DNA from: Psilocybe cubensis
Taxonomy: Eukaryota
Assembly (NCBI GenBank): GCA_017499595.2
Contig: CM039010.1
Coordinates: 682,001 to 746,000, forward strand
Direction: 5' to 3'
Length of the DNA stretch: 64,000 bases
Part shown: positions 1-64,000 of the stretch, piece by piece
Layout: the number at the start of each line of letters is the position of its first letter
How positions within the stretch are numbered: the first letter of the stretch is position 1
Notes under the pieces: model-generated
Told to the model about the DNA's origin: nothing
Seen by the model: the letters and a program-made list of their open reading frames with translations, nothing else
Database searches by the model: none
Position numbers and translations under genes: made by a program

Positions 1-1425
1 GAGTTGTGATGCTTATCTACTGGGTCGAACATGGAATTTAGAGAAGGGAAATAACCCTGAGCCTTTTGGTGCTGGGACATCAAGTTGGGGTATTGAATAG
101 GTCCAATTCCCGGAACGGGAGATGTAGTTGTTATAGGCGGAGGATACGATGGGCTGCGCGCGTGAAATGAGTCACAAAAAACAAGAAACGTAGCTGAAAA
201 ACCTACCTCCTGACATTGCGGATTGGGGTTCTGTATTCGATTACTCGTGTTGTGCTGTGCAGCGATTCCGAGTCAGTTGAGTCGCCTTCATATACCGGGC
301 TTTGGAGAGGCATTCGTCGTATGGCAGGATATTCAATATGGCCTTTGGATGAAGGCGTCGAAACCGCGGGCGATTGAGACTGCCCATGACCATAGAAGTC
401 GGTAGATGACATCGAAGAGGCATGCGCATCAAGGGGTGGAGGAGCGATGTTCTGTCGAGCTATACGAGCAGCCTCTTCTGCCTCGCGTTGACGTCTAATA
501 ATCCCATCCTGTTCCTGCTTTCTCTTCTGCTTGATTTCCTCTTCCCGCAGCCTCATTTGCTCCTGCTGTGCCTGCCGGGCAATTTCCTCTGGAGTACGTC
601 CATCAGCCAAAACAACAGTGCTCTGCGATCCGTAGCCATGATTGTGAATTTGATTCGGCGTCCGCTGGAAGGTGTAATCAGGAGGTGGCGCCTTAGGAGT
701 GTTGGACGCCGCTGCGGCTACCCGAGCAGCCTCTTTCCGCTTCGCCCGTTCTGCCTCATCATGCGCATACTGCTGCTCGCGCTGCCACTTCCATTTTGCC
801 GCTTCCTCCGCCGCAACCCGTTGTTGGTGTTCCCGCTCTCGCTGCCTCGCGCGCTCTTCCTCCTGAAATTGCTCCCTTTGGGCCTGTGCACGAGCGGCAT
901 CGTCATTTCCTATCAGTTGCGTCCTGGCATTCGGGGTTCGCTCATGATCCCCGTCAGGATGCCTTTGTAGCCATTTTTCATATCGATCCACGATAGAAGG
1001 TTTTAATTCACTTAGATGATCCAAGATATCCTGTCCATTCTGAATAAAAGAGGGTTTAATTGAATGATCGGGTAAAAGGGTGACATGTTCAAACCACGTA
1101 CCAGTGATAGATTGGTGCGCTGGTTGGCGTTCAGCACCTTGTGGTAATCGCGGTGTGATGGCAGCTTTTCGAGCACGAGTGTAGCCGCCCGGGCGAGTTG
1201 CACAAACGCAGTCTCGAGATCGCCCTTCTTCGCAGATTCTTTGCCTTCTCGTCGATATCTCTCTGCCACCCGCAAGTGCTGTTTGAATTCCCGAGACTCG
1301 TCCCAAACGTCAATTTTGGCCTGCTCCGCAAGCTCGGCTATCGATGCTGGACGTCTGGAGCTCGGTGCAACACCATTACCGCTCGCAACAGTTCTCGGTT
1401 GTCCTGGGTTTCCTACATGGCTCAT
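1..1425 (-). CDS. 5' part of a USP8-dimer/MIT-domain protein, probably an AMSH/STAMBP-like deubiquitinase (runs off the window start)
   Basis: ATG at 1425. RRPASIAELAEQAK...LRVAERYRREGK...AFVQLARAATLVLEKLPSHRDY resembles the AMSH N-terminal domain. GT-AG intron at ~1040-1101, then a coiled-coil/Pro-rich exon. The JAMM domain is not in the window. Confidence 0.7.
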
Positions 1426-3486
1426 TTTGACGTTTGTATATCAAAGAGTCGAGTTCAGTGAGAGATCTGTGTCTAGAACGCCAGTTGTTCATACAAGTTA
1501 CTCTTGCGAATGGGTGCACGGCACAGTTACAGCTGTGTTAGCTTACTGCGCCTGGCACTTGTGTTGACCTGATCACGTGATACTGACATCGAATAGGAGA
1601 AGGTACCAGAAAAACGAACATTGGGTGGTAATTGAGCATAAACCTAGTCAAGAAGAACGACTTAAAAGTAGAATATACTCACTAATACATATTAATGATT
1701 AAGATTTGCTCGCATCCACACCGAAATATTCCAATGTCACTAATTGCTTGAAATCGGAAGATATGCAAAAGATATCGCTGAAATAACTGGCACTTTATTT
1801 ATTGCATGCAAAAGATGTTGCAGTGTATCCCTTAAATTTTTATATTAGATATACTTGGCCTAAGTCTATATTTGATACTCTGAACACGGACGAGAGTAAT
1901 GACAATAGGGGGATAGTGGCCTAAAAATAGAATGGTGGGCATTTAGGCGCCTGACTGTCGCGTCGCATAATTTGCTACGAGCAATGAGAAATAGAGGATA
2001 AATTTGCGGCATACCGAGTATATCTTGGCTTTTAGCTTTTTGAGTGTACTAAATTATAGCTTCCCAAAGTCTTAGGAGATGCTACGACCATGAACGAAGT
2101 TGAAATTTCTGTTGAGACTCATTGACACATTGAATTAATTTGTTGACTGGCTTACCTTTCGACTGTGTTGCGGTTCTCATTTTAAATACTGTTTCAATCC
2201 ATATCTTAAGTCCTCTACAACCTAGGACGTCGCCAAATTTATTTTAAAATTTTATTTATCCAGGAATTGTGGCATGATTCTGTAATTTAGGAGAGTATCC
2301 AGTGTTTGTAGGGGACCATTGTGCACATTCCTAGGAGGTCTCAGCACTATTTCAGCACGCTAACTGTAATTACGAGTATTTTTACGCGATATTCTATCCT
2401 GAATATTCTCGCAAATGACTTGCCCTCCAACAGAACATGTTCGACGGATTCGGTCTAAAAATAGATCACCACTCTGATAGACGCCCAAGGACAGTACATC
2501 TGAGCAAAAGAATCGTTCACAATTTTGGGGTAGAAGATGCATTGTAGGTATACTTCGTTTCAATATGACAGGTCGGAACAGGTTGGTGTTGTTTTCTTGC
2601 TCTCTCCGTAGCACAACGAGTCTTGCACACTGGAATCAATACCTGTATAGCTACAAGTCTGATACATCAGGGTCAATCTGTCCCATGACCAAAAATCTTG
2701 ATAAGTTGCTAGTTCTTTGATAATAGTGTAAGATGCGTCTCAGTCATCAAATATTATGATGGTGTTGAGTGTCTTGGGATATTTCGTACGAAGCTCTCTC
2801 GGCGATTCGAGCCTGCTTCTAGTTATAATTGTAAAAGATTACGGGGAGTATGGAATCTTAGACAACACACATCTTATACATGTAAGTATATTTGCTGTGA
2901 ATCGAGGACATATATTCCGTGCTATAATCAGATGTAGTGCATATTATCCGAGTAACAAGAAATGGAATGATTCTTCTAGTTGTTCAACCGTAGCTGAAGT
3001 TTAAGTGACTACTGACCTTACTATCTATACCCGTTTTACTGGCTTCCGATAGTAATATCGATAACATATTTTCGTGAATTCACTTCGGCCATCTTTAAAG
3101 TGGTTTGAAGATCAATCAAACCAGCTAACTTATCAGCATCCGTTGACCCTTGACTCGAACAACGTAAGATAGTGATAGGGGCTGTATACATTCGTCTTAT
3201 AGTAGCGTGATGAGATAGGTATGAAGATATGTCTTGCATGCTCCTCCATTCATACCTTTCCTTTCCGAGGTGGAAGCAGGTCAAAGCGAAGGCAATCGAG
3301 GATATAAATATCCACATTCGAAGCGTGGGACTTTTTGCCAAGCCCCTTGAAATCCAGAAAGCATTGTTATTTAGGCCCAAACCTTCGCCCTTCATTTCTA
3401 TATCCACTACCGTTCCACCTCGACCAATATCGCCGTTTTCCACAATTTCTGCTGGCGAAAGAGCAACAGTTCGCCTTTGCTGATTT

Positions 3487-5856
3487 ATGGATGCCATAAA
3501 GGAGGACGGACTAACAACAGACGCAAACAAAGCGTATGGCGGCGTCGGCGATGCAGGGCCCAAAAGTTTAAGCCAGCAAGCATTCAAGGCTCCACCTCCA
3601 TTCAACCCCCAACACCGCCAGCACGAGCAAGCTCGTTTCTTTCCTGGCGTCTCCGACTACGAGAAGGCTGGCGACCCTTCTTCAGCTATCATGCTCTCTC
3701 GCAGAAGAGGATCAGTTGTCGGCTTCGTACGCCGACACAGCGGCTACATTTTCATGTTCACAGTCTTGTTCATGTTCATGCAGCTAGGCTTCCACAATGG
3801 ACAAAAGCACCATCCTCAGATGCAAAATATGGTTGTTCGAGATCCTGAAGATACCTGGACAACATCGCCTAGTAGTATCCTATCACCTCCAGAAGAGGAG
3901 AAGAAGCGGAAGAGTGTCATCGCAGAACACCCTATTCCAGGGCTTATGGAGGAGGCTGAGCTGAAATATCGGAAGAAACTTGGTGGTCAAAGCAAAACAC
4001 TCAAGGCTGCCGTGGCGGAATACCGAAGACGATACAAGCGCGCCCCTCCGAAAGGTTTTGACGACTGGTGGGCGTTCACCCAGAAATACGACGTCAAGAT
4101 GATAGACGAATACGACGGGCTCATTGAAGATTTGAAACCATTCTGGGATCTTTCTGGAGAGGAAATCCGACGACGTGCTGCCCAGGTTGGAGAGCTTCCT
4201 TCGATCGACCTGGTCCGGATACGCGACGGAATGGCAACTGTCATCAATGTCAATCCCAATTTCCACGATAGTGAAGTCAGCGCAAGGGCTCGCGGGTTCA
4301 AGAGTATGATTGGAAAGTTTATGACTACAGTGCGTCACCTTGTTCTATATGTTATGGCCACTCTTTGACGATAATTTAGCTTCCAGACATGGATTTCCCT
4401 ATCAATGCCAAAGCAGAGGGTCGTGTGCTAGTTCCATGGGAGCATCGAAAGTATCCCAACTTGACGCTTCAGGATTCATCGAGTACGTGACTAACCTATG
4501 GCTAGATGAGTTTCTTCTGACAGTCATGAAGAGGGCGTACAAGCTATGCTGGGAGGACCTTTTAAACCTGACTGGGGTGATGATGGCAATGTGTGGGAGG
4601 CTTGGAGGCGCACATGCTCCCCCGACAGCTCTGCCCGCCGTCTCCTCTCGTCTCTGCGAGCCAACGCCAACGTTCCAGTCAAAAATCACCTTGCCTCCAA
4701 AGATCTTTCTCCCGGCTCCGACTTTTCTTTCGTAGAAACCACATCTTCATCCGAGGACTATTGCGAAACGCCTTACGCGCACTACACCCAAGGCCACTTT
4801 TTCTCAGATTGGCGATCTATACCCGTCCTGTACCCTGTCTTTAGCCCCGCCAAAGCTCGCGGGTTCATGGACATCCGTATCCCCAGTCACTATTACTATG
4901 GTAGCACGAAGCGATACACGTACGGCTGGGACTCTGTCAACCTTGAGCTCAACGAGATCGACGTCATGGAGGTCCCTTGGGAGGAAAAGATCGACAAAAT
5001 TTTCTGGCGTGGGGCAACGACCGGTGGCGGGAGCCATCCACCTGGTTTTGCGCCCCAGTATCAGCGCCACAGGTTCTTACGCATGGCCTCTGACACGTCG
5101 AATGCGTCGAAAGTGATTACATTCGCTGACCCACCAACTGCAGGCGTTCATTGGGTTTCAGCCGCTGTGCCTATTGGGACTCTGAACGAGGAGATCATGG
5201 ACGCGGCATTTGTCAAGTCTGTCTCTGCGAACAGCTACCCTGGTGGTCAGAAAGCGCTCGAGGCGGACCACCGTTTTGGCGACTCTGTACCACTGGGTAG
5301 ACATTGGGCGTATAAATATCTCATTGATATGGACGGAATGAGTTACAGTGGCCGATTTATGGCCTTCCTTGCTAGCGACAGCGTGCCTATTAAATCAACT
5401 GTGTATGACGAATTCTTCACAGATTGGATCCAACCTTGGTATGTCTCTTTTATTGGTTTCCTTCAGAGCATACTTTAATGATCGCTTTAAATTACTTATT
5501 CTAGGGTACACTTTATCCCCTTGTCGTCATCATACAAGGAAATATACAACATCCATGCATATTTCTCTGGTGCTACTCAATCCACCTTGCGTGCTGTGAA
5601 CTCCACGTCTGCCGAACTTCCTCCAGACCAGCGTAGATCCATTGAAGGTGACAAACGCCTACGACGAATCGCGCGTGCTGGGAAACGATGGAAGCAGACA
5701 ATCGGAAGGACGCTAGACATGGAAGGTAATTCGCCTCATATACATTCTCATTGAAGTTTCGATTAACATTTTTTGTTAGCTTATGTATATAGACTATGCC
5801 TCGAGTGGGCACGATTGTGGGCTGACGATCGTGACTCTATGAACTTTTCCCTCTAA
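3487..5856 (+). CDS. Glycosyltransferase family 90 (CAP10-like) type II membrane protein
   Basis: N-terminal TM helix, YRRRYKRAPPKGFDDWW, KIFWRGATTGG, YKYLIDMDGMSYSGRF, STVYDEFFTDWIQPW and terminal YVYRLCLEWARL. Multi-exon, stop at 5854-5856. Confidence 0.9.
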
Positions 5857-6799
5857 AGCCAATTAGGCCAAATCCTCATAATCATTTTAAACCCATCGCA
5901 TCCCATCATACACAACTCAATGCAACACTGAAACTGAAACACTCCAAGTACAGTAGTGTCCTGGACGCTTTTTGTTAATTGCGCATATCTTTAACACCCT
6001 TTCAGCGATCTTTCCTTTTCGTCCACGTCGCTCCTTTCCTATCACTTCATGATGTTTCAGCACTCTGTCTTTCTTTTTCTATGGGGGTGTTTCGTTGTAT
6101 GTATAACTATCGTAGTCACAAGGTCAGTTTTATAGTAATAGATAATCATATACAACACGTTGCAACGTGTCTATTTATCCATCCATTATTCTCCGATTGA
6201 CAAATGTTTTCTTCCTCCGCGTCGTTTTCTGGTTACGTGCGTCTCTGTTGTTATTTTGATTCGAAGTACTGATCACTTTACATCGCCAGACCATTTCAAC
6301 GGAGCATCTTCATGCTCACTTTATCATCTTTTTATCCTGATATCATTGCAGATCAATCAGAAGACCGAGAACATTCATATTCAACTGTATCAATTCACAA
6401 TTATGTCTGTCAAGATTGTGATATGGCTGTTCCAGTCAATATCAATACTTAAATCCTCGTTTCGTCATGCCCTAGACTAATAGCAACAGTCTGTCTGTTT
6501 ATAGGTCGAGCCTTGACGCCTAGATTTCTCTGAAAGTTATATCCACTCATCCATCGATTCCACCCAGACACGTTGCAAGCGCGTGTTCATTCTATCCCCG
6601 GATGATTCTCAGTACCGAGGTGGTACTTTGTATCATTAGGTCCACCTCTGCCCTTCTTTAGCCAGTGCGCGGCGACTACAAAAAGGCTCAGATGGAGGTC
6701 GATCATAGACAAGGCTCTTCTCCGCGGTTTGCTTTTACACCTTGCGAAATACTGTAAACTCTATACCCCTGCCTATCGATCTTCAGTTTTCTATCAGAT

Positions 6800-8570
6800 A
6801 TGTATGCACCATCACCCCGCATGCCGCTGAGCAGAGGGCCCTCTCCTGTTCCAGGCGCCCAACCTTACTATAACCCAAACATTGGCAGACCTATCAGTAG
6901 GGGTCCATCACCTGTGCCATCAAGTGTGGCGCCTCAGGGATACTATGGAACTCCCGCTTCTCCTTACGGCGCACCGATTACCAGGCCGATTAGCAGAGGT
7001 CCATCTCCCAACCCATACAGCACTTCTCCAGTTGCTGGTGGCTTCCAGGTCGAGAAGCGTGCCAAGTCTCCTAACCCTTACGGACGACCTGCGCCTGCTG
7101 AGCCGGTCGCTGTCGCGTACCGCGACGAGCTGGTGTACCGAGACCAAGTCTCGGCCTTGATAGCAGCAAAAGATCGTCAAATCGCGGCAACGGGGCGCAT
7201 TCCTGTTGACGCCTCACAACTTTCGCTTTTCTTCCGGGCTAAGGTGAGACTTCCCGCTTTTCAATTCCTTTCAAATAGTGCCAGTTTGCTGAAGGATCAA
7301 TGTCGTTGATTGTATTGGTTTTGGGTTTACCATAGGACGGTATCACGTACTCGCTCGACTTCCCGGTCGATACAGGTTACACTACGCCTCCGGCTCTTGA
7401 CGTTTTAATTTCCATCTGCAAGCCTAAGCCCCGTCAGATGTCAGACTATGATGGGTACAGAGATCGAGAGGGTCTCGCGTACCCGCTTGGCCTCCCACAC
7501 ACTACCTCCCTGGAAATCTCGAACTATCCCGTGTTGGATGCCATCCGCAGTTCTCTCTTTCCTGTGCTCCCACCTGGACAATACCTCACAGCTGTGAGGG
7601 ACAGTCTGGACGTAGCCATCACTGGCAGCCATATTGCGAAGAGCTATCCGGCGCATCAACGTCAGGATAACAGGGCGGCGACACTCATTGTGACCCTTCC
7701 TGTTCGATACCGTGGTGGTGCCATCGTAATTAGCGATCATGATGGACGAGAGGAGAGGTTCTTGGGGAACGGTGGCAAGCCTACTGATATCGAATGGGTG
7801 GCTTTCCGCTCTGACTCAGCGTATGCCATTGAGCCTGTGCAGAACGGATGCATGATCACCATTTCTTATGCGGTGTTTATCAAGTCTTTCGGTCCTACAA
7901 CTCCAACTGTGGATACCTTGATGACTCCTAGTGACAACTTCTTCGATTTGCTTTCACCAATATTAAATGGGTCACGGGGAAGAAGTATTGCCTTTCTCTT
8001 GAATCATGACTATGTAGTCGAGCCTGCGGAAGCTGTAGCTAACTCCATTGTTCCTCAGGTTCGTGTCTTTGTTATTTTGAACGCGCAAACCCTGACTCCT
8101 CTACCTTTTAGCTGAAGGGCGGAGACGCTCTTCTTTACGACGCCTTCAAATTCCACAAGGTCTCTCCGGAGCTGCACTGGACGGCGGGTGGTTTCATTTG
8201 GCCAGTAGACCACACCCTCGAATCCTTTGGAGACGAGCCTGAAGCGAACACGAATCCCATCAAGAATATGCCAGCTGCATATGGTCGGACGCCATTTGGT
8301 GCTGTCAATGCACCACGGGGGACTGTTCCGCCAGTTCGGGGAGCATTTGGCCCTTACCCTGACCCAAATGTTAGCGATGATGATATCGATGGACTGCGTG
8401 CCAAAGTTCAAGCCAGCGGTGGTGTCACCCTTGCAGAGGCAAATATCACACTTCTTACTGATGCTAAGAACCCTGCCCCCAGCGTGGGTCGCGAACGTGT
8501 GTACTTCATCTCTAATGGTGAATTGGAAAAGCTCGTCGTCAATGTCCTGCTTGTCGTCTACATTCCCTGA
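6800..8570 (+). CDS. Pro-rich protein with a degenerate 2OG-Fe(II) oxygenase-like C-terminal domain, paralog A
   Basis: SRGPSP repeats; ATLIVTLPVRYRGGAIVI...WVAFRSDSAYAIEPVQNGCMITISY matches the fungal 2OG-oxygenase-like DSBH pattern. Introns at ~7244-7336 and ~8059-8111. Confidence 0.7.
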
Positions 8571-9263
8571 ACTTAGTTGTACGTTAAATTTTTCTCACTC
8601 TTTTTTACTGGGGCGCTAGCGCTCAACGGTCGCCCTTCGTAGACATCTTTGTACAAAACACATATGATTTGAAGTCTGGGGTGTTATTTTCTACCATTGA
8701 AACATCATGCATTACTGAGGAATAAAACATGTCGATGAGAGGCAGAGACTCAAAGTCGTCATTACTATTTGGTTAAATCTCCGACCATCTCCGACGCGTA
8801 TTTGTTCCGAGAGCAATCATTGAGTGATGCTTTTGGTTATGACTCGGAACTATCATTGGAACTTCAACGTATTTCGGCCACACTCCGTCAGTATATGGAC
8901 AGTCAAATGCATCTTCGTACATAAATTCCCTCAGTAAACATGATCTGAGGAAGATGAGAGATCGATCTACATGAGGCTTATGTTAATCTCATCTCGCAGT
9001 CATTTGGCTGGAAAAAAGTCCCAAGTATGTTCATCTCTTCCATAAATTAAGACGGCTTTCGAACTTTGACTTGTTTGAAGATCGATTCCAAAAAACCTCG
9101 GACCTTAGGTGTCCATATCTGGTAGAGAACCCTGAACTTGACTTGCACGAATCTCGAAAGGGTTGATTGGCGAGTTGGTCATTTGTAAATTCTCCGAAAC
9201 CGGCATTGTTACAAAAGCTCGTATCTTGTCAATCGATCTCTGGACCCTTTCACATTATCAGCA

Positions 9264-11169
9264 ATGTACTCCTCGCCCATAAACAATCGTAGTAGACCTA
9301 GTTCTCCAAACCCACCTTACGGACATGCTTCTCCTCCCAATGGACCTGCTGGGTACCCAGGATACTACGGCGCTCCTGCTCCGTATGGTGCGCCGATTGG
9401 GGGACCGATGAGCAGCGGGCCTCCTCCAAATCCCCAGAACGCTTCCCCTGCAGCTGGATTCCATGTTGAAAAAAGAGCCAAGTCCCCCAATCCTTATGGT
9501 CAACCTGTTACTACTGGCGTGTACGCACCAGCACCCCGCGCGCCCATTAGCGGCGGCTCACCGCCCGTCCAACAATACTACAATCAGCCCACTGGTGGAC
9601 CCCACAGCAGAGGACCGTCTCCTGCCCCGCCTGGTATGGCGCCTCGCCCTCTTAGTCAGAATTTTGATGGTCAAGGGTACTATGGTGCACCCTCTGCTTA
9701 CGGTGCACCGATCGGGAGATCCGCGTCGCCAAACCCACATGATGCCTCCAGCGGATTCCAAGTTGAGAAGAGGGCAAAATCACCCAATCCTTATGGAAGA
9801 CCTCCTACCGCACAACCAGAAGCAAATGCTTACCGGGATGAAATGGTGTATCGAGAGCAAATTTCAGCTTTGTTGGCCGCCAAAAGCCATCAGACTGCAA
9901 TCACTGGACGTATTCCTATTGACCCTACTCAGCTCTCTCTTTTCTTCCGAGGCAAAGTAAGCATTTCAGAACTGACCCTGTTGTTACGGCGCATCTTATT
10001 CCCGTGTTCAGGATGGGATTTCCTATTCCCTCGACTTCCCAATTGATACCGGATACTCTGCACCTCCCACATTAGACGTGCTGGTGTCCATCTGCAGGCC
10101 TAAACGAGAGAGGGAAGCTCTCACTTATCCCCCTGGCCTTCGACATACGACAACGTTGGAAATATCGAATCACCCCGTTCTCGAAACCATTCGCAACATC
10201 CTGTTCTCCAAGTTCCCAGATGGTCACTATCTGACAGCCGTAAGGGATAGTCTGGATGTAGCTATCACTGGAAGCTACGTCTCAAAGAATTCTCCGGCGC
10301 ATTTACGTCAGGACAACAGAGTAGCTACCCTCCTTCTCACGCTGCCTGTGGCGTACCGTGGTGGTGCAATTGTCGTCACTGACAAAGAGGGCAGGGAAGA
10401 GAAATTCCTAGGAAATGGAGGTAAACCGACTGAGATCGAGTGGGTTGCCTTCCGACCCGATTCAACTTATGCCGTCGAGCCCGTGCAAAATGGATGCATG
10501 ATCACAATTTCCTACGCACTATATCTTAAAACGTCTGGCGTAGCAAATCCGACGGTAGATAATTTGGTGACACCCAGCGACAAATTCTTCAATTTACTCT
10601 CACCGATCCTAAACAACAATCGGGGACGAAGCATTGGTTTCCTTCTGGGTAATGATTACAATGTTGACCCTTCAGAGGTCGTGGCCAACTCGCTAATTCC
10701 TCAGGTTAGTTTGTTCCTTCGCGCTAATTGCATGGAATCATTGACACAAAATTATCGTCTTCTTTCTGATTAATAGCTCAAAGGCGGAGACGCCCTATTG
10801 TACGAAGCGTTCAAACTACATAAATTGTCCCCTCAATTGCGATGGCATGCTGGCGGATTTGTTTGGCCAGCTGACCAGACACTTGAGTCATTTGGAGACG
10901 AAGACGAGGTTGATGCCCGGCCAATGGCAAATATGCCCGCCCCGCTTGGCAGACCGCTGTTCGGTGGTCCAAACGCGCAAGGAGGTGACGACTTACGAGC
11001 CAAGGTCCAAAGCAGCGGTGGTGTCCCTCTGGCAGAAGCCAGCATTATCTTGATCACTGATCCAAAAGAGCATGCGCCAGTCGTCGGCCGTGAGCGTGTT
11101 TTCTTTGTTTCAAAGGGCGAGTTGGAGAAGCTGGTGGTGAATGTCTTGCTTGTGGTTTACATCCCTTGA
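9264..11169 (+). CDS. Pro-rich protein with a degenerate 2OG-Fe(II) oxygenase-like domain, paralog B (tandem duplicate of 6800-8570)
   Basis: Same intron positions and highly similar sequence, with the identical C-terminus GELEKLVVNVLLVVYIP. Confidence 0.7.
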
Positions 11170-12303
11170 TGATGGGCGATTATACGCCTGCCCACACTTG
11201 CCAAAAGGTAATTCATGTATCACCTTTAGTGGGCTCTCTTTCTAAAGACAACATTGTGCATCTTGAACAACAATTGTACTAATATATTTAATTCTAATGA
11301 GTGAATACAATGAAGTTTCTTAAATGCCGAGCGGCAATGTAGCGGAGTATGAGCATAATTCACACGTCTCTACTGATCGGAGTGCGAAATGGAGTCAGAA
11401 ACAACTGGTGCACGAGCCCTACCTCGACTGCATCGTTCAACTTGTTCTTGCAGTTGTGCCTCCGCCGACCATCCATTATCCTGCCAGCTAAATGTTAATG
11501 CTGAATTTATGCCTCTTCAACCAAGTAAGTTTTACTGTAAATCAATATCTGTTCTACTCCTTTCTTATCTGTACTCTTTTCTTTTCATTTTTTGTCATGG
11601 AAGTGAATTTGGATTTTAATGGCTCCTGGTTGACCTGGGCCCTATTGAAAATATCCCCCGCCTCTTCCTAGGCATTTTAAGAGTCTATTGGCCAATCATG
11701 GATATTGGAACTAGTTGGCTTTCTGGACAATGGCTGAAATGTTGAGAAAGGGACGTGTCTTGGCAAACATCTTGGCCAGCGCTTGCTCGCTTTCGGTACA
11801 ATCTTTAGGCATAAATCTTCATCCTTCATAGGTGGGACATGTCCGAGTTCACTGCCCATATGGTTAGCCTTCGATCTTTTACCACCTTTTCCATTGATTG
11901 ACGTCTTTTCTCAAGCCTGTTCTACAGATGCTGCAATGCAATGAGTACTGGGAACTTAATAATAATAGCTTCAAGTCACATAGAAAGGCTATTACAGAAC
12001 GAGAATTGGAGGGCAGATGCATTAAACTCTGACCAATAGCTCCCATCCTTGTGGGATCGGCCATATGCACGACCCGAACTATCCTTCACGTGGGATATCC
12101 AACGGTTATTTTTACAAAATTTCATACATATGCGCATTGCTTCTACAGGCGTCACCTCAAAATCGTCTTCTTTCTCCTTCTTCTGTGGCGTCCCTGCCCA
12201 TATGACCTGATTACGACCACAAGCTAGTTTCGTTGCTAATAAACCTGTGGATATTTTCTCTCGCCCCTCATTCACGAACACCCATACCCCAACTGTGGCA
12301 CCC

Positions 12304-14536
12304 ATGACGATCAACGAAAAACAGAAGGACGATCGACCTCTATCTAATGGTAGTGATCGAGTGGAATCATTGGAAGATCTTGTACTGGACAATGATTCTG
12401 GAGAAATTAATGAACTTGCTGTAGTGGCTGAAGGAGAGGAAAGGACAACATGGTTCGTTTGGATTCTGGTAATGTGCTCGACTATATCGGGTCTGTTATT
12501 CGGTGAGTAGAATTGATACCTTGACCTTGACGATGCTGATAATGTCTCTCAGGATACGACACTGGAGTTATATCTGGTGCTTTGGTTACAATAGGTTCAG
12601 ACCTTGGACCTGATGTTCTATCAAACAGTCAAAAGGTGTGTTTTCATCATAGTCGTAGGTGCTCCTTACTTGTGGGAGAGGGAAATTTACCACCAAATTC
12701 ATAACATGGAGCATCGCCGATGACATAACTGAACGGACTGTTCTTAGGAATTAATTACCTCTTCAACGACTTTGGGCGCCCTGTTAGGTGGTCTTGTGGC
12801 CGGTGTCCTTTCCGACTGGACAGGACGTCGGCCCGTATTGGGCATAGCAGATGTTATTTTTATTGGAGGGGCAGTCGCGCAGGCGGTGTGTCACGACGTT
12901 TGGAGTATGGTGCGCATTATCCCCTTTCGACGACGCGTGTTGTTCCCTTTTCTAACCCCCTATTCAGATTGGAGGTCGTTTTTTGATTGGAATCGGAGTC
13001 GGGCTTGCAGCATGTATCGCGCCTCTTTATATTCAGGAACTGTCGCCGACGCGTCTTCGTGGTCGTATGGTCGTTCTAAAGTCGGTTTCTCAAGGCTTTA
13101 AGACGCCTGTAATTCTAATGAAGCTGTAGCGTCGTCATGATCACTCTAGGACAAGTTATCGCCTATGGAATAGGCGCAGGATTCACTCATGTACATGGTG
13201 GGTGGAGGTGGATGGTTGGCCTCGGTGCGGTACCAGCAGGAATCCAGATCGCGTTTTTGTTTTTCTTGCCTGAAAGTCGTACGTATACTCTTATTTAGAA
13301 AATATGTGCAAAATCGATACTCAATTTCTTTTGCAGCGCGAATTCTACTTCGAAGAGGGAACCATGAAGCAGCACATGCCGTTATGACCAAGATTTACGC
13401 ATTTGCTAAGCCAGAGGAGGTTGATCTCAAAGTAATGTGTTTCCCTTACCTTGTCTTATTGCAATGAAGTTGAATGAACCATCTGTGTTAGGTGAAAGTT
13501 CTTCAGGCTGCTGTCAAGAGAAGCATTGAAATCACACAAACGACAACGTTCTTCCACCGATTCAAATCAATGATCATGAATCCAATCAACAGACGAGCGC
13601 TTGGTGTGTACATACCTCTCTCAAAAGTTGAAAACTTTCTAAACGTGCCCATTCAGTCGTTGGCTGTGGAATGCAAGCTTTCCAACAATTATGTGGTTTC
13701 AACACGCTCATGTATTACTCTGCGACTTTGTTCAAGGAGATCGGATTCGACCAGCCCACAGCGGTCGGACTTATCGTCTCCGGTACTAACTTTATCTTCA
13801 CACTGGTCGCCCTGAAGTGGATAGACAAAATCGGCCGCAGAAATATCATGATCTGGAGTGCACCTGGTATGATATTTGGCCTGACGCTTGCCAGCATCTC
13901 TTTCTTCTGTGGGTGTCTTCTGTTTTAAATTACGAGGGTCCTGTCTGATCTTATCTTTACGACAGATATGACCAAGAAAACCAATGGAAACCTAATCGAT
14001 GGCACACAGTATTCGACTACCTGGTCCGCTCTTGTCCTCCTCTCGATGATTCTGTTCGTTGCGTCGTACGCGACAGGTCTGGGAAACGTACCTTGGCAAC
14101 AAGGCGAACTCTTCTCTCTAGAGGGTCGGTCCATCCTACTTAGTTGTGTTTCGTTCATTTTGCTGACATTGCGGCATTATTTATTCTCTTTTTTTTAAAA
14201 AAAAAATTGGATATAAAATATTCAGTTAGAGGAATCGGTACCTCACTCGCAACCGCGACGAACTGGGCTGGAAATCTGATCATCGGTTCGACCTATCTAT
14301 CGCTCATGGCCAAAATTACACCCTCAGGTGCGTTTGGGTTCTACGCTGGGCTCTGTCTCCTTGGCTGGATCTTTGTGCTGTGCTGCTTCCCCGAGACGGC
14401 CGGACTGAGCTTGGAGGAGGTCAAGATGGTGTTCAGGAATGGGTTCGGGATTAGAGAGAGCAAACGACTACGGCTTGTGAAGCAGGATATCAAGGCCCGT
14501 GAGAAGATGAGGAAGGAGGGCGGTGTTAAAGCTTGA
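12304..14536 (+). CDS. MFS sugar porter, myo-inositol transporter-like
   Basis: [63 protein letters not shown] and [11 protein letters not shown]. Multi-exon. Confidence 0.9.
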
Positions 14537-14675
14537 CGCTCATTATGACGCAAACCAAAATCTGGATTGCATACTTTAACGACATACCAAGATGAACGCA
14601 ATGACATTGCCTGAGCCCGTGTAGTGTGACAAAACAAGAAAGTAAGTAAGTTATACATTTAAATTTACGTTGAGT

Positions 14676-16408
14676 TCAGATTTTGGTTGCGGTCCAGAAA
14701 GCAGCGTGATAGACGTAACCAAGCAAACTTTTGGCATTGTTGGTATAGGTGGTGTCAATCGTGGTTTCATTCTGCAAAATAGTCAGCTACAGGGGTTTAT
14801 GCTGAATGTAATAATCCTCACGGAGATCTCAAAACCTATTTTCCGTGCAAGAGCCTTAACTTCCTCCATGTCTAATTCCACTGAGGGGTCGTTTGAGTTG
14901 TTGTTTTCCCAGTGCCATAGCAACGGCCCGACATTGATCCAGACGCCTCCTGGCGCCAAAATTTCGTGGAGAATGCGTAGATAGTTGACGATATTTTTGG
15001 CCTTGATTGTTTATTGTCAACATCCAGGAAAAGATATGTAGAAAGCTGAAACTGACAGTATCGATGAAGAAGCAAGTGAGTATTGCATTCCATTGTCCCT
15101 TTTGGTCTGGATTGGCGAAGATCTCTTCGAAATCGCCTGGGCAATACATGAGCTTGTGAAGGCCAAATTATGATGGTTTACCTACCAGCAACTAGCGAAA
15201 AGTCTGAACCGGCTGGCAGATCGGACGGCCGGACGTCTGGAATTGATATGGCTTGGAGTATCGACTCGCGGTTAGGAGCGTTGGAGAACGAGTGAACGTA
15301 TGGGTAAAAGGTGTGTTGTTTGACTTGGTCAGTCCTAATTCAGGTATTAGTTTTGCTTGTTATGGAATGAAAATAGCCTTTACTTGTTCAAGATGAAATA
15401 CGACGCCAGAAGCATGTAGTGAGAGAATTCGTTCGCCTGGCAGGCAAAGCCTGCACTAAACCGTTAGCGTGGGCACGTAAAGACGCTGAGAACGTACCCA
15501 TTTGAGCGACATCAAATGACAGACGCCCAAGGCCAGACCCGGGTACCAGCACTCTCAAATTGCGTCTAAAAGCGCCCAAATAAGCAAGGCATGTAGTAAT
15601 CGAGTTTCCACCTACCTTTCTTCTGGCGGAACTTTCGCAAAATGCTTCACGAGAGCGTCTTTGATCGGCTTATAACACACTTCCCGTTCCGACCTTCCCT
15701 GAAGCATGACTAGAGATGAGAAACCTTTAGCAACAGAATGCAGAACGCCACACCTCTTCACTCCAATCGCGCACGAGTTGTTTCAGAGTACTTCGCAATT
15801 TGTCCATGTCTGCTTCTGTCGGCCGGTATTTTCCTCTCGTGGGCCCACTATTGGAGTGCGAGTGTCCAGGTTGCGGCTGCGCGTGCGAGTGGGAGTGTGA
15901 ATGGGAGTGCGATGTTCCTGTCTTTCATGAATTAGAGAAATATCAGCGGACCGAGACGGGGCAACTCACCGGCATCATGACTATGCGAGTGAGGCGCAGG
16001 TTCGGAATGGTCCTCGTCGTCGTCTATTTCGTGGCCGAAGATCCTTGGATCATCTACCATTTGGTGCAGAAAGTCGGCATTGGCGATGATGGCTTTGTCG
16101 ACGGCCTCGAGTTTTTCCTTGTATCCCAAACCCTCCAAAAGGTCTTGATCGGCCTTGGGCAAGATATAGACGTCTTTCCTTCGACGGTTGTTTGCAGATA
16201 ACTAGAGAGATAGCTCGGCGATAAGAGAAATCCACAGATTAGATTATATACACGAGACGCTTACTGTGAATTGGGCATAGTTATTGAATGTGCTGATCAC
16301 ATTGGCGAAATGCCTTTGCTCTGAAAAGCCGATTGGGGTTAGTGATGGCCTGAATGTCGAGGATCGATAAGACACACCTTCCTCGATGTCTTCTATACTT
16401 GGATCCAT
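14676..16408 (-). CDS. Carnosine N-methyltransferase (N2227-like SAM methyltransferase)
   Basis: MDPSIEDIEEEQRHFANVISTF, KLRSTLKQLVRDWSEEG, VLVPGSGLGRL, TCFFIDTAKNI and GGVWINVGPLLWH. Ends AFWTATKI*. Confidence 0.9.
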
Positions 16409-17238
16409 GTCTCCTCCCAGTATTCGTCCGGCGATAATTATTGTAGACGGTGAGAAAGAGCAATACCAATACGACTTAACCGACGAAGATATAATCAGAA
16501 AGAAAGAGTCTTGAGAAGTTGCATTCAACTTACCCCAAGGCGGTCACAAACAACACGCAAACACGGTGACGGGAACTCGTAATTCGCTGTATTGATTCAC
16601 TTCCGCATCACATTCAATGGACGTAGTAATCTAGCTTGTTACGGAATCTAAAACGGAGTACTGTTAGTGACGTATTCGTCGAAATCTTAAATGACTGGAA
16701 ATTTGTTGATGCAACGCTGCTGGTGTGACTTTAGTCCTGGCCTCAGGTAGATCGTAACTCGCATTTTATAGGATAATTCGTCAAACCGGGAAATAATGGG
16801 AAATAAGGAGGTTTATAAAACTTGTGTAGCTGCCTCCCGAGTCCCTAGCATTGGAAATGCTGTTGAATGCATAACGTCCATCAGCCTCAGTGGCCCTTGA
16901 ACTCCTGTTCGGCATCGGTTATTTCAAGTTCTGAATTTTTTAGAGGTAGAATTGCTGATAAGGATACAAATACAGAAAGTGTAGCTCTGGCAGACAAAGA
17001 CCGTCGTTCTTGAAGTTGAATTGAGTTGACTCCTCAAGGAAGCTCAAGACGGTGCGTCTTGAAGCTTGGACACGCGTCGGCACGCTGCCGACGCGCGGGT
17101 TGTGATGTTTGGTTATGCTTGGCTAGTGCTTTGAGGTGTTCTATTGGGTTTGCATATTGGTCCACAACTATACCTCTCTACCACTCCCAAAGCTCTCAGA
17201 CGTGCCTACAAACTATCTGTTGCTTCAAACTATAAACA

Positions 17239-18454
17239 ATGGTATGTATCAATTTGAACTTTTTTTGGTTGCAGACTTTGATTCATGTGTACCAGGCTCG
17301 TAATGAGGAGAAAGCACAATCAATGTTGTACCGGTTCAGAGAGGCTCAGGCAGCCGAGTTGGGTCTCGGTACAAGAGCAGACCGGAGGCCTCGTATGGCT
17401 AGCGCGTGCAAGAGCTTAAGGGACTGTGAGCGCTGGAGAGGAGAAATTCTGCGGGAGATCAGCAGGAAAGTATCAAAGATTCAGGATGGTGTGTGTCACA
17501 ACCTTCGCTTCGTTAAAAGCTCGAGCTAACCATTGTATTGAACGAAATCATCAATACAGCTGGCCTGACGGACTACGAAGTCCGTGATTTGAACGATGAG
17601 ATCAACAAGCTCATGCGAGAAAAACGGCATTGGGAGAACCAAATTGTCGCGTTGGGTGGTGCAAATTATCGACGAAATGTAGCCATGTTAGATGACGATG
17701 GAAAGGAAGTGCCCGGTACAAAGGGATATAAGTGCGTTGTGTCATATCTGTCCCTTGTCTCTCGGTTATAAACGTGATTCTAGATACTTTGGACGCGCCA
17801 AAGACTTGCCTGGTGTTCGTGAATTGTTCCAAAGTCGCAAAAATGAAGAGGAGGAGGAAAACCAAGCCCTCGCTTTCTACAAGAAGTTCATGAATCAGGG
17901 GCCGGCCTATTATGGCGACCTTGATGAAGAAGATGGAAAGCTGCTGGAGTACGAACGGAAAGCCGAGGAGGAAGGTACGCCTCATCTTCGCTAATTCAGT
18001 CAAGCATCACATAGCTCATCATAGCATCATGTTAGACTGGGAAGAAGCATTCCTCGATCTTCGCGAAATACTTGATCTTCCATCTGACACACCAACACCT
18101 AAAATTCCACGTCCAGACGCGGCAACACATGCTACTTCATCTGACTCTCAAAATCAATCCGCAGCGTCATCGAAAAGAAAAGCTGCGTCTGAGGATGTCG
18201 ATATGGACACAAGTGGCGATGATACCAAGAAAGTCAAGACTGTCGTTGCTGCAAAGGGTACCCCTGCTGTTGAACCCTCATCTGCCGCCGAGATGTCACG
18301 GATGCACGCCCAAGCCGCGGCGGCATATATACCGTTCCTCGACGTCGAGCACCTACTTCCTCCCAAACTGCCGACGCACAGTGAAATGGAAGGCGTCCTA
18401 TTGACTTTACGCAAGAAAGCCCTTGTTGACGAATATTTCGGCGATGCTTCATAA
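17239..18454 (+). CDS. ISY1: Pre-mRNA splicing factor Isy1
   Basis: ATG-only first coding exon, then ARNEEKAQSMLYRFRE...WRGEILREISRKVSKIQD...RDLNDEINKLMREKRHWE...YFGRAKDLPGVRELF. Confidence 0.95.
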
Positions 18455-21400
18455 TTTTTATGTATTTTTGTTTTCGATTGTACGAAACCCGACTTGTTGT
18501 GATTCTGATGCTGACATCGTTCCTACGTATAGTATATCCATCACATGGCTTGGAAGTACTCTCAAGCCGGCCAGGAGGTCGCTATACTGCATACACCAAA
18601 TCTGTGGTCAATTCACATGTACGGGCCGGCTGAGAGACGTGTGGACCAAAAGGGTTTTGAAGACACCTCCTTTACTGTGCAAAACAGAAAGACGATAGCT
18701 ACGTCCAACCTGTGATCTGATCTATTGCCAGGATTTTTTTGAATCATGCTCCAAAAGACTTTGTGCTTCTGTACTTCAGAAAGCAGATCGTCTAGGAAAA
18801 ATACATTGGTGGCCCAACGCGATATTTGGTAGTTGCAGGAGCAATTTCTCACTGAACTTCACATCTATTCGGTTAATCGCAGTACCCCGTTCAACATCAT
18901 ATGGTGCCGAATGTGACACATGATGTTTGACGGTGGGAGGCATACATAGCCTTTTGAGATTTTGAAGATCGTAAGGTTGGGGGTTCCAATCTAAAAGAGA
19001 TGGACAAGAGATTGAGGTCGGATTGTAAGTTAATCTCTTCAGGAAGGGAGGCAATCCTTACTTCAACTCATCGCATGCGACGATGGCGTGAGTTAAGGTA
19101 TTGAGTTTTTGCCAGAGATCATCAGTGCGCTTTCCATCTTCGAACACATCCACGATAATTAAACCGTCTGATATATTGTCCACACACTGGGAATATGTCG
19201 GAAAGGCACGCTCGTTGAAGAAGTCAACGAATGCCTGAGTAGGCTGTACACAGTCAATATCATTCTACCGCCAAAATATCCGTTTATCTCGAACTCCTGC
19301 CAGACACCGTTGCCATTCGCGAGATGAGTATATAGACCTGGAGCGGGTGAAAAATAAGCCAAAGATATTGTGAAGCATGGGGAGCACTGGGAAGTGGGAA
19401 GCAACCGAATACGGCCTGAAATCGCGTCGACAAGGTACTCATGAGTCAAGGAGAAACTTTACATAGTGAATGGCAGCGTAATTAAATAAGAAAAATCAAT
19501 TGAAGCTACTCACAAGCCTACATAGCGGTGATCAAATTATTCGGAGTCCGTCTTTTGTCCGTCTCCAATTCATAAGTTCAACCTTGTCGGAAACCACCTA
19601 AAACATGCTTTGACGACAAATTGAACCATTTTAAAACACCGGCGGAAAAGCTCGTCTCTGACGTGTATTTGGCCAGATTTCAATAGAAGTGAGTTCACCG
19701 TATTACCCCCAAACCTTGACCAGTGACCTGTGTTTGCTTTAACAGTCTTGAACGACAAGTTTGCAGTTTTGTGGCGACTCTATTTTCGCTCATCACATGT
19801 GTCCGAACTCTTTAAACTCAGAAGGAATAGATGTCTGCCCCTGCCTGTGAGACGACTTTTTGTTCGGAACAATACCATAATCTGGGTACTTGGCTGATAA
19901 ACCGTCTTCTAGATCTCTTTCACGAGTGGGGATATGGCTTCGTTGTGTAACATCTGACCATTTTACTCGCGTTTGGCATGATTTGGGGCGCTGATACTAT
20001 AGGCAAGCCCACCCACCATCCAAAACGTATCATCCACTCGGATAAAGAAGTTTCTCAAATGTCTCTTCTCTGATCTGTGGGCCTATACCATATACCTCAT
20101 CTTACGTCGAAGAAGCCAAATGTCCACAGAAAGAGAGGTTCGAGTCAGTATCGAGGCACTGGAAACCAAAGAGACCAAAGAACGAGCGGCAAGGCAATGT
20201 GCTAGCAATGTCGAGTTTCATCGCTACATCTAACGCAGGAGCTACACCTTCCACACTTGGCAGACCATGATAACCATTCTGGGCGTACTTCGAAGACTGT
20301 CTTTTTACCTCTCAAGGGCGATCATGTATCTCTTACCGGCTCTGAAATAGCAATTTTGTCTTCGAATGGCTCCTGAATGGCGACAGAGAACCTTCTCTAG
20401 TCCCGTATGATTCGGAGATTTTGGACATGCACATGACGGAGGCTATCTCAAGGCAATCATGACTTTCTTTCTCAAACATATGCAGACGACTTTTCAGTAT
20501 CATACAGGATGAAGTTTTCGGCGATATTTTGTACCCAGGAGGCCGTTGTTTCAGAGACGTAGATTTTGCTTGATTTCAAGTTCATGCACCATGGTCGCGC
20601 GGCGCCGCTCTACTTTAGCCTTCGATCTTAGGATCAGCGTCAAACCTTCAAACTATGGGAAACACATACAGGTTAGTGTCAATAAATTGAATTCCCGAGA
20701 TTCCCGGATACCATGACGGAAATTCTTCTCCAAATCGTGTCTCTCTTCCCTCCTAGGAAACTGTGGTGCGTTGTGCAGTCTTGATGATTTCGAGAATTTA
20801 TCTGTGCTCCACGGCTTTTGTATACCTATTTTCTGCAGAACTTTACGGTACATGAATTACCTGCTTAGTATATGCGAGTTGTTGACATTTTATGCACAGG
20901 AAAACAACACTTGTGAACCGAGATCTGACGATCTCTCATCGAATTTGTGATAAATTACCCAACCATTCCGTGTTTGTGCTGTGGACACTTATAACTTTTA
21001 GCTTTCAAGGATTGAATAATAATCACACTCTAGGGTACCCTGATCTTATCCTTTGCTATTCGTATTCTGGCCCAGAAACGAGAAAAAATCAAAAGTCTTG
21101 GCTGTGATACCGATCCTAAATTGTGTAGCTACTTTGGGGTGCATCTTGCTCTCACTGTATACTTGAGTGAGTCCTGTCCGTTCGGATAGACTAATACCCA
21201 CTCTCAGGAGGCTCTCATCGTCGAGAACTATCAAATGTCCGCCGATCGAATGGTTTCAATTCAAACCAGATCTCACAAGTAACAGTCGAAGCGGAGGATG
21301 CTGTACATAGTCACTTCTTTTCCTGGCAGAAAAGATGATCTCCTACCTCTTCACGCACACGTGGATCGGTAGCAACACTTTATAACTGGAGGTCATCCCA

Positions 21401-21456
21401 ACTCGAATGGATATTCTTCTCTGCTCTCCCTTCTGTACTCGAATTACTACACGACC

Positions 21457-22907
21457 ATGGGCTACACGACCGATGAAGCGACTTTGATCCCCTCTTATAG
21501 GATGTCGACATCGACTCCACCCAAAACAATGCCCTTGGATCTGGTTCCATCACCACTCAGACCTTACCTGGAGCTTATCAGGCTCGAGAAGGTTGGACTA
21601 GTACTCCCTAACCGTTCATTACCGTCCTAATATGCTCCCTTCCGCAACAGCCTACTGGGACTATTCTCATGTTTTGGCCTTTTGGTGAGTAATCAAGTAC
21701 TATGTCAAGTCTGGCACTTATTCCGGGCCCGGACCTAGCTTGGGGTCTCACCATGGCCGCGTTCAATGTACATCTCCCTGTCAAAACTTATGGGATTGAA
21801 CTTTTTAAATGCTTAACCGGGGCATTTATATTGAGAAGCTCTGCTTGTACGGTAAACGATATCTTTGATCGCCATGTTGACGCGGGAGTAGGTAAGTACG
21901 CCTAATCCAATCGCTATACTATAAAATCTAAAAGTTTGATTCCTGCTAAGAACGCACAAGGAATAGGCCAATTCCAGGTGGCCGCATATCGGTTCTTGCG
22001 GCTACAGTCTTCTTATTCTTTCAATACATCGTCGGCATTGCATTTTTCTACTGCACCGTTAAGCATACGGCGTGAGTACTTATATATTTCCAGGGTTGCC
22101 CACTCTGACTTGATGATACTTCTGAAAGCCTTTGGGTTGCCCTTTTTCAATTATTACCGTTGTATGAATGTGTTCCAACGTTCTGAATGCGCTTTCTGAT
22201 CGACGGCATAGATTTATGGTCTACCCTATGCTTAAACGTTATACACACTGGCCTCAAGCTTGGCTAGGCTTCGCCATGAATTTTGGATTTATTACAGCAT
22301 GGATATCGACTACCAAAAGTATTGATACTATACTTCTCCTGACATCTATTATGGCATGTTGGTGGTGAGCCTCTTATTTTTTTATAAGAAAAGTGGCGGT
22401 TCCTCAATTGTGTTCTCACCTTTCAGTTGGACAATGTTATATGGTGCGTAGCAACAAAAACAAATATAGACGCTAGAGCCAATAAGAATAAATCAGACAC
22501 GGTATATGCATGCCAAGACCTGAAAGACGACCTGAAGATGGGCGTTCGCTCAACTGCCATTTTGTTTGGCGACTGGATACGACCTCTTCTAGTTTGTTGT
22601 GGCCTAGGCTTCTTGTCACTGTTGACTTTTGCGGGCTGGCTGAACCACCAAGGCCATGCGTACTTTATTGTTTCAATAGGAGGAGCAAGCCTACATCTTA
22701 TCTGGCAGTACATGACCGTATGTCTGGATGATCCTAATAGTTGCTGGTGTGAGTGTTAGATCCAAATTTTTTGAGGGTTTATTGCGGAGCTAACGCAGAT
22801 GTAATGCACCAGTGAATTTTAATCGAAATGGACAACTTGGATGGATCATTTGGGCAGGCTTAATAATCGATTATTTGCAATTATCGATGTCAATACACAT
22901 CATGTAG
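21457..22907 (+). CDS. UbiA-family prenyltransferase (4-hydroxybenzoate polyprenyltransferase/COQ2-like)
   Basis: PYLELIRLEKPTGTILMFWP, RSSACTVNDIFDRHVDAGVERTRNRP, YPMLKRYTHWPQAWLG and YDTVYACQDLKDDLKMGVRSTAILFG. Many short exons. Confidence 0.9.
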
Positions 22908-23201
22908 TAATTAATTTTTAAATTGCCCACTGGTCCCAGTGTTAAAACGAACAGTTTGGTGTCAAAGGACTCTGAAGTGCTGGGTTCAACAACTTACCAA
23001 TCGTGGAAAAGTTCCGACTGAAACTCGGTAGACACTTTAAGCCTGAAGCTAGCAGTATTCCGTGTTGATATAAAACTTGAGACGTTTTGATAATTACATA
23101 GTAGACGCGCATTATGGGCTGTGCAAGAAGGCATGACTAAGAGCATAGGCCAGGCCGGAAAGCTGTCACGCCGTAAATGTAACGCACTTCCGTACACATA
23201 A

Positions 23202-23285
23202 GGGCTCTTGGCACAGATGGTAGCGCGCACGCTTCGCATTGTATGCAATTGCGTGAGGTCGTGGGTTCAATTCCCACAGTGTCCA
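23202..23285 (+). tRNA. tRNA-Ala(CGC) with an 11-nt intron
   Basis: Acceptor GGGCTCT/AGTGTCC with G3:U70 and discriminator A. Anticodon stem CACGC/GCGTG, anticodon CGC at 23235-23237, intron 23239-23249. T-arm GTGGGTTCAATTCCCAC, followed by a T-run. Confidence 0.92.
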
Positions 23286-24179
23286 TTGTTTTTATGTTTC
23301 TTGTCGAGGCTAAACAACTCGAGATCAATTAATTTTTTTTAACAACCCAAACTTACCCCCTTTATTGACGCTGAGTATGTAGGAGAGACAAACATGAAAA
23401 TCTAATTTTGTAGGGCTCTACAATGATCTCGTAATTTATTGAGTCTGCAGTGCTAGGGGTTGATCTGGACTCATCCACAAAGCCAAAACACGTGTTCCCT
23501 GTAGTGAGTCCACTACGCACAGACCAACTAGTGCTACTGACAACTCTTCCAGTACTTACATGAGGCATAGTTGACGCTATCCACTGTTCTGGCAACAGTC
23601 TTTTTTCTTAATGATACCTCAGTCCCCCAGCAATTCTCTTCTGTACTGAATCCGAATTTGCCACTCTTTCTGACGAGCCTCAAAATTTTGCAAGGAGCTC
23701 GAAAACATTAAGCAGAAAACGCGTTTGTTCGGCTTCGTGTGGAAAAGGTCGACCGTTTGCATCGCCGTGAGATGCAATACAGCATCGTGTGTGAGTCTAT
23801 CTCACGCCCGTGAGACTAGGTTTCACGCCTGTGACATTGATTTCACCGAGATTTCACTCCTTGGGTTTCGATGGAGGTATAATATTTTCTAGTTCGATGT
23901 TGTGGATTCCAAGCTAATTCCTCTTCACCACAAATACTTGAAGGAAACGCAAGTCTACAGGACAAGGAAGATATTTCTCGATCATATTTCTTAGGTCATG
24001 CTAGCCACAACCTTGTAAAATATCGATCGACGCAACCGACGCCGTATGTAAATGATCATCAGTAGGTTCATTTTACCCAGTGTTTCTAACTTATACTATA
24101 CCGCAGCCCTCACGGTTAGTACACCCAACTTCTTTGTTAATTTAATATCGTACAATTTACAATTCAACTATACTACATA

Positions 24180-26015
24180 TTACTCCTCTTCAAACCACGG
24201 CTCTATCAGATCGATATCGATATTATAGTCGACACTCCGATCGCATTCATCTTTAAAAGATTTGTAATATACCTCTCGTAAATTGAGAATTAGGCGAGGG
24301 CCAGCGATTGCAGGCCAGGCGGCAGTGATGGTATACGTGATTTGTATAGCTAGCATCTTCATTGCGTGTTGTTAATCAGCCCAGTTTTCACATACAGGCA
24401 AATGCGAAAGAAGACTTACGGGCAACGATGCCATCGCAACGATAGACGCGATAAGAAACGTCACCGTACTATCAGAAAATATATATGAATAAATGCAATC
24501 ACAAACAAAGAGACCGAGATAAAAGGCTCACAAGAAAGGGAAAACAATGCTGTCGCGAAACAGTATGGTTCCCAATGAGTGCGGAGGCTGGAGTTTACAT
24601 TTTGGAACGCTCTTTTGCAAGCGATAATAGTGTAGCCCGCGGTACAGAGACAGCGTAAACAAAAGGGATTCAAACAAGACAATAATTATAGGTGCAACAA
24701 AGATAAAGTTCCTCTTCGGAACGCGCAGACATATGTGAATACCGGGAGATGGGTCGGGCATAGCTAAGGTTAACAGATACGTTCAAAATCTTCGCATGGA
24801 GGAAGTTTTGCAATGCAGGGGCTTACTGTAGGCTAAAACATCAGTGGAAATGAACATCGTAAGCGCGGATACGATCTCCACTGCGAATCCAGAAATGAGG
24901 AGAATGATTATCTTGCGCTTATGACTGTACATGCTAGAGATCCGATACATCATAATCCCTTGAGTATAAACGGAGCATTAATGGGCAGGTGCTGGCAACT
25001 GGTATTGAAAAAGAACTCACCGTGCATGCAAAATAATGGAATAATCATCGCATAGCCTTGTATTCGAAGAAAAAGCTGATAGTCGTGGCCTACAGTATTC
25101 CTGTGAAAAACAAGAAAATGTGTTTGTGGGAGAACAACATACAGCTGAAGAGAGAAGGGAGGTTAGAGGTCAGAAAGTCAGAAACAACTAGCAAATATGT
25201 AAAAGCTCGCTCACCTCTGTTTGATCAACAAAGAAACCCCAGATTACGTACTGAACGTCAACATCGACTTGTAATATTCGGACAAAGGTTGATTGTACCT
25301 TGTTAACGCTGTAGAATGAATACCCCATGATGGCTTTTGGATGATTAATCATATTTGTGCAGGAATGAAAACGAGTCGCGTACCATATCCATAGCTGAGT
25401 GCCCTTGGAATTCGTTTTCTGCCTTCAGCTAAGAGCGGCAATACATTGATTGAGACGATCTTACAGTTGACCAGCAACCGCCACGTATCGAGTCTGTCCC
25501 ATAATGAATGTCATGTAAATAGTTTCATCCACGCAAATTGCCACAACATACCATGAAAAAGAGGATTTTGACAAGATTCCATCCTCCGGGGTGTTTCTAG
25601 TACAAGAAACGAACGTTGGAGTGAATGTGCAAGGACAGAATAAGAGGCGTGCACACCCATATCATTTCAACCTGTATGAACAAGGTTATGAAACGTCATA
25701 CCAACTCGCCAGTCACTCAGCGACTGAAAGCTACGCACTTCGTCGGATAATGTTGTTACTGCACCATTACGGAATCAGTTCTAAAGCCCAGTCCACTCGA
25801 TAGATAGATATTCAACGCACAGTGATCATAGACGAGACAACATGCTGTGGCCACTGCATAGAACAGAAAAGAGAGTCAACAACTTATCCCCGGGTTTATA
25901 TCGCTCGCTATAATGCATCACCTGTAAAATACGCCTGGGTGCGATTTGTCAACAACACATTTACGACTGTCGGATGCTTCGTCAACGTCGAGAGCACGAC
26001 ACCGAGCTTGGCCAT
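24180..26015 (-). CDS. DUF6533-type basidiomycete multi-pass membrane protein
   Basis: Spliced reading ATACCLVYDH-LTTLSDE-VEMIW...WNLVKILFFMTRYV, later LGTILFRDSIVFP and IAGPRLILNLRE. Many micro-exons, so the exact structure is uncertain. Confidence 0.65.
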
Positions 26016-27008
26016 AGCGCGACGCAAGCTGTGTCGGACTGACGGTGGTTGTGTGGTGGGAGAAGTCGAGAGAGACAACCAAACCCGAGGCTCTCTTTGC
26101 GACACCTTTCCCCACGTTTAGCCGCTTGCGAGCGGGGTGAACCCTATGGGTTCGGCCAATGTTTCGCGTTTCAAGAGTGCCTGAACGGTTCCGGGGAAAG
26201 CAATTGAGCATGTCAGGCAAGTTGTCAAGGGTCTGCTTGGGTGACGCTCATGCATTACGAACAAACTGGCGAGTAAGCTTACGGCGCGTCGAAAAGTCTG
26301 CCACACTGTCGGAGCCCTGATCCTCTTGTTCCACATGCTGAATTAATAACGCGCGGCAAGCGAGGCGAGAAACCGGATTCTGACGCAACATCAAGTAGTA
26401 AACGTTGTCAGGGTTAATAACATAGCAGCGCCTCGTTCAAGTTGAAAATCTCCAGGTGAGGGAATGTGTTACGATTGCCATTGCCAATACTGAGTAACCG
26501 GAGCCGGCGACAAAGTCGCAATATTGATTAAAACTCCGCTTGAACGTCGCAGTTAAGATTTGGGAGTAACGTTCATCCGGTGTCATACTAAAGACGACCT
26601 CGGCCGCTCGTGTGAATACAAAAGTATGTCATGCAGCAGCTAACATATCCATGGGCTCCTGATTGGAGGTGTGTCTTTGGTACTTACGACTCGAGACCGT
26701 ACAAGTCAAGCCTCCAAAAGCAATGCCAAATATTGATCGCCGCATTGTGCCGACTCCCATCATGACTTCGCTTCGATCTCAGAACTTCATAATCGTCCAC
26801 TCTGATCACGACCTCCCCTGTTTATTTTCTAGGACAGGGTTACGAGCGCTAGTGATTCTCAATCACATTGTAACTCTTAAAATTTTGCATTCGCATCCGC
26901 TGGGTTATAACAACATTTTCGGCATCCACTGAATTCGAACTAAATTCTGTAATATTACAGGCCTCGTCTCGACCGACCAGCAAAGTTTCACTCAGATTAA
27001 GTGGTTAT

Positions 27009-27372
27009 TTATTGACAGAAGTACCCAACATGGCTAATTTCATTCTAAAATCAAACGTCAGGTTCAACACTTGCAAAAAAACTGTTACGATGGATAACAT
27101 ACAATGCCCCCGCAGCATGTAGAGATCTTTCCGAAAAGCGAGCAATCCGAATTACCGGAAATGCAGTCAACTTTACGAGGGATAAATTAGCGCCCAGTGA
27201 GGGTATTTGCATTAATAAATGGATACTCACTTCCGGTCAACCCAGAAGGATTGGCGGTCTGGACAACGACATTACAACACGCGGGCTGGCACGATTCCGG
27301 GGCCGCAGCCACAAACGCAGAGAAGAACGGGAGAGCAGCGAGAGCGAGAGCGACGGAGGACGTAAACTTCAT
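27009..27372 (-). CDS. Small secreted 8-Cys hydrophobin-like protein, copy 1
   Basis: Three exons: MKFTSSVALALAALPFFSAFVAAAPESCQPACCNVVVQTANPSGLTGIDCISGNSDCSLFGKISTCCGGINEISHVGYFCQ*. Confidence 0.8.
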
Positions 27373-29048
27373 CTTGGGTGGGTAGGCTTGCTGAGGACTG
27401 AGTGTTCAAACTGGATTTTATACCTCGACCACCACTTCTATTTCCTATCCGGATCCGATTACTATTCATTCTACGACACCTGTCTTCGGTTGTGTTAGTG
27501 TGGAAAGCACTTGATATACTGACTGATCCTCCAAGCTCAAAGATCAAAGCTCAAAGGTCAGGGATCCTGAGCCTGAACTATGGATTTTGTATCCTTGGCA
27601 AGCATGTACTGACTCGTTTCTCAGTGCGCACCAAAGACTCTTCACCTCTCCAAGTACTTTTAAAGAAAACAAAGTCAAAGTCTTATTCGGATTCCAGAAC
27701 AATTTTTAGTATCAAAATTGAGTTGACCACACCTGTGCGCTAGAACATTTCAATCACACAAGCTTGAATGGCTCGCAGGCCGGAACCGACTTCAGGTATG
27801 CTATTCATTATGCTGGTAGTCATCAGGTACGCATGCTTTTTTCTGATGATCGAGTTAGTCTGCGTCCTCGTTCCGAAGTGACATCGCACCATTTTACCAC
27901 TTGCCTTCCACCTCCATTACTGCTTTCAAGCACCATGCGCCTGACACAGATCTCATAACTAAGCTGGAATTTTGTTTTAAAATCCTATCCACGTTTAAGT
28001 ATTCTTAGAACCTTCGACGATAGACGCACATCAATAGCATGAGTGCATAATATTATTGACACCACGAAGTTGAGCACCCTCTGTACCGAAATACATGGCC
28101 AAGTTACTCCAGTTTATATATTTGCCTACTACGCTCTTATAGTGTTTTTGCTTTCGTCGATTTGCCTCTACGCCCTCGGATGGCCCTCACGTACATTCTC
28201 CAGGGCCAGCCTCTCCACACTATGTGAGGTGACATCTCCAGCTTGAGACTAGGCTTTCCCTCCTGCCTCGAACCTCTCGCATTGACTCGTTTGTTTGTAT
28301 GTTGTAAGGTTTCCCGCGTTATGTGTCGTCATCTTCCTCCAGTACTCTCTTTACTATGTCCTCTTTGTACGTTGGTACTCACTTTGTTTTTGCGATATAT
28401 TGCAGTAATGCTTTTAAGTGATCACTCTTCGTCGTGAGTTCTTCCAGGTTTAGGCTACGCTTGCCTATCTCGTTCTTGTCGCTGGTGCCAATATCCTTTG
28501 CATTCAAATACAAAGTGTTTTACGGTCTCTACCGCTGTCTGTCTATTAATGCTCATTATTTTCCATATGCAACAATTATGTCTACCAGGATGTTATCGTC
28601 ATCAACATCATTATTTCTATCGTTCTGAACATCCTCCACACTTCCATGGTTGCCTACGCCGTTGACCTCTCCAAAATCTAAGCCTACTGGCTGTCTTTTT
28701 AGTCTCACAGGGGAGGTCAAATTGGACTATCCTTTAAAGTTTTCAAACCTCCAACTGCGATTACTTTCTGAGGCTATTTAGAAATTTCCCACGCCTCTGA
28801 TGGCCAGAATCGTGTCCACTCTGACCTGAGTAACGCACCAAAAATGAGAAATGTAATTGAGAGCAACGAATTCAACGAAATGGATACAATATTGCGAAGT
28901 AATAAGGCTACATGAGTGCGTGCAGAACAAATGAAGAGGGCTACCAAAACGCTCGCGTCTCGAATGACCCTCCCGGGTATCGAAAGGGAGAGAGATGTGA
29001 ATCCGAATACGAAGGGGTTAAGTTAAGCGATAGCGGTTGATAATTTCT

Positions 29049-29644
29049 CTAAAGAGCGAGGGCGACAAGGCCGGCGGCAACGAGACCGACAAAGGCGTTT
29101 GCGCCGTGGATATGGGAGGCACCGGAGGTGTTGGTGGAAGGAGAGCTGTTGGGACTCGATCCTGAGGTAGTGGGCGAGGTGGAAGTCGCGGACGATGAGG
29201 ATGCGGTAGAGGAGCTGGTAGCGCTGGTACTCGAGGCTGCACTCGAAGTCAAGGTGACTCCCTGGGCAAATCCATCAGCGAGGATTGGATGGTGTAGTTA
29301 ATAAGATGAACGTACCACTTTGAGGCAGACGCCTTGAGAAAAGCTGAGGGCATCCTGTAGATCCTGGCCTGTGCAAGACGACATGACACATGTAGTTGTG
29401 CTGTCGACAAACTTGCTGCTCGTGCAGAGACAATGGTTGTCAGTGGGGGAGCATCCGTCATAGTCGGCGTTCAGTGCACAAGGTACAGCGCAGTCTGGTA
29501 ATATAAGTCAGACTTTTTATGAGACTGACACAAAATATACTTACTAGGAAGACCGCTCTGACGAGAGAATACGTTGGAGTTGAGGGCAGTGGCGGATGCC
29601 GTAGCAGCGGCGCCAAAAAGAATAGCAAAGGTAGAGAATTGCAT
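29049..29644 (-). CDS. CFEM-domain, Ser/Thr-rich, GPI-anchored cell-surface protein
   Basis: Signal peptide; 8-Cys CAVPC...GCSPTDNHCLC...CVMSSC...C; S/T stalk; hydrophobic C-terminal GPI signal (GLVAAGLVALAL). Confidence 0.88.
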
Positions 29645-30197
29645 GGTAGTTTTTTTAGTAAAAGAGGTAGAGAGTGAATGAGTGTCTCGAAAAATAAAAC
29701 GAAGGTGTAGAGGGCGAAACTCGGGAGATGAGTTGGAGAATGCTAGCGTTAGGCTGACAGGCTTTATACAACGGCCAGCAGACGGCCAGTAGTACGGTTT
29801 AGAAGCCACGCGTACCTGATCATGGGAATAATTTGATAGAATTACAATGATGATTCGCGACTATTGCTCCCTCGATAAAGAAAGAAAAGAGTATAGAACA
29901 ATGGCATATTGAGGAAATTTAACAGGATAATGGGAAGCGCATTCTGAGCACAAAGGCACAAACGATTGTCCTAATTCAGAGGCATTGTTATTTATAGCTG
30001 CCATCATTCACATGGATTGATCAATTTGATGGTATGTGTGATTTGTTTGTACACCTTGGAAAGCAAACAAAGCGGCGGACTCCGAAAATACTAGCAGCAT
30101 CAAGCCACCTGAACCTTACTTTGTTTACACAACAGATCTAGGCCAAACAAACAGTGCGATTTCACGACTTTGCTCACCGACACCGACATCCTCAAGC

Positions 30198-30833
30198 ATG
30201 GTATGTGAATTCTTGGCCCTGTGTTGTCCGACGAGCTCACAAATGTCTGCATTCCGCTTATCCAGGCCCCCACTGAGACAAAGAAAAAGGTTCGTCCCCA
30301 TTGTCCCCGGAACACAGTCAAAAACAGGACCGACAACTTATCGCAATCCCGTTCATAGACAGGAGGAAAGACCCGCTCGGCCCTCCAGGATGTCGTGACC
30401 CGCGAGTACACCATCCACCTGCACAAGCGCGTGCACGGCCGCTCCTTCAAAAAGCGCGCCCCCTGGGCCGTTAAATCCGTCATCGACTTCGCCCAGAAGA
30501 CCATGGGCACTTCCGATGTCCGTCTCGACCCCAAGCTCAACCAGGCTGTTTGGGCCCAGGGTATCAAGACTGTTCCCCACCGTATCCGTGTGAAGCTTGA
30601 GCGTGCGTTTATGGCTGCTTTCTGTTGTGTGGAGTTGGAGGATTTATCTGGACTATGCCCTTTTTTCCAGGAAAACGTAATGACGACGAGGGTGCTAAGG
30701 AGAAGCTCTATACATACGTCTCCCACGTCCCTGTTCTCTCATTCAAGGTGCGTGGCATATTTGTTGTTCCTCCTTCAAATGTTAATTCTGTTGTAACTAG
30801 GGACTCCAAACAGTGGTTGTCGATGCGGAGTAA
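30198..30833 (+). CDS. RPL31: 60S ribosomal protein L31 (eL31)
   Basis: [28 protein letters not shown]...[13 protein letters not shown]...[15 protein letters not shown]...[13 protein letters not shown]-only first exon. Confidence 0.97.
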
Positions 30834-32331
30834 TTTGTCGGTTACATCCCAGTCATTCTCCTGTCTTATACTTCCCCTTCACGCATGCAATCCATACGCT
30901 TTTCTCATGTGCAGCCATCATTTTATGCCTATGCGAATTGAAAAAATTTCACCTATGAAAATTCTAATTTACTCATAGGGCATACGCAGACCTGAATCCA
31001 TACCCGCAAGATCAACATCTGAACCATTTCGCAATCCAAGGTCGCAACATATCTTCAGCAAACTGAATGGATCTCGGGTTTATCTTCTCCTTGTTCCTTC
31101 TCAACCTTTCGTATCACCACCCTCCGGTGAAGCCTACGCAGTTCAGACGAGCCTCACATTTAGCGTTATCATTTTGGAGGCAAGATCACGTATCTCTTCA
31201 TGAAGATGTATGAAGTGCTTGATGTTCCTGTTATCATTTTCTTTGTCATATACAGTTGTTGTCGGGAAGTGCAGATAACGGGACCTTGAAGAAATCAATA
31301 TCGATGGTGCCAACGCTGATTCATTCACTAACTATGGCATCTTCTTTGCCTGTGACATACGCTGGCACTGGATCAAAGTCCAATTTGTTAGAAAATCTTG
31401 ATTTTGCAGGTGCAAGTGGTTGCACTTTGTAGGTCCTCACAGCCAAACAAATTTGACTGCAGCGTAGATGATGCAAATTATGTTTCGGTACACTACACTG
31501 ATTATTTACTCTATAGAATGCTCTTCGAACACAAGTCGGCTAGAATTCAACTAACTACCAATAACAATAACATCTGCCAGTCCGTTGGAGAAGAGAAAGA
31601 AAAAGAGGAGATATGAGGGATAAGAAGGGCCATAGAGAAAAGGAAAATTTTGAAGAGTAAGTCCCTAGTCAGTCCGAACAGGTCAATATTGGTTTTTGAC
31701 GTCTTGGAACCGGCATCGGCAATGTGTGACTATCCCGCAAATCCACGTCGTGAGATCGATATCTTCTGCCCTTTTTCGGTGGGCAGTGAGCGATGAAGGC
31801 ATGAAGGATTGAATATGAATGTTCGAAGGCTGGGTTGGGTGATAGGACTGCTGAGCGACAACCCTTTCCATACCATACATGCGAAAAAGGCTGCAAAGAT
31901 CCCAAGATTGGGAATGACCATACCAAGCGCTTTTCAATCCCTTCCTCGCCATAGACCTAGTTTTAGCCCTCAACGCTGTCCCTACGGCACCCAATAAACG
32001 TTAGGAGCAACTCCGTCCCAAATTGCATACTCCCCTAAAAGGTATGATTAATCGACGGATTGCTTGTCCTTTCTGAATTCTTCTCTTGTAACAGTTGTAG
32101 GTTTCGAGCGCTTGTAAGTCGTTCTATTAGTGCATCCGCATGTTTCGTGCAATGCCGGACCAGTCGTCTTTGCTGCTTCCAATGCCTCCAATTTACTCTC
32201 CCCGCCCTTCGACTTACACTCCTTCATCCCAAATACTCTACCATCCTCTTTCTTTCCATGTCCCGAGCCGCAGATCCCAATCCCAATATTATGCAAACAA
32301 AGTCCAAAATACAAGCTCAAGGTAAGCCAAA

Positions 32332-34110
32332 CTACAGCACCATCGACCGGTCGTGTCTCACGAGCACGGCATCAGCGCGTCTTGATTTGTTCGGCATAGC
32401 TTCCCAGATGGGATCGACATCTGGTCCTTCGAGATCACCAGCACCATCCCAGCCCCAACACCATACTGTGAGTTGAGGGAGAGTAGAGAGATTAGATTAG
32501 TCGGTAGTTGTGGAGTGGACTACGAAATTAGATACATACCATGAGAAGGACCGGGGACAAAGCCTAAAGGTTCGCTCTCTTCCTCGGTGAAGAGTCTGTC
32601 GTGAGGTCCGAACCATGTCCTATCCTGAGGATCTGTTCGCGGGTCGTCGGGCAGACCTCCTAAACGAGTGTATCCACGAATAGCTGTAAGGTTACGGCGT
32701 GAAGGGTGAATGATATCATATACGCGCTAAAATGATAAGAAGCAATGGTGAACACATCAGCTCAGAAGAGGTAAAAAATGAAGGGAAATAAATGCATACA
32801 GAATCATAAGCAAGCTTGACGCGGGGCACCATCATAATTCGTCCATAGCCAGCCTCCCAATAGTCATTGCAGATCAAACTGCACTCACTAGCACTACATT
32901 CGCCTTCCGCAATCCGTGCCATGCGGAAGCGGACGTGAGGAGGGGTGTAGAACGGTGCCGGATCGAGCACCGCGATTCCATTCCAACAGCTCTGCACCTG
33001 TATAGGCAGATGTCTCTGCCATCGCTGGCTCGACTCCAAATGGTGGAAAATCCGTTCAAAAGGCGCATTCTCCAGCGCCGTGCCGTTGATGTCTCGCGCG
33101 ACCCAGTTGTCATAGAAGACCGGCGCGGCAATCTCGTCGTGGTACATGTAGTCGGCGGCGCAGGTGATACCCGCGTTGTTCCTACGCGACTGCCAGATAA
33201 GCTCGAGGAGGTCGTCGACGCAGGGGAGGATGTCGTTCATGAAAATGATTGAGTCAAAGTACTCGCCCTCGCTGTCTCGCAGCTCGTGTAATGGGACAAA
33301 GGCTGAGTTGCGCACCTCAGCGAGGTACTCGATACGATGGTTGAACGCGCCACGCGTGCGCATTGAGGTGCGAATCATGACACGCATACCGACGCTCCGC
33401 GTCAGTGCGTCAAAGATTCTCAGCAGCGCCTTGGTCTGGTCAGACGAGCCGTTCTCGTAGATCGAGACAAAGACGTTGTGATACCCCAGTATAGCGGCGA
33501 CACGGAAGAGGGTTGCGAAGAGGTCTGGGATGACATCGAAGGAATTGTAGAGGTTGATGGCGAAGAAGTATTTATGCTCGCTGGCCTGCAGGTCGCGTCT
33601 AACGGTCGCTCCATGGTCGAGTTCGCCAGCAGAACCACCGAGCAGGCCAGACAGCCAGGAGCTGGAGGTGGGCGGGTTGTGCCCTATGAGTGGAGAATAG
33701 CGCTCCAGCGCCTGCTGTGCGTAGAGCGGCTGTGAGTTTCGTGTACATTCTTTGGTGTAGTGCGGCGAGAGCGTAGTGAGCAGCTCGAGGACCCGTGCGC
33801 GCTGGTCGAGCGTTGGGAGCTGGATGGGCTGCCGACTCTGCTGGCGGCTTTTGGATGGTATATGCCCGCTGCGCCATACGGGCGTTGTTGACTATCCGAG
33901 CCACAGAAACGTTTCGTTAGACAACCATGCAAGAAAGTGCAAAGCACGTACAGTCGTCCAGGGCAGCAGCCTAGAGAAGAGGAAACCAAAGAGAATGCCG
34001 ATGGCAAGTGCGACGGGGGTGGGTATCTTGCGCAACTGTGTGGATACTACCCCGCCGCTCCTCATCGTCGCCTTGGACAGCCGTCGCTGCGAGGACTGGA
34101 AGTCGGCCAT
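32332..34110 (-). CDS. Glycosyltransferase family 69 (CAP59/CMT1-like alpha-1,3-mannosyltransferase)
   Basis: HRIEYLAEVRN, IIFMNDIL, FYDNWVARDING, QVQSCWNGIAVLD, ASECSLICNDYW and IMMVPRVKLAY. N-terminal TM helix. Confidence 0.9.
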
Positions 34111-34646
34111 ACGATACGCTGTGCTGGACAGTGTGGAGGTATTAGTCTGAGAATTTCCTGATGAACGCCGCTCGGCAACCCCTGAATGTGAGCGGGACTT
34201 GAATTTTTTCATTTGCATTCATGATAGACTCCATTCAACGTTTAACCCCTTTTACTTTTCTTTCATCTCTCCGAGTCCAAGTTGTGTGTTTATATATTTC
34301 TGTATCTTGGTCAAACACTCTGACTCCCCCCTTCGTGAAACACACGATTCAAATGTTAAAATGTTAGTTGTTGTTAGATACTAAGTTGCCATTTCCGATT
34401 TCGTCAATCCGTTCAGACTATGTATATTATAGAATACAGCATATTCGCTGCAGAAATCATTTTACATCTGTTTCTGCTCAACTTGCGTATGTTAAAGGCA
34501 CAAGTAACAGATATAATCAAACAGTGGCTACATCATGCAATTGTTGGTGTCTTTTGAGCCTCAATCAAGTCTTTTCAAGCTCGCTCGAAAGCTTCCTAGG
34601 TATATTTCTAATTTGTCTGGATATCGAAAAGACACTGTCGCTTTAA

Positions 34647-35019
34647 TTATAGTGCTTTGCATTTGTAGCCAATCTGGGTAAATGGATTCTAAAATCAAAC
34701 GTTTGGATTTAGCACTCAGTGCACAAAAGTATAATAAAAGAGGGATGACATACTATGCGCGGGCAACATGCAACAAACTTCTTTTGTAATGAGCAATTAG
34801 CAATGCCAGAGGTGCATCCGACTTCATGAATGAGAAGTTAGCACCTGGCTGGGGTTAGACAAATGGATATTCACCTCCGGTGGGTCCGGCAGGACCAATT
34901 CCGTCTAAAATGGCAGCACAGCATGAGAGGCATTCTTGCGGCGCCGCAGCAACGTGCACATATGCAGAGAAAAACGGAAGAGCTGCAATAGCGAGAGCAA
35001 GGGTAGAGGTGAATTTCAT
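34647..35019 (-). CDS. Small secreted 8-Cys hydrophobin-like protein, copy 2
   Basis: MKFTSTLALAIAALPFFSAYVHVAAAPQECLSCCAAILDGIGPAGPTGVGCTSGIANCSLQKKFVACCPRINPFTQIGYKCKAL*. Same two intron positions as copy 1. Confidence 0.8.
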
Positions 35020-35729
35020 TTCGGGGAAGTAGAACAAATACAAATGGTATGTAGACCCTAGCGTCGACTGGATTTTATACCTCGACGACATAGATTATGG
35101 CATTACTATCTCCTATCCAGATCTGATTGGTATTATAATTTAGTAGCTCACATTCGGCCTGTCACTGAGATTGTTCTGTTCGGTTGTGTTAGTTTGTGTC
35201 TGTTCTCTTCGGTTGTGTTAGTACAAGATGACGTAGTACGGGTGTTCAACCAAGCGCTGGCAGGACATCCGCGTTCAACGTTCTACCCCTACACTTTTCT
35301 TTCATCTTTCCATGACGAAAATCAGAGAATGTTTCAAGTTGTGCGTTCATATAGTCCTGCATATTGGGTAAACACTGTGACTCCCTTCTTCGCGAATCAC
35401 TCGATTTACATGTCTACATCAGTAAAATGATAAGAGTCATATTTGAGAAATTCGACCGATAGGTCATTCAGTAACCATATGTGTTATTATAAAATAAATA
35501 CAGTGTCTTCGCTGCATAAATCATTGTCCTTCTGTATTTTGCTAACTTGCATAGTATGTTGAAGGCAAAAGGAGCAGAGGTAATCCAATCTACGGAAACA
35601 ATGATGATATAATTTACAGTGTCTTTTGAGCCTCAACCAAAATCTTTTCAAGCTCGCTTGAAAGTTTCCCGTGTATATAATTCTACTTGTCGGGCGATCG
35701 AAAAGACAAAAAAGACAATGTTGCTTTAA

Positions 35730-36105
35730 TTATAGCATAACTTGGCATTGGGTGCCAATATGGGTAAAAGGATTCTACAATCAAACGGTTGGATTCAACG
35801 CTTGCACAAAAGTATAATGAAGGAGGGATGACTTACAATGCCCGAACAGCATGAAGGGATCTTGCCCAGTGGTCTGCAATCAACATTGGTGGAGGTGCAT
35901 CCGACTTTATGAATGAGACGTTAGTATTTGGTTAGGGTTAGATAACTGGATACTGACTTGCGGTGGGTCCAGACGGAGTGATTCCATTGAAAATGCCATC
36001 ACAGCATGTGCGATGACCGTTACATGCTTCCGGGGCCGCAGCGACATACGCGGAGAAAATCGGAAGAGCTGCAATAGCGAGAGCGACGGTAGAGGTGAAT
36101 TTCAT
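35730..36105 (-). CDS. Small secreted 8-Cys hydrophobin-like protein, copy 3
   Basis: MKFTSTVALAIAALPIFSAYVAAAPEACNGHRTCCDGIFNGITPSGPTAIGCTSTNVDCRPLGKIPSCCSGINPFTHIGTQCQVML*. Confidence 0.8.
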
Positions 36106-37114
36106 TTTGGGGAGGTAGAGAACAGGTATGTAAACTTGGTAGCGTCGACTGGATTTTATACCGCGACGATATGTAGATTATGGCATTACTATTTCCTATC
36201 CGGATCTGATTGGTATTCAGCGTACATTCGGCCTGTCACTGAGATTGTTCTCTTCGGTTGTGCCATTAGTGTAAGGTGACGTAGTCTAACTCCTATGTGT
36301 AGTACAGGTACTTGCAGGGTACTTGTGTACTTATTTTCCTTAACCGATTTATATCAACGACGGAATATGTGGGTAAGTGGTATTCGGCTTGAGGAATTTG
36401 GAGTAAAGATCATCAGTCTATGAAATTTAAGTTGGCCACTATGGCGGCGCTAGAACCCTACTAGTAGAACTCACTATCACAAAAACTTGGATCGAGAGTC
36501 AAATGGCTCGCAAGCCACAATGATTTCCACCGAAGTCCGAGTTCCCGATGCTTGCATCTCAAGCCACTGCTGGCTCCAGGATTAAATCTGAATAAATGAA
36601 CCTTCCTTCCGCAAGCATAAATCAGGACGAGTATAAACGGGTAGGTAAAGAGCGCACATGTGAGGGACCACTGTGAAGCGCCCGGCCGTTGAACAATTTT
36701 TTGTTACTGGCATCTTTCGGACTTTAAATATTGTAATTTAGTTCACGGTGGTCCCCGATTGAAAGAGCCTTTGAATTGCCGCCCGACAAAGGCCGAAATC
36801 GAACATTGAAGACATAACAAACCTTTGCGTTTGCCTTGCTCCAATCTACTTCCCTTTGCCTAGTATTACGCTCCATTTTATTTTCAGTCTCAGTTACATA
36901 GCTGCGCGTGAATTCAGTCCGACCTTCAAGTTCCCGATCTGCTTAGTACTTATTATGGATAGTAAAAACGGCGATTTTTGGCGACAACCGCTTTGTTATA
37001 ATCAGGCTTGCAACATTTCAGAAATTTACAAAATCAGATCCTGTATTATTCCAGGCCTCCATCCGCTTTGTTTCACCATCGAGAAATATTCCACACAGAC
37101 TTCTCAAGTGCTCC

Positions 37115-37484
37115 TCATTTGCAGTTAGAGGCGACACGGGTAAAGTGGTTCTGAAATCAAACATTTGGGCTCAACACTTGTACAGAAATATGACAAAAGA
37201 GGAACCACATACAATGCTCTCGCAGCATGCATAAATCTGTCCGGAGAATGGGCAATCAATACCGCCAGCGACGCAGCCAGCTGGACAAGCAAGACGACAG
37301 TATTCAGTTATTGTTTCGGGAGAAAAATATATGGACACCCACATCCGGTCGGCCCAGCAGGTTTGACGCCCTGGTAAATGGCATCACAGCATGCGGGCTC
37401 GCAGGCTTCCGGGGCCGCAGCTACATATGCAGAGAAGAACGGGAGAGTTGCGACAGCGAGAGCGACGGCAGAAGTGAATTTCAT
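37115..37484 (-). CDS. Small secreted 8-Cys hydrophobin-like protein, copy 4
   Basis: MKFTSAVALAVATLPFFSAYVAAAPEACEPACCDAIYQGVKPAGPTGSGCVAGGIDCPFSGQIYACCESINHFTRVASNCK*. Confidence 0.8.
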
Positions 37485-37924
37485 CTTGGGCAGTTAGAGA
37501 ACAGGTGTGTAGACTTGCTGAGGATTAGAGGTAGCGCCGACTGGCTTTTATGTCTCGACGATATGTAGATTACGGCATTCCTATTTTCTATCTGGGTCCA
37601 ACTGGTATTCATCGACATCGTTCATTCGGTCTGTCACTGGAGTTCTCTTCGGTTGTGTTAGTATGAGATGACGTAGGCAAGATTCTATATGCTGCCTGAG
37701 TGAACGTTGGACTCAGAATCCATATGATGCGTTATACACAGTGGGAATAAAAAACAATATTTATTAATGGACCATTTTCCTTAGCATATGGTGTTGCCAC
37801 GCAGCAGAAATACCAAAATATTTGCGGCAAATTATGCCGGTAGTTATTTGTCAAAGTCGCCCTAAATCATGATGTAATGAACGGGGCAGAAATTGGGTTG
37901 ACGACATTCGGATAAGAGCGAGCC

Positions 37925-38240
37925 TAGAAGCGCCCCATATTTAGTGGTTCCGGCACGCACCATATTCTGGGTAGGGCGGCAAGCCCTATTTTTTGGCGCT
38001 TCGGCACGCACCATATTCGCAAGCACCGTATTTCGGCGCTTTGGAGCGCACCATGTTCGGGGTATGGCGGCATGCCGGATATTTCATGCTTCGGCATGCG
38101 CCGCGTTCCCGAGCACCATATTTTGGCGCTTAGGCAAGCACAGTATCGCTGCCACCATGTTTTGGTGTTTGGCACACGCCATATTCAGGATATGGCAAGC
38201 ATCATATTTTAGTGCTTTGGCAAGCACCATATTTCAGTGC
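37925..38240 (+). repeat. Degenerate short direct-repeat array (~14 copies, consensus GGCA(A/C)GCACCATATT), subterminal-repeat-like
   Basis: Examples: cggcacgcaccatattc at 37951 and 38001, gagcaccatatttt at 38111, ggcaagcaccatattt at 38219. Spacing is ~18-26 bp. Confidence 0.8.
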
Positions 38241-38479
38241 TTAGGCTAACAGCTCTTATAAATGTTTTATAAACCATCCTAATATGATGAATTTTAGTAC
38301 AGCAGATTTTGAAGTGTATCAGACGATAGAGCGAGCAAAGAATTTATTGCAAATAAGCAGTAGAAGAGTATAAACGCGGGCCAGATACATTAAAAAGGTT
38401 TAAAGTAAAGCAAAAGAGGACATGTTAGGGGAATAACCCAATAGCCTCACGGAATATCCTGTTCAGTAAAAACAACTAA

Positions 38480-39122
38480 TAAGAAAGACTGCCACCGACG
38501 TCAGTGCATACAGTAGCGGCGGCGTATTCAGCCCTTTCTTCCTTCTTCAAGTGGTATGCTTCTGACGGACAGACCTACGCAGAGGCTGATCTAAATGTTA
38601 GCAAATATTACTGACCATTAAAACATGATTATACCAAGTTCTCCTTTTCGCCCTCGTTAGGATCCGCAGCCCATCTCTTACGTTTTTTTCCAGCCTTCTC
38701 GTCAACCGGTTTTGACAAATTGTCAGCCAAAACACCTCCATTGCGGGCATTTGGGCTGGTGCTGGGTTCCGTAGAAGGGTTTGCAGGATCAGTTTGAGTT
38801 TCATTATTGACCGTTGTTGATGAGTTTTTGTTCGGGGTGTTATTGCTTTTTGAGGGGAGATTCTTGTCATCCGTTGAGATTTCAGTAATAGTAGAAAGCT
38901 CGCCATACAAATATGCAGACTGTACAATCATCACAAGTATAAGCAGAAGAAAAAAGCGGTTATAGTCAAAATTAAGAGCATACATTGAATGCTGGCTTGC
39001 AGGGAGTTTTTCGCTGGAGGCGTGGGGGTTTTGATGTAAGCTGATTTTCCGCCTGCGCCTGCATGGCTTGTAATGAATTACTGCCCCCCGCTGCTTGGAG
39101 CGGAGTTTGAGGAATAGGGCAT
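38480..39122 (-). CDS. Small low-complexity hypothetical protein (multi-exon)
   Basis: S/T/N/P-rich ORF 38629-38985 with a KKRKR basic patch, bounded by plausible splice sites. Confidence 0.35.
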
Positions 39123-39215
39123 GATGGCTGAGGAGTATGGCACCTCGGTTGTACTTGCTCTATTGGGGCCTAAAAGAAGAAAGAATGTTTAAGCAAAGGG
39201 CAATAAATGCAAAGA

Positions 39216-42200
39216 TTAAAAACAATAGAATACTTCAAGATATTGAGGATTTCGCTTTAGAAGTGCTGAAAAAACTTGATGTAGAAAGTTATCCACGGAA
39301 TTCATCTCATCATTATCGTCAAGATGACCGTGATGCAACTTCCCAAATGATGCACTTTCCCTCCAAATTTTGTCGGCGTCATCGTAGGCACAGTTCATAT
39401 CTTCCATAATAAGCAGGTTGACAACGTGGGGGACCATGACCATGTTGAAAAATGATTCAGCGTTGAACGCACGACTTTTACGCACAGATTCTGATAAATT
39501 TGTGAATTCATCCCAAAACCTATATGCATCCTCTGACGAATATGCTGCCAAAGCGTCCTCTTGTCCAGAGATCTGTTCCACCGGAGATTTGAGTCTGTAC
39601 AAACCTATGTCAAACGTACTGTCGACGAGCAACTCGGTAACATAGTTTAAATCGCCGTCTACAACAAGCTGAGTCCAATAGCTTGCAATCAGACTACGCA
39701 CAATAGGACCATAGCTAGCCAATATTTTAGTTACGTAGATAATATATTGGAAGATGCAATGAACGTACTATCCTGCAGATGCCACATTATAACAATACGG
39801 CGCTCTCTTGTCTAGTTGATTTAGGAATGATAATTTTGGGGTTTCGCATTTAAGAAGCATTAAGCCCACAAATCTTCGCCATGGCAGAGATGTTTCAAAT
39901 CTTGCACAATCCGTGCCGGAGCCTTCGAATATCATAGGGAAATTGTGCTTTACGTGAAGCTCAGCGATACGGTTGGCTACCTGGTCATAATCAATCTCGG
40001 CCACCGGCCAACCATTGCTGCGTGCAGCATCCAGCGAACTTGTCAGTCTCTCTTTGGATCTGAAATAAAGGTGGCTGCAGAGGAGCTGGCTTTTGAAGGA
40101 CATATTCTGGGCTGCCTTGAGACGGTTGCGATTGTTGGCAAGGCGAAACTGGGCACGCGCAACGGCATACTCTTTCATTATCATTTTCAAAGAAATATCT
40201 ATCTCATCTTCAGGCGGGATTGTGTGATGGGGGTCGTCGGATTTAGAACAACCTTGATGAGGGCATGATTTGATAGAAAGGTAATCCAAGCCATCCAATA
40301 CGATCTAGACCGTTAAGAGGGTCAGCATATACCCAATAGAGACGGTCAACACTGAAACAATCCTGTACCTCATTCTTCTGGAACGTAGCCTTCGGCTGGG
40401 ACGTAGCCTTCTCCTGGGACGTAGCCTTTGGCTGGGACGTAGCCTTCGACGTAGCGTTCTCCTGGGATGTAGCCTTGGCCTGGGATGTCGTGTTCTCCTC
40501 AGAAGTAGCGTCTTCGCTGGGTGGAATAGTCTAAAGGTACGGTGATCTTTCAGTCAAAAAACAGATAGAGTGTGTAGACTTACCGTTGATTGTGATACCT
40601 CGTTATTACCGTCATTTTTCTGAGCGCATATCACGAGCACAGGGGTTAGAAATGTAGAAAGATACCGGCACATTTTCGAATGCAAACCTTTGCTTTCTTT
40701 TTGGCTAGTTCCTCAGCCTCAAGACTCGCTGCTTCAGCCGAGCGTTTCTGCAAAATGTGAAGTTAGATAAAGTAAACAATATGCCATCCAATTAAACAAT
40801 ACATACCATACGCTTAATCTCATGTATAGATTGCAAAGATTTGACTACTTTGCTCTAGAGTACGTTGAATAAGGCACCTTTTGAGGAAAAAAAAACAAAA
40901 ATGATAGCACACCTCTTAGAATGTAGTAAATTGTTAGTAGCAAAAAATTAGCATAATAAATAAAAATCATTCGTTACCAACTACGGTACCGTTAAATTTA
41001 CGCGGCAAAGTAGCTGTGGAAGAGCCAATCTCCTATACAGTAGTCATCAGCGGTGTTTGTATACTGAAGGCATGTATTTCCTACCTTTGATTTCTGAGAA
41101 TAAAGATGTACAATAAAATGAAGCGCAGCGGTTGGTAAGATACGAGCCATACCTCTTTAGACGTACGCTCTTTTGAAGCGTTGGGGTCAGACTGTGTGGA
41201 GGCCTTTAGAGGCTCTGGGGCCGGAGCTCGATTCTCTTTTTCAACTTCCTGAAACTCGGGGTTTAGGCATAAAAATTAAAACATTGGACTTAAAAAAAAA
41301 CACACACATTGTGAGCTTCAGGCTTGGAAGAACCGGGTTTTCGTCCTGCTTTGGACTTCGCAGTTGGCCAGTGGAACTTGAGAGTGGAAGCTTCTTCTTG
41401 CACAGGACTGGGCAAGGCGGTCAAACCAATTGCAGGAAGGGCAGTATTCTTATTCTAGATAGCATTCTGTTAAATTTATAACCCACGGCATAATCATGAT
41501 GCTTGGTACCTGTATTTCAGAGTTAGAACGAAGCAGCTCTTTGCCTGTATTCTGGATTTTCCCATATAAACATTGAGCAAAGAATGGGAGGCAAAATTAT
41601 AGAAAATAAAGAGCACCTTGACACCCTTGTTGGCCTTGGCCTTTGCAGTCACTTTTGAATTTAAGACTTTGTCCTCTTCATCGGATTGATCGCTCTCGCT
41701 CTCAACAAACTTAAGCTTGCGTGCCTTACGCGTTACAGATCCAGGGGTCTTCATAATCGATCGTGGAGGAGGCTTGGATTTGGGAGTTGATGAAGGGGAG
41801 ACGTGACGCTCTTTTTGCCGACCGGTCTTTGTGCGAGAATCTTGAGGTTTAGCTGATTCTGCACTGTTGCTGTTCAGCGCGGGTTTTGATGCCTTTTCCT
41901 AAGCACACTCCAAGGTCAATTACACCGGCATGCATTAAATTAACGCCAACTTACACGAGTAGTATCTTCTTGATGGTGTTCCTTGGACTTGCCTGCCAAA
42001 TCCTCGTTGTCGGAGCATTCCTTGTCATTGGAGCATCCCTCGTCATCTTTCGCGTTGTTGAAGACATTATTGAAGTTTTCCTCGTCGTCCAAGCTGCAAC
42101 TAATATTGTCCATCTCTACTTCAACGGGCCCAGAGTCATTAGCAGCCGTTCCATCGCCAGCTTCATCTCTAAGGACCTCAAGACGAGCGCCCTGAATGGT

Positions 42201-43062
42201 TGCACACGCCTTAATATATTTCTTGATGGCTTCTCGGTCAGGTTTCTCCTGTGAGTTCTTTTCATCCTCTATATCTTTGGTGGCTGTTGCAGAAAAATGG
42301 CTAAGAAACTGTTTCAAAAATTCGTCGATGGGCCAGGCGTGACTATATTCGCGAAAGACCTTGGCATTTTTAATAGCCTGTACTCATTTGGGAGTTAGTA
42401 GATTATACGTGCTTAAATAGTTTTTGAGTGAATCACATACGCGTTCTTTTGCACATCTTATCTTGTCTCTTGATTGACGTCTAAACGGTTGGCGAACATC
42501 CAGGTACTGGAAGGCAGCTAGCTTGACTATCCGCTGAACACAACGGCATTTTGGTCATCATGGGCGCACGTAACATCTGCATAAGAAGCTCACATTGAGA
42601 CGCAAGTAATGTTCTTTTGTCAATCCCATGGCAAGCTCGAGGTTAAAGCCACCAAAGGCCTCACCGCATCCTGCCTGGCCAACGGGACAAGGTATTAGCC
42701 TATCATTCTCTTGGTCTTTAGCTACCTTGCGTTAGAACATTTAATCCGTCATTTTAAAATCAACACGCACATAATTGATATTTCAGGTCTTTTACAACCT
42801 TGTCTTTCTCTGCTAACTCTTTTTCTTTCTGAGCCAATTGCTTAATCAGCTCTTCTCTTGAAAGTAGGTGGGGTTCCGAGGAATTTTCAGCCCCGGAGGG
42901 GTTTGCTTTCGAAGAGTTTTCAGGCCCGGTGGAAGGGTTGGGGTTTGCTTTCGAGGAGTTGTCAGGCCTCGCGGCGGAAGGGTCGGGGTTTGCTTTTAGG
43001 GGTTTTGCAGGCCTGGCGGCCCTGGACGGGTTTTGATATGCTTTCGATGATTTCGGCGGCAT
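39216..43062 (-). CDS. Multi-exon protein with an N-terminal Agaricomycete LIPxPxGQAG...WP..FL.QFL domain and a C-terminal RTC4-like domain (may be two genes)
   Basis: RLIPCPVGQAGCGEAFGGFNLELAMGL...YLDVRQ...AWPIDEFLKQFL. C-terminal (G)YYGPIVRSLI...FFNMVMVPHVVNLLIMEDMNCAYDDADKIWRESASFG fits the RTC4 pattern. Basic, low-complexity middle region. Confidence 0.6.
40378..40510. repeat. Coding 18-bp tandem repeat (EKATSQ/PKATSQ) inside the RTC4-like gene
   Basis: Repeated gacgtagcctt(c/t)..ctgg units. Confidence 0.75.
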
Positions 43063-43321
43063 GGAAGCTAGGAGGCGAAAGTAGTCGCTGTGTACTGTTC
43101 AGTTGAAGTTTCAGAGGTATATAACAAAGCGTTGGCGGAAAAACTCGGATGCATTGCCCAGCTAAAAGATAATATACGCTAGTCCTTATTTGGTAGCGTT
43201 ATACGCGGGGGCGCGATGTTTGGGGTATACGCTCACGTGAGGTTGTTCTAAGCGTATACCGGGCGGTTTGCGTCGATTTCAACTTCCAAGTCCCAAAAGC
43301 CCAAGTCCTGACAAATACAGC

Positions 43322-43907
43322 ATGTCCTTTAACGTGAGTTATTTCTCCGGAGGCCATTATGTTACCTAAACAACCGATGACTTTGGGCTAAAATTCTATA
43401 CAGAAACACAACTGCGTCAATTCTGCAGACGGTAAACGTCCCGATGCCCCAGTCGACGTACCACCAGCAAGCCCAGCGTGCATTTGTTGCGTTTTACTTC
43501 CGATGGCGGGCCTTTTGAATACGGATTCGGTTGATAGCACCTGCTTGCAGCCAACCAATTCCTCAGATACTACACCCACGGAACCTGCTTACCGCCAGCT
43601 GCCCACTGTCGAATGCGTCTGCGGCTGTATATCGCTCCAGCAAACAGCCCACGCTGCGTCCAGCAAACAGCCGCATCAAGTTAAGAAAAAACCAGTCCAA
43701 TCAATCCCGCTTTGGCATGCCTTTGTGCAGCAGGTACAACCTGCCGTCCCTCCGAAACAGCAAGCAATAGCCTCATGCCAGAATCCTATGAAGGGCGGGG
43801 TAAAACGGCAGGATACCCTTATTGTTGAAGACTTGCCTAGAAAGGATATAGGAGGAGAGAAACCCCGTTCTTTAAAGCGTAGCAATACGGAAATCTTCAT
43901 TTTATAG
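43322..43907 (+). CDS. Small hypothetical protein
   Basis: ATGTCCTTTAAC|gtgag intron, then an open frame through ORF 43503-43907 ending LKRSNTEIFIL*. Confidence 0.45.
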
Positions 43908-43979
43908 TACAATAAAGCTTTGGAGCAGAAATAATATACCTACATGCGTTTATGCTACAAATATTATTCCCCGGCTGCT

Positions 43980-46900
43980 TCAAATTTGAATATCTGCTAA
44001 ATTGTCAGAAGCACTCAGGTTAGAAAGCAGTGTGGTCATACCAGAAAGAGGTAAAGTCAGCTGGGAAGTAGCCCAGTTGTTGATGGTCACCAGCCGTTGT
44101 CGATCTTGTGAATGACTAGTCTTGCAAAGATGATGTTTAGACAGATAGGTCTTAGACCACGCTTTGATATGCTCCTGCTTGATAACAACATTCTTGCCGC
44201 GACAAAGAACATGTTGATTGATGTGAAGGCCGGCTTCCCATGCGCAATCCAAAATGAGAACTTCTTCTCCCAGATAATCTATCAACTCGCGAATGAACCA
44301 AGCAGTCCATCGGCAGTCAACAGGCGGAAAGTTAAACCAGTGCTCAAGGATGGTCGAACAAAATTGCAGAACACAGGTCTTCGAAACGGTGTTATACTTA
44401 AAAGATCGAGGAGCGTAGACGTAAACAGATTCTCTTGGTTGAAACCCGCTGATAAAGGAAGCGGCGTCGAACTCTGCATTTGTTTGTACAGCCAAAACTT
44501 CTTCAACCCGTCGAACCAGTCACTAGTCCCTACCACTTTTTATGATAAAACAATAGCAAGTGTTAGCACACTCTTTTTATAACTGTTGATGGTTTTATCA
44601 CAAAGCAAAATAATGAGAAGACTGGTCTATTTCTCATAAGTTTACTTCGCTTTTTCAAAGCCTTTTTCATTAGATAATACCCTTCTTTCTCATTATCTTT
44701 AGGGCGCTTTTTCATTACCTTTTGATTAGATACCAGCCTGGTTATTTGATAAGATTGTTCTACATCAATATATCTTATCTTTGCTTGGTCATTTCTGATG
44801 CCATGCCATCAAATCAGGAACACTGTGGGTACTTCTAGGCCATGTCTATCAATCCATCAAAGCTATTATTAAATAAACTTTTCTCTCCTCGGCCCCTTGG
44901 TCTATAAATAGTGCTCATCCTATGCTACTTTTGTGCATTGCTGGCAATGGATTGGGCGCTTTTGGGGGCATTTCTGGACCGTTTCCCTTGGTGTTTTTTA
45001 GTAGACCTATAGTTTTAAAGTGTCCCAATCCGAATATGAAATCAGAATTGCAATATCTTTACTCATTATTGTGCAATTAAGCGTACGATGTTTTGATCAA
45101 AAAGCGCACCTTGAATAGCACCATCCAGGGGCTGGTATGCACCATTTTGACTATGCAATTATTTTTTATTTATAATAGACGGAGTACATGCCAAGTTTCA
45201 GATCAATTAGAGCAGTGGAACCTATTGAACTAGCATATGCATCCTACCTCTCCTCCTACCCCTTGTATGAATACCTTCCTGATCAGATAAATTCAAGCCC
45301 AACTGGGATAAAGTAGGCGCTTATTATACCAATTTTTAAAGCCTAAAATATTGGTGAAACTTTAAGATTTAAGGGTACTACCCCCTACTCCCTCCAGAAC
45401 TTGTGTATTTTATTATGGGATAGGATGGGCTCTCAGACCATTGAAAGACATGTAGATCCATTACTAACAGTACATAGAGTCCAAAATTTACCCTTGAAAG
45501 CCCTCTTCAACAAGGGAACATACTGATTTAAGGGGGGGTATGAGGATAGGTATGGTAGGTTATTGATCAGGCCATATCTCTACAAATACATTGTCATAAA
45601 TCATATTCTTGACGTCTACAGATACCTATAGTTGCCCCCTAAATATCTTTCTTAGGCTGCAAAAAGATCCGTCCATTAGCTGAGATGCTGCAGAGGGAAT
45701 ACCATTCTTCATCAAAATGCATAGTATTTTCGCATTTACCATATATAAATGATTATGATCAGGAAATATAAAAGCAGGATAGTATAGCCTCAAAATGCAG
45801 CTTTCCAGAACATCAAGGATGTTGTGCATCGGACCAGTGGTTGCTGAGATATGGAAAGAAAGGTGTTGAAGAACCCATCAGAGACCCGGATGGATATTGG
45901 CCTTTATTTATGCTTTGTTTGTGGTCACCTCTTTGGCCTTTCTCCGAGATACATTTTGACATATCTCAGCTCATACTCATCGGATTTCCATGAGTCTATA
46001 TACCACAGATAGGTGTCATTTAGGGCTACACAGACGTATAGTTTATGTATTTTATAAATGTTATCTTTTACATCATATTTCGCTTTTCCTCCATTTTTGA
46101 ACAACAATGCTTTTTCTTCTTGTACCATCTTGTTAAGCGTTCTGGTCATTTGGCAGTATGAATATAATATGTAGAGGACCTTAGTAGCTATCTGTAAATG
46201 TAAGATATGTGCATTTTGGTGAAGTATAAGTGGTGATATGGTCATATTATGTTGTACATCCAATACCTTTTTATTAGCCTCATAACCAAGGTGTTCCCCT
46301 TCACTCTGAATGCTTCAAAGATATGTATTGCGTCTGTGGTACTATATAGAGCAGATTTACATACCTATATGTGCTGGGAATGGCCATTCTACCCCATAAT
46401 AAAATATACAAATTCTGGAGAGGATGGGGGGTAGTACCCTTAAATCTTAGAATTGCACCAAGATTTTGGGCTCTAAAAATTGGTATAATGGACGCCTACC
46501 CAGCCCTGGTTGGGCATAAATTTATCTGATCAGGAAGGCATTTGTACAAGGGGTAGGAGGAGGGGTAGGGTGCACATCCTAGTTCAATAGGTTCCACTGC
46601 TCTAATTGATCTAAAACCTGGCATGTACTCCGTCTATTATAAATGAAAAATAATTGCATAGTCAAAATGGTGCATACCAGCCCCTGGATGGTGCTATTCA
46701 AGGTGCGCTTTTTGATCAAAACATCGTACGCTTAATTGCACAATAATGAGTAAAGATATTGCAATTCTGATTTTATATTCGGATTGGTACACTTTAAAAC
46801 TATAGGTCTACCAAAAAACACCAAGGGAAACGGTCCAGAAATGCCCCCAAAAGCGCCCAATCCATTGCCAGCAATGCACAAAAGTAGCATAGGATGAGCA

Positions 46901-49900
46901 CTATTTATAGACCAAGGGGCCGAGGAGAGAAAAGTTTATTTAATAATAGCTTTGATGGATTGATAGACATGGCCTAGAAGTACCCACAGTGTTCCTGATT
47001 TGATGGCATGGCATCAGAAATGACCAAGCAAAGATAAGATATATTGATGTAGAACAATCTTATCAAATAACCAGGCTAGTATCTAATCAAAAGGTAATAA
47101 AAAAGCGCCCTAAAGATAATGAGAAAGAAGGGTATTATCTAATGAAAAAGGCTTTGAAAAAGCGAAGTAAACTTATGAGAAATAGACCAGTCTTCTCATT
47201 ATTTTGCTTTGTGATAAAACCATCAACAGTTATAAAAAGAGTGTGCTAACACTTGCTATTGTTTTATCAAAAAGATGGTAGGTACCACTCAACCAGTACA
47301 CCCAAGCCATTTGAGATGTCGTCCTTGCTACGATAGGCTTGCTCGAGGACGCTGTCCAACCACTCCCATAATAGAACGTTGGAAAGGAGAAGCTGCTTTT
47401 GTTGGAATTGGAGATCAAGTTTCGAAATTGTCTTCTTCTGGCTGTATGAAGCGTATAATTCGCAGGCTCTACGAATGTCACCTGAAATCACAGGCTGACT
47501 GAGAATTTCGGATATCAAAGACACGTCAAGCCACTTTGACTGCCCTTGAGAGGGAGTGTTATCGATTGGGAGGCGTTTTAAAGCAGCCAAAATTTTTGAT
47601 ATGCATTCTGGCCTCAAAGCATTCAAAAATTTGCTTGTTCCTATACAAAAAAAGCGGTCAGAAACCTTGAATTCAGGCTGAAACAGCGGAAAAATTGAAC
47701 CAACCTAGGGATGTTACCGAACTGCTATGCCGGGTAATTCGTTCTTTAGGAGCAGCATTTTTCTTGGAAGCTTATAGTTTTGTTTGCACAGCGGACATTT
47801 AGTAAGGTTTGAACTGACGAACCTTTCGATTTTGTGACCGTAGAATCTCTGTCTCCATATAGATTGTCTTCGAAGTTCAGATTGATATCTGGCCCGGAGT
47901 TGCTTTCGGGATTCTTGCGATGGCTCATTCGGCGAGCCTTGCTTGAGGTCAAGGTTTCTAAATTTTTGCTTGTAGATATTTGAACTCGACGGAGACAATA
48001 ATATTTTACATACGTTGTGATGTATTTCTACGCTTTTTGATATGTAAATCCATTTCAGAAACATCCCTAGTCCGTGCCCGTTTAACCGCTCCTGTGCATG
48101 TGTCAGTTATCAGGACGATGAAAGCATAATAAAAGTAAGCAACTAACCCTTGCGCGAACCTGTTTTGCTCTGTAATCCAATCACGGCTTCTTCGTCGTGG
48201 TCTCCAGCGGTTACACACAAAGGAATAGACTTTGCTGAGCTTTCCATGTGTTTTTTCCATTCTTGTACAGCCTCTTGGAGTTCAACGTTACCGTACGGTG
48301 CTTCGGACATAGAATCCGAGTTACAAAGCCTTGCAAGATCCTCTGACAAAAGATCCTCGATGGATGAAACGCCTAATCCACTAAGGATGCCTGAGTAGTC
48401 GGTACCGATTTTGACATCATCGCCTCTCCATCCGGGACCCAGATCCCACTCATCCGCCGTAACTCTCTTATTATCGATAACCACAGAAACCATTTTCATG
48501 GCTAACGATTTATCAACGCGTGGAATCAATTCCGGAGGCAACTGACGGGCAAAATGCGTGATTGCTTGGAGAAGAAGTCGACTGAAGTGATTGATATGAG
48601 CCTTAGGAGAAAGTAAAGAACCTCCGTCCGCAGTCCATGTAGCTTGCTTGCACATTGGCGTCTTCGATAATTTGTGCGACCTAAATTTCATTTAAGATGC
48701 TGGGCATGATGTAACGTTTATGCTGACAGACGTACACTGGATTTCGCATTTCAATACCGATGGCAAAAGTTGTATCATTAACTCCAGCCGCAAAAGCGAC
48801 GCTATCAACCCCGTCAATTAGTTGACCAGGAGGGTAACCGATGAGAGTTAGGCGATAGTAGATTTCGTTGGGTTGTTGGACGTAAATGGGTTGATGACCT
48901 CCATGGAAATGGAGACCAGAGAAAAATATGACGGAAAACTCCTCCATGAGATACGCCAATCCGCAGCATAAAATGTAAAAATTTTCAGGCGCCACGTCGG
49001 CCCTGTAGCGACTGAGAACGTGCATACAAGTTGGAGCACCTGAACTGTCGGCAGCGTCAACATGTGCCATCCCAAATTTTCCGAGCGAGGATTCCAAGGC
49101 AACATCTAAGCCAAAAATGAAGTTCAGATTGTATAATAGTTATGCGGGACACACCATGCTGTGGAACTCCAGGAGCTACATTCAGTTGCCAAGACGGCCA
49201 GACGCAATTATCATCATATCCTACTGGCGCTAGCGAGGCCACCTCGGCTTGACACTTCAGGCGCTGGAACAAATGCTTGGATGCTTTCTTAACTCCTTCA
49301 ATACCAGCTTTTGCCCCAGCCTGAGAATGCAATCAATTGACGTGTAAAACGTTCAGCGAACGACGTACTTGAAGTATATTGAACCGCATTTGCAGATCAT
49401 AATCCCTGGCCTGAGTATACACTTTGCTCTGAACTCCTGGAGCGCTGAGGGATTTCTGTGCCTGTAGGGTTGATCCAAGGGTGTAGCATCGAGGACCGGA
49501 CTTGATATTAACTGCGCAATCGCTTCGTTCAAACTGAATACCCCCCGAGTACTCTCCGTTTGTGTCCTTAACGGGTTTCTGCGAAGACATAAGTTCTTGA
49601 GGCCCCAAGATTTCTTCCTGAAGTCTGCGGCATTCTTGAAGGTCTATTGGATCTCGCTCATGTCTGACGGTTGTTTAATCACAAAATCAAATGCAAAAAA
49701 AAAGATCCTTACTTGCTCAGTGTCCAGGATTTAAGTACATCGTCTCCAGGAAGCCCCGAACCGTATCTATTGCGTTCTAAATAAAAAATGTTGTCGCTTG
49801 GTTTTATGTATAGCATTCCTGAAAAATAGAAAAACTGTCAATGCCAGCGGGTGAATTACAGAAAGGGATCAATCGCCTTGCATCTGTCCTTCTGCTGCAG

Positions 49901-50414
49901 TGCTCGGTACCTTCAAATTAGCGGAGTAATGAAATCTATGCCTCATCGCGTCCATTGACCAATCTGCAATGCCCAGGATGATCCGGGCCTTGGGGTCGTC
50001 GACTTTAGGATGTGATTTAAGTTCATATAAAACCGGAAGCTGAGGGTCGCGTCCGACAAGTTCCGTCATAAGGCGAGAATCAGCAGGAGGGTCAATTTCA
50101 ATGCGGTTGTCGTGAGAAGGAGGAGCGACATCCGATTGTTCAATAGTCGCATCGGTCTGAGGTGTTAGACGTCCCGTCGTAGAAATGGATTCAGAGGGAG
50201 GATGTGGCGGAATGCGGTTGTCAGAAGCCCGAAATGTAGGGTTCGATTGCCCCAAAGTTGCTGCTGTACGAGGCATCCGGCGTTTAGAACCCTGGGTCGG
50301 GGAGGGCGTCGACGCTGCTACCTTGCGACGCAATACCGGCCGGAGCGACTTGGGTGGAGGAGCGGCCGGCGCTGACGCGACTGTACGACTTTTACTTCTG
50401 GTCTCTGCGGGCAT
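43980..50414 (-). pseudogene. TET/JBP-family 2OG-Fe(II) dioxygenase gene, interrupted in its 3' part by a foldback element
   Basis: WPSWQLNVAPG...FGMAHVDAAD (HxDxxD)...FFSGLHFHGGHQP (distal H)...YRLTLIGYP (R). The frame on each side of the insertion joins as NGLGVLV|RRVEEVLAVQTN. Confidence 0.75.
44521..47290. mobile_element. Non-autonomous foldback/Mutator-like DNA transposon with ~0.9 kb TIRs and a 7-bp TSD (AACCAGT)
   Basis: Left arm 44521 to ~45440 is the reverse complement of ~46370-47290. AACCAGT lies at 44514-44520 and 47291-47297. AT-rich, with no recognisable transposase. Confidence 0.93.
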
Positions 50415-51458
50415 CGGAAATTGGGGGATGGAAGGGAAAGAGAGCGGAAGAACGAATGACAACCAATTAGTCTGGGCAGCTGAGCATAACAATAACGGGC
50501 ACGTACCGGGACTCGGCGAGAAATTGAAATACAGAATGTCAATTCCACCCGCACCTCATGCAAACGGTCTCCAATCCGCCTCCATTTTTCAGGCACGTAC
50601 CTATGGCCCGTTTCTTTCCACTTTTGTTTCAAACTTTTGTCTCAAATTTGTCTGACCTCCAAGTACAATTAATACGCTTTATAAAAGTAAGGACGCCCCA
50701 AGAAAGCGCCATTTTGTCCATAGTAAGGGCAAGTAGGTGCCTGTAACCCTGGAAATCATTCCGCCGCCCCACCGTCGATTACTTAGGCTGTGACGTCTAC
50801 GGTAACCAGCCCTACATACGTATGGAACTAATGCGTGTGTAGATATTCCTACGCGCCTACTCGGTCATCCGAATACATACAGATGGCTAAGATGGGTAAA
50901 TAACGTACGATAATCTTTGTATATACGCCGTCAATCGAATTCAATTCGAGTTTGAGACCGCGCTGACCTGCCGCCGCGCGAGTAAAGCAGGAGTACAATC
51001 TATTTATCGGGCTGGCTAAGATCACGTCTGGGTACTGATATGCAAATGACGACATACCGGGACCAATCCGCCATGCTGGCTCTTCGATGTCGTCATACGT
51101 TATTGAGCGGGCACTGCTGCTGCGAGGCGCAGACCAGCATACCCCCTACAACTGTAGGGTAGGAGGATCAATGCATATCCCTTATTCTGAATTTAGAAGA
51201 TAAAGGCGCGATCGACTTGTGCGCGCGCCCAATTAATTTGTCGCGAGTCGCTGCCTGTGCGTACTTACCAGTTATTATAATCGAGCGTTGTCAATACGGT
51301 ATACACTAGTTACAAAGACGCAACAGATTTTCTAATTCTGCCTAGGTATCTCTACTAACTAGACGGTACGGTTTTCCTCCTCCCGTATTGGGCATGTTGG
51401 CGGAAGAGAGAAGAAGGAAACCATGAGAAAGTGTTGAATTGCCCAACTTGACGCACGG

Positions 51459-51502
51459 GATTTCGAAATCCATGCCGAGTGTTCGGCATGGATTTCGAAA
51501 TC
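51459..51502. repeat. Perfect hairpin (20-bp stem, 4-nt loop)
   Basis: GATTTCGAAATCCATGCCGA-GTGT-TCGGCATGGATTTCGAAATC. Confidence 0.95.
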
Positions 51503-51722
51503 GCCGGGTACTTATTCCCGATACTGGCAAAAGACAACTCTTTTCCGATCCTCTACCACTCAAAGGCGTACGCTGCCGTAGCGCGCGCGGGGGGCATAAC
51601 GATGTCGATCGTAGATTAGGTATATATAATAGCTTAGATCGTACACATTTTATATACATGAAGTCGTAGTAACATGATATTCCTTCCCAGAAAACATCGA
51701 CGCGCATCGATTCGTCTCGATC

Positions 51723-54367
51723 ATGAAGCGGGTCGGTACACAGGGATATCGCAACAGATCAAAAACTGATAGATTTCATTGAAGCAGCGTTCCAATGTCC
51801 AGAAAAATGTTGCTCAATTTCTGGATGTAGAAGCGGGAGTTGACGATGGCGAGGAGGCGGACTCCGGCGAGGAAGAGTCTGAACAAGAACTAGACAGTAC
51901 GCGCCTATCTTATCTATTCTCCTGGGCAGCGCATACCGCGAACACCATCCTTACAAAACAATCCTAGACGAGTTTCTCGATGAACAGGAAGTCGACGGAG
52001 TAGACGTCCACCCTCGGTCGCTGGATGAATATGCTCAAATGAACGACGAAGCTCTAGAGGCGTTACTACTGCGATCCAAGGAAAGAAGCCTTGCGGAATC
52101 AAACCGACGAAAATCAAACTGTGTAGACGCAGCAGATGATATATTTTCTCCCAGTTTTTTGCCTGTATTAACTGAAGCGGATTTTCCCCTGTGGAAGGTG
52201 ACTTGTCGCGTAAGTTCTACCCTACGCGTCTTGTCTACTTGTTATGTTGACGTTTCCATAATATAGGTTGGCAGGGAAGAATTGGCTATTGCATCTTTAC
52301 TATTAAATGCTCAGGACAAGCACAAAATTCGATCTGCTTTTTCTGTTGAGAGGATGAAGGGATGTATATTTTTGGAAACACTTTGGAATCCCAATACCGT
52401 CGATCTGTTGAAGAAGACTCCGGGCGTTTTGGTAACAAAGCGAGGCGTACAACAATCATTAGTTTTGCCTGACGATTACCGAGAAATACTTCGGGGACAA
52501 GGCAAAATCTCACCCCCAAAACGTGGATCCTGGGTCACCGTCTCAAAAGGTGCATATCGAGGAGACGTCGCGCTGGTGAAGGAAACAGAAGGGAGGCTTG
52601 TACGCCTGTTAATGCTTCCTCGTCTTCCCTTACCCGGTGCAAGCAGGGTCACCAAAAGAAGGAAGACAGACCATTCTGGAGATTCTGTTCTTTGGTCGAA
52701 GACGCAATGGACGGAGTGGTTGAATTCTCAAGGGCGCTCCCATCAGGTCGTAGAGCATACGGAACACTGCTGGCAAATAGGGAATACTCTTTTCGAACAT
52801 GGACTGATGATTCAGGACATTGGACAGGATTCTATCGATGTCGTCGTCGAGGAAATGCCCTTTCATTACTTCCGGCTTTTTCAACAATCTACGCACAGCT
52901 CCCTGGACTCCTCATACATGCTACGTCCCACCGAGTGGAAATTTGAACCTGGAGAGGCCATTCTGGCGGCAAGTATTGAAGGATCGCAATCTAGAGAAGC
53001 CTCTGTAGTCGCTATCCATCCGTACTATTTAGAGGTGGCATACACAACCCATGATTCGCATAATATCGCAGATACCTCGCTGGTGCCGTGGATTCGCGTG
53101 ACAAAATTGTTTCAACTCGGCGATTACGTTTCTGTACAGAGCGGGGAAAATCAGGGCGTTGAAGGTTGGCTAATTGCGAAAACAAATGAGGCGGTCGTGA
53201 TAGGACTTTTCGACTCGGACCTTCTGACAATCCCAAGTTTGCAAGTCTTGGACAATATACAGGTAAGACTTCGTCCTTTTCACCTTGAGTAAATTTTCTG
53301 ACAAAACGTTTGATATTTAGACAATAGAAGCGCCTATAAACTGGGTGCATGTTTCAAAAGCTCCTTTTCAACATCGGATGAAAGAAAACAAGAAAAAGAA
53401 AGTTGAAATCCCTTCTGAGGCTCGTCATTTTTGGTGTGATACAGAAGTTTTGATATCAAAACAGCATCATCCTATGAAAACTCGCCGAGGCAAAGTGGTG
53501 GACGTTTCGCCTTCCGCTGATTCTATACAAAACATGAGAGTGCTAGTAGAGCTATTAGACTACCACGCAGCCTGTCCTTTTTAAAAAATCCTTTTAAATT
53601 ACGGCGACGTTGTTGACGCAAGGTAACGCTTTCGATTCTTACACCGTATGACGCTGCGAGATCGACATTAATAAAAGTTTAACAGGACGCTTTTGCCTCT
53701 TGGAGATCGACATGCCTTTGATGGGATGCCTACCCTTCTTAATAACCCTGACAGATCTGTCGACACTCTATCACAGTCTGCTGAACGATCTGGTACCCCT
53801 ATTCCAACCAGCCCAATCGCCGACGGGCAATGGGATCCTTCAGCACCGTTACCCCACAATCCTCAATCCTCAATGTTGCCCTCGGAATACTCTCATCCCT
53901 CCCACGTTCTATTCAAAGAAATGCTGGTGGGACAGAAAGTCGCCGTCTATATCAAAGGGGGTTCATTCAAAGATTCCAAACGACATTACTTCGTAACTAT
54001 CGCTCGAGACGAAAGAAACCATTTCACATTGCTTTTGCTGCGCCAAAAAAGGCCTTCAATGACTCTACAGCCAGAATGGGTTACGCCAAAGCATCCCAGC
54101 GGGACTCACACTAACGACCTGCTGTTTGTTGTTGATGGAGAGAACCAACACCAATTTGTTCGCCGGATCGCTCAGCGAGACTTAGTGAACCAATCCCCTA
54201 TCCTTTTAGTCAATCCGGTAATGAGGAGGGAAGGGCAATCCGATATTTTATGCGGGGTTCCTTTTGAGGTAGAATCTACTGCGTTAGTCATTGTGGAGGA
54301 AACAGACTTGGAGAGACGTGCGAGAGATGCGCTGATGGCAGATTTGAGAAAACCATGGCGCTGCTGA
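51723..54367 (+). pseudogene. Divergent Spt5/NusG paralog (acidic N-terminus, NGN domain, KOW motifs) with one in-frame stop
   Basis: FLDVEAGVDDGEE; LWKVTCRVGREE...IRSAFSVERMKGCIFLET (NGN); GSWVTVSKGAYRGDVALV and FQLGDYVSVQSGENQGVEGWL (KOW). TAA at 53582-53584 inside an otherwise continuous spliced frame. Confidence 0.78.
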
Positions 54368-54754
54368 TATGTATCTCACTCTAATGTAAATCGGCCGGAC
54401 CCAATTCGCGGAAACGAATATATCTGTTTATTAAGGCGTTGGCATTACTGGCTTCTATAGCTAGCTGAAACTAAAATGCGTATCGCGACGTAAGTATCTT
54501 CCGGTTACATTTGCTTCCTTGGATCAGGTGGCGTGGGCAATATTTATGTTATTTCACGCCAGCGTGCGTGTTGAGTTTTTGTTCGAGCTTTGTTTTTTTT
54601 TGCTTCAGCTCTTTCCCCCTTGCCCGCCTTTTGTTCGTAAATCGTCAGTACTCGATACTCAGGCTTTTGACAATTAAGGTAACTTTCATGTGCTTATCAA
54701 AGAGCTAGCATAACAATCTGATGTGCGGGTTCTGCGCTGCTTGTAGCAAACACA

Positions 54755-55360
54755 ATGTGTCGAACTCTCAATGCCTGCCACCGAGGGGACAAAAACATAG
54801 TCATTTCTGTGCTGGATCTCTGTCGTGACACACGAAACTACGGCGGTATGCCCTTCATCTTTCTCAGAAAGTTTACGCTGCTCATTGCCAATCATCACAC
54901 ATATGCAGAGGGAGTTGAGGTGCTACAATGCTACCTAGCGGACTGCTATGAAAAGAACACCGCGCTTTCACAGGATGATGTGCAACTCTTTGCAGACTTC
55001 TTGCAAGACTACGTCCAATGCGTGCGCCGCTCTTGGTTATCAATTTCCCGACCTAGGACCATCCCACCGCCTGGACCTTCAGCTGCCGCCCGCCAGATCC
55101 TCAATGACATAAAAAAAGATGACCTGATTGTTTCTTGTATCAAGGCCCTTGAGATTTCTTTTGACCTCTCAAGGCTTGCACCACGTCGCAGCCGGGCATA
55201 TATTTTGGTCATGGTTCTGTAAGTCAAGGGCTGTCTATCAGAGCATTCTGGCTGACCCTGAGTACCTTTTAGAATTTCAACATTCCTTCTGGCTGTATCA
55301 GAGGTGGCTGAGAGGTCTGAAGGTCGGCGCTATACCCTGGAATCTTTCAATTTTCTCCAA
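54755..55360 (+). pseudogene. Hypothetical helical protein, apparently frameshifted
   Basis: ORF 54755-55222 overlaps a protein-like frame (HHVAAGHIFWSWF...WLYQRWLRGL). No family recognised. Confidence 0.3.
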
Positions 55361-55999
55361 CGTGCAACCCGTGAAGCTCGACAAGCAGGTATCTCGCGTA
55401 GAGACGCAGTCTATAGAGTTATACACACTCAAGTTGGATTGCTTTTCAGCTCTCTGTAGCTGTTTTGTTTGCCGCTGTTGTTGCAGAATAGGTTTTGTCT
55501 TTAGCATCCAACAATTGTTAATTAGTTGTCGTACGTTAACTGCCAATACATCTCCCCATCAATCTACAGCCTGTAGATTTAATCTGCCACAACTATGGTG
55601 AACCAAGAGCATGATCTATATAGAACGGTATGCAGTAATTATGTTTGTTTCTATCTGCACAGTATGCACGCATATCATTCTAGCTTGACAATACCTTAAT
55701 TGTGATACTAGTAGTTGGATAGCCGGTACCCCTATATTTTGATGACCCTGTTCCGCTGACCAGTCATCAATATAATAGCACTATGTCACATACGCCAATG
55801 ACTGCTCTTATGTACCGGTTGCGAAGCCCTGAAACAGCTTTATAACCAAGGGCCTGTCACTGCTTGTTAGTCCCGTCTTTATATACCTCGACACTGCTTA
55901 ATCTCTGGCTGCCATAGCTCTCAATTGAACCTCCTCGACGATTGGATTGATTTCTCTGATTCTAGTTAACTTGCTAACACCTCCCGACCCATAGTTGCT

Positions 56000-56465
56000 A
56001 TGGATGTGGCTCAACATTGCGACCAAACTCGCGTCGATGTCCCAACACCTGAGTCAAACACCTTTCCCGTCCTCTCAAATCGTAATGATTCCCACTTCCA
56101 ATATCAGTTACTCAATCTGGCAATGACCTGTGATACGGTTTTTGGTCTTACCAGGGCGGCAAATGCGCTCCACAACCTCTTGTTGGAGAACTCTGGGATT
56201 CTCGAAGAACGTATTATAACTTGCAGTCGATCCATGGTCGAAGAAGCGGCTGAATTCGCGGATAACGACGTTGTGAGGGCCTCTTCTCGCTGTGTGTTGG
56301 GCGTGAAACGCACGTTCTGACCACCCTTTCATTCAGTTTGAACTTGCCACTATCCTTGCTGCTATCCCCTCGGTCAACTTTCATTTGAATATGGATCTAA
56401 TTCAAGATGCAGCACGTGCCGTCTATGTCGCAGCTGGTCTACGCCGAGACCTAGATGTTCGTTGA
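56000..56465 (+). CDS. Small hypothetical protein
   Basis: 106-aa ORF plus a probable downstream exon. No family recognised. Confidence 0.3.
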
Positions 56466-56584
56466 ATTCCTATTCCTCTGATTCAAATTAACCATAAGCT
56501 AACGTCACGGGTCTAGGAAGCGTTGAAAATATGCAGCTTGGCCTTGACAAAAAAAGAGTGAATTGTTTATGCAAAGCTTATTTA

Positions 56585-59500
56585 TTATACAGCGTCGTCG
56601 TCAGGCTCCTCAGAGTCGCCTCTGTCAACAAATATAGTCCGCGAATACTCGTCGCTTCTATCTACAATTGCCCACCCCTTTTGTTCTCGATATATTCTTC
56701 CAATGACGTTTGTAATTGACTGTAAATCGAGCGCTATCATTGCCCGCTTGTCTGATTCCCTGAAGACCGTAAGGGTTTTTGCTGCATTTTGCCCATTTGT
56801 TCTGTAGGGAGTCACAACAGCCAGCAGCCGAAGGGACCGCTTCCACAAGCCCCAGAAATCATCGCCCGGGACGTTGAATTCGAGAATTAACTCCAAACGT
56901 CCGTAACAGATCTCCGCATTCTCGCGTATAACATTATTATTCCGGTCCTTTGTCACGCCAAGTAGTTCATACTGGCGGTAAATATCATGCCCGCAGTTAA
57001 TAATCAGTCACATTTAGGTATTTTTCCAGGAGTAAGTTGTCAAAAACGCACCTTCACCCAGGATCTGCTTCTTTTATTTCCAATCTCATGCTCTGAATGT
57101 ACTGCTATCCTATCCCCGCCCATAATCCTGACCTTTCCCCAACTTACTAACGTCTGAGGAAGCCTTTCTTGGATTGAGCGGGGGCTCTTCTTGATGATTG
57201 GACTAATATATTCCGCAATTCTTTGTCTAATGTCACGGCTTGGCTTGTACGCTTTGTTTTGTGGCGGCATAAGGATAGAAAGTGGATCTAGTATTATATT
57301 TATTTGTTTAGGAAGTTAAAAATATTTTTGTAAAGCATGATATATATGATATTTATGGTCAACTCACACTGCGCATATAGGTGTTCACGTTCTTTCACTG
57401 AATCTCGTGTACTTCGAGAAGGAACCCCGTGCGACTTTAAGTCGTACAAGTTGTCAATCATAGACAGATAAGCCCTGTTTATGACAGCGTTATCCAAATT
57501 TGCCCATGGACTGACGTGGGATCGAAGCTTGGTTCTCATAAAACCGCAAAACCGCTCCATCCAAAACGTCCAAGTAGCCCAGACAGGTCCACAATAGCGT
57601 ATATTATCGCATAAGTGTAGCATGCCGTGAAGAGTTAATACACACATTGGCAGTCGGTCGTATTTATACTGGTAGTAAAGCCTGCAGACAACATCGAAGA
57701 CTGACTTTAAATGGGCACTGATTTATGCTTACTTTTCGTAATCCTGGACCCAGCTTGCAATGCCTATTTCGAGCGCGCTAAGATCCGCACGCGTCATGGT
57801 CAAGGCTGTTAACTTTTTCATAATGTTGACCAGTCGAATGAAGTGATGATAATAGATTTCTTTCTTAAATCTGTCCTTCAGAAGAAACGGGGCAAGGTAT
57901 ATAAACCAAAATGACCATCCCTCTGCATTGAGATACTTCTTGTTGTTGTAGGGGTTTCCGAGCGCCCCGACAAAATACGAGGGTATCCACTGGACGGCAT
58001 ATTCAGACTCTTTCGCAATTTCTTCCCATATATGCCCTGGGATTATGAAGTCATATTCCTCCTCGTCATCAAAGCCCTTGAACCTTCCCAGCCAGAGATC
58101 TACAAGATTTTTGACTACATTTAGGAACAAGAGATGCATGTAGTCCCAGGGCATCCCCCGAGCGTAGTCCAGTGATTGCACACGCTGAAGTGCAGGCATT
58201 CCCTTAATACCCGTTTGCATGGCTATCTCTCCTCGCCGCTGCGCAGTTGGCGTTTGTAGCATTCTTTCTGTGGTAATTTGCCAGTCGACATGCTTTCGCA
58301 GCGGTAAATTCAAAGGATCATAAATTTTCTCTCGACGGGTTGCCAACAGCGGCACATAATAGACCCCATTTCTTTTCCCGGCAGGCTTGTAGAGCGCTCC
58401 ATGGATTCGACATGATCTACACGGACACAAGCCGTTGTGCCCTTTAATCTTAAGAAATTTTTCCATTGTGACAATATCTCCGGTTGTAAAAATACAATAG
58501 GCACGGAGAAGAAAGATACTGCGAGTAATGCAATTGAAGGTTTTGATGCCTCTGGCTAGCGTCGCCAATTCATCGTCAAAAGGATAGAGGAACGATGTAA
58601 GATTTTTGGGGGCGTTTGGCCCTGGAACAACCCCAAGACAAACCACATGTGCTGAATGAGTCCTAACGTCCGATGGTAAGCTTAAGATTTGCACAAGTAT
58701 GGGCATCGCGGATGGTCCACTTGGCCTATATTTGTAGAGGAGGAAGCCGTCCATACATAACGACAGCGCAATATCGGTAGGAGCGGAGAAGTATTTATGT
58801 GGAAGCTGTTGTCCGTCAACGACAACGTATGTTCTACGCAATTTCTTGTAATGTCCGCAGTCAAACACATCCTCAATATCGTCCGAATCTTCCTTGTTAT
58901 CGTACATGTTCTGTCTATAAGACAAAAGGTTCGCCGTTTCTGGATTTGCAAAAAGTGCCTGGAGTTGCGGTGATAGTGGAATATAACGGAAAATTCGACG
59001 AGATCTGCCTCGCGAATCAAAGCGTGGTTCCCGGCAATAAAAACATAGATTGTCGTCCTTGAATTCTCCCGTGTAAGCCTTGCACAAATTAATGCAACAA
59101 TCGATTATTTGCGGCACAAGGTCTGACAGCTTAGCCACACGATTAACCGTGGCTTTCCAAGAACTTAACGGCATGCGATGGCCAAAATAGTAGGGCATAT
59201 CATCATAGACGGCGCGGGAAAAATTTGACATGATTCGAAACCTGAAAGCCTGTATATGGTCTACGTCCTTTAATGTGAGACTATGGCAACCTGTGAAGCA
59301 TACAGCTAAGTCAAACGCATACTGAAAATCAAAGAATGTCAATAACTTACTATGCTCCATGACATCTATAAGGTCGGAGTTGCTGTCACGATCACTCCAA
59401 TCTGAAGTGTCCTCTACATTCAGTTCCTCCTCAAGAGCAATCCTTGCGGCTATTTCGTCTTCCTCCACATATTCAAAGCTAAAGTTGTCTGGGTGGTCGG

Positions 59501-60314
59501 AAGGTTCGCCGGGACCCTGGGTTGAACCATCACTGCCCGTTGTAGAGTTTGAAATTGTGTCGAGGAAATCATCTCTATGGAGAAAATTGTCTGAACTAAC
59601 AGGGCTCTCAAGGCCGTTGTCGCTTCTAGCGGGTGTTTCCTCGTTCAATCGTTGGATTGGAATGTGAGGGCTTGTATCTTTGGCCTCATCCTCATCCTCA
59701 TCCATTTGATGAAGTAAACCATCACTATAGTGCGAATTTTCCAGGCTGACAGGGGTATCAAGGCCGTCATCCCTTCTTGGAGGAATATCCACATCCAATC
59801 GCAGGATTGAAGGCTGAGGGCTGGTATTATTTTGGGGTTCATCCTCATCCATTCGATGAAGGTCGCAGTTAACACGAAATTTACCTTCCGGAAGACGGCG
59901 CTGCTCATCCTCATCCATCTCACTAAGCTCTTCATTAACATTATATTCAGCTTGGGATATATCTGAACGGCCCCCAGCGCCCGACGAATCTTGTTCTATT
60001 AATAGGTCTGAGTCGTTATCACCTCGATATCTGTGAAGTACTATAGATCAACGGTCCAAGTTTAATGCGATTTTGATAAATACAACATACTGTGGACTAT
60101 GATTTGAACGATTTATAGCGTCGGTAGAATAATCAGTTTCCTCCTCAGTGTCGGGGGGTGGTGTCCTTCCAACCATCCTGTAATGTTTAGCCCAAGTTTG
60201 ACGCGAAATGGGCTTTCCCATACTACGGCAGTTGAGTGCGCAACCACAAAGCACCTTTCCAGTTCTTTTGCGGCGGCGAGTCTGACGACGCTTGCGATGG
60301 GTAGTGCGACGCAT
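56585..60314 (-). CDS. CACTA/EnSpm-superfamily transposase (Tnp2/Transposase_21 plus DUF4218-type region)
   Basis: N-terminal CxC...C; IDCCINLCKAYTG...CFYCREPRF; FRYIPLSPQLQALF; DVFDCGHY; LSLCMDGF; GDIV...KGHNGLCPCRSC; DYMHLLFLN; HGMLHLCDNIRYCGPVWATWTFWMERFCG. No stop codons seen in the exons. Confidence 0.92.
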
Positions 60315-60549
60315 CAATAACTAACTTTACATACGAGTATATACGAATTAAATTGAAAACACGATACACCATGCGTGAAAGCGACGTACTTGTGTACGAA
60401 TTCAGTACGGAATGTTCTTATCAAATTTCTCGATCCTATCTATATACTGGTGCTGTGTACTACTGAAGTTTACTAATTGTCGTTCGTTTCATTATAGTGT
60501 TAGAAGAGAAAGGAAGAAACCCTTCAACCACGTGCAAAGCAGGAGTAAG

Positions 60550-60608
60550 TACACCGCTATTTCGAAATCCATGCCGAGCATCGGCATGGATTTCGAAATA
60601 GCGGTGTA
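60550..60608. repeat. Perfect hairpin (28-bp stem, 3-nt loop) sharing its core with 51459-51502
   Basis: TACACCGCTATTTCGAAATCCATGCCGA-GCA-TCGGCATGGATTTCGAAATAGCGGTGTA. Confidence 0.95.
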
Positions 60609-62299
60609 TAAGTTTACGGCTGCGAAACCGTGGCACGTTTTAGCAACTTACTCCTTCCCATTCTGGTACAGACGCAACAGTACAGCAGAAATCACCTGGA
60701 AGCTCGTCACTTGCAGGATAGACATAGTATGGTAAGTAATTCGTGTCTCCAAAGTATTCGCCTCTTACCATTTCTCGGCGCAAGCTTCTTGGATACCAGG
60801 CGGAGGAGGGGCGGTTATGGGCATAGATGTGCTTTTTGTCGACAACAGCACTTGCGGAACAGTGACACAATCAGCAGTGGGAGGGGCGGAAGATGCGGGG
60901 CTTGCTCATCTTAAATTCCTGAACGACATCCAGCTGATAGAGACAACTCACCACCGTCAGCACCTCCCTTGGACAATGGGTCAGCCGCAAATGACTCATC
61001 TAGTATAGCTAGTATTCTATGATATAGACAGAGAAAAGATGGCTGCGGCATTATCATAGTTATCCAAATAGTCAGGTATATTGTAACTACACAATCAAAT
61101 TATCTTGTAAGCTGCTTGTCTCATTCTTTAGAACAAGCCTCGTCTGCACCCACGGACTCTCGCCTCCATCCCAATATATAGGCCGGACTGCTTGTTGAAT
61201 CTTGCCCATCCTGCTCCCTGACGACGAGTGGCACATTGCTGCCTATCTTTGTCAGTTATAGGCTTGTAAATTGCGGTATTGAGTCAACATCCTGAACGAC
61301 CGTTATGGCTCACTCACTGAAGGGCCCAGTCTTACGCAGAGGTCAGTCGTACTCCCTCTGCTTTCTAACTCTTTACTAACCTTCGTATAAGAATGTAAAC
61401 CTACCACGACGCTTTTCTTTGCTGCATGCGGCATCTATCGCTGGTGTGCGGTCGGCTTAAAGTACTAAGACTGCGGTGGATCTGGATGTGATGAGTGCAG
61501 GCGGGATATGGCAACGTGCCCCCATCTCATAGGGTAAGCCGCCCGCGCCGCATATACCAGCGCACATAGTGATGCTTGCTGAGCCAGATTCCGGGGTTGG
61601 GACAGGGTGGAGAAGAAGGTATGGGTGGGGAGGTGGGCAGGATGCAAGGGATGGCGGTGCCTTATCTTCTCGCGTTAGGGATGTTTGGGAGGGTGTACGT
61701 GCTTTTTCTGTCATATACCCAACGGCGTCTCGTAAATCTCCTCTAAGAGACCGTTTGCTTTCAAATTCTCCAGATCCCATCAAATCGTCTATCTTGCGCG
61801 AATCAGGAATGGGGTGGAATACACCAACATTGAATGGCTCTATTCAACCTTCCGGGAGTACAGGTCTATAACCTCTCCACTTCGCATTGCCAAACAAGAT
61901 TCTCCCAGTGGTCGTGTTCGAGGTCCTGCCGTGGCTCGCAGAACCTCGTCTAGCTACCGATATGTTCATAACAACAACCTTGTGTCCAATTCTCCATTCA
62001 AGTCACTGATACCAACGCCATTGACCCCATCTACACGGCCGCCTCCTATTTCATTTCCGACGAGGAAATATCTGGTGAAAAACACCCACGCCCCTCATCG
62101 ATGCACGAACTAGGAAGCAAAGCAAAACATTCCAGGGTCTTATCGACAAAGAACCAGTTACCAAGAGTCCATTTCGTATTCAACAGAAACAGCCTGTTTC
62201 CCAGCCCCCGAAGCCTCCCCTCGCTCCCATTCAAAACAAACAATCAACTTTATTTTCAACCCCACCCGCGCCGTCACATATTTCACCCCCGGTCTCTAC

Positions 62300-64000
62300 A
62301 CCCAATAATGGTCCATCTCCTGGTCGCATGGTTCGTCGTCGAATGCGACTAGCCCTGTGCTTTCGACTAGTACGTTGCAGACTACGCCTTCGCCTCCGCC
62401 GCTTAGCGATGAGGGCTTGGGATCAGGGTCAGGGTCTGGGGCGGGGTTGGTTAGTAGGAAGGAGATGGAAGAATAGCACACCCAGCAGCATACCCAGCAC
62501 ACCCAGCAACAGCAGCGCACTAGTACTCAACGCACAGGGACTGGTGCCCGTACTGGCACTGGCACTGGCAATGGTGTCCAGCGCACCAACGCAGAAGGAC
62601 CACGGCTTATCCCTGTCGACCCAGTCCGCGCCACCCCGCACCTCCTTGCAAAAATCCCGTATGTGCCCGTGACGATTGCGCATTTGCCGCAGGATAGTTT
62701 GGAGGCGCTTAGATCTGTACGTCTTGGCTGTTAATTGTTTGTTTGTTTTCTTGAGCACTTTCTGATGATGGATTGGTTGGTTGGTTTTTGGTCTTTTTAG
62801 GCATGGCGCGAGGCATGTGCGCCGCTTTATCATTGTTGTCGTAGTGTGTGTGAGCGTGCGAAGGTGGTTGAGATGAGTGCACGCCCTGCTGCTGCTGCTA
62901 TGGGTTCGTAGCAGGGTGTTGTACCGCGGGTCGCATCAGGCGGTGTACCCGACGCCGAATGTTCCGCCGCTGCAGCATGCGGGCGATGAGATTGTGTTAA
63001 AGGAGGATGAGGACGATGGCGTCGATGGCGTCGAGTTGGATACAGATATGGAGATGGAGATGGGGATGGGGAGGGTGAGGAGGAGGTTGATTATGATGTT
63101 TTGGATTATGAGGATGAGGATGAGGAGCAGGAGGAGCAGGAGGAGCAGGATGAAGAGGAGGAGGAGGAAAGGGAAGAAGTGCAGGAGGAGGAGGAGGAGG
63201 AGGAGGAGTACGACCCCGACCATGACCATGGCCATGCGGCGGAGAGGTATCGGTACTCTGGCTCTGTCTCTGTCTTTGTTTCTTCGAGTGTAGCTGTACC
63301 CGCTATATACTACTACCACCACCACCGCTACTACCACAACTACCACCACCACAACCACCGCCACCACAACTACAACCACCGCTGCTGATATCCACACTCC
63401 GACGTATAGATCGGTCCCTGCCCCAACCCCGCTCTTCGCACAGCGCCCATTGCGCAAGAGGTCATCTGATGAGCTTAATGATGATGGAGATGGAGAGGGT
63501 GATGCGGGGTACGATACGGCGAGTAGAAGTAGCGAGACGCTTTCGTCTTCGTGGGTGTCTAGTGCTGGAGCCGGTGCGGGGGATAATGGGCGAGAGAATC
63601 AAGGGGATAATAGAGGGGTGTTCGACCTGTTGATGTTGCTGTGGGTGTGGGTGTAAATGTGGTGGCGCCGGAGCTTGTGATGAGGCCGAGGAAACGGAGT
63701 AGTGAGGAGTTGGATGATGAGCATGAACGTGAACGCGGGCGTGAGCGTGGGAGTGAAGAGAGGGTACCGTGTCGGGGAACATACCATAACGACAACCACA
63801 ACCACAACGACACATATAGCCTCCACAACCACCAACGTATCCGGGTGCACGCGCCGCTTTCGCCGTCGTCTGAGAGCCCGCGCAGTAGAAGGCGGAGCGG
63901 GAGTGTGTATTATTCATCGTCTGCCGATGCGGAGGAAGGTGATCGGGATGTGGTGTTTTCTGAGGTGGGCGATGGCGATGTTGATGTTGATGTGCATGTG
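62300..64000 (+). pseudogene. Degenerate low-complexity coding relic with (GAG)n, (CAC/ACC)n and hexamer microsatellites
   Basis: Acidic stretch DYEDEDEEQEE..., poly-Thr and LRKRSSDEL in shifting frames with many stops. Confidence 0.35.

Follow-up and report, generated by a model that had tools for sequence, protein, structure and literature searches.

A diverged paralog of the transcription elongation factor Spt5 is carried by a giant DNA transposon of Psilocybe cubensis, and 39 transposon-type loci of this kind were found in the genome besides the canonical SPT5 gene. The copy considered here occupies positions 51723-54367 (+) of the window, a stretch of 64,000 nt (assembly GCA_017499595.2, contig CM039010.1, 682,001-746,000, forward strand). 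The gene is evidently a DNA-level capture of the host SPT5, since its introns were kept. Compared with canonical proteins, its product is trimmed, lacking the KOWx-KOW4 tandem, the greater part of the acidic N-terminus and all but a remnant of the repeats of the C-terminal repeat region (CTR). The gene has further moved between transposon superfamilies and, judging from substitution rates, has been kept by purifying selection as a standing accessory of large Agaricales DNA transposons. The proposal of the earlier note, a captured elongation factor on a transposon, is borne out by the shared introns, three co-mobile copies with target duplications, purifying selection and the 39 loci. This suggests that transposons with the gene bring their own transcription factor, and the anatomy of the protein fits either an anti-terminator or a decoy. 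In our best reading, to which we assign a probability of about one-half, it is an RfaH-like elongation factor that would keep the element transcribed despite host silencing.

The reading frame extends from the ATG at 51723 to the TGA at 54367 (779 codons) and is interrupted by five introns, all of them GT-AG, that coincide in place and phase with introns of canonical SPT5 (5/5). The exons encode the following parts.

51723-51731, 51788-51896 and 51968-52209, + strand: exons 1-3 (51723-52209), short acidic N-terminus with FLDVEA and the first NGN strand
52267-53262, + strand: exon 4, NGN, KOW1 and KOW2-KOW3
53321-53622, + strand: exon 5, KOW5, with KOWx-KOW4 missing before it
53686-54367, + strand: exon 6, a single remaining CTR unit (TP...WDPS), followed by KOW6-KOW7 and a C-terminal helix

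The reading frame of the window copy is interrupted by a TAA at codon 540 (53582-53584, exon 5), and this copy is therefore probably a recent pseudogene. The C4 copy also has a stop, so that two of the three family A copies in the assembly are broken, while the gene is intact in the third (C5) and in a contig of another sequencing run. The canonical SPT5 is a separate gene at C13:951900 (E 8.6e-19) encoding 1136 aa, and its main exon is 67-89% identical to those of other Agaricomycetes (with one outlier at 56%); the window gene is thus not the only Spt5 of the genome.

The Spt5 architecture described in the earlier note was recovered: FLDVEA and the NGN domain are present, and KOW1, KOW2-KOW3, KOW5 and KOW6-KOW7 are retained in the order that they have, together with FLDxEA, in canonical Spt5, the large subunit of DSIF (8qsz_Y, 6ir9_W, 5oik_Z). 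A profile of 75 relatives matched the Spt5 chains of the PDB with an E-value of 8e-61. The NGN domain of the annotated product P0001 was recognized by Pfam (PF03439, Spt5-NGN, 25.7 bits, cut-off 22.4), and a structural model of the NGN matched 3lpe_A (Z 9.8, rmsd 1.9, 70 residues aligned). KOW1 and KOW2-KOW3 were placed by profile alignment to a K. phaffii-type Spt5 chain; the KOW1 call is sequence-based, as the model came from P0003, in which the start of KOW1 is mis-annotated. Structural models matched 4ytl_A for KOW2-KOW3 (Z 11.9, rmsd 2.4, 99 aligned), 5xog_W for KOW5 (Z 9.1, rmsd 1.4) and 5ohq_A for KOW6-KOW7 (Z 9.9, rmsd 2.7, 107 aligned), the last being the sole chain with Z of at least 8 among 48,161. 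The C-terminal domain of the window protein has no Pfam match (weak matches occur in 4 of 41 members), a Foldseek search returned nothing at E ≤ 0.001 (5ohq was best, at 2e-3), and Atlas placed the domain at 0.86 to KOW6/7 clusters, a value to be taken as a lead only.

The KOWx-KOW4 tandem is absent from all families of the gene (A-E), leaving a gap of ~170 residues, and the canonical introns of this region are likewise absent. The CTR was said to be lacking altogether; its array is indeed gone, but one degenerate TP...WDPS unit remains and is followed by KOW6-KOW7. In families B-E, one or two [TS]PxW units are found, against an array in the canonical protein. The loss of KOWx-KOW4 is larger than that of the CTR. 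The strong divergence noted earlier amounts to 18-24% identity to canonical Spt5, with domain folds retained at 18%.

Such low identity, together with the family-specific conserved motifs PRPxEW and WVTPKHP, would agree with a protein that has left Pol II elongation to become a nucleic-acid-binding multi-KOW scaffold, serving, for example, RNA handling or the lifting of repair repression where elements excise or insert; KOW4-5 of yeast Spt5 is reported to repress transcription-coupled repair (PMC4066765). We consider this quite unlikely, as the NGN fold and core motif are retained family-wide in an unchanged domain order, and the gene serves both cut-and-paste and rolling-circle elements, which have transcription in common rather than transposition chemistry.

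The gene belongs to an element of family A, whose parts in the window are as follows.

37737..64000 (C13:719737-751324): giant EnSpm/CACTA-type (CMCT) transposon, running 5.3 kb past the window
37737..37746, + strand: left terminus CAC(A/T)GTGGGA, preceded by a target duplication of 4 bp (37733-37736)
37927..38258: subterminal repeats, 6 copies of ~40 nt
39219..39767, - strand: cargo exon encoding an RTC4-like domain (PF14474 matched at E 6e-11 in the C4 copy, from which the coordinates were transferred)
44521..47290: nested non-autonomous element of 2.77 kb (inverted arms of 920 bp, target duplication of 7 bp)
48684..49136, - strand: TET/JBP-like 2OG-Fe(II) dioxygenase exon (HxD...H...R), gene start probably near 50420
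54722..56540 (end approximate), + strand: spliced cargo gene of unassigned function, with no Pfam match
56585..60314, - strand: EnSpm-type transposase (Transposase_21, DUF4218), with its start codon at 60314 and a main exon of 57729-60047

Excluding the nested insertion, the element is 28.8 kb long. Its three copies share common ends and are each flanked by 4-bp target duplications (3/3); the window copy shares 99.6% identity with C4 and 85-97% with C5. The CAC..GTG termini and subterminal repeats are as in EnSpm/CACTA, whereas the target duplications have 4 bp instead of the 3 bp expected there. Duplications of 2-5 bp are described for the broader CMCT clade (PMC12730594), and family A was filed as CMCT, EnSpm-like. 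The transposase gene is convergent with the Spt5-like gene and downstream of it, as the earlier note had it, with a separate, unrelated gene of ~1.8 kb between the two. The transposase matches PF02992 (E 7.6e-9), has a CxxC and shows no H(3-4)H pattern in its main exon; its dN/dS is 0.12 between the window and C5 copies. For the 54722-56540 cargo gene, dN/dS is ~0.5 on two exons.

The nested element is missing from the C4 and C5 copies and interrupts an ORF that is continuous in C4. The TET/JBP-like exon has no Pfam match; its Atlas features give a lead, at 0.97, to clusters in which 14-54% of the members bear PF12851, and it is confined to the three family A copies. Family E carries JmjC-like cargo, and a scan of the regions of other families revealed no TET-like, JmjC-like or RTC4-like exons. 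Three-fourths of the differences between two family A copies (60/79) are C/T at CpG, a decay pattern that is evidently a mark of host methylation.

Two palindromes stand upstream of the Spt5-like and transposase genes.

51459..51502: palindrome 1, with perfect arms of 20 bp, located 221 nt ahead of the Spt5-like start codon
60550..60608: palindrome 2, with perfect arms of 28 bp, located 236 nt ahead of the transposase start codon

They had been described as identical hairpins bracketing the gene and the transposase. The two are in fact 91% alike over 55 nt, are direct repeats when each is read in the direction of its own gene, and are internal upstream motifs of two genes; they are not element termini, because the element begins at 37737 and ends 5.3 kb outside the window. 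A dispersed MITE was also rejected, as the arm occurs 12 times, every time within the three family A copies. No comparable inverted repeat was found in the 37.7 kb of host flank, and the palindromes exceed chance (folding z of -4.4 and -8.9). An upstream palindrome is present in families A, B and E and in 7 of the 14 metagenome loci tested, with sequences differing from lineage to lineage; none was found in families C and D (z -0.3).

The earlier note had proposed counting copies and their adjacency to transposases. Of the 39 loci, 31 have an EnSpm, Plavaka or Helitron transposase match at a distance of at most 10 kb, a zone covering 4.6% of the genome. Conversely, a Spt5-like gene lies within 10 kb of only 13/27 Transposase_21, 11/63 Plavaka and 7/21 Helitron matches; the gene is therefore dispensable for mobility. 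The gene has relatives in 16 named agaric species, and the family comprises 259 clusters at 50% identity. Among 15 metagenome loci of at least 8 kb, 12 contain a DNA-transposon gene, and no transposase was found in the other three (L161, L167, and L176), L161 having no ORF that reached the scan threshold. In the phylogeny against canonical Spt5, the Spt5-like genes form one clade (SH-aLRT 99.3), whose attachment point among the canonical proteins has a support of 70.9 and is not trusted. In agaric genomes, many genes annotated as "SPT5" belong to this transposon-borne family, and one annotation labels a copy "RNA-directed DNA methylation 3".

Elements of these families do carry host-like gene fragments (BCAS3/WD40 in family A, a mitochondrial carrier in family C), and the window and C4 copies have stops, as would be expected from passive, functionless capture of the Pack type. 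Selection and frame data largely refute this explanation, which we regard as highly improbable. The dN/dS is 0.27 (CI 0.20-0.36) and 0.31 (0.26-0.40) in two independent copy pairs, with each domain below 1, and 0.29 on CpG-free codons; the comparison of families B and C is unusable owing to saturated synonymous sites, and that of the window and C4 copies is uninformative with only 4 differences. Complete multi-exon frames exist in five families that are 18-42% identical to one another, relatives extend over the 16 species, and in 32 of 35 family copies the covered part is free of stops.

In the RfaH-like reading, the NGN domain (probably together with host Spt4), KOW1 and KOW5 would occupy the Spt5 site on Pol II transcribing the genes of the element, and the element-borne protein would displace host Spt5. 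The resulting complex would still be processive, without the CTR and KOWx-4 surfaces used by the host to pause, slow and terminate, and long cargo-laden elements could thus stay expressed in methylated chromatin beside their TET-like or JmjC-like cargo. Yeast Spt5 lacking KOW4 is reported to bind Pol II still and to support near-normal growth (PMC4066765); termination is described as needing CTR dephosphorylation, and Spt5 as promoting premature termination (both bioRxiv 2023.10.16.562519); and RfaH reportedly excludes NusG, thereby protecting "foreign" genes (PMC3382729). The retained Spt4-face Glu and Ser, the dN/dS of ~0.3, the CpG decay and the TET-like and JmjC-like cargo also speak for this reading. 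Against it stand the dispensability of the gene, the two broken A copies, the absence of the palindrome in C and D and its varying sequence between lineages, and a variable NGN surface, as well as a report that loss of KOW4 lowers processivity in yeast (PMC4066765).

As to the NGN surface, the Glu of the IYVE strand is conserved in 66 of 78 family domains and the Ser of SAF in 60 of 74, while several sites that never change in canonical proteins are free to vary across the family. We take these two residues to be equivalents of yeast Glu338 and Ser324, a residue match that is approximate. The yeast residues are reported to sit on the Spt4 face (PMC11627113).

Conservation of this face, in a genome with a single, intron-split Spt4 gene, also speaks for the main rival, a decoy or dominant-negative role in trans, which is possible but doubtful. 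The protein would soak up Spt4 or occupy Pol II broadly, weakening host Spt5-dependent silencing at the level of small-RNA precursor transcription or of Argonaute or Paf1C recruitment via the CTR, with no need to load on its own genes. Residues 556-700 of the window protein contain no GW/WG dipeptides, against six in the canonical CTR region; Spt5 paralogs of plants and Paramecium are described as serving small-RNA silencing in their hosts (PMC8934623); and the ease with which the gene passes between superfamilies would suit a function independent of any element-specific target. However, purifying selection on all seven folded modules, including KOW6-7, exceeds the needs of a Spt4 sink, with 39 loci, blocking an essential factor globally should come at a high price for the host, and the element-specific upstream palindromes hint at local action.

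Truncation of the S. pombe Spt5 CTR is reported to enhance heterochromatin (PMC10659198), the opposite of a simple anti-silencing prediction, and KOW5, retained here, is described as stimulating Xrn2 together with part of the CTR (bioRxiv 2023.10.16.562519). Both observations count against the RfaH-like reading and would favor self-restraint, with the trimmed Spt5 dampening transcription of its own element as a copy-number control, more like plant SPT5L/KTF1 than RfaH. This seems unlikely for a protein that has no WG/GW array, travels with a putative demethylase cargo and rides on very young, multi-copy families (copies 99.985% identical in B and 99.99% in D).

A more specific version of the RfaH-like reading is offered only tentatively. 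The palindromes could be a loading or co-regulation signal, which is speculative, and palindrome and trimmed Spt5 might then form an exchangeable cassette in at least three superfamilies of Agaricales DNA transposons. As a eukaryotic counterpart of RfaH/ops, it would load on Pol II at element promoters, replace host Spt5 and protect transcription from any pausing, termination and silencing that depend on the CTR and KOWx-4. Specialized bacterial NusG paralogs such as RfaH with ops are likewise second elongation-factor copies tied to mobile or foreign DNA, with a palindrome upstream of the genes served, as seen here in some lineages; plasmid-borne examples include ActX and TraB. The Spt5-like protein, in contrast, is eukaryotic, multi-KOW and derived from fungal SPT5, in a host that has no Rho. 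The likeness is one of analogy, not descent, and recruitment to the element and anti-termination are only putative.

The fungal DNA transposons carrying TET/JBP genes (Kojima, 2025; PMC12730594) share hosts (Agaricales), superfamilies (EnSpm, Plavaka, and Helitron) and passage of an accessory gene between lineages with the present family, and element A also has a TET/JBP-like exon; here, however, the cargo is a Pol II elongation factor rather than a DNA-modifying enzyme, and that paper mentions neither Spt5, KOW, NusG nor Psilocybe. Plant SPT5L/KTF1/RDM3 and Paramecium Spt5m are also described as diverged Spt5 paralogs at the transposon-silencing interface (PMC8934623), but these are host genes for silencing, KTF1 with WG/GW repeats, whereas the present gene is element-borne and free of such repeats. 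Its profile matches canonical fungal Spt5 with E 1e-59 and is much further from RDM3, with E 7e-34. Canonical Spt5 has one housekeeping locus instead of 39 transposon loci.

Spt5/NusG is the single transcription factor common to all life, and specialized NusG-type paralogs on mobile DNA are a bacterial theme. Extra Spt5 copies are described as unusual in eukaryotes (PMC8934623), and no prior mention of a transposon-borne Spt5 was found in the literature searched. If true, a transposon-borne Spt5 that is under selection and spread over several species would offer eukaryotic transposons a new route to counter the host, acting at the elongating polymerase and not at DNA or histone marks. The family is a natural deletion series of hundreds of variants showing which Spt5 modules may be dropped together, and it would allow a direct test of gene-specific Spt5 swapping in eukaryotes.

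The window covers C13:682001-746000. Its Spt5-like gene extends from an ATG at position 51723 to a TGA at 54367 and comprises six exons separated by GT-AG introns (779 codons after splicing), with an in-frame TAA at codon 540. Exon 4 is matched by three database proteins, all labelled Psilocybe cubensis. The annotated product scores 25.7 bits against the Spt5-NGN Pfam model (cut-off 22.4), and a profile built from 75 relatives matches PDB Spt5 chains at E 8e-61, with NGN, KOW1, KOW2-3, and KOW5 present, a long gap across KOWx-KOW4, and a single unit in place of the C-terminal repeat (CTR) array. Structure prediction for P0003, as annotated (mean pLDDT 76.7), gave matches to NGN of archaea (Z 9.8), to KOW2-3 of yeast (Z 11.9), and to KOW5 (Z 9.1). 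The last 159 residues, predicted separately (pLDDT 93.4), have one counterpart with Z of at least 8 among the 48,161 chains compared, KOW6-KOW7 of human Spt5 (Z 9.9, rmsd 2.7, 107 residues aligned). Given the Pfam score, profile alignment, and model matches, the Spt5 architecture described in the earlier note therefore holds with two changes: the repeat region reported as missing is indeed reduced to one unit, but the C-terminal KOW pair is there, and the main deletion is KOWx-KOW4 instead of the CTR. A spliced gene without assigned function (54722-56540, plus strand) lies between the Spt5-like and transposase genes; in the P0002 annotation it is fused to the Spt5-like protein.

The window gene is not the only Spt5 of the genome (46.6 Mb searched), which carries a separate canonical SPT5 at C13:951900 (1136 aa, all domains, nine introns) and one Spt4 gene. 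All five introns of the window gene occupy canonical positions in identical phase, two of them being placed by flanking residues and phase where alignment columns differ around indels; the four canonical introns that it lacks belong to the segments lost with KOWx-4 and the CTR or to the junction of CTR and KOW6. The two proteins share 18% identity, compared with 52-65% among canonical proteins of distant Agaricomycetes. The window gene is a paralogue captured at the DNA level. The CTR region of canonical Spt5 (L047:6809-7571) contains six GW/WG dipeptides, possible Argonaute hooks. Among the canonical matches, the Spt5-related protein P0176 of Suillus americanus is 56% identical yet high-scoring, and it has no NGN match.

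At least 39 non-canonical Spt5-like loci were found in the genome, four of them degenerate and the others distributed among five element families.

Element families carrying Spt5-like genes (element ends mapped in two or three copies per family)
Family A, 3 loci: EnSpm-type element with Transposase_21
Family B, 5 loci: EnSpm-type, 38.9 kb, 1.67-kb terminal inverted repeats (G000:C6:3225475-3264415)
Family C, 6 loci: EnSpm-type, 50.6 kb, 10-kb terminal inverted repeats (G000:C3:2140896-2191515; L068-L073)
Family D, 7 loci: 22-kb Helitron
Family E, 14 loci: 18.3-kb Plavaka, CATCA..TGATG, 2-bp duplications in two of two

The B element on C6, which is 99.985% identical to the C11 copy, additionally codes for a long coiled-coil protein; in one copy of this family the 3-bp flanks do not match each other. 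The terminal repeats of the C3 element contain host-like fragments (mitochondrial carrier, endonuclease). Transposase adjacency, which the earlier note had proposed to count across Agaricomycetes, was counted here in P. cubensis and, further, in metagenome loci. A Transposase_21, Plavaka, or Helitron match lies within 10 kb of 31 of the 39 loci (copies that are not independent, the unit being the five families); 4.6% of the genome is so placed, and the canonical SPT5 is 211 kb from the nearest such match. The other eight loci include a truncated B copy and one that stops at a contig end. A degenerate E-type gene (L116:2374-3588, G000:C12:2032400) with KOW2-3, KOW5, a CTR unit, and the C-terminal domain lies 6 kb from a Transposase_21 gene; other E copies accompany Plavaka. 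Old or decayed copies cluster at G000:C8:2.42-2.74 Mb (L103, L112-L114), together with one divergent open family C copy.

KOWx-4 is absent from all five families, which have introns in common. The phylogeny suggested earlier was built by a fast search under LG+G4 on 402 columns from 20 element-type proteins and 12 canonical ones. It places the element-type proteins in a single long-branched clade (SH-aLRT 99.3) whose attachment among canonical Spt5 is weak (70.9); A and the Helitron family D are grouped at only 59.7.

By copy-to-copy comparison, element A runs from window position 37737 to 5.3 kb beyond the window end, and its window copy is 99.6% identical to the C4 copy and 85-97% to the C5 copy. 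The Transposase_21 gene of the element converges on the Spt5-like gene, as noted earlier, with the extra gene between them. All three copies end in CAC(A/T)GTGGGA..CCCACAGTG with 4-bp target duplications, longer than the 3 bp described for EnSpm though inside the CMCT range (PMC12730594). The cargo includes an RTC4-like exon, host-like fragments, and a candidate dioxygenase gene; a further dioxygenase-like frame occurs in element E.

Window 48143-50420, minus strand: candidate TET/JBP-like dioxygenase gene, HxD motif
Window 44521-47290, unstranded: nested non-autonomous element, 2.77 kb, 920-bp inverted arms (94%), 7-bp target duplication
L090:9054-9764 and L091:14-2120, minus strand: JmjC-like dioxygenase frame in Plavaka element E, no match in the Pfam search

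The element A exon is placed by the Atlas with TET/JBP clusters at 0.97 (PF12851 on 14-54% of cluster members; no match in the Pfam search). All three A copies encode the same protein sequence in this core exon despite a dS of 0.32 in the adjoining Spt5-like gene, and element A is therefore a mosaic. We take the E frame to be JmjC-like from HxD, KLW, PNTLH, and GGHFY motifs recognised by eye. The nested element interrupts one of the cargo ORFs of element A and is private to the window copy. The right part of the C4 copy (L042:2957-6431) holds a host-like BCAS3/WD40 fragment (E 1.6e-11) and a short frame presumably resembling Med31, judged by eye. The host flank (27000-37700 and 7000-11200) contains tandem gene duplications (repeat families D2, D4, D5, D7, and D12).

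The hairpins that had been described as identical and as bracketing the gene pair are neither. They are perfect inverted repeats with arms of 20 and 28 bp, only 91% alike across 55 nt, and the element extends beyond them on both sides. The distance from the end of palindrome 1 (51459-51502) to the Spt5-like ATG is 221 nt, and from that of palindrome 2 (60550-60608) to the transposase ATG 236 nt; the two are direct repeats when each is read along its gene. Genome-wide, the arm has 12 occurrences, all of them in the A copies (four in each). Both palindromes are kept in the C5 copy, where both partners of a base pair have changed in one of them, and upstream conservation is highest in the palindrome bins (35 and 38 of 40, versus 25-33). 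Strong upstream inverted repeats, unlike those of A in sequence, precede the genes of families B and E (z -5.8 and -21.8; 25 shuffles each) and were not found in C, D, or the canonical gene (z -0.3; 25 shuffles each). Of 14 metagenome loci tested, 7, from three lineages, likewise have perfect inverted repeats 330-610 nt ahead of the match.

Between the window and C5 copies, dN/dS is 0.27 (bootstrap 0.20-0.36; 776 codons; Nei-Gojobori), below 1 in each of seven segments and 0.29 on CpG-free codons; the transposase gives 0.12 and an independent family C pair 0.31 (0.26-0.40). Beside these values, passive capture of the gene is very improbable. Nearly all family copies (32/35, two of them cut by contig ends) are stop-free over the part covered, the broken ones being the window copy, the C4 copy (with another stop), and one E copy. 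The window stop position is a sense codon in sequencing runs X1 and X2, and an X1 contig covering the whole gene shows 13 differences, none creating a stop. The family is active; its window copy has probably become a pseudogene only recently. The window and C4 copies show 79 differences, of which 60 are C/T at CpG, a context comprising 22% of cytosines; this excess suggests that the host methylates these elements.

Searches with phmmer (E ≤0.001) gave 259 clusters at 50% identity. Names were sought for 30 of the 150 clusters listed; the 29 that carry one come from 16 species, which belong to 12 genera (Psilocybe, Panaeolus, Pholiota, Flammula, Cyclocybe, Amanita, Collybiopsis, Tetrapyrgos, Armillaria, Desarmillaria, Stygiomarasmius, and Dendrothele); we take all 16 species to be Agaricales. 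A metagenome scan yielded 128 relatives, 80 of which were kept. The 15 loci of at least 8 kb, several closely related to one another, include five with Transposase_21, six with Plavaka, one with a Helitron helicase piece, and three in which no transposon gene was found. Shorter loci carry Helitron helicase, Plavaka, Transposase_21, or the KDZ-associated CxC6 domain, and two have LTR genes nearby. Metagenome loci L183 and L196/L197 are 96% identical in DNA across the Spt5-like gene and for about 200 nt past its end; beyond this, a convergent transposase, 46% identical to that of the window, follows in L183 and a Plavaka transposase in L196/L197. The pattern suggests a recent exchange between superfamilies, with nested insertion as a possible alternative origin.

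The surfaces kept in the protein are predicted to be those holding Pol II and Spt4, and those lost to be regulatory. Conservation in the family extends to the Glu of NGN (66 of 78 domains) and the Ser of SAF (60 of 74), which correspond approximately to Glu338 and Ser324 on the Spt4-facing surface of yeast Spt5 (PMC11627113). According to the cited reports, yeast Spt5 lacking KOW4 still binds Pol II (PMC4066765), the CTR recruits Paf1C and its dephosphorylation is needed for termination (bioRxiv 2023.10.16.562519), and NusG is replaced by its specialised bacterial paralogue RfaH (PMC3382729). The combination of kept and lost surfaces favours, with a probability of about 0.5, a specialised elongation factor: by analogy with RfaH and NusG, the trimmed Spt5 would replace host Spt5 on the element's own genes. 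Against this RfaH-like reading, CTR shortening strengthens S. pombe heterochromatin (PMC10659198), KOW5 can stimulate Xrn2 (bioRxiv 2023.10.16.562519), processivity drops when KOW4 is lost (PMC4066765), and the Spt5-like gene is absent from most transposase loci. A decoy acting in trans, considered in the earlier note for Pol II and Spt4, is the main rival but less likely; self-restraint of the element and a non-Pol II scaffold are both improbable.

Full-text literature searches, judged mostly by titles and abstract openings and with Iyer et al. 2014 and Repbase, which may mention such a neighbour, outside their scope, returned no paper on a transposon-borne Spt5. Neither spt5 nor Psilocybe appears in the portion seen of PMC12730594, one supplement included, the portion seen of PMC13289920 mentions neither transposons nor Basidiomycota, and term searches had no match in the first 300,000 of 653,132 characters of PMC10282164 or in PMC10799480. 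Transposon-borne Spt5 is apparently undescribed so far; it is real, selected, and widespread in Agaricales. Accessory genes of transposons and NusG paralogues on mobile DNA are known, and what appears new is Spt5 as a kind of cargo.
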